Part shown: one piece after another, positions 1 through 64,000 of the stretch
Numbering within the stretch: the first letter of the stretch is position 1
How the letters are laid out: every line of letters starts with the position of its first letter
Assembly (NCBI GenBank): GCA_025980665.1
Contig: JAICXC010000009.1
Coordinates: forward strand, 209-64,208
From: Bryobacteraceae bacterium
GTDB taxonomy: Bacteria > Acidobacteriota > Terriglobia > Bryobacterales > Bryobacteraceae
DNA: 64,000 nt
Direction of reading: 5' to 3'
Translations under genes and position numbers: made by a program
Notes under the pieces: model-generated
Told to the model about the DNA's origin: nothing
Databases searched by the model: none
The model's input: the letters and a program-made list of their open reading frames with translations, nothing else

Positions 1-905
1 ATGCCGCCGACCACCAACGAAACCGATGCAATGACCGCCAGCAGCAACGCCATGACACGGGCGGAGGACTCCTGAGCGGCAAACACCTCCTCGAGATTGC
101 GGATGGTGAAATCGTCCTCTTGAGCTGCTTGTAAGTGGTGCCGCTGACGCAGCAGAGCCCGAACTTGGGTTTGCGCTGCCTGAATCGTGGAAGACGCGGT
201 CGCTTGCACCATAACTGTGCCCACCGCGCCGGCACTGGCCTGGCTGGCGCCCAGTACTCTCTTCTTGGCCGTGGATAGCGGTATCAGAACCACGTCGTCC
301 TGATCCTGGCCGGTCGGAGATTGTCCCTTGGCTGCGAGCAGCCCGATCACCGTGAGAGGAACGTTGCGGATGCGCACGATCTGACCCACGGGATCCTCTC
401 CAGGGAACAAGTTAGCTGCTACCGTTCTGCCGAGCAGCACAACCTTATTGGCAGATTCCAGATCTTTGGAAGTGAACGCAACACCTCGCTCGATACTGAG
501 GGCGCGGATGGTCAGAAACTCGGGGGTGACACCTTGTATGGAAGTAGCCCAGTTATTATTCCCACCGATAACTTGCTGCCCCTGCCGGACCACTGGAGCC
601 ACCAGACCGACGGCCGGACATTGCGCCGCGATCGCTCGGGCGTCGTCTTCGGTAAGGGTTAAGGCAATACCGCTTCCGAGCCGAATCCCGGAGGTCGTGA
701 TGCTGCCGGGAAGGACCATGATCAGATTGCTTCCAAGGCTCGCGATTTGTTGTTGGATCCGCGCTGTGGCGCCAGCACCCACCGCTATCGTCGCGATCAC
801 GGCGGCGACGCCGATAATCACTCCCAACATCGTAAGGGCAGCCCGAACTTTATTTGTCCGCAGAGCGCCGTATGCGATCTCGAGGCTGGGGACAATGGGC
901 GTCAT
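1..905 (-). CDS. MacB-type ABC efflux permease (FtsX family), N-terminal part only; ORF runs off the window start
   Basis: Own translation of the minus strand from ATG 905-903 (ATGA overlap with the upstream ATPase stop): MTPIVPSLEIAYGALRTNKVRAALTMLGVIIGVAAVIATIAVG..., i.e. one TM helix then a periplasmic MacB-like segment. There is no stop before position 1. It is absent from the ORF track because it is open-ended. Confidence 0.8.
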   Translation of the reverse strand, partial: MTPIVPSLEIAYGALRTNKVRAALTMLGVIIGVAAVIATIAVGAGATARIQQQIASLGSNLIMVLPGSITTSGIRLGSGIALTLTEDDARAIAAQCPAVGLVAPVVRQGQQVIGGNNNWATSIQGVTPEFLTIRALSIERGVAFTSKDLESANKVVLLGRTVAANLFPGEDPVGQIVRIRNVPLTVIGLLAAKGQSPTGQDQDDVVLIPLSTAKKRVLGASQASAGAVGTVMVQATASSTIQAAQTQVRALLRQRHHLQAAQEDDFTIRNLEEVFAAQESSARVMALLLAVIASVSLVVGG

Positions 906-1672
906 AATGCTACGACTTCCTGTTCGTCGCTGGCGTCTTCGACCAAAGGCATTTCCAGCAGTTCCCGGTCGGCATTGCGCGGAACAGCAATCCTGCGGTC
1001 ATCCAGTATCCTGCCATCACGGAAGCGGATGATGCGGCTCGCATGCGCGGCGATGTCCGGCTCATGGGTCACCATCACCAGGGTGATTCCGGATTCGCGA
1101 TTCAACCGTTGGAAGATCGCCATGATCTCGATGCTGGTTCTGGAATCCAGCGCGCCAGTCGGCTCGTCGGCCAGGATGATTTCTGGACGATTTACCAGTG
1201 CACGAGCGATCGCAACACGCTGCTGCTGCCCGCCGGAGAGCTGGTTGGGATGATGATCCGCGTATTCCGCAAGGCCCATCATCTTGAGGGCGGCCAGGGC
1301 GCGCTGCCGCCGGTTAAGCACCGGCCCCCGCCAATAGAGCATGGGCAACTCCACATTGGCGAGCGCCGTGGTCCTCGGCAACAGATTGAAATTCTGGAAT
1401 ACAAATCCGATCTTCTTGTTCCGAAGGGCCGCCAACTGATTGCGTGTCAGGTGGCAGACATCGAGCCCATCCAGAAAATACCGTCCTGCGGTGGGGCGAT
1501 CAAGACAGCCGACGGCATTCAGGAATGTCGACTTTCCGGAGCCGGAGGGTCCCATGAGCGCCACAAATTCGCCTCGGTCAATCGTGAGCGTAATGCCGCG
1601 CAAAGCCCGGACAACGACATCGCTTGTCCGATAGACTTTGGTCACCCCCTGAAGTTGGATGAGCGCAGGCAT
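902..1672 (-). CDS. ABC transporter ATP-binding protein, MacB/LolD family
   Basis: Walker A GPSGSGKST, signature LSGGQQQRVAIARAL and Walker B ILADEPTGALD. It lies between the adaptor and the permease. Confidence 0.9.
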   Translation of the reverse strand: MPALIQLQGVTKVYRTSDVVVRALRGITLTIDRGEFVALMGPSGSGKSTFLNAVGCLDRPTAGRYFLDGLDVCHLTRNQLAALRNKKIGFVFQNFNLLPRTTALANVELPMLYWRGPVLNRRQRALAALKMMGLAEYADHHPNQLSGGQQQRVAIARALVNRPEIILADEPTGALDSRTSIEIMAIFQRLNRESGITLVMVTHEPDIAAHASRIIRFRDGRILDDRRIAVPRNADRELLEMPLVEDASDEQEVVAL

Positions 1673-1682
1673 TGAGGCTACC

Positions 1683-3173
1683 TCAAAACCTCCTAGGAAT
1701 GGACGGCGCCGCGGACGCGGGCGCAGAAGCCGGCGCGGTTGTGCTTATTCCGTCGATCACCTGCTGGTTTGCGCTGAGGCCGCCGTCTTCGACCTCCGTG
1801 AAATTGCCATCAGTAATTCCTAGCTTCACTGGAATGGCCCGCACCTTTCCATTAGGCGCTGCGATGTAGACAACTCCTGCGTTGCCGACCTGCGCTCTAG
1901 TCACGGGACTGGCCGCTTCGATCAAGGATTCGGGAGGCCGGAAGCGCAGAGCGGCGTTCGGCACTCTCAACACATTTTCAGCGCGCTGCGTGAGGATCGT
2001 GACATTTGCAGTCATGCCTGGAAACAGCTTCAAGTCAGGGTTCCCGACTTCGATCACGGCATCGTAGGTGATCACGTTCTGCACGTTGATCGGAGCCTTT
2101 CGAATCTGGGAGACTCGGCCTTTGAAAAGGGTGGCAGGATACGCATCGACCGTGAATGTGGCTTGCTGGTCTACCGCGAGGCGACCCACGTCGGATTCGG
2201 CGACGTTGGTGTCCACCTGCATTTTGGTTAGGTCTTGCGCGATTTCGAAGATAGTCGGCGCCTGGAAGGAAGCAGCCACAGTTTGCCCCACGTCCATGCG
2301 CCGCGCCACGACGGTTCCATCCACAGGAGCGGTGATGCGCGTGTGGGCCAAGTCAATGCGACTCTGATTCAGGGAAGCCAGGTTGAGATCGACTTCATCC
2401 TGGAACATGGTTACATTGCTGTTTGCGGCTCGGACAGCAGCCTCTTCGGACTGGATATTGTGTTCGGCGGCATCATGTTGGGCTTCGGCTGCCTGCTGGT
2501 CCGCGATGGCTTCGTCATAGGTGGCTTGCGCCGTGTCCAGGTCTTCTTTTGAGATGATTTTGCCGGCGAACATTTCCTTGCGCCTGGCAAGCTTCGCATT
2601 GGCGTCGGACACAGCCACCTTGGCCTTGGCGATCGCCGCTGCCTGATTAACTTCCGCCGCTCGCGCACTGGATAGATCCGCCTCCGTTTTTTGCGCGGCA
2701 GCACGGGCGTTCTCGAAGGCGGCCTGAGAATTGCGCCAAGCCGCGTCGGCTTGTTTGACCTTGGCTTCGAACATTTCGGGATCGATCAAGGCAACCAACT
2801 GGCCGGCTTTCACGCGAGTGTTGAAGTCTGCATAGAGCGCTTTGATATTTCCGGAGACCTGACTTCCCACTTGGACGTCAACGACCGCGTTGCACGTACC
2901 CGTAGCCGAAACCGTAGACTCAATCGTTCCCCTCTGCAATTGTGTGAAATGGAACTTCGGCGCTTCGCCCCGGTTGGCAAGTCTCCACGTAAGCATTGCC
3001 GCGACTGCGACGATTCCGACAATCGCCGCTGTAATCGTAAGCCTTCTTCGGGAATGTCCTACGGGGGACTCGGGTTCCGGGACGGTTATCGTGCTGAAGT
3101 CTTTTTCTAGCATGCTGGGGAGCGGTTGAGCTGTTGGCGTTTCGTTGATGGCCGCGAATGTCGTCCTCATCAC
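1683..3173 (-). CDS. HlyD/MacA-type periplasmic adaptor subunit of an efflux pump
   Basis: N-terminal TM anchor, a long Ala/Gln/Glu-rich coiled-coil segment, barrel-sandwich motifs (VKAGQLVALIDP, ITAPVDGTV) and operon position upstream of the ABC ATPase. The start codon is uncertain. Confidence 0.85.
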   Translation of the reverse strand: MMRTTFAAINETPTAQPLPSMLEKDFSTITVPEPESPVGHSRRRLTITAAIVGIVAVAAMLTWRLANRGEAPKFHFTQLQRGTIESTVSATGTCNAVVDVQVGSQVSGNIKALYADFNTRVKAGQLVALIDPEMFEAKVKQADAAWRNSQAAFENARAAAQKTEADLSSARAAEVNQAAAIAKAKVAVSDANAKLARRKEMFAGKIISKEDLDTAQATYDEAIADQQAAEAQHDAAEHNIQSEEAAVRAANSNVTMFQDEVDLNLASLNQSRIDLAHTRITAPVDGTVVARRMDVGQTVAASFQAPTIFEIAQDLTKMQVDTNVAESDVGRLAVDQQATFTVDAYPATLFKGRVSQIRKAPINVQNVITYDAVIEVGNPDLKLFPGMTANVTILTQRAENVLRVPNAALRFRPPESLIEAASPVTRAQVGNAGVVYIAAPNGKVRAIPVKLGITDGNFTEVEDGGLSANQQVIDGISTTAPASAPASAAPSIPRRF

Positions 3174-3247
3174 CTGTTCTAGAGCACGCCGCGAGCCGAC
3201 CGCTAATACCCTGCGTGCTATGAACTTGCGATCTTGACAACCTTTAC

Positions 3248-3307
3248 GAGAATCATGACCTGCGTGAAATCCCGCAGCGCCGAAGCTCAGCGCGGAACAT
3301 GATTCTC
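3248..3307 (-). promoter_or_regulatory. Structured leader element: perfect 10-bp inverted repeat enclosing a conserved hairpin
   Basis: GAGAATCATG (3248-3257) pairs with CATGATTCTC (3298-3307). The inner hairpin is CTGCG-TGAAATCC-CGCAG. The 15-mer GTGAAATCCCGCAGC (3264-3278) recurs at 16784-16798. It lies about 90 nt upstream of the adaptor gene start. Confidence 0.3.
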
Positions 3308-3530
3308 AAACCCCGCGACACGCGCTCGCGCTGGACCAGAACAACACGACGGTTGGCACGTCCGCTGCCATTGGAGTGCTTTGGTGCTCTGTGGGTCGAA
3401 ATCCACCGTGCAAATCACATGCCGCACGTGGGATCGGCCCCCCCTTGTCTTCCAGGTGCGCTTCGGCCCAAATTGGGCACTCGCGTTGTGTGAATTTGCG
3501 AAGCCACCGTAAGGCTGCAGTGTATTTCGG

Positions 3531-4064
3531 TTAGCGAAATCCAGTTAAGTGCTCGTAGTTCATCGGCATTCTGACCTCCGAGGACAAATCGCCTTTCTCT
3601 TCGGCTGCTTCTGCCGGTTGGTGAACGCGATCCGCCCACATCGCCGCCAGAGCATCGATGATTTCACGGTCGCTGAGGCTTGAACGTCCGCCACCTGCCC
3701 GAAAGATGATGTCGTCAATCGAAAGGATCCCGACCAGCCGGCCGGTTTCATCAACGACAGGCAACCGACTGATTTCCTGGGTGGCCATCGTGTTCAAGGC
3801 GTTCCGCACATCGATATCGGGACTACAGCTGAAGTACCCAGGAGGTGAAACTTCCCGTGCAAGCACCTCCGATGCGCGGATGTTCCTTGTTCCAAGGGCT
3901 ATACAAATATCTCGGTCCGTAATCATGCCCATCACTCTTCCCGAGCCATCCAGAATCGGCACGACTCCGCATCTGTTCTTCCACATCACTTCGGCTAACT
4001 CCGCTAGATTGTTTTCCGGGCGGCAGGAGCTTACGTTTCTAGTCATCAAATCTCTCACTAGCAT
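3531..4064 (-). CDS. CBS domain pair protein
   Basis: Two CBS repeats: LMTRNVSSCRPENNLAELAEVM...VVPILDGSGRVMGMITDRDI and ...LPVVDETGRLVGILSIDDII. Confidence 0.8.
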   Translation of the reverse strand: MLVRDLMTRNVSSCRPENNLAELAEVMWKNRCGVVPILDGSGRVMGMITDRDICIALGTRNIRASEVLAREVSPPGYFSCSPDIDVRNALNTMATQEISRLPVVDETGRLVGILSIDDIIFRAGGGRSSLSDREIIDALAAMWADRVHQPAEAAEEKGDLSSEVRMPMNYEHLTGFR

Positions 4065-4605
4065 GACAACAACCTACCCTTCGTTACCGGAGTCTGCAAC
4101 CCTGCTTCCATCCAGATGGCGTCAAGCAGAGCACCAAAGCCTAAAGAACTTACGGGGAAGCTAAGCGTCCTTGTGAAAGACATCTCTGACGACGGGTGAG
4201 AAGGTCACAAGCGGGGCGCAAAGCGCACTTGTCACAAGCACTGTACGGAGCGCACACCCGTTACCCTTAGGCGTCGGTCCCGCTCGTGCCATGACTTCCC
4301 CCTCCCTAGCGGCCTCAAACGCCTTGCGAAGGTGCTGAATCTCCCAAAGGCCAGGAATTCGAGGAGACGTCATCCCGCAGCTGCGCTATCCCGCGAGCCG
4401 TAGCCTCCCGCGTCTATTGAGAGATTAGTCAGCGTGACAGATACCTCTCTGCGCCCGCATGATCGTTCGTTGGAAGCTACCCACATCTTTTGGTGCTGTG
4501 ATCATTGCGAGAAGGCGAGAACCGCCGTGTGTCTTAGCGAGTCAGCCCAGTGGGCGCCAAAGTGCACGTGCCTGAAAGGATGGCATTCGCCGAAAGAGAG
4601 GGTTG

Positions 4606-5691
4606 ATGACTCGAAGCGTCGGGTGGATAGTGTTGCTGGTATCGAGTTACATTTGGGCGGCCGATGCACGAAATGGAGCTCTCGTACTTGAACAGCAGGG
4701 CTGTCAGCAGTGTCATGCCGTTCGGGGACAAGGCCTCGAACACGAGACTCCCGTGATCGCCCGCGACTTGGGGGAACGCCTGGCTCCGACCTACGGTCCT
4801 CACACGCTCGCCAGTGCGTTGTGGAATCATACTCCTGCGATGTGGGCCGAATTTTCAGCCCGCGGTATCACCGCCCCCGCCGCCACTGAATCGGAATGGA
4901 GGGATCTATTCGCATACTTCTACTCTTTGCAGTTCTTTGAGCCCCCGGCCGAAGTCGGACGCGGAAAACAAGTGCTTGAGAGCAAGCACTGCACCAGTTG
5001 CCACTCTCTATCGAGAGCTGCCACAGGACGCGGTCCTTCGGTAGTGGACTGGGCCCAAATGGACGATCCGGTGACGTTGGTCTATCAACTGTGGAATCAC
5101 GCTTCCTCCATGAAGAACGCCTTCGCCCGCAATAAGATCGAATGGAAAACGCTGACTGGCCGGGACCTGGTAGATCTCACGGCGTATGTCCAAAGCATTC
5201 AGAACCTGGTTCCGAACCGTCAGTTTTCTCTGCCCGGGCCTGAGAGTGGTAAGCCGCTGTTCGATGCGAATTGTGGCCTCTGCCACCGGGATTCTCTCTC
5301 GCTGGCCATGAACCTTCGGAATAAGACGTGGATGGATATCGGTGCGGGCATCTGGAATCACTCACAGAAGATGCCGGCCGTCCGCATGGTGGCCTCCGAC
5401 GATATGCGGAAAATACTAGCTTATGTCTGGCAACTGCAATATGATGGCCCGCCCGGCAACCGCGTGCTCGGCCAGAAAGCATTCATCGAAAAAGGATGTA
5501 TCGAGTGCCACCGAAGTCCATTCAAGGATGGGAAACACATCACCGCGTTTTCCATAGTGGCAGCCGCGTGGGGCCCGGCGAGATACGCGCACCACCAGAT
5601 GCTGGAGCGGGGACTTCCGTGGCCGAATCTATCTCCAGCCGATGTCTCTAACCTCGTGGCTTTCCTAAATTCGCGCGATTCGGCTCGATGA
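4606..5691 (+). CDS. Secreted c-type cytochrome with four CxxCH sites (four tandem class-I-like modules)
   Basis: Signal peptide MTRSVGWIVLLVSSYIWAADA. Haem sites CQQCH, CTSCH, CGLCH and CIECH. Recurring WNH motif (ALWNHTPAMW, QLWNHASSMK, GIWNHSQKM). RBS AGAGAGGG upstream. Paralogue of 25130-26239. Confidence 0.8.
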   Translation: MTRSVGWIVLLVSSYIWAADARNGALVLEQQGCQQCHAVRGQGLEHETPVIARDLGERLAPTYGPHTLASALWNHTPAMWAEFSARGITAPAATESEWRDLFAYFYSLQFFEPPAEVGRGKQVLESKHCTSCHSLSRAATGRGPSVVDWAQMDDPVTLVYQLWNHASSMKNAFARNKIEWKTLTGRDLVDLTAYVQSIQNLVPNRQFSLPGPESGKPLFDANCGLCHRDSLSLAMNLRNKTWMDIGAGIWNHSQKMPAVRMVASDDMRKILAYVWQLQYDGPPGNRVLGQKAFIEKGCIECHRSPFKDGKHITAFSIVAAAWGPARYAHHQMLERGLPWPNLSPADVSNLVAFLNSRDSAR

Positions 5692-5783
5692 ACCGCGCCA
5701 AGTGGCGCAATTGCGAGCCGCCAATGCGGTTTTCTCCCTTTCAGTCGCGCGTCTACAGTCCGGTAAGTCCCCTGCAGTGAAGG

Positions 5784-6466
5784 TTGCTAGATACATCAAA
5801 AATGACCGCATCAACACTGAACGCGACGTCCACAATCCTGGATAGCGGTGCAATGAAACTTCTGGCCGGATGCCGCGATCCATGTATCACTATTGTCGTT
5901 CCGGCCCATCATCCGGGAGCACGGGAAGGTTCCCGCGAGGCCTCCTCTAGAAGACCTCGCCCGGGAGTCCGGCGCGGAGGCCGGGGGACCGGGGTTCGCG
6001 ATCTTCCGTTCGCCGGAGTACACGGCGACATATCGTCTCCCCCGACCGGCCGGTGAAGAAGTTGGTGATCGTCGATCACTTCTACCTAACGCCGTTCGTG
6101 GCAGAGGCCTTCGCGCCGCACGAATTCTTCGTGCTCGGGCTCAGCATGAAACATCTGAGGCTGTTTCGGTACGTGAACGGGTAGTGCCGGGAATTGCCAC
6201 TGCCGGCCGATGTGCCCATGAGCCTGGAGGCCGCGGGTGGATTCGACAAACCCGATCATCAGTTGGAGAACCGGTCCGCATCCGGTCCATCAACCGGCGA
6301 TATGCGCGGAGTCCACGTTGGAACTCTGTCGGATCGAGAGGCGTTCCCCGAGTACCTTCATTATTTCTTCGAAATCGTAGACCGTGGACTGAAGCTGATT
6401 CTAAACGGCAATTCACTCTTGCTAATGGGCGTTGAGGAGCAGGTCGCTGCTTACCGTCGAGTTGCA
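5784..6466 (+). pseudogene. Disrupted baeRF-like (bacterial eRF1-like) family gene: two frameshifts plus an in-frame TAG
   Basis: The coding signal hops frames. Frame 0 gives ...KLLAGCRDPCITIVVPAHHPGAREGS. Frame 1 gives ...LEDLARESGAEAGGPGFAIFRSPEYTATYRLPRP. Frame 2 gives VKKLVIVDHFYLTPFVAEAFAPHEFFVLGLSMKHLRLFRYVNG*CRELPLPADVPMSLEAAGGFDKPDH...PEYLHYFFEIVDRGLKLILNGNSLLLMGVEEQVAAYRRV. The TAG is at 6182-6184. Family assignment is from memory of the family pattern. Confidence 0.5.
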
Positions 6467-6523
6467 ACCATATCTTTACAACCGACTGTCTGGGCAATCC
6501 CTTCAAAGACCGGAGCGAAAGCT

Positions 6524-6826
6524 AACGCATCAACTGTACGGGAACTCGAGAATGTCATCGGCCACGCCTGCATGATGACGCTAGGGGATACCATCGACGT
6601 GCAAGATCTGCCTCCCTACTTGTTGACTGAGGGCGAGCCGGGAAGCGATCCGGCGGGCATGCTCGTCCCCGAGCCAAAATCTGTCGCGGGAACGGTGGAA
6701 GCACAGGAACGCGCACTGATCCAGCGCGCCATGCAGGCTGCAGCCGGCAATCAATCCCAGGCGGCGCGCACTCTACACATCGGCCGCGACGCGCTTCGCT
6801 ATAAACTCAAGAAACACAATCTCTGA
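6524..6826 (+). pseudogene. C-terminal remnant of a sigma-54-dependent (NtrC-family) activator fused in frame to the preceding remnant
   Basis: Only the end of the AAA+ module (STVRELENVIGHACMM...DLPPYL) and the Fis-type HTH (QERALIQRAMQAAAGNQSQAARTLHIGRDALRYKLKKHNL) are present. There are no Walker A/B or GAFTGA motifs upstream. Confidence 0.7.
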
Positions 6827-7406
6827 CCGTAGTTGCAGGCCCTACATGCGCTACGAATTCATCGACCAGTTTATCTAGCGCAGCCCAATCCGTATATTCG
6901 TGGTCCTTCGATGTATCGGTCGTGCCTCCCGCCCGGTGGGAAATGCGCTTCATAACAAAACGAAGGAGGAAATTATATTTCGTATACAGGAGCGCTCCGG
7001 CGACAGCCTTAATGCTGGATGGACGCCAGCCGGTTTCAGCAAGAAACTGGTCGATCATTCTCGTGGCGTCCGCTGCCGCTCGAGCGCGATTCTCAGGCGG
7101 CTCCATAGCGTCTTCGGCTCCCGCTTCGGAAAGACTCACGGACAAGAACGCTGTCGGAATTTGCTCCAGCTCCTTGACATGATCCTTCACAAATCTGACG
7201 ATTTCTTTCTCGTGACGACCGCCATGAACCGATGCGGCGACTATCGCGGCGGAATAGGAATCGAACGGAAATCCGTCCAAGATGTAGGCAGCATTCACAA
7301 CATTTGCCAAAAGACCGTGCGCCCGTATCGATGCGGCCATATGTTCGGCGATTCGTTGTGTTTGTCCTTCGTGAGTTGCGTATAAGACAAGGATTGGTTC
7401 CATCAT
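6807..7406 (-). CDS. hemG: Flavodoxin-like, menaquinone-dependent protoporphyrinogen oxidase
   Basis: ILVLYATHEGQTQRIAEHMA at the N-terminus. The long-loop region AGALLYTKYNFLLRFVMKRISHRAGGTTDTSKDHEYTDWAAL closely parallels E. coli HemG as I recall it. Confidence 0.85.
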   Translation of the reverse strand: MMEPILVLYATHEGQTQRIAEHMAASIRAHGLLANVVNAAYILDGFPFDSYSAAIVAASVHGGRHEKEIVRFVKDHVKELEQIPTAFLSVSLSEAGAEDAMEPPENRARAAADATRMIDQFLAETGWRPSSIKAVAGALLYTKYNFLLRFVMKRISHRAGGTTDTSKDHEYTDWAALDKLVDEFVAHVGPATTVRDCVS

Positions 7407-7424
7407 GTTTTTCCTCGCCCGTCA

Positions 7425-8282
7425 TTAGATACTCAATACCGGACATGGGGTGTGGCGGATGATGCTGTAAGCGTTGGTCCGCAAACGGCCCATGGTCCCC
7501 TGTAAAGTTCCTCTGCCGATAATAATCAGGTCCGTATTGTGACGTTCCGCTTCGGCTCGGACCACCTGGGCTACGTCTCCCACTCCCACGCATATCGGTG
7601 AGGTATTCCCAACGGACTTTTGTAGATTCTCGATGACCAATCGGGCGTCGCTTCGCAGCGTCTTTTCGAATTCATCGTCTAATCGTCGCTCGGGCCATCC
7701 ACTAATTCCGGATACCGCATGAACCAGCCGAAGCTGAGCATCAGTAAGCTCCGCGTACTCGGCGGCCCACTGGATGAGAGCACTGCTCTGAGGCGTGGCA
7801 TCAATTGCACACAGGACATTGCTGCCAGTTATGTGTCCGCTCAGCGGCTGCTCCATGTGAGGCGCCGTCCAGACTGGACATTCGGCATCGTGCAGCACCT
7901 TGGCTGTGACCGAACCCAGCAGCAGGCTGCGAAACGGGCCGTAGCCGTGAGTCGGCATCATAATCAGGTCGACGCCTTTGGTGTGCGCGAACCGCGTGAT
8001 TATTTCTGCGGGATCGCCTATTTCGGCTATACGCTCCACCGTCAAGCCCTGGAACTCCGGCACAAATGTATTGTTCAGTTGCACCTCCAGGTCCTGTCTG
8101 AGCTCGGTCATATCGACGGGAATGGCCCCTTCACCAAGACCGGCTTGCCAGATGGGTGCCACGGCGGTCAGCAATGTGATCTTCGCACCTAGGCGGGTCG
8201 CGAGTGCCCGAACAAAAGGGGCGGTACCGCAGCATCGCTCAGAAAAATCGATTGGAAACAGTATATGTTTGATAGCCAGCAT
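7425..8282 (-). CDS. Tandem universal stress protein (two UspA domains)
   Basis: Likely start MLAIKHILFPIDFS at 8282, downstream of the cytochrome c stop at 8306. USP motifs VDLIMMPTHGYGPFRSLLLGSVTAKVLHDAECPVW and DLIIIGRGTLQGTMGRLRTNAYSIIRHTPCPVLSI. Paralogue of 14732-15592. Confidence 0.85.
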   Translation of the reverse strand: MLAIKHILFPIDFSERCCGTAPFVRALATRLGAKITLLTAVAPIWQAGLGEGAIPVDMTELRQDLEVQLNNTFVPEFQGLTVERIAEIGDPAEIITRFAHTKGVDLIMMPTHGYGPFRSLLLGSVTAKVLHDAECPVWTAPHMEQPLSGHITGSNVLCAIDATPQSSALIQWAAEYAELTDAQLRLVHAVSGISGWPERRLDDEFEKTLRSDARLVIENLQKSVGNTSPICVGVGDVAQVVRAEAERHNTDLIIIGRGTLQGTMGRLRTNAYSIIRHTPCPVLSI

Positions 8283-8305
8283 AAGTCCCCCTCTGAAGGG
8301 CAGAG

Positions 8306-8740
8306 TCACTTCACTTGAATCGCTTCGAGGTACATGGCGAGGCTGTATATCCGCACTCGACCTAGGTCTTGATCCCAGGAGACCTCCGAAAAGATCGGGC
8401 CCCACACAGGCATCTCACGCGTCCCGTGAGTCGATGGCGGTTGCTGTTCTCCTGAGATGATCTTCTGAACCTGCAGGAAGGGGAAAGAGCCTCCGTTGCG
8501 CAATGCGATCCGCGTCAGGTCCGGGGGTGCAATTCTTAACGATGCAGCCATAGGTCCACCACCCTTAGCGTCTTTCCCGTGACAGGTAGCGCAATATGCT
8601 TTAAACAACTCCGGTCCCTTGAACGAGTCCAAGAGCTGCTTCTCTTGTGGAGTCTGAACCGGGCGCTTCTGCGCCGCGCCTACCGCAAAGGTCAGGAATA
8701 TCCCCGCAGCGATGTAGATCCCAGCAATTCTTTTGAACAT
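8306..8740 (-). CDS. Monohaem class-I cytochrome c, secreted
   Basis: Single CATCH site (FKAYCATCHGKDAKGGGPMA) and signal peptide MFKRIAGIYIAAGIFLTFAVGAA. The ATG at 8740 has GAGGGG 6 nt upstream. Confidence 0.8.
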   Translation of the reverse strand: MFKRIAGIYIAAGIFLTFAVGAAQKRPVQTPQEKQLLDSFKGPELFKAYCATCHGKDAKGGGPMAASLRIAPPDLTRIALRNGGSFPFLQVQKIISGEQQPPSTHGTREMPVWGPIFSEVSWDQDLGRVRIYSLAMYLEAIQVK

Positions 8741-8750
8741 GGTCATCCCC

Positions 8751-9152
8751 TCAATTCTTGTGCTCACCGCTCTTGTCTTCGCGCCCCATCATCCCTCTGC
8801 TCATCATGTCTTGCATCATTTCCATCCTGTGGGATTGGGCCTTGACGCTGGTTTGCAATTGTTTGAGCAGTAACCCATGCCCGGCCAACTTCTGCTGAAG
8901 AGCCGTCGCGTCGTTTTCGGCCTCGATCGCTGCGAAGTTCTGGACGAGCTGGTCGACCAGCTTGGCAGTCTCACTTTGACCCATCATCGTTTGGGACATC
9001 ATTCTGCCGGATGTCATGCCGCCCGTTTTGCCAGTGTCGATCTTATCCGGCGGTGGCGCGGCTTGGTCTTCGTGGTGCCCTTCATGTTGAGCCACTGCGG
9101 CTGTTACCAATAGACCCATTGCGACCGCAATTGCGATAACCCCTGTTCTCAT
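8751..9152 (-). CDS. Secreted Met/His-rich protein (possible periplasmic metal-binding protein)
   Basis: Signal peptide MRTGVIAIAVAMGLLVTAAVA, then HEGHHED and Met-rich runs (MTSGRMMSQTMMGQ, HRMEMMQDMMSRGMMG). No family recognised. Confidence 0.55.
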   Translation of the reverse strand: MRTGVIAIAVAMGLLVTAAVAQHEGHHEDQAAPPPDKIDTGKTGGMTSGRMMSQTMMGQSETAKLVDQLVQNFAAIEAENDATALQQKLAGHGLLLKQLQTSVKAQSHRMEMMQDMMSRGMMGREDKSGEHKN

Positions 9153-9206
9153 GTGAACCTCCGCATATCTCTAGGGCATCTTCATAGCCACGATGCAACA
9201 ACCCTA

Positions 9207-9220
9207 ACTCGCTATAGCGA
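9207..9220. promoter_or_regulatory. Perfect 14-bp palindrome CTCGCTATAGCGAG in the promoter region of the 9152-6807 minus-strand gene string
   Basis: Read directly from the sequence. It lies about 55-70 nt upstream of the start at 9152. Confidence 0.25.
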
Positions 9221-9401
9221 GGCCAGTTGAGGTCGGAAGGAGCGCTAGTCGCGTGCGGGGATGCGCTACACGGCGCAGATGGTATGGGTCCTTTTGCGCA
9301 CTGATGAGCGACGGTGCTCGACGGCTGGTCGTATCTAGCGTTCGAATGGCCTTTGTTTGGTCTTAAAGGTTCTTAACGCCGCAACCCATGTTTCCTTTCG
9401 A

Positions 9402-9554
9402 ATGATTTTGTTTCCAGTCGACTATTCAGCGCCGTGCGGGGCAGTCATACCTTATGTCAAACATATGGCACGACGCTTATCTGCGAGTGTTACGTTGGTT
9501 CACGCCTACGGACCACAGGCCCTTGCGCATAGCGGCGTGCGCAAAGCACACTGA
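9402..9554 (+). pseudogene. N-terminal fragment of a universal stress protein paralogue
   Basis: MILFPVDYSAPCGAVIPYVKHMARRLSASVTLVHAYGP aligns with the N-termini of the two full-length USPs (KHILFPxDFS...). It terminates after about 50 aa. Confidence 0.5.
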
Positions 9555-9570
9555 GAATGTCGTCACACGT

Positions 9571-9973
9571 TTACGCTGTCGTTCGCGAATCTCCCTGTCC
9601 GACAGAAACCGCGAGTTCAATCGCCGGGGTTGTCTTTAGGGTGTTGTGAATCAGACATGTCTTTACTGCGCGGAGGAGGCCCTGTTGATGGCGTTCGTCA
9701 ACCTCCGGGAGAATCACCTCCACATCAAATGATGCTAATCGCGCAGGGGCTGTGCCTTTTGCAGCGGAAACACGGATTTCAAGGCCGATCAGAGGCAGTG
9801 AGCGGGCGAGCAAGTACTCGACGGCAGAATGTCCGGCACAAGCGCCTAGTGAAGCCAAGAGCAATTCCGGAGGAGTTGGCCCAGCATTTGCACCGCCTTG
9901 GGTGACGGGTTTGGTCGGTTATGGTCCGATGCGTGCCTACACTTCCATCCAAATGTCTTGTGATACTCTGCAT
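9571..9973 (-). pseudogene. OsmC/YhfA-family protein with an apparent frameshift near 9910-9920
   Basis: The frame from 9973 gives MQSITRHLDGSVGTHRTITDQ. The adjacent frame gives (stop)PTKPVTQGGANAGPTPPELLLASLGACAGHSAVEYLL..., which is the OsmC hallmark GP.P.ELLLA.L..C. The two pieces join into one normal-length OsmC only across a 1-nt shift. Confidence 0.6.
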
Positions 9974-9997
9974 TTGCCGTTGGTTAAAGCATCGTAA

Positions 9998-12763
9998 GTG
10001 CCAATCCGGCAGCTCGCTTCTGTTGTGTCAATGTCATGGCATGAAAGCACTGAAATGATCAATATTTCATCGAAGACGATGCGGGGGTGCGGCGCGCCGC
10101 TGAACGTCTTCTTTCAGCCCCGCAACGTAGCGGTCATTGGTGCGACCGAGGAGCCGACAGGTGTAGGCCGATCAATCGTTACCAACCTCAAACAGACATC
10201 TTTCGGAGGGACTGTTTATCCCGTAAACCCAAAGCGCTCGGATGTATTGGGGTTACCCTGCTATCCGAGCGTCCGGGAAATCCCGGAGCAAATCGATTTG
10301 GCGGTCATCGCCACACCCGCCCGAACTGTTCCTGCGATCGTCCGTGAGTGTGTCGCGGCAGGTGTGGAGGGCGTCATCATTATCTCTGCCGGCTTCAAGG
10401 AAATCGGCGAAAAGGGCGTTGCCCTGGAGCGGGAGGTTCTCGCCGCAGCGCGGAAAAGCAAAATCCGAATTGTGGGGCCAAACTGCCTGGGCATCATGAG
10501 TCCACACTACGGTCTGAATGCCACGTTCGCCAGTTCGATGGCCCGTCCCGGTCACCTGGGTTTCATCAGCCAGAGCGGCGCTTTGTGCACGGCCATTCTC
10601 GACTGGAGCCAGAGGGAAATGGTCGGATTCAGCGCGTTTGTTTCGGTCGGCTCGATGCTCGACGTTGGATGGGCAGATCTGATTCATTATCTCGGAGATG
10701 ACCCGAAAACCAGGAGCATTGTAATCTACATGGAATCGGTCGGGGACGCTCGCGCATTCTTGTCCGCGGCGCGAGAGGTTGCACTATCGAAGCCGATCAT
10801 TGTGCTCAAGCCAGGGCGAACGGCGGCTGCCGCGAGAGCGGCTGCCTCCCACACTGGGGCTCTAACCGGCCAGGACGACGTCCTCGACGCTGCCTTCAGG
10901 CGATGCGGTGTCGTTCGAGTGAATACAATTTCGGAAATGTTCTATCTTTCTGAAGCGCTAGGCAAGCAACCACGGCCAAAAGGACCGCGCCTGACCATCG
11001 TCACCAATGCCGGCGGACCCGCGGTTCTGGCCACCGACGCATTATTGTCTGACGGTGGTCAACTGGCCGAGCTTGCTCCGGGCACGATCGAGCAACTAAG
11101 CGGATTCCTGCCGCGCCACTGGAGCCACCAGAATCCCATCGACGTGATTGGAGACGCAGGCGCGGAACGGTATGCAAAAACGGTGGACCTCGCTGCGAAC
11201 GATCCTGCGACAGACGGACTGCTGGTAATCCTGGCTCCTACCGGTTTAGCAGATGCTACGGCCATTGCCGAGCAGTTAACGCATTACGCCAAGCTTCCTG
11301 GCAAACCGGTGATCGCCAGTTGGATGGGTGGCCGCGACATCGCGAAAGCCGAAGCGATTCTCAACCAGGCGGGAATTCCCACCTACGCCTATCCGGATGC
11401 GGCAGCGCGCGTGTTCGACTTGATGTGGAGCTATAGCGCCAATCTTAAAGCGTTGTATGAAACACCGGAATCGCTGGAATCGGAAGAGGCCGCTTCGCGT
11501 ACGAAAGCCGCTGAACTCATCGAAGGCGTCCGTGCAAAGGGTCGTACGCTTCTGACCGAGGTCGAATCGAAGAGCCTGCTGTCAATCTACGGCATTCCCA
11601 CTGTCGCGACCGAAATCGCAGCCACGGCTGAACAGGCCGTCGATGCCGCGGGTCGCATCGGATATCCGGTGGTTCTCAAGCTGCATTCCGAGACGATCAC
11701 GCATAAGACCGATGTCGGCGGCGTCGAGCTCAATCTTTCGAGCGAAGCCGCCGTGCGAACGGCCTACCAGGGCATTCAAGATTCGGTCACGCGTGCGGCA
11801 GGCGCGGAACATTTTCTGGGCGTGACCGTTCAGCCCATGGTTCGCCCTGAAGGCTACGAACTGATTCTGGGCTCGAGCATCGACTCGCAATTTGGGCCGG
11901 TTCTGCTCTTCGGCAGCGGGGGCCAGCTTGTGGAGGTTTATAAAGACCGTGCGATCGGCTTGCCTCCGTTGAACACTACGCTGGCTCGCCGGCTCATGGA
12001 AAGGACCAAGATCTTTTCTGCGCTTGCCGGGGTGCGTGGACGCAAGCCCGTGAACCTGGTTGAACTCGAAAAGCTGCTGGTCCGGTTCAGCTATCTGGCA
12101 ATCGAACAAAGCTGGATCAAGGACATCGATATTAATCCACTGCTAGCGTCCGCGGACGGACTTCTCGCGTTGGATGCCCGCGTAGTTCTGCATGGCCGGG
12201 ATGTCGTCGATCCTCCGTCGCCGGCCATACGCCCGTATCCGGTTCAATACGTCAAGTCGTGGCGTTTTGAGGATGGCACGGAGGTGATCATCCGTCCCAT
12301 TCGTCCCGAAGACGAGCCGTTGATTGTTGCTTTCCATGCCAAGCTCTCTGAGCGCAGCATCTATCAGCGATATTTTCATTTGCTTTCCCTTGACCAGCGG
12401 GTTTCTCACGACCGGTTGGTGCGAGTCTGCTTCGGCGACTACAACCGTGAAATCGCACTGGTTGCCGAGCACCGGGATCCCGTTACGAGGGCGCCCGAAA
12501 TTCTCGCGGTGGGCCGATTAAGTAAGGCGCATCTCGCCAATGAGGCCGAACTGGCGTTTCTGATCACCGACGAAAACCAGGGCCGCGGCCTGGGGACCGA
12601 ACTTTTGCAACGGTTGGTCGAGATCGCGCGAATCGAGAAACTGGACCGCGTGACCGTCGAAATCCTAGAAGGAAACCGGCAGATGATCGAGGTTTGCCGC
12701 CCGCTGGGGTTCGATCTGGAGCACGTCGAGGACGGCGTAGTTCACGGAGTGCTGACGCTGTGA
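9998..12763 (+). CDS. pat: Pat-type protein acetyltransferase (NDP-forming acyl-CoA synthetase-like domains fused to a C-terminal GNAT)
   Basis: CoA-binding [17 protein letters not shown]...VYPVNPK, a CoA-ligase/ATP-grasp region, and a C-terminal GNAT with [19 protein letters not shown]. The start codon is uncertain (GTG 9998 or a downstream ATG). Confidence 0.85.
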
Positions 12764-14601
12764 CGGGCACCTCCCGTCGCATCGAACGTTCTCAGATCTG
12801 GATTGCGATGCTTGCCGCCGCGGGCATTCTAATCCACCTGGGCTTACGCTATTTGACCCAAGCGGGTATTGAGGTGTCTGATATCCCGCTGTATGTGGCC
12901 GTTGCGGCTGGCGGCATACCGTTGCTGTGGACCTTAGGGCAACGTTTGATTCATCTGGAATTCGGCTCCGACCTCCTCGCCGGCTTGTCCATCGCGGCCG
13001 CGGCCATAACGGGTCAATACCTTGTGGGCGCAATTATCGTGCTCATGCTTTCTGGTGGAGGCGCATTGGAATCGTATGCCTCGCAACGGGCGAGCTCCGT
13101 CTTAGACGCACTTCATAAACGAACTCCAAAGGTCGCACACCGCAGGACCCGTTCAGGGCAGGTCGATGTTCCGCTCGACGCGATTAGAATTGGCGACGCG
13201 ATAGTGATACTGCCGCATGAGATTGTGCCCGTGGATGGAACCGTGATCGAAGGCCACGGCCGCATGGACGAGTCTTATCTCACTGGCGAGCCTTTTGAAA
13301 TCTCCAAAGCTCCAGGATCCGCGGTCTTGTCAGGCGCGATCAACAAAGACCGACTCTTGGTGATAGAGGCATCGAAGTTACCCGTGGATTCGCGGCACGC
13401 TCAGATCGTCCGGTTACTGCAGCAAACCGAGGCCAATCGTCCTCGCTTGCGAAGGCTGGGCGACAAGCTCGCGGCATGGTACACACCGGTCGCAGTCGCT
13501 ACGGCCCTGGGAGCTTGGTGGTGGAGCGGCGATTCGCTCCGATTTCTTGCTGTAACCGTGATTGCGACCCCATGCCCGCTGCTCATTGCGATTCCGGTGG
13601 CAATTCTCGGTGCAATCTCTCTCGCCGCCAAACGCGGCATCATTATAAAAAATCCCGCGGCTCTGGAGCAGATCGACAACTGCCGCACCTTGATCTTTGA
13701 CAAGACCGGCACGCTGACGTACGGCAAGCCGGTGCTAACCGAGGTTCTGTGCGCAGAAGGATTTTCCCGCGGCGACGTTTTATCCAAGGCAGGGAGCCTG
13801 GAGCAATACTCCAAGCATCCGCTGGCCGCGGCTGTCCTGAACGCAGCGCGTGGAGACGGCCTCGCTTTGGCAGCGGCGAGTTCGATTAGTGAAAAGCCAG
13901 GCGCCGGGCTGCAGGGGACCGTGAACGGAGTGAGCGTACGGGTTACGGGACGCTCCCAGGCACAGACCATGGATTTGCCGCAGCCGACCGCCGGCTTGGA
14001 ATGTCTTGTTTTATTCGATGAGCGCCTGGCCGCCATCCTCCGCTTTCGCGATACGCCACGTCAGGAGAGTCGTCCGTTCATTGCGCATTTGGGTGTCCGC
14101 CACGGCGCCAGGCGGATAGTCCTGCTTTCAGGCGATCGCGAGGAGGAGGTCCATTATTTAGCCGGTCAAGTGGGGATCGGTGAGGCGCTCTTCAACCAGA
14201 GTCCCGAAGAGAAAGTCGCTTTCGTCGCAGCAGCCGCCGAGAAAGACAAAACGCTGTTTGTTGGCGACGGAATCAATGACGCGCCCGCGATGCTGATGGC
14301 GACTGTGGGAGTCGCACTTGGATCGAGCATCGACATCACGTCAGAAGCAGCGGACGCAGTTGTGCTCGATTCTTCACTGGAAAAGACCGATGAACTGATC
14401 CACATCAGCCGTCGAATGCGCCGGATCGCTCTGGAAAGCGCGGTGGGAGGAATGGTGCTGAGCATGCTAGGCATGGCCATCGCCGCAGCTGGCTACCTAT
14501 CGCCGGTGGCGGGTGCCATAGCGCAAGAAGCGATCGACGTAGCCGCCGTACTGAATGCACTACGCGTTGCTTTTTACTATCGGCGACTTGCTGACTTCTA
14601 A
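12760..14601 (+). CDS. P1B-type heavy-metal ATPase with a TPCP membrane motif (P1B-5-like), no N-terminal metal-binding domain
   Basis: [30 protein letters not shown], and the TM motif [17 protein letters not shown] at 12760 overlaps the pat stop (GTGA). An alternative ATG lies near 12808. Confidence 0.85.
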
Positions 14602-14731
14602 CCGTTGCGCTTTTTCACGCAATATAAGGTCCTCCACTAATTGCAGAGTGCGGACTGGCGAGCTAAGTAATTCGTAGGACTTGAGATACTCGCTGGCTGC
14701 GGGATTGCATGTCTGGATTGCCGAGGACACC

Positions 14732-15592
14732 ATGCCGACGATTAAACACATTCTGTTCCCCTTCGACTTCTCGCAACAAGCATTGCGCGCGGCTCCTTTC
14801 GTCCAAGCTGTTGCGAATCGTTTTGAAGCACGGGTCACGCTCTTCGGCGTGATCCCACCCGTATGGGACGTCGCTCCCATGGGAATGCCGGTCATGGCCG
14901 GGATTGAGTCAGAAGCGATTGAGCGCGATCTCGAGTGCCGCCTGGGACGGGTGCTAACAAAAGATCTGGCAGGCACTAGTCTGGCGCGCGTGGCGGCCTT
15001 CGGTGATCCAGCTGTGAAGATCGTAGAATTCGCGCATAATCACGCCGTGGATTTGATTATGATGCCGACGCACGGATGCGGATTGTTCCGCAGCCTCTTG
15101 ATCGGCTCCGTCACAGCCAAAGTCCTGCACGATGCCAGATGTCTCGTTTGGACGGCGACCCACGCGGAAGAACAGCGATCGCCTGAAGTACCGAGAACGA
15201 TTCTATGTGCTGTCGATGGTAGCGATAGATCCGCTGCACAGATGAAGTGGGGTGCCGAGTTCGGTCAGAAGATGGGCGCACAGGTGAAGCTGCTTCACGT
15301 TGTCCCTCCGATCAGCGACTGGCTTGGATTGGAGACAGAACGAGAACTACAGGAAGAAGTGCGTGAAGAAGCCCGAGCCAAAATAGAGGCCCTGCGGCAA
15401 TCAGCGTTTGTCGACATTCCGTTGAGAGTTGCCGTGGGTCATGTGGCTACCACGGTGACTGAGGAGGCACGGCAGGAAGGGGCGGATCTCGTTGTTATCG
15501 GACGCGGCTCGCTCCAGTCGCCTCTCGGGCGTCTTCGCACGCACGCTTATGGAATCATTCAGGGTTCACCTTGTCCCGTGGTGAGCGTCTAA
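14732..15592 (+). CDS. Tandem universal stress protein (two UspA domains)
   Basis: MPTIKHILFPFDFS..., VDLIMMPTHGCGLFRSLLIGSVTAKVLHDARCLVW, DLVVIGRGSLQSPLGRLRTHAYGIIQGSPCPVVSV. It aligns end to end with 7425-8282. Confidence 0.85.
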   Translation: MPTIKHILFPFDFSQQALRAAPFVQAVANRFEARVTLFGVIPPVWDVAPMGMPVMAGIESEAIERDLECRLGRVLTKDLAGTSLARVAAFGDPAVKIVEFAHNHAVDLIMMPTHGCGLFRSLLIGSVTAKVLHDARCLVWTATHAEEQRSPEVPRTILCAVDGSDRSAAQMKWGAEFGQKMGAQVKLLHVVPPISDWLGLETERELQEEVREEARAKIEALRQSAFVDIPLRVAVGHVATTVTEEARQEGADLVVIGRGSLQSPLGRLRTHAYGIIQGSPCPVVSV

Positions 15593-15632
15593 GTCGACCC
15601 CTTACTGGCAATGCACTTGCTGGATAACGGGC

Positions 15633-15839
15633 ATGGAAAACACACGTACAATCGATCCGGAACGGGGCCAACGCGACGTCATCTGCACACGTTGTGGCGC
15701 GGACGCGGAATGGATCTTTGTCGACAGCGAGAAAACGAGGGTTGAAGTGACTTGTCCGGACTGCGGCAAGTTCGAGATGCTTCGCACTGAGTTTGATCAA
15801 GCCGAGTCCGAGATCGTCGAACCTCGCGATCGGGAGTGA
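15633..15839 (+). CDS. Small zinc-ribbon protein (CxxC...CxxC)
   Basis: 68 aa with CTRCG and CPDCG pairs spaced for a zinc ribbon. Weak RBS and no family recognised. Confidence 0.45.
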   Translation: MENTRTIDPERGQRDVICTRCGADAEWIFVDSEKTRVEVTCPDCGKFEMLRTEFDQAESEIVEPRDRE

Positions 15840-16108
15840 CTTACTCGGTCTTGACCTTTCATTCTTCACGCACACTGCGGAAAGGCATTCTTAACTTGCG
15901 AGGCGAGCTCCGGCCAGAACTCGCGCAGCACGCCGAAATCCCATGTCCTCAAGCATGTTGTTAAAGGCGCCATCCCGTGCAGCCGCGTCGACGCCAGGTT
16001 GGTTGCCAGGGCACACAATTGTTGAGCGCCAGCGATATAATCCTGCCACCCGACCAGGGGAGGTCGCTTAGGACAAGCGCATTCACCCGGTTGCACTACC
16101 CCATAACT

Positions 16109-16651
16109 TCAGCGCCTCGGTATCTCGAGTTTGTTACCCAGCCGTTCCATGCGGTCTCTGGTCTTCCCATAATCCACGAAGTCCGCAATCATGCCCGCGA
16201 GGTCTGTGGCATAGTCGGCATTCGCCTCCAGGAAGTCCTTGTACTCGTCGGTGAATAACCGCTTCGGCTGGGAGTTAATGCGCTCGATAATGGCTGAAGT
16301 GTATCCCTCCAGCTCGTCCAGGTACGGCACGATCCGGTCGATCGCAGTCTTTTGCCAGGCCGAAGCAGCACCCCTTGCGTCCTTGAGCTTGGCCTCATGT
16401 TTTTCCAGGGCGTTGACGTGGTCCTTGATCTCGTTAATCGCTGCCGCGTGGCTTTCCCAGCTAACGTTCATGCGCGTGAAGCCTTCCATAGCCACCGCAT
16501 CTTCCTTCAATTGAAATGCCATGGTCTTCGCTTCGGAGAGCAATTTGGCGACGTTTTCGGAATCTGGAACAGCGGCTGCGTTGGCCGGGCCCCCCAAGCC
16601 AGCCAGAAGGATTATGGGTCCCATCCAGAGTTTAGTTATGCGCTTGTTCAT
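16109..16651 (-). CDS. Secreted helical protein of unknown function
   Basis: The ATG at 16651 is preceded by AAGGAAG. Signal peptide MNKRITKLWMGPIILLAGLGGPANAAA. The remainder is predicted helical and charged. Confidence 0.55.
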   Translation of the reverse strand: MNKRITKLWMGPIILLAGLGGPANAAAVPDSENVAKLLSEAKTMAFQLKEDAVAMEGFTRMNVSWESHAAAINEIKDHVNALEKHEAKLKDARGAASAWQKTAIDRIVPYLDELEGYTSAIIERINSQPKRLFTDEYKDFLEANADYATDLAGMIADFVDYGKTRDRMERLGNKLEIPRR

Positions 16652-16783
16652 CTCATTCTTCCTTTCGTTGATCAACTGCTCGTCAACGATACGTGCATTT
16701 CACGCGCCAGGAGCTAGTTCTATAAGTGACTGGGGAAAAAGAGTATACGGAATCGAATCAAGCGGGTGCGCCCCGGAAGCTGG

Positions 16784-16798
16784 GTGAAATCCCGCAGC
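16784..16798 (-). promoter_or_regulatory. Second copy of the 15-nt motif GTGAAATCCCGCAGC (hairpin loop TGAAATCC)
   Basis: Exact 15-mer shared with 3264-3278. It forms GCTGGG-TGAAATCC-CGCAGC. It sits in the leader of the 16651 gene, in the same orientation relative to the downstream gene as copy 1. Confidence 0.3.
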
Positions 16799-16817
16799 AT
16801 GCTGGGCGTGAAGGCAC

Positions 16818-18008
16818 TCAACCGCGATTCTTCCCGGCGAGGGCTTCGGCCAGTTCCCGTTCGAATGCAGCGTCGTTGCCGTAGAGGTCTTCAAAGAAGT
16901 GAACTTCACCGTTCTCAGCTACTACGGCAGTCACGTATATGGTCATCACCGGAATAGGGCTCGTAAGCTTCACAGAAATGGATTCGGTCCCTCGCATCGC
17001 CGCGACAATGCGATCCTGCCGCCAGCCGGATTCCCCGCGCAGCACCCATTCCGCCAGGTTCTGGGCTCTTTCCAGGCGAATGCAGCCGTGGCTGAAATCG
17101 CGGCGTGCCCGCGCAAATAACGATTTTGCGGGTGTGTCGTGCATGAATACGTCGTACTTGTTCGGAAAGACGAACTTCACCAGGCCCAGTGAATTCTTGG
17201 GCCCTTGCTTTTGGCGCAAATGAAGCATGCCCGAGCGAAGCTGCGCCAACAAGGTGTCTGAGACCGTATCCTGTGCCACCACCATTCCTTTTGGCGTGAC
17301 CAGCTCGAAGTTGTTCTTCAAGATGTACGAGGGATCCCGAATAATGTCGGGCACCAGTTCTTTGCGTTGTATGTTGAACGGCACGTTCCAATACGGCCGG
17401 AAAATGACGGTATCGATTTCCGAAGACAAAAGAGGTGTCTGGAGCTTGCTGGCACGTCCAATCACGATCTTCATTTCGAGCGCAGGCTGGTGTCCAGTAT
17501 CGAAGGCGCGCAACCGGAATTCGGGAAGATTCACCACGATCGCGGGGCGCGAAGGGTTATAAGGAAGTCGGCGCCAGCGTTCCAAGGCCAACTCTAGCTG
17601 GCGAACCCGGAAACTGAGTGGGGTGTTCAGTTGCGCGAGCGTTCCTTTACCAAGACGCCCATCGGGTTCGAGCCCGTGACGGGTTTGAAATCGCTTGACG
17701 GCCGCCACCAGTCTGGCGTCATACACGTCCGAGTCGGCGGGGACGTACGCTGCCGGAATATCCCCGACCAGCGTCAGCAAGCGAATCAAACGCGAGACGC
17801 CAGCGTAATGGTCGCCCTGTTCCAGAGGTTTCTTGATCGCAGGCAGAATCTCGGAGTCATCTTCAGATGCAAGAGCTCGATAACGCTCAAGCGCGTTCAG
17901 CGTCCGCCGGTATTCGTCGGACGTGGATCCATCTGTAGTTTGTCCTGAAAGCGAGCCGGCAATGGCCAACGTGATACTCAGCATCAGCCCTGAATACTTC
18001 GAAGTCAC
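16818..18008 (-). CDS. L,D-transpeptidase (YkuD domain) with a peptidoglycan-binding domain
   Basis: PG_binding_1 motif AVKRFQTRHGLEPDGRLGKGTLAQLN. YkuD catalytic region VFMHDTPAKSLFARARRDFSHGCIRL. The maximal ORF reaches 18170. A GTG at 18008 gives a better signal peptide (TSKYSGLMLSITLAIAGSLSG). Confidence 0.85.
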   Translation of the reverse strand: MTSKYSGLMLSITLAIAGSLSGQTTDGSTSDEYRRTLNALERYRALASEDDSEILPAIKKPLEQGDHYAGVSRLIRLLTLVGDIPAAYVPADSDVYDARLVAAVKRFQTRHGLEPDGRLGKGTLAQLNTPLSFRVRQLELALERWRRLPYNPSRPAIVVNLPEFRLRAFDTGHQPALEMKIVIGRASKLQTPLLSSEIDTVIFRPYWNVPFNIQRKELVPDIIRDPSYILKNNFELVTPKGMVVAQDTVSDTLLAQLRSGMLHLRQKQGPKNSLGLVKFVFPNKYDVFMHDTPAKSLFARARRDFSHGCIRLERAQNLAEWVLRGESGWRQDRIVAAMRGTESISVKLTSPIPVMTIYVTAVVAENGEVHFFEDLYGNDAAFERELAEALAGKNRG

Positions 18009-18196
18009 AATAACTGAAGAGCAAGGGGACGGCCACCCTAAGCGGCGTGTATGCGCCCTCGCCCAAATCTTCCGGGTCTCTTGCCCCAACCGGCTCGCTT
18101 CCGTCCGGCGTTTCCGCGTAAGCCGCAAGATTTGAAGGTCCGCCTGCTTTGGCAAGTCGCGTGCTTTCATCGCTGCAACTTCAGAACGGAGTGAAC

Positions 18197-18586
18197 ATGA
18201 ACACGAAAATTACCAGCATCGACGCGGGAGTCAGACGGCGCAAGGCGACTCTGCAGTCCAAGCTCCAAGATGTGCTCGAGTTCTCCGGCGACCGGGAAAC
18301 TCTCGAAATCCAACCGACGGCAGACCCGCTCGATCAAGTGCGGTCGAGCACCGACCGTGACATGGCGGTTGAGACGCTGAACCATCAGGCGCGTTCGATT
18401 CAGGAGATTCGTTCGGCGATGGCCCGGATTGAGGAGCGCAGCTACGGATATTGTGAACGCTGCGAAGAGCCGATTCCAGCCAAGCGCTTGGACGCGGTAC
18501 CATGGGCGCGCATGTGCGTTAAGTGCCAGTCCGCGACAGAAGCGGAAGCGTGCCAAGGCGGGGCGGAATCGCACAGCGCCGCCTAA
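18197..18586 (+). CDS. DksA/TraR-family C4 zinc-finger protein
   Basis: CERCEEPIPAKRLDAVPWARMCVKCQ preceded by a coiled-coil region. ATG at 18197 (MNTKITSID). Confidence 0.8.
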   Translation: MNTKITSIDAGVRRRKATLQSKLQDVLEFSGDRETLEIQPTADPLDQVRSSTDRDMAVETLNHQARSIQEIRSAMARIEERSYGYCERCEEPIPAKRLDAVPWARMCVKCQSATEAEACQGGAESHSAA

Positions 18587-18637
18587 ACGCATCGAACAGC
18601 GTCGAGTTCGGTACGCTGAAGCTCTGGAGGAGCGTTA

Positions 18638-19021
18638 ATGAGCGAACCGCGACGGCATGTCCTAATCTGGGTCGCGCCGGAGTTCTTGAAGTCCTCGGGG
18701 ATGATTCAACTCTTCACGGAAGCTTCTATCTTCCTTCCTCCCCAAGACGATCTGGATGAATACGTCCGTTCCGCAGAAGCGGCCGGCGGTTTTGCCATGA
18801 CTGGCAGGCTTGCGGAGGCGAATCATGGCGCCGGTATCTGGATTTCTCCAGTCAATGTCCCGGGACTCGAGTTGATGATTCCCTGGAACCTGGTCAAGAG
18901 TGTCGTAACGGCCGAGAATATGCAGTCTTCCAAAGCGTTTGGCCTTATGAGCGATTTGGCTCAGCCCAAGACGGCGAAGAAACAGCGCCAGCCGACCGCC
19001 AGTCCCGATAACCTGAAGTAG
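18638..19021 (+). CDS. Hypothetical protein
   Basis: 127-aa ORF with strong RBS GGAGGAG 6 nt upstream of the ATG. No family recognised. Confidence 0.5.
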   Translation: MSEPRRHVLIWVAPEFLKSSGMIQLFTEASIFLPPQDDLDEYVRSAEAAGGFAMTGRLAEANHGAGIWISPVNVPGLELMIPWNLVKSVVTAENMQSSKAFGLMSDLAQPKTAKKQRQPTASPDNLK

Positions 19022-19043
19022 CCAGACCATCCTACATTCCCGA

Positions 19044-19577
19044 ATGGCCACTTATCAACTAGATTCACAGCACACCGGAGCGCACTTCAAAGTCCGGCAT
19101 ATGATGATCTCAAACGTAAAGGGCGAGTTCAGCCGTATCACCGGCTCGGTCGAGTTCGATCCTTCGAACCCGTCTACCGCTCGTGTGGAAGCGACTATCG
19201 AGTCCGCGAGCGTCAACACCCGTGAACCTCAACGTGACAGCCACCTCAAGAGTCGTGACTTCCTGGATGTGGGCAGATACCCGAAAATTACTTTTCTTTC
19301 CAGGAGGATCGTTCCAACCGGAGAGGATCGCTATGAGATTGTTGGAGACCTCACCATCCGAGGCGTCACCCGTGAGGTAACACTTCAAGTGGAATCGCTT
19401 ACACCTGAAATTAAGGATCCCGACGGACTGTTGAGGCGCGGTGCCAGCGCGACCACGCGAATCCAACGCAAAGACTTCGGCCTGACCTGGAATGCCGTGC
19501 TCGAGAGCGGCGGGTTCGTGGTGGGAGACGAAGTGGACATCACGATCGATGTCGAAATGTTCCGGAAAGCCGTTTAG
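19044..19577 (+). CDS. YceI-family polyisoprenoid-binding protein
   Basis: YQLDSQHTGAHFKVRHMMISNVKGEFSRITGSVEFDP and the later DFLDVGRYPKITF are typical of YceI. Confidence 0.85.
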   Translation: MATYQLDSQHTGAHFKVRHMMISNVKGEFSRITGSVEFDPSNPSTARVEATIESASVNTREPQRDSHLKSRDFLDVGRYPKITFLSRRIVPTGEDRYEIVGDLTIRGVTREVTLQVESLTPEIKDPDGLLRRGASATTRIQRKDFGLTWNAVLESGGFVVGDEVDITIDVEMFRKAV

Positions 19578-19580
19578 GCT

Positions 19581-20669
19581 ATGGCGGAGTTAAGCCGGCA
19601 AGTGATGGAGCAGTACCTCAGTGAAGTGTTCAAGACTCCCGTTTCTGTACTCCAAATGGCGCCGTTGGGCGAGCGCATTGGAAGGGAATCCATCAAGACC
19701 TATGGCTACGGCAAACCGATCCGAGTCGATTATCGGGTTGCTGACGGGGACACCAGAAGCGTCGTGTTTCACACGATGAGTCCGAGTCCGTTCGGACACG
19801 AGCACATGGCTGACCGCGCTCAGAGCTTGCTTTGGGCACATCGTGCTTTCAATTCTCTTCCGGGACACGTGCGGTCACTTGACGTTGGAGCCTTCCAATC
19901 CGACGCGACTCTGATCTCCCTTGGCATGGTCGATGAGTTCTGCCTCTTAACTGAATGGGTAGACGGGCAAGGCTACAATCTGGATCTCGAACGGCTGCGC
20001 GATACGGACACTCTCTCCGATCTGGACATACGTCGCGCTGATGCGCTGTGCAACTACCTGGTTCAGACGCATCGGGTCGAGGGGGGCGATCCAGAGCTAT
20101 ACACGCGGCGAATTCGCGAGCTTGTGGGGCACGGAGAATGTGTGATGGGTTTGACCGATTCGTATCCCCCGCACCCGCTCATTCCCGCGAGCCTTCTCGA
20201 AGAAATCGAACACCGCTGCGTGAAGTGGCGCTGGAAACTCAAACCCCTGAACCATCGTCTTCGGCAAGTTCACGGAGATTTTCATCCGTGGAACATCTTG
20301 TTTGGACCCGGAACTGGGTTCCGCGTGCTCGATCGTTCGCGGGGGGAATGGGGTGATCCTGCGGACGACGTTGTGTGTCTCACCGCGAACTACTTGTTCT
20401 TTTCGCTGCAACGAAGCGGACGTTTAGAAGGCGCTTTTGAAACGCTTTTTCGGCGGTTCTGGGAACGATACCTAAATGAGAGTCGAGATGACGAAATGCT
20501 AACGGTGGTCGCCCCCTTCTTCGCATTCCGCGGACTTGTGATGGCAAGCCCGGTCTGGTATCCAAATCTTAAGGATGAGGTTCGTCGGCGCCTTCTCACG
20601 TTCGTTCTGACTCTCCTCGATCGGGACAGATTCGATCCGAAAGAGGTTAACGCGTACTGTGGCGGATAA
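19581..20669 (+). CDS. Aminoglycoside-phosphotransferase-fold (protein-kinase-like) kinase
   Basis: Catalytic loop HGDFHPWNILF and the downstream VLDRSRGEWGDPADDV. Confidence 0.7.
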   Translation: MAELSRQVMEQYLSEVFKTPVSVLQMAPLGERIGRESIKTYGYGKPIRVDYRVADGDTRSVVFHTMSPSPFGHEHMADRAQSLLWAHRAFNSLPGHVRSLDVGAFQSDATLISLGMVDEFCLLTEWVDGQGYNLDLERLRDTDTLSDLDIRRADALCNYLVQTHRVEGGDPELYTRRIRELVGHGECVMGLTDSYPPHPLIPASLLEEIEHRCVKWRWKLKPLNHRLRQVHGDFHPWNILFGPGTGFRVLDRSRGEWGDPADDVVCLTANYLFFSLQRSGRLEGAFETLFRRFWERYLNESRDDEMLTVVAPFFAFRGLVMASPVWYPNLKDEVRRRLLTFVLTLLDRDRFDPKEVNAYCGG

Positions 20670-21198
20670 GAATCAAGCTTTCGCAGTCTGGGTGACAGGA
20701 CTTCCAGCTTCTGGCAAATCCACGATCGCCAGGGCTCTAGTAAGTGCGCTCGCGGCTCGGGGATTGGATGCCGCCCTGTTGGAATCTGACGTCTTACGTG
20801 GCGTTCTCACTCCGCATGCCCGATATGATGTGGAGGAACGAGAGGTCTTCTATCGGCAACTTGCTTACATTGGCGTCCTGCTCACAAAGCACGGCGTGCC
20901 GGTTATCTTTGACGCGACTGCTAATCGGCGTGTGTATCGCGACGATGCACGCAGGCAAATTCCTGGATTCCTGGAAGTCTACGTCGAGTGCCCTTTGGAA
21001 ATCTGCATGAGCAGAGATCCCAAGGGCATCTACCAAGCGGGCCATGAGGGGAAAGCCAAGATTGTGCCGGGTCTTCAAGAACCCTATGAGCCCCCCGTTA
21101 ATCCTGATGTTGTCGTGCAGGGAGCATCGGAGGTGCCCGAACCCGCCGCAGAACGGATTGTCTCCACGCTGGTCGAGAAAGGCTTTATCGCGCGATGA
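20659..21198 (+). CDS. cysC: Adenylyl-sulfate (APS) kinase
   Basis: P-loop VWVTGLPASGKSTIARAL, then ...FLEVYVECPLEICMSRDPKGIYQAGHEGKAKIVPGLQEPYEPP. Overlaps the preceding kinase by 11 nt. Confidence 0.85.
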   Translation: MADKNQAFAVWVTGLPASGKSTIARALVSALAARGLDAALLESDVLRGVLTPHARYDVEEREVFYRQLAYIGVLLTKHGVPVIFDATANRRVYRDDARRQIPGFLEVYVECPLEICMSRDPKGIYQAGHEGKAKIVPGLQEPYEPPVNPDVVVQGASEVPEPAAERIVSTLVEKGFIAR

Positions 21199-21735
21199 GT
21201 TCGGCCAGATACACAGAATCTCCGAGGCGATTCCAGTCATGCCAAATACGCTCCGAAAAAGCACTCAGATGTGACGTCGGGTGAGGCGACCCGTATTGCG
21301 ATTCTCAGGGCGGTTCGTCCCGTAATCTTCAGCCTCGCCATAACATCGGTGTGTGTTTTCTGGATCGATGGGCCGCTTGGATTGCACTGGTCGTACGGCA
21401 TGCCGCGCTTAGCGTTCATTGCAGGCGTGGTAGTAGCCGTGCTTGCCGCCGCTCTGATCGCGCGGGGCTATGCGTTCCAACAAGTTCATCTGCTCGGTGC
21501 TTCGAATTCATAAAGACCGCGAGTACTTGGTCGTCACGGACGGGCCTTACCGTTTCGTATGACATTGGGCCATGCCAGCATGTCGGCGTTTACTCTCGCG
21601 ACCCCCATTGATCTTAAATTCGAGATGGGCCTTACCGCCCGCCAGGCAAATTGCGCGGAAGCGGCCTTGCATCTGTTTTCCAACAGCATTAAACTCAGTG
21701 TCCGATCTGCAGTGGCAGACCGAGATGGGAAGTTT

Positions 21736-22239
21736 ATGAACACCTTCAATGCCATACGATTATTTCCCGTGCTGCCGTGCGGTCTCGTTTGGCCTCGATG
21801 GCTTTGGCTAATCCTATAGGCGTGTCCGGAAGCGGGACATTCTCTACCGACTTGGAAGTTACGGCAGATAGCTTTTTCTCGGTTTCGTTTTCAGGCTCAA
21901 ATGGAATCGTATCTGTGAATGCTCCCGGGTGCCGTGGCCCACTTCGCATTGCGGTGACCTGTTCCCAGACCGTCGGCTTTGCACAAATCAATGGTGTTAT
22001 CTTCGGATCTGGAAATCGATTTTGTATCCGGCAGCGACGCGGCCCACGGCCAATTCGCGAGCGTCTCCATCATCGGATCCATTGAAATCACGTCTCAGCA
22101 TTGCGTCCCAAATGTAGTTTGTACCGGCAGCTTCTTAGTGGTTCCGACGCCCCAAGTCCCGGAGCCTGGAACAGGCGGCTTTGTATTTCTTGGGGCGAGC
22201 CTCATCGCCTTCTGCGGATGGCGAAGAACTCGGGCGTAG
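21736..22239 (+). pseudogene. PEP-CTERM sorting-domain protein, apparently split over three frames
   Basis: C-terminal VPEPGTGGFVFLGASLIAFCGWRRTRA is a PEP motif plus TM helix plus basic tail. The body (GVSGSGTFSTDLEVTADSFFSVSFSGSNGIVSV.. in frame 0, DLEIDFVSGSDAAHGQFASVSIIGSIEITS.. in frame 1) and the leader MNTFNAIRLFPVL.. lie in different frames. Confidence 0.5.
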
Positions 22240-22534
22240 GGTTGATTCGCGCGCCCGAACTATTCCTCGGTCGCTTCTTGGCGTTGCCGCATTGAGTGGA
22301 CGTTAGTTCGTTGCCCTATCTAGGAGACTCCCGATACGCCAACTCAGTTTCCGCGCCTGCTCCTCGCCCAATCCGACTGGCCCAGCTACGGATGTGACCC
22401 ATTCGGCACCACGACCGCTCGTGGCACTTCGAGTTGCCGTTAATGCCCGATAGGCAAGAGTTCCATCGCTCATATGTCGCGCACCATCGCACGCCCCGAC
22501 ATGGGACTATAAGGTTACGCGCATCTACCTAACG

Positions 22535-22836
22535 ATGTTCGCTGTGGCGCTCGCCGCCGCAGCAGCGATGTACGCCGCCGACGCCAAAGCCGGCAAAGCC
22601 CAGTACGACACTTCCTGCAAATCCTGTCACGGACCCGATGGCACACCCGTTGCGGCGGTCGCCAAGATGAGGAAAGTCGAGATGAAGATCTCAAGTCGCC
22701 GGAAATCCAGTCCATGAGCGATGCTGATCTGACGGCCGTGATCACCAAAGGCAAAGGGAAGATGCAGCCGGTCAAGGCGGTCACCGGCAAATCCGTGGAC
22801 GATGTCATTGCTTACGTCCGCAGCCTGAAGAAGTAG
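22535..22836 (+). pseudogene. Small class-I cytochrome c with a frameshift near 22680-22690
   Basis: The first frame gives MFAVALAAAAAMYAADAKAGKAQYDTSCKSCHGPDGTPVAAVAKM.... The next frame continues as a normal cytochrome c C-terminus, DLKSPEIQSMSDADLTAVITKGKGKMQPVKAVTGKSVDDVIAYVRSLKK, with its stop at 22834-22836. Confidence 0.6.
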
Positions 22837-23104
22837 GTGTTCTTGCTGCGCCTTGGGCACGTGATCTCTGACTCGTCCGTTCCTACCTACCAATCGGCAA
22901 GCCCCTCGGGTTCGGCAGCCGCGACCCAAATATCGGTCTGATCGAAGAGTCTCGAGTAGTGCCTATCAGACACTCCGATTCCGAACAGAGGCAACAATCC
23001 CGTATATCGCTCTCTGAATACCGCATGACCCGGCCCCAATCCCATTAAGGCGATCGCCCCACCACCGATTACGGTAAGAAACTAGATGCCGAGGGTAAGC
23101 TCGA

Positions 23105-23475
23105 ATGCCGCTACCACCTGAACCGGTCAACAGATCAGCCGAGCGGATTGCGGAGACGGCTGTCGCCAACGACATCGGGACGGATGCGATTTCTGCGACA
23201 GTTAGTCCCAAGCGCGCCCGGCAGACGTGGCGGTCGGCATCTCGACCAGCGGCGGGTCGCACAATATCCTCCTGGCACTGGAGGAAGCCCGGAAGCGAAA
23301 ACTACTGACGGTGGCGCTGCTGGGCGACGACGGCGGCGAGATTCTACGGCGCGGCCTGGTGGATTTTCCTATCGTGATTCACTCCGACTAGATGCCCAGG
23401 ATTCAGGAGGTCCAGGCGTCGGTCTACCACATCATTCGTGAAAGGCTGGAGGTGTACATCCGTGGCCAAGGTTGA
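23105..23475 (+). pseudogene. Decayed SIS-domain (phosphoheptose-isomerase-like) gene: frame hops plus an in-frame TAG
   Basis: Frame 1 gives DVAVGISTSGGSHNILLALEEARKRKLLTVALLGDDGGEILRRGLVDFPIVIHSD*MPRIQEVQASVYHIIRERLEVYIRGQG, with the TAG at 23389-23391. Upstream pieces lie in the other two frames (..AVANDIGTDA.. and ..RFLRQLVPSAPG..). Confidence 0.5.
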
Positions 23476-23713
23476 ATTGTTCGGCGGCGCAAGCTGCCCT
23501 TATACGCGCGAAATGCGGGAATCGCTCGACTGGAAGGGCACCGAGTTCGTAGAGTACGACGTTGAATCTGACAGCGCGGCGTTCGATCGTATGCGCGCGT
23601 TGTCCGGCGGCCAGCGGACCGTGCCGATGCTGGTGGAAGAAGGCAAGGTCGTAGAGGTGGGCTGGCAGGGCCGCGGATGTGTTGTGGGCAGGGATCGCAA
23701 GCTGGATGGATGA
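23462..23713 (+). CDS. Glutaredoxin-like small thioredoxin-fold protein (single-Cys CPYT motif)
   Basis: VAKVELFGGASCPYTREMRESLDWKGTEFVEYDVESD...GGQRTVPMLVEEGKVVEVGWQGRGC. The GTG at 23462 overlaps the end of the SIS remnant. Confidence 0.7.
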   Translation: MAKVELFGGASCPYTREMRESLDWKGTEFVEYDVESDSAAFDRMRALSGGQRTVPMLVEEGKVVEVGWQGRGCVVGRDRKLDG

Positions 23714-23715
23714 CG

Positions 23716-25128
23716 CTATTTGGGCGCTTCGCCCAGGCCAAGGGTCTTCAGGATCGCGGGATCGGCTTCGTCGGTAGCAAGCATCTGGTGGCAGGTGCTG
23801 CAATCTTGCGTAATCACTTTTTTGTCGGCGGTGGAGTGTCCGCCGTCATGACAGCGGAAGCAGCCGGGATCATCGATGTGCCCCACATTGTTCGGGTACG
23901 TGCCCCAGGTTACTTTCAGGTCCGGAAACACGTTGCTGCGATAGATTGCCAGCAGCGCCTGACCCGCTAATTGGACGTCGTTCGAGCGCTTGGCCCAAAT
24001 GTCGCCGTACTTTTGTTGGTAGAAAGTGTTCAGGCGGGCGGGGATTTTTTGCGCGGCGTCGTCTTCGCTCGAGTAAGTAGCTTTCAGCAACTCGACCCCG
24101 GTCTTCTTGACGAAGGGTAACGTCGCGGAAATCCGTGCGGTGGCCATCGCGTGATCGACGGCGTGTTCGGCTAATTCGAAAGAGTGGGCCGCGCGATTGT
24201 GACAATCGACGCACTGCATTTCGAAGGTCGGAAGAGCACGGGCGGCATCGGGCGTTGTACCGTCGGCGAGGTAGGTGCGCGTCGCGCCGCCGTTGCTGTA
24301 CTCGACCCAGGGGATGGTCTGCCGTTTCTTGTCAGAAGCGGCGTACCGAATGCGGACGCCCGGACCCATGTGCGCTCCATGGATGCCGCCCGTATTTCCG
24401 CCGCCCACCAGCATCATCAAGACCGTCTCGGTGCGCGTGTTGGTTTCATCGTCCTTGAAGCTGCTGTGCATGCGCAGGCGCGGGCCGATGACCTTCCCAC
24501 GAGCGTGGCACTGCTCGCATGTATCGGCTGAAGAAACCAGACGGTTGCTCTCTAGACCCGATTCGATCGGCCGCGGAAAGGTGTTGAACGTTACCGCGAG
24601 CAGCTGATTCGTCCCCGCCATCTTCGCTCTGATCCAGCCAGTCGCGCCGGGAACAATATGGCAAGTGGCGCACGCGATCTGTTGGTGCGGCGGAAGGAGA
24701 TGAGCGGTGAACTCAGGCTTCATGACGTGGCAGCTCTGCCCACAGAACTGGGTGGTTTCCATATGCTCGACGGCACGATAGGTGAGCTGGCTTCCGATGA
24801 CCAGATTCGCCATGGTCATGATCGCGAAAAACATACCGGCGCGCCGCCAGGCGGCTCTACGATCAATCGGCGTGCTCAAGGCCTCAGCGGCCTTGCGTCG
24901 TCCGAGCGCGATGCCAATGGGAATCAGCGCGAGACCCGCGAAAAACACGACTGGAATCGCGATAAACGTAAGCAGCCCGATGTAGGGATTGCTGACATTC
25001 CCGCGAATGTTGGCCGGCAGCGCAAAGAGCCATGAAAAGCCGGCCAGCGTCACCAGCGCGACGCCCGCCATAGTGACCCAGTGGCTGGTAAGCAGAACGA
25101 TTACAGGCTGCTTAGGGTGATCGGGCAT
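23716..25128 (-). CDS. Membrane-anchored NapC/NirT-like multihaem cytochrome (5 CxxCH plus 1 CxxxCH), candidate quinol dehydrogenase of the conduit
   Basis: Three N-terminal hydrophobic helices. NapC-type METTQFCGQSCHVMKPEF, then CATCH, CEQCH, CVDCH, CFRCH and CSTCH. Last gene of the operon, 1 nt after the upstream stop. Confidence 0.75.
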   Translation of the reverse strand: MPDHPKQPVIVLLTSHWVTMAGVALVTLAGFSWLFALPANIRGNVSNPYIGLLTFIAIPVVFFAGLALIPIGIALGRRKAAEALSTPIDRRAAWRRAGMFFAIMTMANLVIGSQLTYRAVEHMETTQFCGQSCHVMKPEFTAHLLPPHQQIACATCHIVPGATGWIRAKMAGTNQLLAVTFNTFPRPIESGLESNRLVSSADTCEQCHARGKVIGPRLRMHSSFKDDETNTRTETVLMMLVGGGNTGGIHGAHMGPGVRIRYAASDKKRQTIPWVEYSNGGATRTYLADGTTPDAARALPTFEMQCVDCHNRAAHSFELAEHAVDHAMATARISATLPFVKKTGVELLKATYSSEDDAAQKIPARLNTFYQQKYGDIWAKRSNDVQLAGQALLAIYRSNVFPDLKVTWGTYPNNVGHIDDPGCFRCHDGGHSTADKKVITQDCSTCHQMLATDEADPAILKTLGLGEAPK

Positions 25129-25129
25129 T

Positions 25130-26239
25130 TCAGTTTCCCTTGTTCTGCGCGTTTAGATAAGCGATCAGGTTCGCCATGTCCGATCCTTCAAAGCGCGGCC
25201 ACGCGATACCCTTGGTTTTCATTTGGTCGAGCATTTGCGGCCCATGATGCCAGAGCACGGAGACCAGCGTGGCGGCAGTGTACGAGCGGCTCGCACCGGT
25301 GAGCTTGGGCGCTCCGCTCGAAGGATCGTTATGGCAGGTGGCACAGTGCTTGGCCGTGAAAACACGCCCGCCCGCCGCAGGATTTCCCTGGTCCTTAAAA
25401 AACTGCTCCGCCCACAAATAGCTGGCGATATCGCGCATCTCGACCAATTCGAGCGGAGCCGGCGCCGCGGACATTCGGGGCTCGTGATTCCACATGGCGA
25501 CGGCGATATCGGTCAGCGTTTTGCCTTTTAGGCGTGACGTCAGCGCGGCCTTGCCGTTATGGCAGGACGCACATCCCTTCGAGTCGAATAGTGCCTGGCC
25601 ATTCGTTCCAGCGGTGATCTCAATGCGGGCGTTTGCGTTGGGCGCCGAGGGAAGGTTCCGGAGATAGACCAGCATGTCCGTTAAATCCTGCGCGGTCAGC
25701 TCGGGCCAGGCCAATTTCTTCTTCGCAAACTCCTCGCGCATGGTGGCAGCGTGATTCCACAAGGCGTTCACCATCTCTAGCGGTCGCCCCAAGGATTCCC
25801 ATTGAGAAACCGGCTTGGCTTCGGGAAGTTTCGCATCTGTCAGGCCATGGCATTCCGCGCAATGTTTTGAGGCAAACAGGCGTTTGCCGCGGCCCGCATC
25901 GCCCAGTCTCTCGAAGAAACGTGCCGAGTAAAAATAGGCGAACAGATCGGCGGCCGCCTGCTCATTGAGATCGCCCGGACTGACGTTTCGCGTGCGCATC
26001 GCCGCCCACATTGCCGGCGCGTGGTTCCACATGGTGGCAGCGAGCGACGCGGGCGTGAAATCGCGATCGATGCGGCGGCCCAGGTCTGGCCCAACTTTTC
26101 CACCCTTGCCGTTGATGCTATGGCACTGAACACAGGAAAGCGTCTCGAACAGCTGCTCGCCGCGCGCGGAGTCCGCCGCGACGGTGGCCGCGCGAAGGCT
26201 GAGGGCCGCGAATGACAGGATAAAAAGGGCTCGGGTCAT
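25130..26239 (-). CDS. Periplasmic cytochrome with four tandem class-I c modules (4 CxxCH)
   Basis: The ATG at 26239 overlaps the barrel gene stop (ATGA). Signal peptide MTRALFILSFAALSLRAATVAA. Haem sites CVQCH, CAECH, CASCH and CATCH. WNH motifs TMWNHAPAMW, ALWNHAATM, AMWNHEPRM and VLWHHGPQM. Confidence 0.8.
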   Translation of the reverse strand: MTRALFILSFAALSLRAATVAADSARGEQLFETLSCVQCHSINGKGGKVGPDLGRRIDRDFTPASLAATMWNHAPAMWAAMRTRNVSPGDLNEQAAADLFAYFYSARFFERLGDAGRGKRLFASKHCAECHGLTDAKLPEAKPVSQWESLGRPLEMVNALWNHAATMREEFAKKKLAWPELTAQDLTDMLVYLRNLPSAPNANARIEITAGTNGQALFDSKGCASCHNGKAALTSRLKGKTLTDIAVAMWNHEPRMSAAPAPLELVEMRDIASYLWAEQFFKDQGNPAAGGRVFTAKHCATCHNDPSSGAPKLTGASRSYTAATLVSVLWHHGPQMLDQMKTKGIAWPRFEGSDMANLIAYLNAQNKGN

Positions 26240-28239
26240 CGGGTGAACCTCAGTCCGGTGGTTACCAGGTTGGTGCGGAAGCCTTCGTAGAGATAGAAAG
26301 CTTCTCCGTACCCGTAATAGCGCCAATCGGCGAATAAGCTCATCTTCTTGTTGATTGGGAGCCACAGGGTTGCCAACGGCTGATAGTAACTGGTCGCGCG
26401 GCTGCCCGAAGAGATGAAGAACGATCCACCAGCGGAGAGCTTGGGCGCGATTCCTTCAACAGTCGGAAGCTTAACGTTGAACAGAGCTGTCGCGGTGTGG
26501 GCATTGTCGCGATACAGCGACGTTTGGGGGGTCAGAGTTTGAGGAACGAGATAGCCGATCTCCGAATGCAGTGTGGATCGTGTGTAGGAACCTTGAAAAT
26601 CTCCGAACTTGCCGCCCAGGGGCGACCAGAAGAGCGACATTGATTCCTGCTGCGACCGGTAATCGTAATTCACGCCCGGCACGGGGTTATTATTGTCGAG
26701 CAGCGTGAAATCCGCCGCAAGGCTGAGCGAGGTCAGAGCCTGATAGCGCGCCTGCGCGTGGACCTTCTGATAGTCGTACAGGCTGGTGCGAAAATACGCG
26801 CCGCCGCTGGAGGCGACTTCCGCGTCGGTCCGGAGCGTGATTTTCTGGGTGGGGCGGTATGTCACTCCGCCGATACCGACGTTGCGGCGCAACTTGGCTT
26901 GATCCGAGCTCATCAGTCCCTCGGGCGGGAGAACCACGTCATTGGCCTCGCCCCATACATAACGATAGCCCCCGCGCAGCGTGAGCTTCGATGTGGCCTC
27001 GTAGAAGATATCGATCTCTTCCTGGCTGTAATTCGTCGCGAGCGAGGAAGCGAGCAGAGCGGCTATGTTTACGGAGATACCGCCGCCGGAGCTGGTGAGC
27101 ATCTGCGTCGATGCTGCCGAACCCGCGTTGTGGAGGCGATCGGTCAGCCAGGATTGGACAATACGGAGGCGACGTATGGGTCGGATTTCCGCGCCGAGGC
27201 TTCCACTGGTGTGTGGCAGTTTGGCCGCGGCGGAGAGCAGATACTGTTGGCTGGTATAGAACAGCAGTTGGCTCTGCAACAACAGGTTGCCCGTGGCGGT
27301 CTGCTGATAATTGACGCTCGTGTCGGGCTGGCTGTAGAGGAACTGCCCGTAGACGTCGAGCCACGGCGTCGCGGAGGCCGTAAACAGGCCCTTGCTGTAG
27401 ATGCTGGTCCCGCGAACGCCATAGGCGGCCAGCAGATTCGTGAGATCCGTGTTCTGGCCAAATATGCGTGTCGCCACATTGCCGAAATTCGTAGAGCCGG
27501 GGCCTTGGAAGACGCTCTGATCGTCCTTGAATGTCGTGCCGCCCTGCTCGAGGGTGGCGTGAAAACGGCTCAGTTCGAATCGGACGCCGCCGCGATAAAG
27601 ACTGGTCTGATCGCGTAACGTATTGGGCACCGGGAATTCATTGCTGTCGCTGACGAACGTCGTCGCACCGGTACCGGAGCCGGAATCCCGATCGTAAGCG
27701 AAATACGGAATGTACCAGTTGCCCGGCAGCAGATCGATCTGGAAATTCGCAAGATGCCGGCGCGTGTCGAAGGATTGCTCGCTGAGCACGATGCCTCGCC
27801 CCATCAGCGGGTCGGCGTACGATGGCAGAAAATTGAAGTACGCCATATCGCGATAGTCCGCGCTGAAATCGTACAGCTTGGATTTCTTCGCGTCCAGATG
27901 GACGGTTTGGTACGGCTCGTCGCCCCAACCGGTGGCGCGCACGTGGATCTGATCGAAGGCGCGATGCTTGGGATCGGCGAGGGTGAAGTCGGCGCCGAGC
28001 AACTTCGGTCCTGAGCCAAGATTCACGATGCTCCGGTAGGTGTTGAAGCTGCCGCCGACATCGGTGCGCCAGCGATATCCCACATCGATCGAGCCAGTCA
28101 GCCAGGACTCGGCCGAGGGAACCGGCGACGCAGCCTCCGCTGCGGTGGCACTCGCTGTCTCCGCCGGAGCAGCAGCCGGCTGTGGAGTCTGCGCTATCAG
28201 GGGAGCAACGATCACCAAAATAAGCTCCAGCTGCCTCAT
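26236..28239 (-). CDS. Outer-membrane beta-barrel candidate in the MtrB/PioB position
   Basis: 667 aa. Short signal peptide (MRQLELILVIVAPLIAQ), an Ala/Pro-rich linker, then alternating-hydrophobicity segments rich in Y/G/S/T/N/D throughout. No Cys. Ends ..TTGLRFTR. ATGA overlaps on both sides, with the decahaem gene upstream and the cytochrome gene downstream. Confidence 0.6.
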   Translation of the reverse strand: MRQLELILVIVAPLIAQTPQPAAAPAETASATAAEAASPVPSAESWLTGSIDVGYRWRTDVGGSFNTYRSIVNLGSGPKLLGADFTLADPKHRAFDQIHVRATGWGDEPYQTVHLDAKKSKLYDFSADYRDMAYFNFLPSYADPLMGRGIVLSEQSFDTRRHLANFQIDLLPGNWYIPYFAYDRDSGSGTGATTFVSDSNEFPVPNTLRDQTSLYRGGVRFELSRFHATLEQGGTTFKDDQSVFQGPGSTNFGNVATRIFGQNTDLTNLLAAYGVRGTSIYSKGLFTASATPWLDVYGQFLYSQPDTSVNYQQTATGNLLLQSQLLFYTSQQYLLSAAAKLPHTSGSLGAEIRPIRRLRIVQSWLTDRLHNAGSAASTQMLTSSGGGISVNIAALLASSLATNYSQEEIDIFYEATSKLTLRGGYRYVWGEANDVVLPPEGLMSSDQAKLRRNVGIGGVTYRPTQKITLRTDAEVASSGGAYFRTSLYDYQKVHAQARYQALTSLSLAADFTLLDNNNPVPGVNYDYRSQQESMSLFWSPLGGKFGDFQGSYTRSTLHSEIGYLVPQTLTPQTSLYRDNAHTATALFNVKLPTVEGIAPKLSAGGSFFISSGSRATSYYQPLATLWLPINKKMSLFADWRYYGYGEAFYLYEGFRTNLVTTGLRFTR

Positions 28240-29147
28240 CGCAACAGGTTCCTATCCACGTAACTTCCGTGGATCTTCTGATGGCAGACTGTGCAGTTCT
28301 GGAAGCGCGGCGAGCGCAGATCGTGAAACGCCGGCGGCACAACACCGATGGTTCCGGTGGTGTTGACCGTGGGGAGATTGGCGTGGCACTCCAGGCAGAG
28401 CAGGCGCACTTCCGGACGCGCCAGCATCCGCGGATTGGCCGAGCCATGCGGCTCATGGCAGGCCACACAGCCTTCGAAGCGCACCGGCCCGTGCTCGAAC
28501 GTGAACGGCCCACGCTTATCGCCATGGCAGTTCAGGCACCCCGGTTCATTCGCGGCGAAGGTTTGCGTCATGGCCGGACGAATACTGCCGTGCGGATTGT
28601 GGCAGTCGACACAGCTCATCGCTCCTTCCGGCAGCTTATGATGATTGGGCCTCTGAAACTCGGCCCAGACGTTGCTATGGCAGCTGGCGCACTGTTCGTT
28701 GATTGCGGCCGGCTTGCGCAGCACTAATCCATTGGGCCCGTTGGCGTGAACTTTGTGGCACGACGTGCAGGAGACCTGATCCTTGGCGTGGCTGCTTTCC
28801 AAACGGCCGACGTGGGTGGGCTGATTCAGGTGGCAGGTGAGACAGATCTTGTCGGCGACGGCCGCGGCGAGCTTCGATGGGTTGCGAATGGTCGCGGCCG
28901 AAGGCGATTCGATGTGCATCTGCGCGGGTCCATGGCAGGCTTCGCAGGCGCGCCCCTCCCAGCCACGTTTCGCGCTGGTCTCGACCGCGTCGTGGGGGCT
29001 TTTCAGGAACGAGTTATAGATATCTTCGTGGCATATCTTGCAGGTTTCCGATCCGACGTAGCCCGCTGGCAGGGCAGCAGGAGTCTGCGCGCGCGTGGTC
29101 ACGCAGGTCGCGATCAGAAAGAGAACCGCTAGTTTAATACTGCGCAT
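28236..29147 (-). CDS. mtrA: MtrA/DmsE-family periplasmic decahaem c-type cytochrome
   Basis: The ATG at 29147 gives MRSIKLAVLFLIATCVTTRAQ. Ten CxxCH in about 300 aa: CKICH, CEACH, CLTCH, CTSCH, CASCH, CVDCH, CLNCH, CVACH, CLECH and CTVCH. Starts SETCKICHED and ends CTVCHQKIHGS, as in MtrA-type proteins. Confidence 0.85.
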   Translation of the reverse strand: MRSIKLAVLFLIATCVTTRAQTPAALPAGYVGSETCKICHEDIYNSFLKSPHDAVETSAKRGWEGRACEACHGPAQMHIESPSAATIRNPSKLAAAVADKICLTCHLNQPTHVGRLESSHAKDQVSCTSCHKVHANGPNGLVLRKPAAINEQCASCHSNVWAEFQRPNHHKLPEGAMSCVDCHNPHGSIRPAMTQTFAANEPGCLNCHGDKRGPFTFEHGPVRFEGCVACHEPHGSANPRMLARPEVRLLCLECHANLPTVNTTGTIGVVPPAFHDLRSPRFQNCTVCHQKIHGSYVDRNLLR

Positions 29148-31248
29148 GCACCTTATCGACCGCAAACTCCGCGCCGGAGCTGTGGCAGACAGTGCAGCTT
29201 TCCCCGAGCGTGCTGGTGTTCGAGAGCGCGTGAGAGGCGGTGGGAATGTCCACATGGCATCCCGTGCACGCCGAAGCGATGGGCAGGATCGGGTTGATCG
29301 GCCCTTGCGGATCGACTACCGGATTGAGCCCGAGCGGAAGGTTTTGCTCGCTGTTATTGACGTGGCATAACGAGCAGTTGCGGGTATCCGTCGCCTCACC
29401 GGTGGGGCTCATCGCAGGGAAAAGCGTGCTGCTGAAGTCGTTATGGCTTCCCCCGAACCCCACCACCACATAGGTGCGTTTGGATGCCTGCATGTTGATG
29501 CCGTAGTGAATGCGATGCACCAGCAGGTTGAAGTTGATGCCTTGGGCGGGAGCGGCTTTATCCGCGGCGACTTGGGCACTCGCGCGAGTAGTTGCGTCCG
29601 TCTTCGACGGGTTGTGGCACATCACGCAGTACTCGGTATTGTTGCGGAGCGTGCCATGCAGCGACAGCGACACGTGGCATGCGTTGCAGTTGCCCAACGC
29701 TACCACTCCCCGGCGCGGCGCCAGCGGCGATCCATCGACCGAAAAATACACGACTTGGTTCTTGGCGCCATATTGGATGCTCTGTTGCGTAGTCGTGCCG
29801 GGTAGCACAACTTCCGTACGGCGCGCCTCGACGCCGATGGCATACGTGCCGGTCGAGCCAGCCGGAACGGCGTGAGTGAACGTGTAGTTGCAGTTGCTGT
29901 TCGCATCGCAGGTGGCCTTCGCCGCACTTTCCGTCACGTATCCGGGTGTGCTCGCGACGCCGAAATTGGTGTAGCCGTAATCGGTAGTCGGACCGGCCAT
30001 GGTGAACGAGATCGAGCTCAGCGCCGATAACGCAACCGGCTTCCCACCGCTGTCCTGCACGTTGAACGACACCACTGGCAGGCTTCCCGCCGTCCCGTTC
30101 GCAACTTTCGTGATGTTGACTACCAGACCGGAGAGCAAACTCAACGCGGTCGGCGCCACGTGCGCGCCCTTGATCGAGGCGTCGAAGTCGATCTCGCCCT
30201 GCGGAATGTGGCAGTTCGCACACTGATTGTCGTCAAACTGGGGTCCGCCCGGGTGATTGACGCCCGTGGCGAAATTCACGTCATCGTGGCAGGCGCCGCA
30301 GGCTGCGCGCGTGGGGTGCAGGAGATAAGCGGTTGCTTGCGCTGCGCCGGTGGTCTGTGAATGGCAGGTTTCGCATCGCCGTGGATCGCCCGGATCCGCC
30401 GGGTAGGCCACCTTCGAGAAGTCGAACGTTCCGAATTGGTTGATGACGGGAACATAGGGTGTGCCCGCCTGGACGCTCGGCAGATTCTCGCCCATGTGGA
30501 GCTTGTGAAAGAAAACCTTGGCGTCGAGAGTCGCTCCGGTATTGGCGTCGCTGGTCTGCGGCGTATGACACAACACGCACAGATCGATACCGCGCCGCGA
30601 TCCGCCATGCGCCGACAACTGGTCGTGACAGGCGTTGCAACTTACTGTCTTGATGATGTCGTGAGTGCGGGTTACCGCGGCGCCATTGGGGACAAAGTTA
30701 AATGTGGTGCTCGCGAAATTCGTGCCCAGGCTGAAAATCGTCAAATTTCGGGAACCGTAGATGCCGATGGTATGCGTAGCAGTCGCATCGAAGCCCGAGG
30801 GCGCTCGGGTGTGGAACGTGTATTGATACTGTCCGGCCCCGACCTGCGTGGATGTGCCACCCGAATCGGCTCCGGCCTGCTGCGTGGACGATAGCACGGT
30901 CCCCGACGATGCGCGCGTCGTGTAGGCCATGTAGTCTTCCTGATTGCTCGGTAGCACCGCGGCGATGAAGCTCAAGCTGATCGTCCCCGGCGTGGTCACT
31001 CCCGTTGAGTCCAGCGGCAGTCCTGCGGGATCGCTCACCGTGTAGACCGTCGAGATCGTACCGTCCGCCGCGATTTGCGCGGAATTGACTTTGATGACGA
31101 GGCCAGGACGGACGAACTCGACCGCGGGATCATCGGCGAAAAATGCCTTTTCGTGAGGAGTATATGGCCGCCGGGGAGCGCTCGCCAGACTCGCCGCAAT
31201 CACAACGATGACGGCCGCTACCCGCCACTGAGTCGCGAGAAATCTCAC
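29134..31248 (-). CDS. mtrC: MtrC/OmcA-like decahaem cytochrome (beta-domain, 5 haems, beta-domain, 5 haems)
   Basis: The GTG at 31248 has AAGGGAGG 5 nt upstream. Signal peptide RFLATQWRVAAVIVVIAASLASA. Two blocks of five CxxCH (CNACH, CVLCH, CETCH, CGACH, CANCH, then CNACH, CVMCH, CSLCH, CTGCH, CTVCH). Each block is preceded by a haem-free T/S/G/V-rich segment of about 170 aa. Confidence 0.75.
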   Translation of the reverse strand: MRFLATQWRVAAVIVVIAASLASAPRRPYTPHEKAFFADDPAVEFVRPGLVIKVNSAQIAADGTISTVYTVSDPAGLPLDSTGVTTPGTISLSFIAAVLPSNQEDYMAYTTRASSGTVLSSTQQAGADSGGTSTQVGAGQYQYTFHTRAPSGFDATATHTIGIYGSRNLTIFSLGTNFASTTFNFVPNGAAVTRTHDIIKTVSCNACHDQLSAHGGSRRGIDLCVLCHTPQTSDANTGATLDAKVFFHKLHMGENLPSVQAGTPYVPVINQFGTFDFSKVAYPADPGDPRRCETCHSQTTGAAQATAYLLHPTRAACGACHDDVNFATGVNHPGGPQFDDNQCANCHIPQGEIDFDASIKGAHVAPTALSLLSGLVVNITKVANGTAGSLPVVSFNVQDSGGKPVALSALSSISFTMAGPTTDYGYTNFGVASTPGYVTESAAKATCDANSNCNYTFTHAVPAGSTGTYAIGVEARRTEVVLPGTTTQQSIQYGAKNQVVYFSVDGSPLAPRRGVVALGNCNACHVSLSLHGTLRNNTEYCVMCHNPSKTDATTRASAQVAADKAAPAQGINFNLLVHRIHYGINMQASKRTYVVVGFGGSHNDFSSTLFPAMSPTGEATDTRNCSLCHVNNSEQNLPLGLNPVVDPQGPINPILPIASACTGCHVDIPTASHALSNTSTLGESCTVCHSSGAEFAVDKVHAQY

Positions 31249-31291
31249 CGGCAGCCTCCCTTGTCGGTATCGTACAGCAATTTGTGCGAAT

Positions 31292-31308
31292 GCAAAAGCA
31301 GTTTTTGC
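31292..31308. promoter_or_regulatory. Inverted repeat GCAAAA-N5-TTTTGC about 45-60 nt upstream of the mtrC-like start
   Basis: Read directly: tGCAAAAgcagtTTTTGCg. It is preceded by the partially palindromic TTGTGCGAATGCAA. Confidence 0.3.
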
Positions 31309-31442
31309 GCCGTCTTTTATATCTTGAGAGAATCTTCGTGTCCGCCCAACTATTTGCAAAGAAAAGCGGAGCCAATTGGCCTAGTGCCAAACCCGACGTG
31401 CGATCGAAGATGGTGGGTCGAGTGCTGCGGGCGGTGACGCAG

Positions 31443-31460
31443 TTGGGTGAGATCACCCAA
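31443..31460. promoter_or_regulatory. 18-bp near-perfect palindrome TTGGGTGA-GA-TCACCCAA in the divergent intergenic region
   Basis: Read directly. The 8-bp arms are exact reverse complements. It lies between the cytochrome operon and the RIC/NnrS genes. Confidence 0.4.
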
Positions 31461-31566
31461 GGTGCAATGTCGGCTCTCCGACCGAATTGCAAGAAAGCTC
31501 ATTTCTATCGGGAAGCATTACTTTGATCGAGTATGGGCCTAGACGTGCCTGAGTATTGACATACTT

Positions 31567-32388
31567 ATGTGTCTGACCGTTCCTGGAAAGGTCCTCAGCG
31601 TCGAAGACGGAGATCCTGCGTTCCATAACGCTGAAGGCGATTTCTGCGACGTCCGCAAAAGGACTGTGCGAGAGATCGCGATCGAGCATCCTGCCACTGT
31701 CCGGGTTTTCGAGTCGCTTGGGATCGACTATTGTTGTGGCGGCAAACAAACTCTGAAGGATGCGTGTGAGCGCGCGGGCGTGCCCGTGGAACGAACTCTC
31801 GATCTGCTGGCTCAAATTGAGGAACACACACCGTCCGAGGCCGAAAACTGGGGCGGAGCCAGCGCGCAGGAGTTGATCAGCCACATCGTCGGCCGTCACC
31901 ACAGCTACGTCCGCAGCGAGACCCCACGTCTCATGACGATGTTCGACAAGGTCGTGAGCCGCCACGGGCAAGACCACCCGGAACTGGTCCCGATCCGCGA
32001 CTTGTTCAGTGCGCTAACACAGGAACTGTTCGCACACATGCTCAAGGAGGAGAACGTCCTCTTTCCTTACCTCGAGAAGATGGACGCGGCCGTGACCCGA
32101 GGGGAACTTCCACCACCTGCCGTTTTTGGCTCCATCGAGATGCCGATTAGCCGCATGCTCGCCGACCACGACCAGGCCGGGGAGTTGCTGGCCAAGATGC
32201 GCGTCCTATCCTCCGGATATAGCGCGCCGGAGTCCGCGTGTCCTACCTATCGAGCCCTATATCACGGTTTGGAGGAATTTGAGCACGACCTTCACCATCA
32301 CGTGCACCTGGAGAATAACATTCTCTTCCCGCGCGCGCTTCATATGGAGCAGGGCACGGGCACGGAGCTGGCCCATGAGCACGACTAG
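31567..32388 (+). CDS. ytfE: Iron-sulfur cluster repair di-iron protein (RIC/YtfE/ScdA family) with a HypC-like N-terminal extension in the maximal ORF
   Basis: ScdA_N motif TVREIAIEHPATVRVFESLGIDYCCGGKQTLKDAC, then hemerythrin-like His/Glu motifs (HHSYVR, HMLKEENVLFPY, HHHVHLENNILFP). An alternative in-frame GTG start is at 31666. Confidence 0.85.
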   Translation: MCLTVPGKVLSVEDGDPAFHNAEGDFCDVRKRTVREIAIEHPATVRVFESLGIDYCCGGKQTLKDACERAGVPVERTLDLLAQIEEHTPSEAENWGGASAQELISHIVGRHHSYVRSETPRLMTMFDKVVSRHGQDHPELVPIRDLFSALTQELFAHMLKEENVLFPYLEKMDAAVTRGELPPPAVFGSIEMPISRMLADHDQAGELLAKMRVLSSGYSAPESACPTYRALYHGLEEFEHDLHHHVHLENNILFPRALHMEQGTGTELAHEHD

Positions 32389-33709
32389 TCAGATCGGCAC
32401 GAGCACGGCCGCTCTCGTTGAGCGCGAAGTGAAGATGCAGCGCATGTTGGTCGCCTACATCCTCACAGGTCTCCTGTTCCTGCTGCTGCCAGGTACGTTT
32501 CTGGGAGTGTGGAACCTCGTCTCCATCAGCAGCCGGCACGCGCTCGATAGTCTCTCTCCGGCCTTTTTGCAAGCTCACGGGCACGCTCAGATTTTCGGGT
32601 GGATTGGGACGTTCATCCTAGGCATTGGGTTCTATTCTCTGACCAAAATGGGACATCTACCCACCTTCGCCATCCCGCGCGGTTGGACTTGCTTCGGTCT
32701 ATGGGTCACCGGAATTACGTTGCGCTGGTTCGCGGGCGTCGTGGGTTGGCAGTGGAGAATCCTGCTGCCGCTTTCTGGGCTGTTGGAATTGGTGGCATTT
32801 CTGACGTTCTTCCGGACTGTCTCCAGTCATCGCCCTCCGACGCGGCCGGCAAGTGGGGCTACGGCAACCCGTCGTAGACCTGAGCCGTGGATGCTGATGG
32901 TGATCGGCTCGACGCTCGGTTTTCTGGTAACGCTGGTAATAAATCTTATCGCGACTCTTCAAGTTTCCATAAGCAACACGGGACCCGCACTGGAACACGT
33001 GTCTGACCAGCGTCTGGTGACGCTCGCGACGTGGGGCTTCCTGGTTCCCGCCGTATGGGGATTCAACGCGCGCTGGCTGCCCGTCTTCCTGGGACTCGAT
33101 CAGCCGCGCCCGCGGTTCCTGTTTCTCGCTCTAGGCCTCGGGTGGGCAGCGATTCTGGCCGAATTTTCCGGTCGACTCACCTGGTTTGCGGCTTTGCTTC
33201 CGTTCGCAGCCCTGGCCGCCGTTTTCGCGCTGCGCATTGCGGAGCCTTCCGTCCGGCCGGCTAAAACTGCCGGTGTGCATCCGAGTTTTCCGTTCTTTGT
33301 ACGACTGGCGTACCTGTGGCTGCTAGTCGCCGCAGCTCTGTCGGTGCGCGCATCCTGGAGCGATGTGAGTGGCGGCATCTGGGGCGCATCGCGGCACGCG
33401 CTCACCGTCGGATTTCTCTCGACCATGGTGTTCGCGATCGGCCAGCGAATTCTGCCCGCCTTCTGCGGTGCGCGTGTTCTCTATAGCCCTCGCCTAATGC
33501 TCGCATCGCTGGCCGCGCTGAACATCGGCTGTGTGCTGCGCGTAGCGTCCGAGATCCCCGCGTATGAGGATAACGTGCGGGTCGCCTGGCATGTATTGCC
33601 GTGCTCGGGCGTAATCGAACTGCTCGCGGTCGGCTTGTTCGCCGTGAACCTGGCACTGACATTGCTCCAACCTCCGGCTCACCTGCGACCGCTGGTTGCG
33701 ATAAGCTGA
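32375..33709 (+). CDS. NnrS-like polytopic membrane protein (NO-response associated family)
   Basis: About 12 predicted TM helices. FLQAHGHAQIFGWIGTFILGIGFY resembles the conserved His-rich NnrS helix. Overlaps the RIC stop by 14 nt. An alternative start (MQRML) lies near 32435. Confidence 0.65.
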   Translation: MSTTSQIGTSTAALVEREVKMQRMLVAYILTGLLFLLLPGTFLGVWNLVSISSRHALDSLSPAFLQAHGHAQIFGWIGTFILGIGFYSLTKMGHLPTFAIPRGWTCFGLWVTGITLRWFAGVVGWQWRILLPLSGLLELVAFLTFFRTVSSHRPPTRPASGATATRRRPEPWMLMVIGSTLGFLVTLVINLIATLQVSISNTGPALEHVSDQRLVTLATWGFLVPAVWGFNARWLPVFLGLDQPRPRFLFLALGLGWAAILAEFSGRLTWFAALLPFAALAAVFALRIAEPSVRPAKTAGVHPSFPFFVRLAYLWLLVAAALSVRASWSDVSGGIWGASRHALTVGFLSTMVFAIGQRILPAFCGARVLYSPRLMLASLAALNIGCVLRVASEIPAYEDNVRVAWHVLPCSGVIELLAVGLFAVNLALTLLQPPAHLRPLVAIS

Positions 33710-33928
33710 CGAATGCAGACAGATGGCCAATCGTCGGCTCGTGCTCGGCATCATATGTTTGCGATCTGCTTTGCGGCGTGGGGCTGATCGGCGCATTCGC
33801 GACACGCTTCCGCGAGATCCCATAACCCCAGCGCCAGCCAGTCGATCCTCTTATCGGTGTGGGCAGTCGTGTTCGCTTTATTTGCTCGCAACGCCCCAAC
33901 GACGGTGCCGTCCCGAGAGCTGGGAGCT

Positions 33929-34191
33929 ATGTTCGCGCTGCTTCGCGGGGAACGCCTGGCATGGGTTCTTTCCGGGTTCTATTTCTGACCGCCGGCGTAC
34001 TGCCGGCCACCGGAATGCGCCCCATCGGCGGGTGGCTCTTAGACCGGATTAGCGGCGCGCGGGGTGGCCTGGCCGGATTCTCCCCGCCGTCCCTAGTGGG
34101 TTTCTTCCACGACCGTCTCGGGATGATCTGGCCAGCACTTCATCCGTCGCCGATCCGCACTGCGTTGGTGGATGCACCGACTACGTCGTAG
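33929..34191 (+). pseudogene. Short decayed fragment of an MFS (NarK-like) transporter
   Basis: MFALLRGERLAWVLSGFYF(stop) in one frame. ..LTAGVLPATGMRPIGGWLLDRISGARGG.. (MFS loop motif G-x-L-x-DR-x-G-x-R) in the next frame. Far too short for an intact MFS. Confidence 0.3.
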
Positions 34192-34226
34192 CAGTGCACA
34201 TCTGTCATGCTATCCTTATACTCAAG

Positions 34227-34417
34227 TTCTGGTAGAGGAGCGAGGGCCACCAGTAACTCGGCGCGTAATTCCGTGGATCCGGAGCGCCGGGCGAAAGGGG
34301 CAGCCTCGCCGAAATCGATGCGCTCGATCCCTGGCGCTAAGGTTGGTGAGCACGGCTAATACCTGTTCACTGTCATTCGACTTGGTTTTTCCGGGCCGGA
34401 TGGAGCGCTATCGGGAA
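34227..34417 (+). ncRNA. Lysine riboswitch (L-box) aptamer in the leader of the dap/lys operon
   Basis: The L-box conserved blocks appear in the expected order: GGTAGAGGAGCG, CCAGTAA, GAAAGGGGCAGCCTCGCCGAA, CCCTGG, CACTGTCA, TGGAGCGCTATC. A P1 helix is possible between TTCTGGTAG (34227-35) and CTATCGGGAA (34408-17). A weak hairpin ACAGCC-N8-GGCTGT followed by CTCTTTA lies at 34424-34450. Confidence 0.8.
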
Positions 34418-34494
34418 GTGGTCACAGCCCCTCTCCTGGCTGTCTCTTTAAAACGAGGCAGCGCGTCTCCTGAAAAGCCCCCGATTGTTGCGAT

Positions 34495-35502
34495 ATGGAT
34501 CCGTTTCAGCTAACACGCGCGCTCGTCGATATCGAATCGGTTACGCCCAATGAGGAGAAGATCGGATTGTTCCTGTTCGATTACCTCAAGGAGCTTGCTG
34601 CGCGCACCGGTGGCCACGTGGAGCGTTTTGAGGTGGAACCGAAGCGCTATAACTTGCTAGCGCAGTGGGGCGATCCGATCGTCACACTCTCCACCCACAT
34701 CGACACCGTCCCACCGTTCTTTGCCTCGCGCGAGGATTCTGAATTCATCTGGGGCCGCGGTGCCTGCGACACCAAGGGCATCATCGCGTCGATGATTCAC
34801 GCCGTGGAAGCGCTGGTGGCGGATGGCGTTCGCGGCGTCGCTCTGCTGTTCGTCGTAGGCGAGGAACGCAATAGCGCCGGGGCATATGCCGCCGCCAAGA
34901 TCCCGCGCGGCAGCCGTTTTCTGATCAACGGCGAGCCCACCGAAAACAAACTCGCGCTCGGATCGAAGGGCGCATTGCGCTACGAAATCGTGGCGCACGG
35001 CCGCATGGCGCACTCCGCCTACCCGCACCTAGGGGAGTCTGCTATTGAGAAACTCCTTGATGCGCTTGAGAAAATTCGCCGTATTCCTATGCCCAGCGAT
35101 TCCATCCTTGGCGCGAGTACGCTGAACATCGGCACCATTCAAGGCGGACGGGCGCCGAACGTCATCCCGGATCGTGCCCGCGCGGAGGTATTCTTCCGCC
35201 TGGTGGATTCCGGCGACGGCATCCGATCGGCGGTGGCCAACGCGTCGAAGGGTTTAGTCGAGGCGAACGAGGTTCTCTATATCCCCGCCGTTCATTTGGG
35301 TTCCGTGAGCGGCCTCGAGACCACCGTAGTGTCTTATACAACGGATATTCCCGCCTTTGATGGTAGGTGGGGACAACCTTTTCTTTTCGGGCCGGGCAGC
35401 ATCCATTTCGCGCATACGGATCAAGAGCGGATTCCGAAGACAGAGTTACTGGAAGCTATCGGGATTTATCAAAAACTAGTGAGGCAATTGTTACAGAAAT
35501 GA
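34495..35502 (+). CDS. M20-family metallohydrolase (DapE/ArgE-like; candidate N-succinyl-diaminopimelate desuccinylase)
   Basis: ALVDIESVTPNE..., STHIDTVPP, GRGACDTKG, LFVVGEE and a C-terminal GPGSIHFAHTDQERI. First gene of the lysine operon. Confidence 0.75.
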   Translation: MDPFQLTRALVDIESVTPNEEKIGLFLFDYLKELAARTGGHVERFEVEPKRYNLLAQWGDPIVTLSTHIDTVPPFFASREDSEFIWGRGACDTKGIIASMIHAVEALVADGVRGVALLFVVGEERNSAGAYAAAKIPRGSRFLINGEPTENKLALGSKGALRYEIVAHGRMAHSAYPHLGESAIEKLLDALEKIRRIPMPSDSILGASTLNIGTIQGGRAPNVIPDRARAEVFFRLVDSGDGIRSAVANASKGLVEANEVLYIPAVHLGSVSGLETTVVSYTTDIPAFDGRWGQPFLFGPGSIHFAHTDQERIPKTELLEAIGIYQKLVRQLLQK

Positions 35503-36548
35503 GCAAGAATTATCGAGTAGCGATCGCGGGAGCCACCGGAGCCGTGGGAGTGGAATTCCTGCGCTGTCTGGAACAGCGGCGATTCCCACTTGCGAGCCTG
35601 CGTTTGCTGGCCTCGGCGCGATCTCGTGGCAAGAAGATGGCATTTGCCGGCCAGGAGATCGAAGTCGAAGAGCTCACCGAGCACAGCTTCAACGATATCG
35701 ACATCGCCTTCTTCAGCGCGGGTGGATCCATTTCGAAGAAGTTCGGACCTGTTGCTGCAAAGGCGGGCGCGGTGGTCGTTGATAATTCTTCGGCGTTTCG
35801 TATGGACCCAAGCGTGCCTCTGGTGATTCCGGAAGTCAATCCGAAGGCCATGTGTGTGCACCAGGGGATCATTGCGAATCCCAACTGCTCCACCATCATT
35901 GGTATCACGCCGCTGTGGCCTATCCACCAGGTCAATCCGATCCGGCGGTTGATCGCTGCGACTTATCAGGCAGCTTCAGGAGCTGGTGCAGCCGCTATGG
36001 AGGAACTGACCGAATCGACGCGCGCGTACCTGGAGAATCAACCGTATCAGAACACCGTGCTGCCGCATCCCTACGCGTTTAATTTGTTCAGCCACAATAC
36101 CAAGATCGATCCGGAGACCGGCTACAACGAGGAAGAAACCAAGATGGCGCGGGAGACGCAGAAGATCTTCGGCGATACGGAGATTCGCGTCAGCGCGACA
36201 TGCGTCCGCGTTCCCGTGCTCCGGGCGCATTCCGAGGCACTCACGATCGAGTGCGAGCGGCCCATCACTCCGCGGGAAGTAACAAATCTACTGTTGAACG
36301 CGCCCGGCGTCAAGATCGTGGATGATCCCGAGAAGAATTACTTCCCCATGCCTCGCGACGCTTCGGGGCAGGATGACATTCTGGTCGGCCGAATCCGGCA
36401 AGACACCAGCGACCCTTCCGGGAAATCGATTACCTTGTTCGTCGCGGGCGATCAGTTGCTCAAGGGCGCGGCGCTCAACGCCGTCCAGATCGCCGAAGTG
36501 CTCATTCAGCAGGGAGGCGTTCACGGGGCATCCGGAGTTATAGGATGA
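35499..36548 (+). CDS. asd: Aspartate-semialdehyde dehydrogenase
   Basis: MSKNYRVAIAGATGAVGVEFL, active site IANPNCSTI, and AASGAG. The ATG overlaps the M20 stop (ATGA). Confidence 0.9.
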   Translation: MSKNYRVAIAGATGAVGVEFLRCLEQRRFPLASLRLLASARSRGKKMAFAGQEIEVEELTEHSFNDIDIAFFSAGGSISKKFGPVAAKAGAVVVDNSSAFRMDPSVPLVIPEVNPKAMCVHQGIIANPNCSTIIGITPLWPIHQVNPIRRLIAATYQAASGAGAAAMEELTESTRAYLENQPYQNTVLPHPYAFNLFSHNTKIDPETGYNEEETKMARETQKIFGDTEIRVSATCVRVPVLRAHSEALTIECERPITPREVTNLLLNAPGVKIVDDPEKNYFPMPRDASGQDDILVGRIRQDTSDPSGKSITLFVAGDQLLKGAALNAVQIAEVLIQQGGVHGASGVIG

Positions 36549-37894
36549 TCGTCATGAAGTTCGGTGGGACTTCGGTTGAGTCCGCCGAAGCCATCGCCCG
36601 CGTGGCGGGCATCGTGCGAGCGCGGCTTAGCCGCAAGCCCGTTGTCGTCGTGTCGGCGATAGGTAAGACTACCAACAAGCTTCTGGCGATCGCCGCGGAC
36701 GCAGTGGCCGGCGAGCTGAAACCGGCGCTCGCCAAACTTGCTGAGCTGCGCGAGTTCCATCTGCGGGAATCGGCTGGTCTGGGCACGGACGATGTTATCG
36801 AGGCTCACTTTCAAGACTTAGACGCTCTGGTGCGCGGCCTGGCCGTGATGCGCGAGCTGACTCCGCGCGCCACCGACGCAATTTCCGCCTACGGAGAGCG
36901 TATCTCCAGCCTGATTGTCGCGGCGCATCTTCGCCGATGCGGCATGAACGCGGCTCATCTAGACTCGCGCAGCGTCATCGTCACCGATCGGCGTCACACC
37001 CAGGCCGCTCCACTTTTTGAGGAGACGAACCGGCGGCTTCGGGAAACCCTGGTTCCCATGTTAGACACCTCAGTCGTCGTCATGGGTGGCTTCATCGCAG
37101 CGAATGAAGACGGAGTCACGACAACGCTCGGTCGCGGGGGATCGGACTATACAGCCTCGATCGTCGGTGCCGGAATCGGTGCGGAAGAAATACAGATCTG
37201 GACCGACGTCGATGGCATGCTCACGGCCGATCCCACGGTTCTGCCCGGTGCATACCGAGTTAAGGTGTGTTCGTTCACCGAAGCAGCGGAACTGGCATAT
37301 TTCGGCGCGAAAGTGCTGCATCCTGCCACCGTTCTGCCGGCCATCGAAAAAAACGTCCCGGTGCACATTCTCAACTCGCGGCGGCCCGAAGTAGCGGGTA
37401 CGCTTATTGTTTCCGATCCGCCCCTGGGCTCCAGTCCCATCCGATCGATTGCCTGCAAGCGAAACATCACGCTGTTGAACATCGTCTCAACGCGAATGCT
37501 GATGGCCCATGGTTTCCTGCGCCGCATCTTCGAAGTGTTCGATCGCTATGAAACTTCCGTGGACATGCTCGCTACTTCTGAAGTTAGCGTCTCACTGACC
37601 ATCGATAACACTCGCTCGCTGGCCGCGATCCGTTCCGAGCTGGAGGCATTTGCCGACGTTTCCATTGAAGAGAATCTGGCGATTGTTTGCATGGTCGGTG
37701 AGAATATCCGTCACTGCGACAATGTCTCCGCGCGCGCCTTTACTGCACTCGATGGCATCCGGCCGCGCATGCTATCCCAAGGCGCGTCGCAGTTGAATTT
37801 GAGTATGGTAGTGGCCGCACCGGACTTGCAGCGCGCGGTAGAATCGCTCCACCGGGAGTTCTTTCGAACTCCCGACCCAACATCGTTTGAATAG
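36545..37894 (+). CDS. lysC: Aspartate kinase
   Basis: MKFGGTSV, VVVVSA.GKTTN, TLGRGGSDYTA, and C-terminal ACT domains. ATGA overlap with asd. Confidence 0.9.
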   Translation: MIVMKFGGTSVESAEAIARVAGIVRARLSRKPVVVVSAIGKTTNKLLAIAADAVAGELKPALAKLAELREFHLRESAGLGTDDVIEAHFQDLDALVRGLAVMRELTPRATDAISAYGERISSLIVAAHLRRCGMNAAHLDSRSVIVTDRRHTQAAPLFEETNRRLRETLVPMLDTSVVVMGGFIAANEDGVTTTLGRGGSDYTASIVGAGIGAEEIQIWTDVDGMLTADPTVLPGAYRVKVCSFTEAAELAYFGAKVLHPATVLPAIEKNVPVHILNSRRPEVAGTLIVSDPPLGSSPIRSIACKRNITLLNIVSTRMLMAHGFLRRIFEVFDRYETSVDMLATSEVSVSLTIDNTRSLAAIRSELEAFADVSIEENLAIVCMVGENIRHCDNVSARAFTALDGIRPRMLSQGASQLNLSMVVAAPDLQRAVESLHREFFRTPDPTSFE

Positions 37895-37903
37895 GAGACA
37901 GCT

Positions 37904-38566
37904 ACGAAACTTGCGATTGTAGGCTACGGGAAAATGGGCAAACTGATCGAGCAGCTTGCGCCCGAGTACGGCTTCATCGTTCATGCCCGCGTCGACGTTG
38001 GCTACAATCCCGATCTATTGAAGGGTTCCGATGTGGCGATAGAGTTCAGCACTCCGCCTGCCGCACTCGGCAATATAGAAACCTTGGCTGCGTTGGGCAT
38101 CCCGACGGTAGTTGGAACCACGGGTTGGCTGGAGCATATGGATCGGGTGCGAAACGCCGTCGCCAAGGGCGGAGCAGGGTTAGTCTGGGCGGCGAATTTC
38201 TCCATCGGAGTGAATGTGTTCCTGCGCGCCGTGCACGAGACCGCTCGACTATTGGCGAACGAGCCCGCCTATGGCTCTTGGGCGTGGGAAATTCACCACA
38301 GCACCAAGAAGGATGCACCCTCGGGAACGCTGCTGGCGTTAGTGGACGAGATGAAGGCCGCCGGATATCAACGTGTGATCGACACCAGCTCGAATCGCGC
38401 CGGGTCGCATCCCGGAACGCACGAGATCGGATTCGATTCAGCCGCTGACACGATCACCTTGCGTCATACTGCGCGCAGCCGCGAAGGATTCGCGCGCGGT
38501 GCCTTGAAAGCGGCACAATGGATCCCAGGCAAGAAGGGCGTGTTTGAGTTTAAGGAGATTTTATGA
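37904..38566 (+). CDS. dapB: 4-hydroxy-tetrahydrodipicolinate reductase, apparently starting at a non-canonical codon (ACG 37904 or ATT 37916)
   Basis: The Rossmann motif KLAIVGYGKMGK lies upstream of the first ATG/GTG/TTG (37934). AGGAG lies 6 nt before the ACG. The remainder is typical DapB (VVGTTGW, EIHHSTKKDAPSGT, SNRAGSHPGTHEIGF). Confidence 0.85.
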   Translation, partial: TKLAIVGYGKMGKLIEQLAPEYGFIVHARVDVGYNPDLLKGSDVAIEFSTPPAALGNIETLAALGIPTVVGTTGWLEHMDRVRNAVAKGGAGLVWAANFSIGVNVFLRAVHETARLLANEPAYGSWAWEIHHSTKKDAPSGTLLALVDEMKAAGYQRVIDTSSNRAGSHPGTHEIGFDSAADTITLRHTARSREGFARGALKAAQWIPGKKGVFEFKEIL

Positions 38567-39471
38567 CTACGTTTACCGGATGCGGCACCGCATTGGTGAC
38601 TCCGTTTCGTAAAGATCAATCGCTCGACGAAGAAACGTTGCGAGAGCTAATTCGGCGCCAGATCAAGGGTGGTATCGATTTTCTGGTTCCATGTGGCACG
38701 ACCGGCGAAAGTCCAACTCTTTCGCATGTCGAGCATCTGCGCGTGGTCCAGATCACGCTCGAGGAAGCCAAGGGAAAAGTTCCGGTGTTGGCCGGCGCGG
38801 GCGGATACAACACGGCTGAGGTGATCGGGCTCGCCAAGGAGCTGAGCCGCATGGGCGCCGACGGTATCCTGTCCGTCACGCCGTATTACAACAAGCCCAC
38901 GCAGGAAGGGCTGGTACAGCATTTCAAGGCAATCGCGAAAGCTGTTGCCCTGCCCATTGTGGTCTATAGCATCCAAGGGCGCACCGGAGTCAACGTCGAG
39001 CCTGCGACTCTCAGGCGTCTTGCAGAAATCGACAATATCGTTGGCGTCAAGGAAGCTTCGGGAAATATAGGACAGATGGCCACTGTGATCGATTATGTTC
39101 CTGAACGGTTTGCGGTATTTAGTGGTGACGACGCCATCACAATCCCGCTGATCGCGTTGGGCGGACGAGGAGTGATTTCGGTCGTGGCGAACGAAATTCC
39201 GGCCGAATTCAGCAAGCTGACGAAGCTTGCTTTGGCGGGCGATTTCGCCGGCGCTCGCGCCATCCAGCGGCAATGGTTCGCACTGATGGAAGTGAATTTC
39301 TGCGAGGTGAATCCGGGGCCGGTGAAAGCCGCGATGGGCATGATGGGATTGCTGGAGCCTGTTTTCCGCCTCCCCATGGTCCCCCCGGCGGCGGCAAGCA
39401 CCGCGAAAATAGAGGCGGTGTTGAAGTCGACTGGTCTCCTCGCTACCTCCCGGAGTTCGCATGCGGACTGA
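38563..39471 (+). CDS. dapA: 4-hydroxy-tetrahydrodipicolinate synthase
   Basis: TALVTPF, LVPCGTTGES, TPYYNKPTQEG, and IVGVKEASGN with the catalytic Lys context. Confidence 0.9.
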   Translation: MTTFTGCGTALVTPFRKDQSLDEETLRELIRRQIKGGIDFLVPCGTTGESPTLSHVEHLRVVQITLEEAKGKVPVLAGAGGYNTAEVIGLAKELSRMGADGILSVTPYYNKPTQEGLVQHFKAIAKAVALPIVVYSIQGRTGVNVEPATLRRLAEIDNIVGVKEASGNIGQMATVIDYVPERFAVFSGDDAITIPLIALGGRGVISVVANEIPAEFSKLTKLALAGDFAGARAIQRQWFALMEVNFCEVNPGPVKAAMGMMGLLEPVFRLPMVPPAAASTAKIEAVLKSTGLLATSRSSHAD

Positions 39472-40297
39472 AATCGAAGATCTCTTCGATCATCCGCCGG
39501 CCGCTTATCACGAAGATCATTTCATGCTGTTCGCGCGTCTCAAGGAGGCGCTGAACACGGGTGCGGTCCGTGCAGCCGAACCGGACGCATCTTCGACCAC
39601 CGGCTGGCGTGTGAACCCATGGGTTAAAAAGGGGATCTTGTTAGGATTCCGCATCGGTGGCATCGTCGACATGTCGGTGGATGCGACTCGCCAACCATTT
39701 TTCGACAAAGCCACCTGGCCCGTGAAGCGGTTCACGGTCTCTAGCGGCGTTCGCATTGTACCGGGCGGCTCCAGCATACGTGATGGGTGCTTCATCGGCA
39801 AGAGTGTGACGTGCATGCCTCCGATGTATATAAACGCAGGTGCCTGGGTGGGCGACGGAACTATGGTCGATTCGCACGCGCTCGTCGGAAGCTGCGCGCA
39901 GGTTGGAAAGAACTGCCACATTTCCGCCGCGGCCCAAATCGGTGGAGTGCTGGAACCCGTCGGCGCACTCCCTGTGATTATCGAAGACGAGGTTTTGGTT
40001 GGTGGGAATTGTGGCGTCTATGAAGGCACGGTAGTCAAGCGCCGCGCGGTGCTGGGTAGCGGCGTGATCCTCACGCGGTCGACTCCCGTGTATGACGTCG
40101 CGCGCGGCGTGGTTCTTTCGGCTCAAGATGGCGAGCCTCTGGTAATTCCCGAAGGTGCCGTCGTGGTGGCTGGCTCGCGCGCCATCACCAGTGGCAAGGG
40201 CAAGGAGTGGGGAGTATCGTTGTACACGCCGGTGATCGTAAAATACCGGGATGAAAAAACCGATGCGCGCGTCCAACTGGAGGAACTGCTTCGATGA
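39461..40297 (+). CDS. dapD: Tetrahydrodipicolinate N-succinyltransferase
   Basis: N-terminal helical domain, then hexapeptide-repeat left-handed beta-helix segments (GAWVGDGTMVDSHALVGSCAQVGKNCHISAAAQIGGVLEP). Confidence 0.9.
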   Translation: MRTEIEDLFDHPPAAYHEDHFMLFARLKEALNTGAVRAAEPDASSTTGWRVNPWVKKGILLGFRIGGIVDMSVDATRQPFFDKATWPVKRFTVSSGVRIVPGGSSIRDGCFIGKSVTCMPPMYINAGAWVGDGTMVDSHALVGSCAQVGKNCHISAAAQIGGVLEPVGALPVIIEDEVLVGGNCGVYEGTVVKRRAVLGSGVILTRSTPVYDVARGVVLSAQDGEPLVIPEGAVVVAGSRAITSGKGKEWGVSLYTPVIVKYRDEKTDARVQLEELLR

Positions 40298-40824
40298 AAA
40301 CCATTGCCTTCGTTCTTTTTGCAGTCCTAGCGCTGGGAGCCGATCCTGAGCTCAACAAGGACGGGGAACTGGTGCGCCCCAAGAACTATCGAGAATGGAT
40401 CTTTTTGAGTTCAGGCGTCGGCATGAGCTATGGTGCCGGTAACGATCCATTCACCAACGTCTTCGTCGAGCCGTCGGCCTATCGCAAATTTGTCGAAACT
40501 GGGAAATGGCCGGAGAAATCCATCTTCGCTCTCGAGCTTCGAAAACCTGCGACGGAAGGCTCCATCAATAAGGGTGGCCAGTATCAGACTGATTTCATCG
40601 CCGTCGAGTTCTCAGTTAAGGATACTCCGCGTTTTCCAGATGGCTGGGGATATTTCGGATTTAACGGTTCTGCGGCTACGGCCAAGGTAATCGGCACTTC
40701 GGGTGGTTGCAACGCGTGCCATAGCAAGAACGCCGCGGTCGAGCATACCTTCGTGCAGTTCTATCCGACGCTACTTGAAATCGCGATCGCGAAGAAGACC
40801 TTGAATCCGTCTTACAAGCCTTAG
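40294..40824 (+). CDS. Cytochrome P460-family haem protein (secreted, single CxxCH)
   Basis: Signal peptide MKTIAFVLFAVLALGA. NKDGELVRPKNYREW, SVKDTPRF and GGCNACHSKNAAVEHTFVQFYPTL parallel Nitrosomonas cytochrome P460 as I recall it. ATGA overlap with dapD. Confidence 0.8.
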   Translation: MKTIAFVLFAVLALGADPELNKDGELVRPKNYREWIFLSSGVGMSYGAGNDPFTNVFVEPSAYRKFVETGKWPEKSIFALELRKPATEGSINKGGQYQTDFIAVEFSVKDTPRFPDGWGYFGFNGSAATAKVIGTSGGCNACHSKNAAVEHTFVQFYPTLLEIAIAKKTLNPSYKP

Positions 40825-41915
40825 ATGTCGCACAGAACCTTGAGTGTTTGCGCCGCGCTGCGTTCCCACGTAAACGGCTGAGCACGGTCGCGACGCTCCT
40901 GAGTCATGCGTTCCTGCAACTGCCTATCGCTCATCACTCTCTCGAGGCCAGCTTCGATCGCATCCTCGTTCAGCGGATCGAAATATAGCGCCGTATCGCC
41001 CGCCACTTCGCGTAGGGGCGGGATGTCCGAGCACGCCACTGGAATCCCGGCCGCCAGGGCCTCTAGCACCGGCATCCCGAATCCTTCGAACGTGGACGGA
41101 TAAACAAACGCTCTCGCGCGCGCGTAAAGTGAGTAGAGTTTCTCGCGAGGCACCCATCCGGTGATCCGCACGGATTCTTGTAGGTGCAGTTCTTCAATCA
41201 AGCGCTCGATCGCTTGCGCGTGGAAACCACGCAAACCTGTCAGAATTAGCTGGAAATCACGCTTCTTGCGTCCATAGGCCCGGATAAGGCGGGGCAGATT
41301 CTTGTGTGGATGGAGCGTCGAGACGCATAGTAAATACGACTCTGTATGCGATCTGTCCAATTGTGCGAATGCCGGTCCGACGCCGTGGTGGATCACCGCG
41401 ATCCGGTCCTTCCGGATACTGTAGAAGCGCAGCAGATCTGACCGGGTCGCTTCTGATACTGCGATCAACCTGCGCGAGCGGTGCGCCGCCGCCCATAACA
41501 TCAATCGCCAAAAGGGCAGGTCGAACCAACGAAAATACTCGGGATGGCGTTTGTGCTGAAGATCATGGAATACGGTCACCTGCCGGCAAGGCGAGAATAG
41601 CGGCGCGGTGAATCCGGGATTGAACAGAACGTCCAGGCCATAGCGAGCCGCTTCAAACGGCAGCACGATTTGCTCCCACAAGATCCGTGCGGGACGAAAT
41701 CGCGCATGGACGGCTTGCGGCTTCCAGTGAAAATTAGCCTGCTTGGGAACCAGGTCAGATTGTGTCTCGAGGTTCGTAAAGACCAGATACTCGTTGGTCT
41801 GGTCGAGTTCAGCCAATGCGGCAAGAAGCTCGCGCAAATAAATCTCAGTGCCGCCGACGCCGCCGGGAATCAGGTACAGAGCGTTGATCCCAATGCGGAC
41901 TCCGATTCGTGCCAT
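40821..41915 (-). CDS. Glycosyltransferase family 4 (GT-B)
   Basis: C-terminal GT1/GT4 motif FVYPSTFEGFGMPVLEALAAGIPV. Confidence 0.8.
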   Translation of the reverse strand: MARIGVRIGINALYLIPGGVGGTEIYLRELLAALAELDQTNEYLVFTNLETQSDLVPKQANFHWKPQAVHARFRPARILWEQIVLPFEAARYGLDVLFNPGFTAPLFSPCRQVTVFHDLQHKRHPEYFRWFDLPFWRLMLWAAAHRSRRLIAVSEATRSDLLRFYSIRKDRIAVIHHGVGPAFAQLDRSHTESYLLCVSTLHPHKNLPRLIRAYGRKKRDFQLILTGLRGFHAQAIERLIEELHLQESVRITGWVPREKLYSLYARARAFVYPSTFEGFGMPVLEALAAGIPVACSDIPPLREVAGDTALYFDPLNEDAIEAGLERVMSDRQLQERMTQERRDRAQPFTWERSAAQTLKVLCDI

Positions 41916-41919
41916 GCCG

Positions 41920-43623
41920 CTACCGGCTCACCTGGCTTAGGGCATCCCGAGCGTCGGCATTATGGGGGTTGATTGCCAGTGCCCGCCGGTATTGCTCTGC
42001 TGCGGCCGCATTGTCTCCGGTGGCCTGGTAGATCTTGCCTCGATAGACATAAATCATCTCGAAGTTCGGATCCATCGCCTCACCTTGAGCCAGCGCCGCG
42101 AGGGCCTCTTCAAATTTGTTATGTTTCGCATACACCATGCCGATTTGCGACTGGACGTGCGCGCTCGGTTGCAGCGTGGCGGACTGCTGAAGCCTTACCA
42201 GAGCATCCTGCCAGTCGCCGGCACAGTCCAGCGCCAATCCCCAGTCGAGCAATAGATCGAAAGAGGGTTGTTCCAGGCGCGAAGCCGCCTCGAAGCTTTG
42301 TGCCGCGTCCTGGCAGTTTCCGGATTCATATTGCGCCGAGGCGAGCTGGAAATGCGGACGCCATTTGCGCGGAGATTTGTTCGACGCGTCCTGCCATAGA
42401 GCGACGGGATTGGCCCACACCTCGCTGCGCCGATAGGTCAGTACGGAACATATCGCCAGGATAATGGCGCCAGTCCAGGCCATCTGAGACATCTTCAAGC
42501 GCCGCAGGAATTCAAGGCACACCAGCGCTAGGCCCAGGAAAGGCAGATACATACGCCGCTCCGCCGATACGTCAATGATCGGAACGAACGATGAAGTGGG
42601 TGCAATCAGCAGCAGAAACATGAATACGCCGAATGCCGCCAGCGGCCAGCGCTTGCGGTATATCCAAGCCGCCGCGATCACAGCCACCAGTGCAGCGAGC
42701 CCGAAGATTGCTCCGTGATCCAGCAGGCTGTGCGACACCGCGATCTCCGGATCCACGTTCTGTCCGAAGGGCAGGAAGAACAATCGAACGTACATCCAGA
42801 TCACGCGGCACTGGGTGAAAAAGTAATTCGCCGGACTGAATGCTGTCACGCTGAATCCAGCCGTCGGAGCACCTTTCAATTCGAGCCAGACGTAAAAGCC
42901 GGCTCCGGCCCCGGCCAGCGTCAACATCGCGTAAAGCAGCCCGTTCTTGCGGATTCCACCCAGCCCCCAGTAGTAATCGGTCAGTAGCAGCAGCGCTGCG
43001 AGAGTCAGCGTGTGCTCCTTCGTGCTGATGGCACCGGCGAACAGAACCAGCACTGCGGCCGCTCTGAGAATCGTTATCGATTCGGTGCGCCGGTACAGGA
43101 AGACCGCGAACGCCGAAAAATACAACAGTACGCTCAATACTTCTGAACGGCTTGCGACATACGCTACCGATTCTGTCTGCAGCGGATGCAGCAGGAAAAG
43201 CCCTCCCGCGATGGCGCTCAGGATCGTCCGAGCCCGCCCGGTGGTCCCGCTAAGATCTAATAGGCGTGCCGCGACGAGCGCAATCACCAGCGATCCGAGG
43301 AAATGCAGAAACACGTTGGTCAAGTGGTACGCTTCCGGATCGACCGCAATCGATTGGAAATGGAAATTCAGCCAGTAACTGAAATACAAAAGCGGCCGCG
43401 TGCCTGTTATCCAAGTCCGGAAGGTCATTTGCGCCGCATTGGGGTCCATGAATGGCAGATAGCGATCGTCCAAGACGAACGCCCCGCTCAGCGCGGGACC
43501 ATATACTTCGAGGACCAGAATCATCCCTGCGAGGGCAGCCGCCCATGGCCACCACACGCGCTTCGGTTTAAGCGTGTCAACGGAGGCTATTTTTTCAGCG
43601 CGCTGGCGTTTGGATTTTTTCAT
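41920..43623 (-). CDS. Polytopic membrane protein with C-terminal TPR repeats (PMT/TMTC-like glycosyltransferase-fold candidate)
   Basis: About 10 hydrophobic helices in the first ~400 aa, then TPR-like repeats (..AQSFEAASRLEQ.., ..ALVRLQQSATLQP.., ..AAAEQYRRALAINPHNADA..). Confidence 0.65.
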   Translation of the reverse strand: MKKSKRQRAEKIASVDTLKPKRVWWPWAAALAGMILVLEVYGPALSGAFVLDDRYLPFMDPNAAQMTFRTWITGTRPLLYFSYWLNFHFQSIAVDPEAYHLTNVFLHFLGSLVIALVAARLLDLSGTTGRARTILSAIAGGLFLLHPLQTESVAYVASRSEVLSVLLYFSAFAVFLYRRTESITILRAAAVLVLFAGAISTKEHTLTLAALLLLTDYYWGLGGIRKNGLLYAMLTLAGAGAGFYVWLELKGAPTAGFSVTAFSPANYFFTQCRVIWMYVRLFFLPFGQNVDPEIAVSHSLLDHGAIFGLAALVAVIAAAWIYRKRWPLAAFGVFMFLLLIAPTSSFVPIIDVSAERRMYLPFLGLALVCLEFLRRLKMSQMAWTGAIILAICSVLTYRRSEVWANPVALWQDASNKSPRKWRPHFQLASAQYESGNCQDAAQSFEAASRLEQPSFDLLLDWGLALDCAGDWQDALVRLQQSATLQPSAHVQSQIGMVYAKHNKFEEALAALAQGEAMDPNFEMIYVYRGKIYQATGDNAAAAEQYRRALAINPHNADARDALSQVSR

Positions 43624-43960
43624 TCAAAGCTTTCAGCTTAAATTCCAGAATCGCAACTTGTTGCGCCAAGGTGATGCTGGAGTCATTGAGCCCCGAAATC
43701 CGGAGGGACAACCGATACAGCACTATTAGAAATGCCGCGCCAGCAAAGATAGCTAGGGCGATGAAACTATCCGAGATCCCGAGCGCCATGGCAATCCGGT
43801 CGTCTAGCGTCCGCCAGAGCGCCAAGACCAGCAGCACGGCGCCGGCCAGCAGCCAGCTCACTGAATATTCGACACGAATATGAGCGCGCCGGACCGAACT
43901 CAACACCCACACGATCAGCACAAGGCTGAACACGGCGACCATGTCAAAAAGCCGATCCAT
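43595..43960 (-). CDS. DUF2304-like small membrane protein
   Basis: Three to four TM helices plus a C-terminal amphipathic helix. Sits directly downstream of a GT2, the usual DUF2304 context. Confidence 0.55.
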   Translation of the reverse strand: MDRLFDMVAVFSLVLIVWVLSSVRRAHIRVEYSVSWLLAGAVLLVLALWRTLDDRIAMALGISDSFIALAIFAGAAFLIVLYRLSLRISGLNDSSITLAQQVAILEFKLKALNEKIQTPAR

Positions 43961-43963
43961 ATT

Positions 43964-44686
43964 CTATTTTCTCCGTGCTTCAAATTTCAGAACGTTCACG
44001 AACACTCCCAGCAGCACATGGATGATGTAGTAGAGCGATTTCACCGCCGTAATGGTGCTGCGGCCCGAGCGGCGCGGACGGAACCGGCAGGGCACTTCCA
44101 CGAATCGGAATCGTTTGCGCTGGAGCACCACCAAAGCTTCGATTTCGGGATATTCCAGAGGGAACGTCGCGGAGAAGAGCTCCAATGCGGTGCGATTGAC
44201 CCCCACGTATCCGGAAGTTGGATCGCGCACGGGTCTTCCCAGGATCGGACGAAGAACCGCGCGAAAGAAGATGATACCGGCAGCCCGCAAAATATTGGTG
44301 TGCTCTCCATTGTCGTCGACGAAACGGGATCCGATCACCATTTCGCAATCGCCCTTTTCCAGCGCGGCGAGGACAGTCGGAATATCGCGAGGATCGTGCT
44401 GTCCATCTCCGTCGACGCGAATCACGTAGTCGTAGCCCAGTTCGTAAGCCAGGCGATATCCGGCTTGTACACAACCGCCCAAGCCAAGGTGATGCGGCAG
44501 GGCCAGCACCTGAGCGCCGGCGGCCTCGGCGCGGCTGCGCGTGGCATCCAGAGAACAATCGTCCACAACTAAGATCGGCGTCTTAGGCACGGCCGAGCGA
44601 ACTTCTTCCACCACACCCCCCACTGCACCCTCTTCGTTGAACGCCGGAATCAGGACCAGAAGGCGCCGTGCCGCGGGGGGTGCCAT
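43964..44686 (-). CDS. Glycosyltransferase family 2 (polyprenyl-phosphate sugar synthase-like)
   Basis: VLIPAFNEEGAVGGVV, VVDDCSLDAT, and IRVDGDGQHDP (DxD). ATG at 44686, after the upstream stop at 44692. Confidence 0.8.
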   Translation of the reverse strand: MAPPAARRLLVLIPAFNEEGAVGGVVEEVRSAVPKTPILVVDDCSLDATRSRAEAAGAQVLALPHHLGLGGCVQAGYRLAYELGYDYVIRVDGDGQHDPRDIPTVLAALEKGDCEMVIGSRFVDDNGEHTNILRAAGIIFFRAVLRPILGRPVRDPTSGYVGVNRTALELFSATFPLEYPEIEALVVLQRKRFRFVEVPCRFRPRRSGRSTITAVKSLYYIIHVLLGVFVNVLKFEARRK

Positions 44687-44691
44687 GCTGC

Positions 44692-45693
44692 TCACAGCGA
44701 GGCCACCTGGCGTAGGGTGATCGAATGGCGCGCGATCAGGGCTCGGAATTCGCGTGGCGTAATTCTTCGCGAAGCTCGAATGCGTCTCCGTGAGTTCAGT
44801 AAAGCCGGTAACCGAAACAATGCGGCGAGGTGGGCACGGATCACTAGCCACGGCAACATCGCCGACGAATGACCTTCGTGCCGGTATTCCGCCACTTTAC
44901 CGTGTCCGGTCAGCAGTGCAGCTACATGCCAGAAGTAACGTGCGATGGATGCGAACGGAGCCACCATCAACATGCCGGCAGGAAAGTTTTTGACGATCGT
45001 GTATAGCCGGTTGCGTTCCACATAGTAGGCCTTGAGCGGCGACGCGCGTCCGGCCGAGTGCGAATAAAGATGCTCCACCACGGCACCGGGCACATAGCGG
45101 CAACCCCAGCCGGCCCACTGCGCCCGCAATCCCAGGTCGGTGTCTTCGCAATACAAGAAGAAGCTTTCGTCGAACAACCCGATCTCGTCTAGCATCGCCC
45201 GGCGATACAACGCCGCCGACCCGCTCGGTAGAAAAACCCCCGCGTCTCGCAAAGGCGTCAGAGACGCTTGTTTGCTGGATCCGTCGGAGGCGATCAGCAT
45301 ACCCGCCGAATCGAGGTCTCCGGTTCCAGCCAGCCTCACTTCCGACGCGAACATGCCAGTGCGCGGATGCGCCTCTGCATCCGCCAGCAACCCTTCCAAC
45401 CAGCGCGGATCTGCGACCGCGTCGTCATTGAGCGTCGCCACGTAAGGGGCGGTTGAGGCACGAAAAGCCTGGTTCACGGCGGCGCCGAAGCCCACGTTGC
45501 ATGAATTCGAGATTACGCGCACGTGCCGGAATGCCTGAGGATTACATGCCTGTACGCCCCCGGTTCCGCTGTTGTCGATCACTACCACCTCGAACTCGTC
45601 CACAGTTTGCGATTCCAGCGCCCGCAGGCACGCCTCCAGCACCTCGCCGGCGGCCAAAGTCGGCACGGCCACGGTCACTTTCAAAGCAGGCAA
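44692..45693 (-). CDS. Glycosyltransferase family 2
   Basis: VTVAVPTLAAGEVLEACLRALESQT, VVVIDNSGTG, and LNDDAVA. Confidence 0.8.
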   Translation of the reverse strand: MPALKVTVAVPTLAAGEVLEACLRALESQTVDEFEVVVIDNSGTGGVQACNPQAFRHVRVISNSCNVGFGAAVNQAFRASTAPYVATLNDDAVADPRWLEGLLADAEAHPRTGMFASEVRLAGTGDLDSAGMLIASDGSSKQASLTPLRDAGVFLPSGSAALYRRAMLDEIGLFDESFFLYCEDTDLGLRAQWAGWGCRYVPGAVVEHLYSHSAGRASPLKAYYVERNRLYTIVKNFPAGMLMVAPFASIARYFWHVAALLTGHGKVAEYRHEGHSSAMLPWLVIRAHLAALFRLPALLNSRRRIRASRRITPREFRALIARHSITLRQVASL

Positions 45694-45702
45694 GAAATGA
45701 TT

Positions 45703-46488
45703 TTAACTTACAACGACTAGCGGATTCGTCTCTTCAGGCATTTCCACAGGGCCGTCATCAGGCAGATATCGGGCGTCAAGAAGACGATCCGTCTGAATGT
45801 TGCCCATGGCGGAAAGAAGCGATTCCTTCAAACGTGGATGCTCTTTTTCCAGCTCGCTCAAAATATCGCGTAGGGATCGTCGAACGGTCCCGGTGCGCTG
45901 CGAACAGCCGCAGGGAATCACCGGGGCTCCCAGCAATTCGGCGTATCGCGTGGTGATGTCCTCGGTCACGAATACCAGCGGCCGTATGAGCCGGAAGTCT
46001 TTCTTGCTGGACCACGTGACTGGCGGCAGCGCGCTGATGCGGCCGGTAAATAGGGCGTTGCGCAGAAACGATTCGCACAAATCGTCCGCCGTGTGGCCGA
46101 ACGCGATTACATTGGCTCCCAGTTCGCGCGCGATCTGATATACGGCCCGGCGCCGGAAGCGGCTGCACAGATCGCACCCATGATCCGGTTGCTCATCGAT
46201 CAGGCGGATCGAAGGATTGTCTGTATGGTAGGTCCAGTCGATGCCTCGGCCTTTGAGATACTCGCCCATCGGCTCGATGGGACGCAGGAACTTGCCTTGC
46301 TCAACCGTGAACGCGCACACCGTGAACTGGATCGGCGCGCGATCCCGAAGGAGAATCAACGCCTCCAGCATGGTGAGCGAATCCTTGCCGCCGGAAAGCG
46401 CCACGGCTACGCGGTCGCCGTCGCGAATCATCTTGAAACGCGTGACTGCCTCGCCGACCTTCCGCAATAGTGTTTTTTCGAGATCCAA
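45703..46488 (-). CDS. ttcA: tRNA 2-thiocytidine biosynthesis protein (PP-loop ATPase)
   Basis: PP-loop VALSGGKDS, and Cys motifs GCDLCSRFRR and IPCGCSQ. Confidence 0.85.
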   Translation of the reverse strand: MDLEKTLLRKVGEAVTRFKMIRDGDRVAVALSGGKDSLTMLEALILLRDRAPIQFTVCAFTVEQGKFLRPIEPMGEYLKGRGIDWTYHTDNPSIRLIDEQPDHGCDLCSRFRRRAVYQIARELGANVIAFGHTADDLCESFLRNALFTGRISALPPVTWSSKKDFRLIRPLVFVTEDITTRYAELLGAPVIPCGCSQRTGTVRRSLRDILSELEKEHPRLKESLLSAMGNIQTDRLLDARYLPDDGPVEMPEETNPLVVVS

Positions 46489-46495
46489 GCCTCTA

Positions 46496-47101
46496 TTATC
46501 GCTCCCAGAGCTCGGAAACCACTAACGCGCCGCGGGAATGGCTAGCTTTTATTAGGCGGAATCCGTGGGTTCTTAAGATGGGCCGATGATCCGTCAGCTT
46601 GCGGGTCCTGAGTCCCGTGGTAATCCCGAAAAACAAGTATAGAGCGCATACCAGCGATCGCGCGGGAATGTTTGGAGTCCGGAACTCCGAGACAATCCAC
46701 TGCGCTCCAGCCTTGGCCGAGTCGGCGACCCGGCCGATCAATATCTCCAAATCATCGGGGTCAAAGCAGTCGAAGAAGAAGTGGGTCGCGATCAGATCGT
46801 ATGCTTCCCGGGGAAAATCGAGCGTCAGTGCGTTGGCCTGCTCATAGTTCACCCGCTCCGTACCAGCTTTCTGCCGAGCCAGTTCGAGCATACGACGGCT
46901 CGAATCTACGTAATCCGCAAGAACCACGGGATTTCGCCGCAGCAACTCGCGCAGGAACCGCCCATCGCCGTCGCCCAGCACCAGAGCTCGTCGCGCATCC
47001 CCGATCTCCGGGAGAAACCAACGCCGCCGCTTTTCAAGCGCTCGTCCCATGCCCAGCCGTTCAATCCACCAATAATACGGAGCGATGAAATCGCAATTCA
47101 T
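46496..47101 (-). CDS. Class I SAM-dependent methyltransferase
   Basis: Motif I ALVLGDGDGRFLRELL. The ATG at 47101 overlaps the upstream stop (ATGA). The long Arg/Gly-rich N-terminal extension of the maximal ORF is rejected. Confidence 0.7.
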   Translation of the reverse strand: MNCDFIAPYYWWIERLGMGRALEKRRRWFLPEIGDARRALVLGDGDGRFLRELLRRNPVVLADYVDSSRRMLELARQKAGTERVNYEQANALTLDFPREAYDLIATHFFFDCFDPDDLEILIGRVADSAKAGAQWIVSEFRTPNIPARSLVCALYLFFGITTGLRTRKLTDHRPILRTHGFRLIKASHSRGALVVSELWER

Positions 47102-47868
47102 AGGACGACCGGTAGAAATAGGATCGGAGTGAGTAAGACGACGTCCGCCAGTACTCGCAAAGCTTCCGGTGAATACCGGCGTTGTAACCGGTCTAAGAGG
47201 ACCAATCCCAGCGCGCCCGCTGTTTCTGCGGCGCCCAGAATAGGCCGATGCTCTCTGAGCTGGCACACTGCGATTACCGCCACCAATCCCGCTGCCGCGA
47301 TTATGGATGGCCGAAGTTCGTGTCTCTGTTCCCAATCGTCGATGGCCGTGCAGTTCATCCAGCACAGGCAGGAGAACAGCAGGATCGCCAGAACGTCGCC
47401 GGTGGTCTGCACGCCGGGCCACGCCGCCAGCGAGGCTCCCAATCCGAATAAGACAGCGACGGCGGATTCCTTGGAGCCCGCGCGCCGCAGCAACCGGGGA
47501 GCCAGATGGACGGCCGCCAGATATAGGCCGGCACACAAAGCGACGACGGCCCCTTCAAAGAACAGTCGTCCAGGAAGTTGGCTCCAGGCCAGCCATGCGC
47601 CCCCGGCAAGCGCCACGATCCATATTGGTAGCACGGCACGCCAGTAACGCCCGTAGAACTCATGACGAGGTTGCTCTGTCACTCCACGCCATGCGTCCAG
47701 CGTACGGTCCGCCACGTAGATCAGCCAAACGGCGACGGCCAGTAGCGCCGCCGGAAGTGTTCCCAGGCTGCCATGAAAACAGCGGACAAACAGGACTTGC
47801 CACAGCAGCGCCACGATGGGCGCGTCCAGGCTCAAGAGATTCGGCCACAGCCAGGGCCGGGTGTGCAT
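47098..47868 (-). CDS. Polytopic membrane protein, possibly of the UbiA prenyltransferase superfamily
   Basis: About 8 TM helices. Asp-rich YVADRTLDAWRG after TM2 resembles a UbiA first motif. Weak assignment. Confidence 0.4.
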   Translation of the reverse strand: MHTRPWLWPNLLSLDAPIVALLWQVLFVRCFHGSLGTLPAALLAVAVWLIYVADRTLDAWRGVTEQPRHEFYGRYWRAVLPIWIVALAGGAWLAWSQLPGRLFFEGAVVALCAGLYLAAVHLAPRLLRRAGSKESAVAVLFGLGASLAAWPGVQTTGDVLAILLFSCLCWMNCTAIDDWEQRHELRPSIIAAAGLVAVIAVCQLREHRPILGAAETAGALGLVLLDRLQRRYSPEALRVLADVVLLTPILFLPVVL

Positions 47869-47877
47869 ATCTTTATT

Positions 47878-48447
47878 TTAAGAGGTCTGATTCCACAGCC
47901 GGATTACGCGGGTTTCGCGCTCGTACCCCAGCACACTTAGCGAAGCCGTGGAGAGCGCCAACAACTGTCCCGCCGAAGGTTCCAGGCCGATCCAGCGCGC
48001 TGCCAGTATCCGCAATAAATGTCCGTGGCCGAATAAGGCGACGTCTCCTGCGGAGGCGAGTGCCTTCGTGATAACGCGATTCGCGCGCACCGCGACCTGT
48101 TCCACCGTTTCGCCTTTCGGCACCGCGCCCGAGAAGATGGTCCATCCAGGAACGCGCTTCTGAATCTCGGCCGTCGTCAGGCCCTCGTAGTCGCCGTAAT
48201 CCCATTCGCGCAGGTCGTCAGTCAGCTCGGGAGTCAGGCCAACCAAGCGGCACGTCTCCACGGCGCGCTTCAACGGACTCGAAAGCACCAGCGCGAACGA
48301 CTGCCCAATCAGCATGCGCTTGAGGTTTTCGGCTTGGCGCTCTCCTTCAGATGTTAAAGGCAGATCCGTGCGCGACGTGTGTTGCCCCGACCGGCTCCAT
48401 TCCGTCTCGCCGTGCCTGACTAACCAAATTTCAGCGGGCATCTCCAT
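47878..48447 (-). CDS. Histidine phosphatase (phosphoglycerate-mutase-like) family protein
   Basis: IWLVRHGETEWSRSGQHTSRTDLPLTSEGERQA and the later GHGHLLRIL. Confidence 0.8.
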   Translation of the reverse strand: MEMPAEIWLVRHGETEWSRSGQHTSRTDLPLTSEGERQAENLKRMLIGQSFALVLSSPLKRAVETCRLVGLTPELTDDLREWDYGDYEGLTTAEIQKRVPGWTIFSGAVPKGETVEQVAVRANRVITKALASAGDVALFGHGHLLRILAARWIGLEPSAGQLLALSTASLSVLGYERETRVIRLWNQTS

Positions 48448-48471
48448 ACTGTAGCCGGTTAATATGAGAAG

Positions 48472-49251
48472 TTGACTCAACCCTTGATTGAATTCGAGAA
48501 CGTCTCCGTGATGCGCGGCGAGACGCTCGCCTTGAAAGAAGTTTCGCTGCGGATCGAGCTCGGCGAGCACGTGGCTATTCTGGGCCCCAACGGCTGCGGC
48601 AAATCCACGCTGATCAAGACCATCACCCGCGAATGCTATCCGCTGATGCGTGAGGGTTCCTCCGTCCGCATTATGGGCCGCGATCGCTGGAATGTTTTCG
48701 AGCTGCGCCAGTTCCTCGGCATCGTGTCGAGCGACCTGATGACTAGTTGTACTCGCGATGTCACAGGGCGGGATATTGCACTGTCAGGATTCTTTTCCAG
48801 CATCGGCATCTGGCCCCATCAGCTAGTCACGCCGGCGATGCATCGAAAAGCCGAGCAGGCTCTGGCGATGCTCGAAGTCTCGCACCTGGCGGACCGCTTT
48901 ACAGACGAGATGTCCTCCGGGGAAGCCCGGCGAGTGCTACTGGCGCGGGCTCTGGTTCACGATCCGCATGCTTTGATCCTCGACGAGCCTTCTACCGCGT
49001 TAGACCTGTTCGCCCAGCACGAGCTGCGCCAGATTTTCCGGAAACTAGCGAAAGCCGGCATCGGGTTGGTGATGGTAACCCATCATCTGTCCGATCTGAT
49101 TCCGGAGATTGACCGCGTGGTGTTGATCGACCAAGGCCGCATCGTCGCCGACGGCCCCAAGCGCGAGATCCTGGTCGCTCCAAAATTGTCTGAGCTATTT
49201 GGCTTGCCTTTAGAGTTGACGGAGCGCGACGGATATTACAATCTGTGGTGA
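48472..49251 (+). CDS. Stand-alone ABC transporter ATP-binding protein
   Basis: GPNGCGKSTL, MSSGEARRVLLARAL, and LILDEPSTALD. TTG start. No permease adjacent. Confidence 0.8.
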   Translation: MTQPLIEFENVSVMRGETLALKEVSLRIELGEHVAILGPNGCGKSTLIKTITRECYPLMREGSSVRIMGRDRWNVFELRQFLGIVSSDLMTSCTRDVTGRDIALSGFFSSIGIWPHQLVTPAMHRKAEQALAMLEVSHLADRFTDEMSSGEARRVLLARALVHDPHALILDEPSTALDLFAQHELRQIFRKLAKAGIGLVMVTHHLSDLIPEIDRVVLIDQGRIVADGPKREILVAPKLSELFGLPLELTERDGYYNLW

Positions 49252-49252
49252 A

Positions 49253-50695
49253 TTATTGCGACTGTGGCATCATCGTCTGAATTACTTTAAGCAGATTGGC
49301 GCGCTCCTCCGCATTGAGCTTGCCATCGTGGTCACGATCGAACAGCGCCAGCGCCATCCGCAGCCTAGGAATCATTGCGGGGGGAATCTCCTCCGGCAGA
49401 TCGTTTAGATTATCCGTAAGACGCACGAAATCTTCCACGTATTGCAAAACCACCGCGCGCTGAAACGGCTGGACGTCCTCGGGCGATGGCAGCACCAATC
49501 CCAGGAACGCCAGCGCCATTTCGTCCTTGGTTTGCTCGCCGAATCGCACGCGCACCGTCGGATTGGAAGGGTTGTGCGGATTCCCAGCCGAGTTGTCGTA
49601 GACATATTCCAACTCGATCTTGGTACCTTTCGGAAGCTTAATCGGCTGCTTATACCGATACTGCCCTTGCCAATTGAAATCCCAATCCTTGATCCAGATC
49701 AGAGGGATCACCGAGTCGTCCGGCAAGCGCGCGTTGACCTTCATGTCGGTCGCCAGATAATGCGCGTGCGGCGTGATGCCCCACAGTTCGGCATCCTGCG
49801 GCACGGTGACAGATGCCTTCACCACATAGTGCGGATCTCCCGCCGGAATATCCAGATACCGATTCACTACCAGCAGTAATGCCCGGCCTTTGGTGGGCGG
49901 ACCCGAGAACTTCAAGCCGATCGAGGATTGGTCCTGCTCCGGCTTGCCGGACGGATGATAGTGGATCTGGATGACCACGTCGGTGCCTGGCCGTACGGCT
50001 TGGGAAAGCGCCGGTTCCGCGGGCAGGGGAGTGTATCCGGGAGCCCATCCGACCAGCAGGCCAGCGCCCGTGAATCCCGGTCCTCCGAAACATGGATAAC
50101 CAGCCCCTCCGGATGCGGCCGCGAGTTTACGAGCGGTACCCGTGGAATCGAGAAAGATCAGCGCATGATGCACTACGCGCGGATTGCCGGGACGAAACTC
50201 AGCGCCGCTCACGTAGGATTCTTTAGCCAGATTCATCGGCAGCACGAAACATCGAAACTGATCCCGGCCGTCGGCCGCAAGGGTATAGGGAGCCGATAGC
50301 TTCAGCACTTGGTCTGGTTCACCGTCTTGCCATCCGCTCGGAAACGTGGGAATTGTCAGTTTGTCAGCCGCATCGCCTTCCTGGGCACCTGTCGCAGCCC
50401 ACTGCTGCAGTAGAGCGATTTGATCGTCCGTAAGCCGCCGAACGTGATCGAAATTTCCGTAACCCGGCTCCGGCTTCCAAGGCGGCATGTAGCGCTTCTT
50501 GGTGACCGTGGCGATCAGGGTCGCGCGTTTAGCGGCGTCCTGATACGTGAGGAGCGAAAACGGCGCCACTTCGCCCGGCCGATGGCATGTCGCGCAATTC
50601 TCGTAAAGAATTGGCGCGATATCTTTATTGAACGTCGGGGCAGCCGCCGCGGTAGTCGCCAACGCAGCCAATCCCCCTAGAAATAGAAACTTCAT
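49253..50695 (-). CDS. Fusion protein: N-terminal CxxCH haem module, copper type II monooxygenase-like core, C-terminal EF-hand-like loop
   Basis: FNKDIAPILYENCATCHRPGEVAPFSLLTY (planctomycete-type cytochrome c module). His clusters VVHHALIF, IQIHYHPSG and PHAHYLATDM (PHM/DBH-like Cu sites). DRDHDGKLNAEE near the C-terminus. Confidence 0.55.
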   Translation of the reverse strand: MKFLFLGGLAALATTAAAAPTFNKDIAPILYENCATCHRPGEVAPFSLLTYQDAAKRATLIATVTKKRYMPPWKPEPGYGNFDHVRRLTDDQIALLQQWAATGAQEGDAADKLTIPTFPSGWQDGEPDQVLKLSAPYTLAADGRDQFRCFVLPMNLAKESYVSGAEFRPGNPRVVHHALIFLDSTGTARKLAAASGGAGYPCFGGPGFTGAGLLVGWAPGYTPLPAEPALSQAVRPGTDVVIQIHYHPSGKPEQDQSSIGLKFSGPPTKGRALLLVVNRYLDIPAGDPHYVVKASVTVPQDAELWGITPHAHYLATDMKVNARLPDDSVIPLIWIKDWDFNWQGQYRYKQPIKLPKGTKIELEYVYDNSAGNPHNPSNPTVRVRFGEQTKDEMALAFLGLVLPSPEDVQPFQRAVVLQYVEDFVRLTDNLNDLPEEIPPAMIPRLRMALALFDRDHDGKLNAEERANLLKVIQTMMPQSQ

Positions 50696-51273
50696 TTGCT
50701 CTCTGGTTGTATTGAAATGTTGATTGAACACCCTACCGCACGTGTCCTGGCCTCTTTCGGAGCCTTCCCCTCCAATACGGCATCCAGGGCATTGCGAAGT
50801 TCCGGCTCCGTCGCGGCGTAGCGAGGATGCGTCAGATCCTCTACCTTATTGTCGACCCGCCCCAGATATAGAACCTCGCCGCTTGAGGACAGCACCGCCA
50901 CTTCGGGAGTCACCTTAGCGCCAGTCAGACGTGCCAGAGCCAGGTGGGAATCGTTCAGCATCGGGAAGCTGTAGCCGAACTCCTGAGCGTACTTCTTGAC
51001 GGCGGCATCGGACACCGTGTTATCCACCTGGACCGCATAAAACGCCACCCCGCGCGGTTCATAAGTCGCCCGCAGCCGGTTCATTTCTGGGACATAACCG
51101 TTGGCTAAGGGACAATCCGTCATGGTGAAGAATAGCACCACAGCTTTCTTGGCTCGCCACTCGTCGGACGTGTGCAGGGAACCGCTGGTATCGCGCAGCT
51201 CGAAGCGCACGGGCGCGGCAGCCGACAATGCCCCCACAATCATCAGTGGGAGAACAGATACGAACTTGCCCAT
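50692..51273 (-). CDS. Thioredoxin-fold redoxin (AhpC/TSA-like), secreted
   Basis: Signal peptide, then KKAVVLFFTMTDCPLANGYVPEMNRL. ATGA overlap with the downstream gene. Confidence 0.7.
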   Translation of the reverse strand: MGKFVSVLPLMIVGALSAAAPVRFELRDTSGSLHTSDEWRAKKAVVLFFTMTDCPLANGYVPEMNRLRATYEPRGVAFYAVQVDNTVSDAAVKKYAQEFGYSFPMLNDSHLALARLTGAKVTPEVAVLSSSGEVLYLGRVDNKVEDLTHPRYAATEPELRNALDAVLEGKAPKEARTRAVGCSINISIQPESK

Positions 51274-51324
51274 AGCGTCATCTCAATTATACGGCTAAGC
51301 CAGATACGCAGTTCAGACCAAAAC

Positions 51325-51353
51325 TTGACAATCATGCACTAAGATTGCATAAT
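51325..51353 (+). promoter_or_regulatory. Sigma-70-type promoter candidate for dnaK
   Basis: TTGACA (51325-30), 17 nt spacer, CATAAT (51348-53), about 50 nt upstream of the dnaK ATG. Confidence 0.5.
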
Positions 51354-51404
51354 GAATAAGGGCTAAATGATAGCCACAGACTTCTTGAGAGGAAGTGCCA
51401 TATA

Positions 51405-53330
<1,926 letters not shown>

Positions 53331-53343
53331 CTGACTTACTGTC

Positions 53344-53377
53344 GCCTGGCCGCTGGCCCCTGGTTGGCGGCCCAGGC
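53344..53377 (+). other. GC-rich imperfect hairpin between dnaK and dnaJ
   Basis: GCCTGGCCGC ... GCGGCC(C)AGGC with one bulge and no clear U-tract. Possible attenuator or processing site. Confidence 0.3.
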
Positions 53378-53392
53378 CGCCGACCCTTTCTT

Positions 53393-54562
53393 ATGGACTT
53401 TTACGAAACACTCGGGGTGAAACGGGATGCCGCGGTGGATGATATCCGCAAGGCTTACCGTAAGCTTGCGCGCAAACATCATCCCGATCTCAATCCCGGC
53501 GACAAAACGGCCGAAGACCGTTTCAAAAAGGTCCAGGAAGCCTACGACGTTCTTAGCGATCCGAAGAAGAAGCAGATGTACGATCAGGTCGGCTACTATT
53601 CGGAAAACGGGATGCCCAGCGGGGGGGCTGGAGCCGGAACCGGCAGTGGTCCGAATATGGGCTTCGGCGGCTTCGATTTCTCGGACGTGTTCTCGCGCGC
53701 GGGTACGCGCCCTCCTGGCGGAGCGCCCCCCTCAGGCTCAGGTGCGGGAGCGGGAAACTTCCAGGATATTTTCAACCAGTGGTTCAGCCGGAATGAGGGC
53801 GCTCCTCAGAAGACGCCGCAAAAAGGCACCGATCTCGAGTACGGACTGAATATCGATTTCTGGCAGGCCATTCGCGGGACGCAGGTTAAGCTCAGCGTGA
53901 CTCGCCAGGAAGCTTGCACCGCCTGTAACGGTACGGGAGCGCGCGCGGGTGCGAACGCCGTTTGTCCCGAATGCAACGGCAGCGGCAATGTGACCCAGGT
54001 CGCGGGCGCGATGCGCTTCAGTCTCACTTGCCCCCGCTGCGAGGGATCCGGACGGTTGGGAAATCGCTGTGCGGATTGCCATGGCGACGGCCGCATCTCG
54101 AAAACCGAGATCGTCGAAGTCCGCATCCCTCCAGGCGCCCAGCAGGGCTCTCGATTACGCGTCGCGGGCAAGGGCAATGCCGGAACCTTCGGGGCCCCCG
54201 CGGGGGATCTTTACATCACCGTCAGAGTGGAACCCCATCCGTTCTTCCGGCGCGATGGCGATGACATCGAAATTTCAGTGCCGGTCCGCATCGACGAGGC
54301 TGGTCTAGGTACCAAGATTGAAGTTCCGACCATTGATGGGCGAGCGCTGCTCAAGATTCCTCAAGGGACCAAGAACGGCCAGAAATTCCGGCTGCGAGAG
54401 AAGGGCGTGCTCAACGCGCGCACCGGAACGCGCGGCGATCAGATCGTCGAGGTGACCGTCGAGGCTCCCGTGGTCCAGGACGAGCGCACCAAGGAACTTC
54501 TGCGCGAATACGCGGGTCTCCATCCGGACGACCCGCGGGCTGAGATTTGGAGCAAGGTATGA
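53393..54562 (+). CDS. dnaJ: Molecular chaperone DnaJ
   Basis: J domain with HPD ([10 protein letters not shown]), a G/F region, and four CxxCxGxG zinc motifs. Confidence 0.95.
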
Positions 54563-54957
54563 GCCCAAAAAGGGAATCTCGCAAAGCCGCCTTCATGATC
54601 TCGGCTGTGGCCGAGCAGTACCAGTTGCATCCGCAGACGCTGCGACTGTATGAGCGCGAGGGGCTGCTGAAGCCATCTCGCAGCGACGGCAACACACGGC
54701 TTTATACCTCCGAGGATTTGGAGCGCTTGGAAGTGATCCTCAAGCTGACCCGCGACCTGGGCGTCAACCTGGCGGGCGTCGAGATCATCTTGAACATGCG
54801 TGAGAAGATGTCGGAGATGCAAAGGCAGATCGAAGCCTTCGTTTCCAGTCTCAACACAGAAATGTCGCAGCGCACCCGTACGGGCGCGTCAACATCACAA
54901 CCGTCGAATTCCCTGATTCCCGTGATTCAGGTCCGGCGTCCGAAGAAAACTCTCTAG
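54559..54957 (+). CDS. hspR: MerR-family heat-shock repressor, HspR-like
   Basis: [50 protein letters not shown] overlap with the dnaJ stop. Confidence 0.8.
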
Positions 54958-55559
54958 ATCTTTCCCAGCATTTGCCCGCTGGACGCCCCAACGAACGCCG
55001 TGTATTCGGCTGATCCGGCGGTTTCGCCCCACATCACGCGCCACACCGGTTCCGGAAACCGCGGCGTAAACTCCAGCAGAAAGTTAACCGCCGGCTTGGT
55101 ACCGGGTTTATCCAGGTAAGCTGCGCTCTTGGCCTTTGCGGTTTCAAGCGCCGCCGGAGTATCGATGTGGAAAGCGCTCGCCTCAAACGGCTTTTCCTGG
55201 CCGCTGGGGCTCCACGCCTGTGCCTTCCCCGCGAACACGTCCTTATGTAATGTTTCCGAAGCTTCTATGGCCGACCAGGTGTAAATCTTGGCCTGCTGCT
55301 GAGCTTGCGACACGTAGATGATCTCCCAGGCGCCTGCTTTGCCGGGCTCCGCCGGAACGTCAGTGAGATGGATACTGCGGATGCGCAAGGGCAGGGAATC
55401 GCCCGCCCACGCCCGTGCCGCTGGATAGGTGTATCGGAACGCCTGCTCCGCAGTGATAGGAGCAGGCGGTTTTTCGGGCTCCTTAGACTTGGTTTCGGTC
55501 GGTGTCTCGGAACAGGCAGAAAGAAGAAGGACCACACTCAGGAAAGCAAAAACTCTCAT
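54954..55559 (-). CDS. Lipoprotein of unknown function
   Basis: Lipobox MRVFAFLSVVLLLSAC followed by a Ser/Thr/Pro/Lys linker. Confidence 0.6.
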   Translation of the reverse strand: MRVFAFLSVVLLLSACSETPTETKSKEPEKPPAPITAEQAFRYTYPAARAWAGDSLPLRIRSIHLTDVPAEPGKAGAWEIIYVSQAQQQAKIYTWSAIEASETLHKDVFAGKAQAWSPSGQEKPFEASAFHIDTPAALETAKAKSAAYLDKPGTKPAVNFLLEFTPRFPEPVWRVMWGETAGSAEYTAFVGASSGQMLGKI

Positions 55560-55636
55560 CTACTTCTACTGTCGGATGCCGCGGCGCGGAGTGTCAACTT
55601 TTCACACGGTTTCATCTTGGGCACAATAGAGTGACG

Positions 55637-56419
55637 ATGCATAAGTCATTGCAAAGCAAGGTTGCGATTGTGACCGGAGCGAGCCGCGGGATCGGACGTG
55701 CCATCGCCCTCCGCCTGGCGGCCGCGGGTTCGAAAGTGGTTCTCACTGCTCGCGATCAGCAACTGCTCGATGCAGCCGTTGCGGATATCCGTGTCGCAGG
55801 CGGCACCGCGGAATCCATCTCATTGGACCTGCGGGCGCCCGCTTCGGGCCAGCGTGTAGTGGAGTTCGCGATGGCTAAGTTCGGGCGTATAGACATCCTG
55901 GTGAACAACGCTGGCGCCACCAAGCGCGGCGATTTCCTGGACCTCAGCGACGACGATTTTGCCGATGGGTTCGCGCTGAAGTACTTCGGATCGGTTCGGC
56001 TGACGCGGGCTTCTTGGACACACCTCAAAGCCGCGTCCGGATCCGTCGTGTTCATCTCCGGTGCGGGCGGCCGGACGCCGGGCGCGCGGTTCACCATTGG
56101 CGGATCGGTCAACGCGGCGCTGCTGTCACTCACAAAAGCCCTGGCTGATCTGGGCTTGCGGGACGGCGTGCAAGTCAACGCCATCAATCCGGGTACGATC
56201 CGCACGGCTCGCTATACGGCGCGCTTGAACGCGCTGGCGAAAGAGCGCGCCCTCGATCCCGCGGCCGCCGAGCGCGAGTACGTCAAGAATGCCGCCATCG
56301 CCCGCATCGGGGAGCCGGAAGAGATCGCCGCGATGGTCGAGTTAATCGTCGGCCCCGAAGGCAAGATGTTCCACGGCTCGCTGATCGATATGGACGCGGG
56401 TTCGACCAAGACCATTTGA
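55637..56419 (+). CDS. Short-chain dehydrogenase/reductase (SDR)
   Basis: KVAIVTGASRGIGRAIA and NNAG. ATG at 55637. Confidence 0.85.
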   Translation: MHKSLQSKVAIVTGASRGIGRAIALRLAAAGSKVVLTARDQQLLDAAVADIRVAGGTAESISLDLRAPASGQRVVEFAMAKFGRIDILVNNAGATKRGDFLDLSDDDFADGFALKYFGSVRLTRASWTHLKAASGSVVFISGAGGRTPGARFTIGGSVNAALLSLTKALADLGLRDGVQVNAINPGTIRTARYTARLNALAKERALDPAAAEREYVKNAAIARIGEPEEIAAMVELIVGPEGKMFHGSLIDMDAGSTKTI

Positions 56420-56440
56420 ACGTGTCCCCGTTCGCGCCAT

Positions 56441-58003
56441 TCATTTCTCCTGTGTGCGCAGATCAACTTCTGATAGCGGAATTGTGAGCGTGCCGATTTT
56501 CCCGGACGCAACGTTGCCGACCAGCAGCTTCAGTTCTACCGCCTTCGCCGGAATCTTGAGTTCTTTGTGATACGCCACGCCATTTTGCAACATCGAGGCA
56601 TAGTGCGCAGGCTTCAGGTTGAACGTCATCGTTTGCGAAAGCGTGTCACCCGCCCAAACTCCCTCGGGTGTCATGAAGCGAGCCACTACCTCCGCGGCGC
56701 CCTTCCACGACCCGCCGCTGGGCGTCAAATCCAGGCTGGCCAGATCGAATGAGACAGTCAAATCCAGCCGGTCCTGCCTGCGGACGGCTGAGGCTGTCAA
56801 TCCGATCGCCGTCGCGTCCACCGGCCGGTTGAGCGCCTGTATCAGATCCTCCACGGGACTGGCGGACAGCGCCTTAAGCGGCGGCTCTATCTTATAACCG
56901 GTACGGTATCGCAAAACAACCCCCGGACGGTTCACTCTAATACTAAGTTGATGCGGAATGGCTCGCGGCGCGCCGCCCCGCTTGCCGGCCTTAGCGTCTT
57001 GGCCCAACTCCTCGGATGGGTAGAAGCCCACCGTGTAACTGATATGTCCATCTTGCAGCGACTCGCGAATCGCCACATCCACATCGTCGCGATCCACATA
57101 GGCGACGCCACCCGTCATTCTGGCCAGCGCACGGATCGGCGCGGCGTGGGCCTCTTTCTCGCCGGCCAGCGCGATGGTAGAGCCGATTGCGTCCACCGGA
57201 TAGACTGCGATTCCAGCGTTCGAAAGGCGTTGGAGCGCCGCGGGGCTGAGTGGAAACTTCTGAGCGATCCAAATCAAGTTCTTGCGCCCGGGGATCCCTG
57301 CCAGGTGGTCGGCGATCAGCATGATCTCTCGATCGGTGACGGTCCCCGCCTGGAGCGAAGCAATGCGGGCGGCGTCCGCGGCAGCCCTGGCCCTGGCACT
57401 GGCCGCTCCCGGATCGATCAAATCGCCCAGCGACGGAGGACGATTTACGGGCAATGTCTCCTCCTCCGGGGCGCTCGCGTTGCAGACGGCGCCGGCCCCC
57501 GGTGAGAAGGCGTGAAGTTGGCGCAGAAGCGAGTCCCGATCCGCGGTGAACTCCCGGATCACTTGAAACTGACACCACAAGGAATACATTGCGATCTTGT
57601 CGCCCGGAGGAATCGCCGTAAGGGCCTCCAGGCCCTTCATTCGGGCACGGGCAGTGTGTTCAAAACCGGTATTGAGGTTGTCGAAAAGAATCACCGAATA
57701 ACCGCCACGCGACCCGTCGGCCGCTGCGATCCGATTGGTGAAAGTGCCGGGAGCCAGCGGATCGGGCGGGGGAGGCTCGGCACTCTCGGAGAGAAACAGC
57801 CGGATCTCCTGCGGCGTGCCATTATCCAGAATCTGAAAATCCTCGCGGCGCAAATCGCCCACGGGCTTGCCGTCCATATCCTGCGCGACAACGCTCACCT
57901 GAACCAGCCTGGTGGTGGAGCGAAAGGTCGTATCGCCAGACGACTGCGCCATAAGCGACGCGCTGGCGAGGATGAAAAAGAAACTGCCCCTGCGCAAGAT
58001 CAT
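56441..58003 (-). CDS. VWFA-related domain protein of the acidobacterial type
   Basis: Signal peptide, then FRSTTRLVQVSVVAQDMDGKPVGDLRREDFQILDNGTPQEIRLF, followed by a VWA-like region (YSVILFDNLNT...). Confidence 0.8.
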   Translation of the reverse strand: MILRRGSFFFILASASLMAQSSGDTTFRSTTRLVQVSVVAQDMDGKPVGDLRREDFQILDNGTPQEIRLFLSESAEPPPPDPLAPGTFTNRIAAADGSRGGYSVILFDNLNTGFEHTARARMKGLEALTAIPPGDKIAMYSLWCQFQVIREFTADRDSLLRQLHAFSPGAGAVCNASAPEEETLPVNRPPSLGDLIDPGAASARARAAADAARIASLQAGTVTDREIMLIADHLAGIPGRKNLIWIAQKFPLSPAALQRLSNAGIAVYPVDAIGSTIALAGEKEAHAAPIRALARMTGGVAYVDRDDVDVAIRESLQDGHISYTVGFYPSEELGQDAKAGKRGGAPRAIPHQLSIRVNRPGVVLRYRTGYKIEPPLKALSASPVEDLIQALNRPVDATAIGLTASAVRRQDRLDLTVSFDLASLDLTPSGGSWKGAAEVVARFMTPEGVWAGDTLSQTMTFNLKPAHYASMLQNGVAYHKELKIPAKAVELKLLVGNVASGKIGTLTIPLSEVDLRTQEK

Positions 58004-58131
58004 CGAGATGCTTGAGGAGTATCATATCGCAGGTTTCTGGCGCGTCATTTACCGGCGGCGCGACGCAATCCGCCGAAATCCCGCGCCTTTCGCGCGAGTC
58101 TTGCGATACATTCGATGTTGAAAAGCTCGAC

Positions 58132-58587
58132 ATGCAACCAACCCCGCCCAATGCTTCTAATTGGTCCGCCGCCCCTCCGCCGCGCTCCGCTCTTGGCTCA
58201 GGCTTCATCGTCGGCTTGCTCGCTTTGTTGGCCTTCGTTTATCTGATGGATCATGCCGGTAAAGGGGAAGCGGCGGTGTTCAGCGGCGTGGACCGCCACA
58301 TTTCTGGATCGGATTTCCATGGCGCACAATGCACCGCGGTTTTCGGAGGATGCAAGATCGACCTGCGGGATGCCCAAATCCAGGGAAGTGAGGCGGTTTT
58401 GGCAACGTACGCCATCTTCGGAGGGGTCGAAATCTGGGTCCCGGGAGATTGGGAGATCGTGAACCGCAACACCAGCATCTTCGGGGGTGTCGAGGACCAC
58501 ACGCGGCAGTCCTCCAGAGGGCCCGGCACGAAAACTCTGATTCTCGACGGGGTGACTATTTTCGGCGGGACGTCGGTGAAGAACTAA
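58132..58587 (+). CDS. LiaF-like (DUF2154) membrane protein
   Basis: One TM helix (GFIVGLLALLAFVYL), then repeated FGG strands: VFGGCKIDLRDAQI, AIFGGVEIWVPGDWEIV, SIFGGVED, TIFGGTSV. Confidence 0.6.
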   Translation: MQPTPPNASNWSAAPPPRSALGSGFIVGLLALLAFVYLMDHAGKGEAAVFSGVDRHISGSDFHGAQCTAVFGGCKIDLRDAQIQGSEAVLATYAIFGGVEIWVPGDWEIVNRNTSIFGGVEDHTRQSSRGPGTKTLILDGVTIFGGTSVKN

Positions 58588-58591
58588 GCAC

Positions 58592-60502
58592 TTAGGCGCT
58601 GGCTTCCAGTTCGGCGGACAAGCTTTCCCACTCGGCGACGCGACTTTCGAGCTCCTTGCGGCGCGCGCTCACCAGATCGTTCAGGCGTACGGTTTCTTCC
58701 ACGCTCTTGAAGTCGGCCAAGGCGGCATCGTGCTGCGCGATCTCGGACTCCAGCGCCGACACCTGTTTCTCGACCGCCGCTAGCCGGTCGCGAAGCTTTT
58801 GAAGCTTCATCGGATTGACGCGCTTGCCGGCACCCGCCCCATTACTGTCGCGGCTCGGAAGGGGTTGAGTAACAACAACAGTCTCTAGCTTTTCGGGGCC
58901 GCCCTGTTTCCGCCACAAGTAGTCTTCGTAATTGCCCGGGAAGACATGCACGTGTCCGTCTTCGATCTCGAAAATGCGCGTGGCCAGGTTGTCGATGAAG
59001 TAGCGATCGTGCGAAACCAGCACTACCGTTCCGTTGTACTTGCTCAGCGCGTCGAGCAGGACGTCTTTCGCGCGCATATCCAGGTGGTTCGTCGGCTCGT
59101 CGAGAAGCAGGAAATTCGACGGGGCCAGCAGCATGCGAGCCAGCGCGTAGCGGTTACGTTCACCGCCGGATAGCACGCCGATGCGCTTGAACGCGTCGTC
59201 ATCGCTGAACAGGAATGAACCGAGCAAGGATCGCAGCTCGGTCTGGGTCGAACTCTTCGCCGCGGAGGACAAATCATCAATCAGACGAGCGTCGACATCC
59301 AACTCCTTGTATTGATCCTGCGCAAAATAATCGGGGGTCGCGTTGTGGCCCAAAGTATAAGTGCCCGACGAGAGAGGTTCGGTGCCCGCGAGCAACTTGA
59401 TCAATGTCGACTTCCCAGCGCCGTTCACGCCCACCAGGGCAATGCGGTCGCCGCGTTCGATGATGAAGCTGGCGCGGCTGAAGACGTGCTTCGGTCCGTA
59501 GCTTTTCGAGACATCCTTGAACTCGGCCACGATCCGTCCGCTGGGTTTGGGCTGCGGAAAGGAGAAGTGAATGGTCTGCTCGTCGGGCGGAATCTCAATC
59601 CGCTCGATCTTATCGAGTTCCTTAATGCGACTTTGCACCTGCTTGGCCTTGGTGGCCTGGTAGCGGAAGCGGTTGATAAAGGCTTCCAGTTGCTCGATGC
59701 GCTCACGTTGGTTGCGATAAGCGGCTTCGAGCTGAGCTTTTCTTTCGGCTTTTTGATTTAGATACTTCTCGTAATTGCCGCTGTAGAAGTTAACTTTCTT
59801 GTTCCAGATCTCGACCGTGCGGTTTACGGTCACATCCAGGAAATAGCGATCGTGCGAAATCAGGATGCACGCGTTGGGGAAGCTCGCGAGGTACGATTCC
59901 AGCCAGTTGCGAGCTTCCAGATCCAGGTGATTGGTGGGCTCGTCCAGCAGCAACAGATTGGGTTTTTCGAGTAGAAGTTTTGCCAGCGCCAGGCGCATCT
60001 GCCAGCCGCCGGAGAATTCCTCGGTGCGGCGGGACCAGTCTTCCTTGCGGAATCCCAGGCCGTTGAGCACGGTGCCGACCTGTGCTTCGATCGCGTAGCC
60101 ATCGCGATTACGAAATTCGGAATCGATGTGGTGGAGGCGGTCGGAGGCGGCAGCGTACTCAGCCCCGGCCGGGTCCATTTCAGCCAATTTCACGTGCAGG
60201 GATTCCATCTCCTGCTCCATCTCGCGCAGGTCCGCAAACACGCTCATGCACTCGGCGAAGACGGTTCGGCCGGTGAGCGATAAGCCGTCCTGCGGAAGAT
60301 AGCCCTGGCTGATGCCTTTAGCGAAGCTGATGTTTCCGTAGTCGAGTGATTCCATGCCGCAGAGGATCTTGAGCAGCGTGGACTTGCCGGTACCGTTCGC
60401 GCCCACCAGGCCTGTGCGCTCCTTGGGCGTGATGAGCCAGTCGCAGTCTTCAAACAGGAGTTTGTGGCCGAAACGCTTGCCGGCGCCTTGCAGTTGAATC
60501 AT
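58592..60502 (-). CDS. ABC-F family ATPase (two ABC domains, no TM domain; Uup/YheS-like)
   Basis: Two Walker A motifs (GANGTGKST, GVNGAGKST), two signature motifs (FSGGWQMR, LSGGERNR), an inter-domain linker and a C-terminal coiled coil. Confidence 0.9.
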   Translation of the reverse strand: MIQLQGAGKRFGHKLLFEDCDWLITPKERTGLVGANGTGKSTLLKILCGMESLDYGNISFAKGISQGYLPQDGLSLTGRTVFAECMSVFADLREMEQEMESLHVKLAEMDPAGAEYAAASDRLHHIDSEFRNRDGYAIEAQVGTVLNGLGFRKEDWSRRTEEFSGGWQMRLALAKLLLEKPNLLLLDEPTNHLDLEARNWLESYLASFPNACILISHDRYFLDVTVNRTVEIWNKKVNFYSGNYEKYLNQKAERKAQLEAAYRNQRERIEQLEAFINRFRYQATKAKQVQSRIKELDKIERIEIPPDEQTIHFSFPQPKPSGRIVAEFKDVSKSYGPKHVFSRASFIIERGDRIALVGVNGAGKSTLIKLLAGTEPLSSGTYTLGHNATPDYFAQDQYKELDVDARLIDDLSSAAKSSTQTELRSLLGSFLFSDDDAFKRIGVLSGGERNRYALARMLLAPSNFLLLDEPTNHLDMRAKDVLLDALSKYNGTVVLVSHDRYFIDNLATRIFEIEDGHVHVFPGNYEDYLWRKQGGPEKLETVVVTQPLPSRDSNGAGAGKRVNPMKLQKLRDRLAAVEKQVSALESEIAQHDAALADFKSVEETVRLNDLVSARRKELESRVAEWESLSAELEASA

Positions 60503-60593
60503 TCTTGCGTGGGAGTCTGATACGATCTTACCGCGAGGCGTGGAACCAGCCTGTTTCTTGCGAATACGTTCGAAAGCGTGTGATCGGACGGTT

Positions 60594-60859
60594 TTAGTTT
60601 TCGGTCGGCGTCTTCTCGATGTGGTCGACGATCAACTGATCTACGGTGGCTTTGCGAGATTCCAGCTTGAGTCCCATCGATCGCACCGCATCCATTTTAG
60701 AGAGGTGCCTCCCCTGCCGGGGTCCGACGCCACCGGTACGTTGCCGCGCCCCCCGGCTCCGCCTATTGTGCCGGCAGGTCCGCCGGCGGGAATATCCGCG
60801 CCAGCTAGCACGCTATGTTTTCGCTTCGCCTTCTTTGGGGGCTTCGGCTCCGGTTTCAC
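60594..60859 (-). pseudogene. C-terminal remnant of a TIGR03435-type (DUF3738) acidobacterial protein, frameshifted
   Basis: Own translation 60695-60594: MDAVRSMGLKLESRKATVDQLIVDHIEKTPTEN(stop), which is the characteristic family tail. Upstream Gly/Pro-rich residues (..DPGRGGTSL) lie in another frame. Only about 85 codons in total. Confidence 0.45.
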
Positions 60860-60892
60860 TTGGAGTATTACTTACAAAAAGAGGATGCGATT

Positions 60893-61735
60893 CTAATCGC
60901 AGAAGAATCGAAGAGAGCGGGCGATGTACGCCTTCATCTCCGACCGCTTGACCACGGCGTCCAGAAACCCATGCTCCAGCAGGAACTCGCTGCGCTGGAA
61001 ACCCTCGGGAAGTTTCTGGCGGATGGTCTGCTCGATCACGCGCGGGCCCGCGAAACCGATGAGCGCGCCCGGCTCGCCGATATTCAGGTCGCCCAGCATG
61101 GCGAAGCTCGCGGTAACGCCGCCCGAGGTCGGATCGGTCAGCACGCTGATGTAGGGGACGCCCGCTTCGTCCAAACGCATCAGCGCCGCCGAAATCTTGG
61201 CGAGCTGCATCAGGCTGATGGTGCCTTCCTGCATGCGCGCGCCGCCCGAGGCGGAAATAATGACCAGGGGCATGCGGCCTTCGACGGACCGCTCCACCGC
61301 GCGGGTGATTTTTTCCCCCACCACGGCGCCCATGCTGCCGCCCATGAACTTCCACTCCATGGCGCAGATATTCACTCGCCGGCCGTCCAAGGAACCTGCC
61401 GCGGTTAACACCGCGTCGGATGACTGCGTGGCTTCCTGGGCGATGGCCAGCTTGGCGCGATACGCTTCATCAAGGCGCAGCGGATCGCAGGATGTCATAC
61501 CCGTGTCGAATTCTTCGAATTCGCCGTCAAACAGGATGCCCAGGCGAGTGCGGGCGTCGATCCGAAAATGAAACTCGCACTTGGGGCAGCACTGGAGGTT
61601 CTCGTCCAGGGCTTTTTTCCAGATGATCTGCCCGCAGCTTTCGCATTTCAGCCACAAACCCTCGGTGCGCAGGTGCTTTTCGCCATCGCCCGGACCTTCG
61701 TCCATGCCGGTTTTTTCACGAGTGAACCACGCCAT
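60893..61735 (-). CDS. accD: Acetyl-CoA carboxylase carboxyltransferase beta subunit
   Basis: Zinc ribbon CESCGQIIWKKALDENLQCCPKCEFHFR, then GGSMG and SGGARMQEG. Confidence 0.92.
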   Translation of the reverse strand: MAWFTREKTGMDEGPGDGEKHLRTEGLWLKCESCGQIIWKKALDENLQCCPKCEFHFRIDARTRLGILFDGEFEEFDTGMTSCDPLRLDEAYRAKLAIAQEATQSSDAVLTAAGSLDGRRVNICAMEWKFMGGSMGAVVGEKITRAVERSVEGRMPLVIISASGGARMQEGTISLMQLAKISAALMRLDEAGVPYISVLTDPTSGGVTASFAMLGDLNIGEPGALIGFAGPRVIEQTIRQKLPEGFQRSEFLLEHGFLDAVVKRSEMKAYIARSLRFFCD

Positions 61736-61775
61736 ACGATACAGCTTCTAGCGTAGCAGGCGAGGGGTTAAAGCC

Positions 61776-62738
61776 CTACTTCATTTCCCAAACGTAAGCG
61801 GCGAAGTCTCGGCGATTCACGAATCCCATGCGCTCGTAAAGCTGAATGGCAGAAGCGTTGGACGTAGTCACCGTTAGACTTACGGTCCGGCAGCCATGAT
61901 CGGCGAGCGTCACCAGACTGCGGCGAAGCAGTTCGTAGCCGAGCCCTGTACCGCGAAACGCGGGCGAGACGCAGACCTGCGTAATGTGTCCCACATCGTG
62001 CGCCACCATGCTGGTGAGGCAGACGCCATAGAGACCGCGGCCGGCGGCCGGAATCGCCACACAGGCGGCCGGCGCGAAGAACGTTCCGCAGCCGGGATAT
62101 TGCACGATGTTGGTGAGAAAGCGGCGCGCGCCGCTGACGGAGCGGTATTGATCGTTGATGTAGCTATCCACGTGGCCTGAGTAGGCCGCCGCAATCAGCC
62201 GCGCGGCATCATCCTGGCGGGTCTCCGACCAAGGCGCGATGATCACCTTAGGATCACGAGGGGGCAGAGAACGGATCGCATCCACGGACACTTCGAAGAA
62301 CTTGCGCGGGAACGCCCGGAACCAGCGGGGATTCGGCATGCTGCGGGTGAGAGGCGAACTGAGCATCATCAGCTGCGCCTCCACGCGGCGCGTGCCCGGA
62401 GTCCGCCACATCGAATCCAGAATCGCGTTCAGCAGCGTATTCTCGTTCTCGACGGTGCGATATCGGCGCCCTACGTATAGCCCGCCGATTAGGCCCTTGC
62501 CCTCTTCGCACACGTAGTAACCATACCCGGCCACTTCCTTCTCGCCTGGCAGCGTGAATCCAGTAAGCGCACGCATATCCACGAAACGGCGGACCAGGTC
62601 AGCCGAGGCGCGGTAATCCCAGTTCAGCTCGGTGCGCCATTCTTCGATCTCTTCGTGAAGCAGGGATTCCAGTTGAGCGGAGGTTACATCGCGCAGGTCC
62701 ACCAGCGGGTTGGGGTACCGGTCGAAAAGCGCCGCCAT
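61776..62738 (-). CDS. GNAT-family N-acetyltransferase with an uncharacterised N-terminal domain
   Basis: C-terminal VCVSPAFRGTGLGYELLRRSL (R/Q-x-x-G-x-G/A acetyl-CoA motif). Confidence 0.7.
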   Translation of the reverse strand: MAALFDRYPNPLVDLRDVTSAQLESLLHEEIEEWRTELNWDYRASADLVRRFVDMRALTGFTLPGEKEVAGYGYYVCEEGKGLIGGLYVGRRYRTVENENTLLNAILDSMWRTPGTRRVEAQLMMLSSPLTRSMPNPRWFRAFPRKFFEVSVDAIRSLPPRDPKVIIAPWSETRQDDAARLIAAAYSGHVDSYINDQYRSVSGARRFLTNIVQYPGCGTFFAPAACVAIPAAGRGLYGVCLTSMVAHDVGHITQVCVSPAFRGTGLGYELLRRSLVTLADHGCRTVSLTVTTSNASAIQLYERMGFVNRRDFAAYVWEMK

Positions 62739-62920
62739 GGCCTGATCTTAGCGCGTGACGAGCCGCGATGTGGCGAGCCATGCCGTGAAACGTTCCTTGA
62801 TCCGGAAATCGCATTTGCGGGGACTGCATGTGATCCATCGCCGTCTGTCGGCAGGCGGACCGAAGGCGTGTAGGAACTTTCCACTCGCGGGCGGGGTCTA
62901 ACCTTGGCATGATCCAGGGC

Positions 62921-64000
62921 ATGCGGCCCGAAATCCGGAGAACTTTGGCCAGGTTTTGGTGGAAAGCTTCGAAGCTGGGTGTACTCGGGCTACTTCCGTT
63001 TGCGGCCGCGCAGCAGCCACCGGATCCTTCCGTTTTTCATTCCGAAACACGCCTGGTCGAAGTGGAAGTCGTGGTCCGCGACCAGCGGGTTCGGCCGCCA
63101 GGGCTAGAGGCGTCGCTTGCTTATTATCTCGATTCAGGGCCGCCGTTCGGGCCTGCCGGGGCTTTGGTCAAGAGTCTGACAAAGGACGATTTCACGCTGC
63201 TGGATCAAGGCAAGCCGCAATCCATCGCCGTCTTTCGCACCGGTGCAATCGGCGAGGTTAAATCCATCACGCTGCCTCCCGGCGCCGTCTCCAACCGCCA
63301 GGACAGCCGCGGCCAGCCGGTGAATAACGCGACCGCGGTCTTGATGGATTTCCTGAACACCGGGTTCGACTATACGGGCTATGAGCGCGTAGGGCTGACC
63401 AATCTCTTACGCTCTCTCGCTCAGGCCGACAGCAGGGTCGCTCTGTACACGCTGGGCGAGAATCTGCACATGTTGCACGACTTCACTGACGATTCGCAAA
63501 GGCTGGTGGAGATCGCCGCCAAACTGGGTGAGAAGCACGGCACGCTTCCGGCCGACCTCAAGAGCGCCCTTCGAGATTACGGGGATCTTTTGACCCTGGA
63601 TCAGGATCAGGCCGCCGGCATCGCCGCCCAAGTCCATACGCGAATGACCGTGAACGCCCTGAGCTTGATCATCCAGCATCTTTCCGGCGTGCCCGGGCGT
63701 AAGAATTTGGTTTGGCTGATGGATGACCCGCATAACGTGCCGCCCGCGGTGATCGCCATGGTGCAGCAGGCGAACATTACTCTGTATCCCGTGCTGGTGC
63801 GTACAGTCCGCGTGGGAGGACCTATGCCAGGCAATTTCGCCGCCCAACGTCTAGCCGCGAGCACAGGGGGCCGGGCATTCTTCGACGCCCGGGATCTCAC
63901 CTACGCCGTCGAGGCTGCGGAGGAGGATTCGCACACGGCTTATGTTCTCGGATACTACGCGGCTGCCGACATGCTCGACGGGAAGTATCACCAGATCACG
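62921..64000 (+). CDS. Second VWFA-related acidobacterial-type protein, 3' end beyond the window
   Basis: Own translation from ATG 62921: MRPEIRRTLARFWWKASKLGVLGLLPFAAAQQ..FHSETRLVEVEVVVRDQ...LTKDDFTLLDQGKPQSIAVF..., open to position 64000. Absent from the ORF track because it is open-ended. Confidence 0.75.
   Translation, partial: MRPEIRRTLARFWWKASKLGVLGLLPFAAAQQPPDPSVFHSETRLVEVEVVVRDQRVRPPGLEASLAYYLDSGPPFGPAGALVKSLTKDDFTLLDQGKPQSIAVFRTGAIGEVKSITLPPGAVSNRQDSRGQPVNNATAVLMDFLNTGFDYTGYERVGLTNLLRSLAQADSRVALYTLGENLHMLHDFTDDSQRLVEIAAKLGEKHGTLPADLKSALRDYGDLLTLDQDQAAGIAAQVHTRMTVNALSLIIQHLSGVPGRKNLVWLMDDPHNVPPAVIAMVQQANITLYPVLVRTVRVGGPMPGNFAAQRLAASTGGRAFFDARDLTYAVEAAEEDSHTAYVLGYYAAADMLDGKYHQIT

Follow-up and report, generated by a model that had tools for sequence, protein, structure and literature searches.

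A probable operon joining an MtrCAB-type porin-cytochrome cluster to an ImcH-like inner-membrane cytochrome in Bryobacterales

The window, that is, the whole stretch of 64,000 nucleotides that was analysed, encodes at 23716-31248 five overlapping or abutting minus-strand genes (ORF map), which probably form one operon in a member of the Bryobacterales; they would make up an MtrCAB-type porin-cytochrome conduit together with periplasmic and inner-membrane partners of its own. This type of cluster has already been published and is found in peat and soil Acidobacteria of this order. Baker et al. (2022, mBio, PMC8805035) described mtrCAB plus a tetrahaem cytochrome in Acidobacteriia/Bryobacterales as "Group 5" MtrCAB, and a preprint by Fiorito et al. 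(2026, bioRxiv 10.64898/2026.05.27.727921) calls the same cluster "EET2", with the composition MtrC-DmsE-porin-CytC. The new point is the fifth gene, a Geobacter-type ImcH-like gene that is absent from the published surveys of the cluster: Baker et al. (PMC8805035) report no inner-membrane quinone oxidoreductase near Group 5 mtrCAB, and the EET2 core of the preprint (10.64898/2026.05.27.727921) comprises four genes. The features are the following:

31249..31566: 318-bp intergenic region upstream of mtrC, presumed promoter region
29134-31248, minus strand: gene 1, mtrC-like, 704 aa, OmcA/MtrC family
29134-47: 14-nt overlap at the junction of genes 1 and 2
28236-29147, minus strand: gene 2, mtrA-like, 303 aa, DmsE/MtrA family, putative periplasmic decahaem
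28236-39: ATGA overlap at the junction of genes 2 and 3
26236-28239, minus strand: gene 3, mtrB-like, 667 aa, no Cys, signal peptide
26236-39: ATGA overlap at the junction of genes 3 and 4
25130-26239, minus strand: gene 4, 369 aa, four CxxCH, putative periplasmic cytochrome
25129: 1-nt spacer at the junction of genes 4 and 5
23716-25128, minus strand: gene 5, imcH-like, 470 aa, five CxxCH plus CGQSCH at residue 129
22517..22836, plus strand: disabled copy of a small monohaem class-I cytochrome c gene, about 105 aa

The sequence-only reading had placed mtrC, mtrA and mtrB in this order, with overlapping stops and starts, in an Acidobacteria-like genome. The ORF map bears out the order and, together with a motif scan, reproduces all the coordinates, junctions and haem counts (29 CxxCH plus one CxxxCH across the five genes), and the lineage is indeed acidobacterial, of the order Bryobacterales. 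The genes are tightly coupled and the five-gene arrangement is non-random, as the order is found again in dozens of species-level genomes and the haem counts are kept. Co-transcription of the five genes is suggested by the overlaps and by the number of terminator-like hairpins in 23200-31700, which is not above chance (11 found, 7.2 +/- 3.3 expected). The region upstream of mtrC is common to this gene and a divergent RIC/ScdA gene, and may hold the promoter; no sigma-70 consensus site was found in 23200-31700.

Gene 1, which starts with GTG and is preceded 7 nt upstream by GGGAGG, belongs to the OmcA/MtrC family, an assignment that holds over the full length of the protein: TIGR03507 is matched with 448.3 bits (cut-off 209.3), residues 59-701 falling on model positions 2-672 of 672. 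Its ten CxxCH fall into two blocks of five, at residues 204-343 and 521-685, each preceded by a haem-free stretch (about 200 and 173 aa, respectively), and PF22113, which covers domains II/IV of MtrC/MtrF, is matched twice. Its matches among PDB sequences are MtrF (3pmq, 9e-29) and, further, OmcA, MtrC and UndA. The second haem-free domain exhibits a Cys pair, C447/C453 (CX5C), which is kept in 59 of 63 homologues, while 61 of the 63 hold ten haem motifs. The protein has a signal peptide and presumably resides at the cell surface. It lacks a lipobox cysteine, which counts against the best explanation with regard to the surface attachment of MtrC; an N-terminal Cys appears in about 27 of the 63 homologues and is absent from the window copy.

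The 303-aa product of gene 2 had been proposed to be an MtrA-type decahaem, and it passes the DmsE/MtrA model TIGR03508 (260.4 bits, cut-off 192.2; model positions 1-257 of 258). In addition, residues 32-296 match chain A of 6r2q (2.5e-39). We regard this chain as the MtrA of the solved Mtr complex, since its molecule name in the PDB is evidently wrong. The protein contains ten CxxCH, including those in SETCKICHED and CTVCHQKIHGS, and 12 further His, and the ten motifs are present in 70 of 71 homologues. Genes 1 and 2 thus both fall in Mtr families, and the model of the GSU2203-family decahaem of Geobacter reaches 213 bits, below its cut-off of 325.

Gene 3 is predicted to encode an outer-membrane beta-barrel of about 26-28 strands. 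An AF2 model built on a 91-sequence alignment (pLDDT 81.9, pTM 0.73) has an MtrB-like fold, and its top Foldseek match in the PDB is 6r2q_B, MtrB of the Mtr complex (E 4.2e-15, TM 0.65/0.67, 12% identity), whereas 22-strand TonB-dependent transporters reach a TM of only about 0.4. Along its full length the protein also shares 50% identity with MCC6859731.1, a protein labelled "MtrB/PioB family" by NCBI. The proposal of an MtrB/PioB barrel stands as far as the large barrel and its best structural match are concerned, although gene 3 fails the sequence models of this family, PF11854 and TIGR03509. A search of Pfam and NCBIfam returned no match for gene 3, PF11854 is matched by 3 of 36 relatives, relatives score 16-26 bits on the MtrB/PioB model (cut-off 240), and profiles of the gene-3 family recovered no MtrB among PDB sequences. 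Moreover, Cys42 of an N-terminal CxxC in Shewanella MtrB is required for Fe(III) reduction, and the absence of this motif from the Cys-free gene 3 product counts against the best explanation.

Gene 4 encodes a protein built from four class-I cytochrome c domains in tandem, with repeated matches to PF00034 and PF13442; Baker 2022 lists it as "c-cyt group 5", and in EET2 it is the "CytC". Each domain holds a CxxCH and an invariant W-x-H-x3-M motif, whose residues (H73/M77, H163/M167, H252/M256 and H332/M336) are 96-100% kept in 56 homologues; all four haem motifs appear in 55 of 55. The axial ligand could be His or Met, both of them invariant, so that no redox potential can be predicted. Among solved structures, the class-I domains of QcrC, NorC and cytochrome cy are its nearest relatives. 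Relatives of the cluster often have a sixth gene, for a small monohaem cytochrome c; in 32 loci it follows the ImcH-like gene at a distance of no more than 400 nt. In the window, its disabled copy has the opposite orientation and lies past a convergent glutaredoxin gene; the start codon is now ACG and one nucleotide has been deleted from an AAA run near 22686. The conserved block was detected by blastn and tblastx, related loci hold intact ORFs, and three 98%-identical contigs show the same layout with an intact sixth gene of 106 aa.

Gene 5 exhibits an ImcH-type architecture, in which three N-terminal membrane segments are followed by a haem-1 site, FCGQSCHVM (CX3CH-x-M), and then by five CxxCH. 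The segments at about 9-36 and 50-75 are strongly hydrophobic, and the third, at about 97-115, is weaker (mean Kyte-Doolittle about 1.35, hand-calculated); the membrane helices of Geobacter sulfurreducens ImcH span 13-35, 45-67 and 100-122. The haem motifs of gene 5 are located at 129, 153, 204, 306, 423 and 443, and those of G. sulfurreducens ImcH at 132, 156, 205, 311, 428 and 448, plus 486, giving spacings of 24/51/102/117/20 and, in GSU3259, 24/49/106/117/20. Similarly, E124, K169, Q175 and F184 lie at the offsets of ImcH E127, K173, Q179 and Y188 (for ImcH: Levar 2014, PMC4251993; Zhong and Shi 2018, PMC6295460; Pimenta 2023, bioRxiv). NrfH (2j7a_C) aligns to residues 120-213, so that the CX3CH-x-M falls on the NrfH CxxCH-x-M, and PF03264 is matched just above its cut-off (25.4 bits, cut-off 24.1). 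Among 60 homologues, 58 keep the 5+1 haem motifs, and the CX3CH first motif is invariant. The earlier description of gene 5 as a NapC/NirT-like cytochrome with three membrane segments was right about the segments and loosely so about the likeness, but the protein groups with ImcH and not with CymA. A CymA-like identity is disfavoured by the three segments, the CX3CH first motif, the spacing and the pocket residues. Judged by the published positions of ImcH motifs and residues, the protein would be better called a member of the ImcH family than CymA/NapC-like, and it is a putative quinol:cytochrome c oxidoreductase. In Geobacter, experiments have shown ImcH to be a cytochrome of the inner membrane that oxidises menaquinol and reduces a periplasmic cytochrome.

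That the cluster provides a complete path of its own between quinol pool and cell surface, as the sequence-only reading proposed, is a reasonable idea and goes beyond both papers on the cluster. We infer the following locations, order of electron hand-over and direction of flow. The ImcH-like protein, in the inner membrane, would exchange electrons with the quinol pool at an NrfH/ImcH-type haem-1 pocket and pass them to its six periplasmic haems. The soluble four-domain cytochrome of gene 4 would act as periplasmic carrier, a role in which the small monohaem protein may also serve in relatives. The decahaem MtrA, housed in the MtrB-like barrel, would then conduct the electrons through the outer membrane to the surface decahaem MtrC, which would hand them over to an acceptor that is large or insoluble, for example Fe(III)/Mn(IV) minerals, particulate organic matter or humics.

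The wire probably works in both directions, and outward flow, as in anaerobic respiration, is the more likely one, favoured because ImcH homologues had been found only in Fe(III) reducers. It is possible, though unlikely, that the same wire runs mainly inward, from extracellular Fe(II), reduced humics or other reduced solids through MtrC and MtrAB to the class-I cytochrome(s) and a terminal oxidase; part of the electrons would then be driven uphill into the quinone pool by the ImcH-like protein, as has been proposed for Mto/Pio systems. Bryobacterales live at oxic-anoxic interfaces, for the most part as aerobic heterotrophs, the Mtr conduits of Shewanella are reversible, and the class-I domains of gene 4 and of the small sixth cytochrome are related to those serving bc1 complexes and oxidases. 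The succession of a class-I cytochrome c and a NapC/NirT-related membrane cytochrome after mtrB also parallels mtoA-mtoB-mtoD-cymA, and Baker et al. (PMC8805035) report indications that genes have moved between Group 5 and Group 4, the betaproteobacterial one with mto-type accessory genes. The class-I domains and the mto-like gene order would suit inward flow as well as outward flow. However, the titration of Geobacter ImcH spans -350 to -150 mV, a range suited to quinol oxidation, and within the window the cluster is linked to no gene for an oxidase or for carbon fixation. The cluster also includes a surface MtrC, which Mto/Pio systems usually lack, and its four-gene core has been reported to be transcribed in deep anoxic peat (10.64898/2026.05.27.727921). 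Outward flow might alternatively end, in a DmsEF-like manner, at a soluble or enzyme-bound extracellular acceptor instead of minerals or organic particles, which is highly improbable. The best curated family of gene 2 does bear the DmsE name, and MtrAB-type modules of Shewanella pair with varied surface partners; here, however, mtrA adjoins a full-length MtrC/OmcA-family decahaem and not a DmsAB-type reductase, and neither a molybdoenzyme gene nor one for another terminal reductase lies in the flanks of the cluster.

The inclusion of gene 5 in the route has to be weighed against the idea that it encodes an ImcH/NrfH-like quinol dehydrogenase of another periplasmic pathway, adjacent by chance. 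In the collection of species-representative genomes, 226 places carry relatives of gene 3, and synteny was counted in the 71 loci of GTDB species representatives with enough downstream DNA. A homologue of gene 5 lies just downstream on the same strand in 60 of them and is absent from 11, an absence that favours a bystander, as do the two published descriptions, in which it does not figure, and the many ImcH homologues of Acidobacteria that adjoin no Mtr cluster. Nevertheless, it is commoner than gene 4 (55/71), which is core in both papers; genes 3, 4 and 5 are contiguous in 44 of the 71 loci, and in 10 loci without gene 4 the gene-5 homologue directly follows mtrB. Together with the single nucleotide separating genes 4 and 5 in the window and one contig that holds three separate complete five-gene copies, these counts make a chance neighbour improbable.

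The closest known systems are Group 5 and EET2, which share with the window the lineage, the order mtrC-mtrA-mtrB without an mtrC duplicate, and a periplasmic tetrahaem cytochrome directly 3' of mtrB. As in gene 3, the EET2 porin shows no recognisable domain and an MtrB-like predicted fold (TM 0.68 to 6r2q_B, compared with 0.65-0.67). Unlike the clusters as published, the window and the 60 loci have the ImcH-like cytochrome, and in relatives the small monohaem protein is often encoded by a sixth gene.

Shewanella MtrCAB (6R2Q, from S. baltica; S. oneidensis MR-1) has the same gene order, a decahaem MtrC whose haems are distributed 5+5 and whose second haem-free domain contains a Cys pair, and a decahaem MtrA and a barrel of about 26 strands whose counterparts are genes 2 and 3. 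The Cys pair is, however, CX8C in Shewanella and CX5C in the window, where MtrC is not a lipoprotein, and the barrel differs from Shewanella MtrB in the low identity, the failed family models and the missing CxxC mentioned above. Extra class-I cytochromes belong to the window cluster only, and the inner-membrane partner, ImcH-like and operon-encoded here, is in Shewanella the unlinked one-helix tetrahaem CymA.

Geobacter ImcH (GSU3259) resembles gene 5 in its three N-terminal membrane segments, the CX3CH first motif by the last helix, the near-identical spacing, the NrfH-like region, and the acidic, Lys, Gln and aromatic residues at matching offsets. Gene 5 has six haem motifs instead of seven, the C-terminal one being missing, as it is in the homologues of Anaeromyxobacter, Geothrix and Solibacter. 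Its position within an mtr operon also sets it apart, since imcH is monocistronic in Geobacter and no mtrAB was found beside any imcH in the survey of Zhong and Shi 2018 (PMC6295460).

The parallel drawn earlier with mto-type layouts is supported by the published mto accessory genes: MtoAB-MtoD-CymA(MtoC) of the Fe(II)-oxidising Betaproteobacteria Sideroxydans and Gallionella likewise has, in this order, an MtrA-like decahaem, an MtrB-like barrel, a class-I cytochrome c and a NapC/NirT-related membrane cytochrome. The window differs in its surface MtrC, in a four-domain instead of monohaem periplasmic cytochrome, and in a membrane cytochrome of ImcH type (three helices, six haems) instead of CymA or CbcL/MtoC type. 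Finally, the OmbB-OmaB-OmcB and Ext complexes of Geobacter, whose porin-cytochrome conduits are fed by ImcH via periplasmic cytochromes, follow the same principle, in which a barrel encloses a multihaem cytochrome facing the periplasm and is joined by a surface cytochrome; unlike them, the window has genes 1 and 2 in the Mtr families and a barrel whose best structural match is MtrB.

Five genes on the minus strand of the window form a tightly packed cluster, whose coordinates, lengths, starts, junctions and haem total, as proposed in a previous sequence-only reading, were reproduced exactly by an ORF map and a script:

29134-31248, minus strand, gene 1: mtrC-like, 704 aa, 10 CxxCH
28236-29147, minus strand, gene 2: mtrA-like, 303 aa, 10 CxxCH
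26236-28239, minus strand, gene 3: mtrB-like, 667 aa, no haem motif and no Cys
25130-26239, minus strand, gene 4: four-domain class-I cytochrome, 369 aa, 4 CxxCH
23716-25128, minus strand, gene 5: putative imcH-like cytochrome, 470 aa, 5 CxxCH plus CGQSCH

The five proteins add up to 29 CxxCH motifs and one CxxxCH. Two of the junctions are ATGA overlaps, another is a 14-nt overlap, and the remaining one is a 1-nt spacer, while gene 1 starts with a GTG codon preceded, 7 nt 5' of it, by the Shine-Dalgarno sequence GGGAGG. A promoter/terminator scan of 23200-31700 found no sigma-70 consensus and no terminator-like hairpins above chance, a result that neither supports nor opposes a single transcript for genes 1-5. 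Exact records of the gene 3 and gene 5 proteins were not found in a database look-up. The overall interpretation of the cluster as an MtrCAB conduit is supported by the family models for genes 1 and 2 and by the barrel model for gene 3.

The product of gene 1 matches the OmcA/MtrC decahaem model TIGR03507 with 448.3 bits (cut-off 209.3), its residues 59-701 covering positions 2-672 of the 672 in the model, which is essentially its full length. Its haem motifs are arranged in two sets of five (residues 204-343 and 521-685), each preceded by a haem-free stretch, and PF22113, which represents domains II/IV of MtrC/MtrF, matches twice. Among solved structures, it matches MtrF (3pmq, 9e-29), as well as OmcA, MtrC and UndA. 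The only cysteines not devoted to haem binding are C447 and C453, a CX5C pair located in the second haem-free domain, and 59 of 63 homologues show the same spacing. Its counterpart in the MtrC/OmcA family is a conserved disulphide, with CX8C spacing in Shewanella. Shewanella MtrC also holds a lipoprotein signal, which the MtrC of the window lacks: no lipobox Cys exists, as there is no Cys ahead of the first haem motif, and therefore the protein is not a lipoprotein. Nevertheless, around 27 of the 63 homologues show a lipobox-like ...A-L-C-L-T-G sequence at the same spot. Inspection of the window, L004, L009, L017, L021 and other loci encoding gene-3 relatives revealed two forms of MtrC, one with the lipobox-like Cys (...ALC-LTG) and another with no N-terminal Cys (...AAS-LAS, as in the window), and thus the mode of surface attachment may differ within the family. 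The AF3 model of a homologue is reported to match OmcA (4LMH) with a TM of 0.66 (Fiorito et al. 2026 preprint, bioRxiv 10.64898/2026.05.27.727921).

Gene 2 encodes a protein with a signal peptide and 10 CxxCH motifs in about 300 aa. The DmsE/MtrA decahaem model TIGR03508 recognizes it with 260.4 bits (cut-off 192.2) along positions 1-257 of 258, and it matches chain A, read as MtrA, of the solved Mtr complex 6R2Q (2.5e-39), both of which agree with its original designation as MtrA. A Geobacter-type conduit (GSU2203 family) was also considered for this protein and rejected, because the score falls below the cut-off of that model, whereas the DmsE/MtrA model is passed.

The designation of gene 3 as an MtrB barrel stands in its fold but not in its sequence: of the two refuting outcomes named for it in the sequence-only reading, the lack of a large modelled barrel did not occur, and failure on the MtrB/PioB model did, at the level of sequence. 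The protein has no match in Pfam or NCBIfam, even at E <= 10, and its family profiles (A1 and A3) retrieve no MtrB, nor anything relevant, from the sequences of the PDB. Only 3 of 36 relatives match PF11854 (best value, 1.2e-7), those scored on TIGR03509 reach 16-26 bits against a cut-off of 240, and ten distant representatives yield a single, sub-threshold match to PF11854. A protein named 'MtrB/PioB family' by NCBI shows 50% identity to gene 3 over its full length. AF2 prediction with 36 close homologues (67-93% identity) gave an unusable model (pLDDT 39.8). With a second alignment of 91 sequences (45-93% identity), to which relatives of 45-60% identity had been added by profile search, the values rose to a pLDDT of 81.9 and a pTM of 0.73. 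In this model, 27-28 strand elements, long and antiparallel, make up almost the entire chain, and the top match of a Foldseek search against the PDB is MtrB itself (6r2q_B; E 4.2e-15, TM 0.65/0.67), all the others being 22-strand TonB-dependent transporters with a TM of about 0.4. Because the predicted barrel is closest to MtrB, yet the MtrB/PioB sequence models are failed, we conclude from the structural model that gene 3 encodes a very divergent MtrB-like barrel. As it has no Cys at all, it lacks the N-terminal CxxC found in the MtrB of gammaproteobacterial metal reducers such as Shewanella. The ATGA overlap joins it to gene 2, and the two genes are adjacent in essentially all the loci that reach far enough upstream of gene 3.

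Gene 4 encodes a signal peptide followed by four tandem class-I cytochrome c domains (repeated matches to PF00034 and PF13442), which among solved proteins are nearest to those of QcrC, NorC and cytochrome cy. Every domain holds a CxxCH and a W-x-H-x3-M motif, and the His and the Met are each kept in 96-100% of 56 homologues. The window encodes a second protein of this type, a full-length paralogue with 33% identity to gene 4 and the same WNH...M motifs, which no Mtr genes adjoin; it is surrounded by genes for a CBS-domain protein, universal stress proteins and a small cytochrome c:

4603-5691, plus strand: four-domain class-I cytochrome c, 362 aa, 4 CxxCH
8306-8767, minus strand: small cytochrome c

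Gene 5 had been proposed to be NapC/NirT-like, a relationship that holds for residues ~99-213 only, the architecture of the protein being that of an ImcH. In that region, PF03264 matches with 25.4 bits (cut-off 24.1; residues 99-187 only) and NrfH (2j7a_C) with a value of 6e-5, the sequence FCGQSCHVM lining up with the haem-1 motif FC-TSCHIM of NrfH. However, the NrfH model TIGR03153 scores 50.8 against a cut-off of 134.2, and no match was reported to the NapC/NirT model TIGR02161. NapC, NirT, NrfH and CymA are proteins of ~160-200 aa that bind four (or five) haems and have a single N-terminal helix, whereas gene 5 shows three membrane segments and six motifs in 470 aa; size, helix count and haem count rule out a CymA-type protein.

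ImcH is the Geobacter inner-membrane cytochrome required for the reduction of high-potential acceptors, and members of its family are characterized by three N-terminal helices, an atypical CX3CH beside the last helix, and 5-9 CxxCH thereafter (Levar 2014, PMC4251993; Zhong and Shi 2018, PMC6295460). Neither NCBIfam nor Pfam returned an ImcH match for gene 5. Its layout can be compared with that of GSU3259, the ImcH of Geobacter sulfurreducens:

Haem motifs and membrane segments (residue numbers) of ImcH and gene 5
GSU3259, haem motifs: 132, 156, 205, 311, 428, 448, 486
Gene 5, haem motifs: 129, 153, 204, 306, 423, 443
GSU3259, membrane helices: 13-35, 45-67, 100-122
Gene 5, membrane segments predicted by hydrophobicity scan: ~9-36, 50-75, 97-115

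The first two segments of gene 5 are highly conserved in the alignment, and the third is weaker. The gaps between motifs are 24/51/102/117/20 in gene 5, 24/49/106/117/20 in GSU3259 and 24/49/102/117/20 in Acid_0432 from Solibacter usitatus. The CGQSCH motif occupies residues 129-134, and all of 60 homologues share C129, C133, H134 and M136. In ImcH, the haem-1 site includes E127, K173, the distal ligand Q179 and Y188, counted from H137; E124, K169, Q175 and F184 of gene 5 lie at the same offsets from the motif His, a correspondence by offset and not by alignment. Among the 60 homologues, the Lys is found in 100% and the Gln in 98%, while position 124 is D/E and position 184 is Y/F. Geobacter ImcH has seven haem motifs, and gene 5 has six, the C-terminal one being absent, a number within the 6 to 10 of the published family, many members of which, acidobacterial ones included, have six, such as those of Anaeromyxobacter, Geothrix and Solibacter usitatus. 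According to these features, gene 5 should probably be re-assigned as ImcH-like rather than NapC/NirT/CymA-like; this membership rests on architecture and published positions.

The protein collection contains more than 2,100 relatives of gene 3, the named ones belonging to metagenome-assembled genomes of Bryobacteraceae/Acidobacteriia, and a scan across GTDB species, each represented by one genome, located 226 places that encode one. The best 80 of these 226 are almost all from Bryobacterales, recovered from peat, bog, palsa and soil. Synteny was counted in those 71 loci in which 3 kb or more of DNA follow mtrB. In 44 of them, mtrB, gene 4 and gene 5 are contiguous; gene 5 directly follows mtrB with no gene 4 in 10, and in 6 it comes after an insert, which in some of them encodes a 9- or 11-haem cytochrome. 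Gene 4 occurs without gene 5 in another 6, and neither is present in 5. Overall, a gene-5 homologue is found in 60 of the 71 loci and gene 4 in 55, which means that the ImcH-like gene is a neighbour at least as conserved as the tetrahaem already counted as core.

Some loci deserve separate mention. A 1.24-Mb metagenome-assembled contig of Terriglobia (CAVYBC010000016.1) carries three separate complete five-gene clusters (L007, L018 and L048). At L005, L021, L051 and L065, a 9- or 11-haem cytochrome of ~380-570 aa is encoded between the gene 4 homologue and a more divergent ImcH-like gene (41-52% identity to gene 5), which still holds the CX3CH and 5 CxxCH. Such loci point to a second variant of the cluster, distinguished by its accessory genes.

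On the 3' side of gene 5, the relatives share a conserved 270-nt block, which encodes a class-I cytochrome c of ~105 aa with a single haem motif (CKSCH), a signal peptide and the stretch GKGKM. In 32 loci, this gene has the same orientation as the ImcH-like gene and lies within 400 nt of it; another 8 loci carry it at a different place, and in 5 that have no gene 5 it comes directly after gene 4. Among the relatives, the Mtr cluster often has it as a sixth gene. In the window, this gene is disabled and inverted:

22517-22836, plus strand (opposite to the cluster): small cytochrome c gene with an ACG start and one A lost from an AAA run near 22686

Contigs L081-L083, which are 98% identical, have the same inverted layout with an intact 106-aa gene. 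Sequencing error as the sole cause of the damage was rejected in view of the two independent lesions, which suggest real decay. No convincing ORF was found in 22840-23437.

In the window, the flanks of the cluster are unrelated to it, with a convergent glutaredoxin gene on the downstream side. The following features were recorded there:

21559-22239, plus strand: ORF with a terminal PEP-CTERM sorting signal (21979-22239, TIGR02595 at threshold)
31567-33709, plus strand: RIC/ScdA-type di-iron repair protein (ScdA_N and hemerythrin domains), then an NnrS-family membrane protein
34225-34418, plus strand: lysine riboswitch RF00168, 79.9 bits
34495-40297, behind the riboswitch: M20 peptidase, aspartate-semialdehyde dehydrogenase, aspartokinase, dapB, dapA and dapD-like genes

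The PEP-CTERM ORF may be a frameshifted gene, the upstream parts of which probably lie in two other reading frames. The RIC/ScdA gene is divergent from mtrC, with an intergenic region of 318 bp between them, and RIC/ScdA and NnrS together are commonly associated with nitric oxide stress. The lysine riboswitch, which precedes genes of lysine biosynthesis and is unrelated to the cluster, was the only hit of an Rfam scan of the whole window.

The analysis establishes the family identity or fold of the parts, their tight gene coupling and their conserved linkage. In the proposed scheme, the ImcH-like protein would oxidize quinol at a haem-1 site of the NrfH/ImcH type. Its periplasmic haems would hand the electrons to one or more soluble class-I cytochromes, these would reduce MtrA within the MtrB-like barrel, and MtrC, on the cell surface, would be the last carrier. 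A precedent for this scheme is provided by Geobacter ImcH, an inner-membrane protein which carries out electroneutral menaquinol oxidation and reduces the periplasmic PpcA (Levar 2014, PMC4251993; Pimenta 2023, bioRxiv).

The direction of electron flow is somewhat in favour of the outward one, as ImcH homologues had been known only from Fe(III) reducers (Zhong and Shi 2018, PMC6295460), the core genes are reported to be expressed in anoxic peat (Fiorito et al. 2026 preprint, bioRxiv 10.64898/2026.05.27.727921), and a surface MtrC is present. Against these three points, flow may be inward or two-way, since the order after mtrB, a class-I cytochrome and then a membrane cytochrome related to NapC/NirT, mirrors the mtoD-cymA arrangement of Fe(II) oxidizers, class-I domains usually occur in oxidase-linked chains, and gene flow with a betaproteobacterial group has been described (Baker et al. 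2022, PMC8805035).

The sequence-only reading had also called such conduits not the textbook case for this lineage, a claim of rarity that has to be moderated: many Bryobacterales carry the cluster, and two earlier descriptions of it exist. In peat and acidic soils, much of the anaerobic CO2 production depends on electron acceptors yet to be resolved; Bryobacterales are abundant there and transcriptionally active, and their Mtr-like cluster is a published candidate for that role. It was reported as Group 5 in five Acidobacteriia genomes, all with a periplasmic tetrahaem just 3' of mtrB, none with an mtrC duplicate, and with no inner-membrane quinone oxidoreductase near mtrCAB (Baker et al. 2022, PMC8805035), and as EET2 (mtrC, dmsE, porin and cytC) in 28 Bryobacterales genomes, with a porin whose AF3 model matches MtrB and with transcription in peat (Fiorito et al. 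2026 preprint, bioRxiv 10.64898/2026.05.27.727921). As the type is published, the cluster of the window is a further member of it, and Mtr was already known from Acidobacteria.

What is new relative to both papers is the inner-membrane step. The main text and stored supplements of the preprint (bioRxiv 10.64898/2026.05.27.727921) make no mention of ImcH or a quinol oxidase for EET2, and Zhong and Shi (2018, PMC6295460) stated that no mtrAB is adjacent to any imcH. In the open-access literature, no paper pairing ImcH with Mtr in Acidobacteria was found, nor anything relevant on Paludibaculum and Mtr; Paludibaculum fermentans, of this order, is a reported Fe(III) reducer. For Bryobacterales, the synteny count contradicts the statements of Baker et al. 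and of Zhong and Shi, as well as the four-gene core of EET2, and thereby corrects two assertions of the literature: that no quinone oxidoreductase lies near Group 5, and that no mtrAB lies by imcH. With an ImcH-like gene in the operon of most species, a four-gene outer-membrane and periplasmic cluster becomes a testable complete pathway.

No new kind of system is uncovered here, and the conduit itself will be unsurprising to specialists; the conserved ImcH-Mtr linkage and the modular class-I cytochromes are a useful and testable addition. We lean, by a little, towards the view that the ImcH-family quinol oxidase of Bryobacterales is a dedicated, co-transcribed partner of MtrCAB, joined to it by class-I cytochromes in a self-contained module of five to six genes that leads from the quinone pool to the surface. 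If true, this module would be a candidate portable operon with no need of CymA, and the first natural link between the Geobacter-type and the Shewanella-type model electron-transfer pathways.
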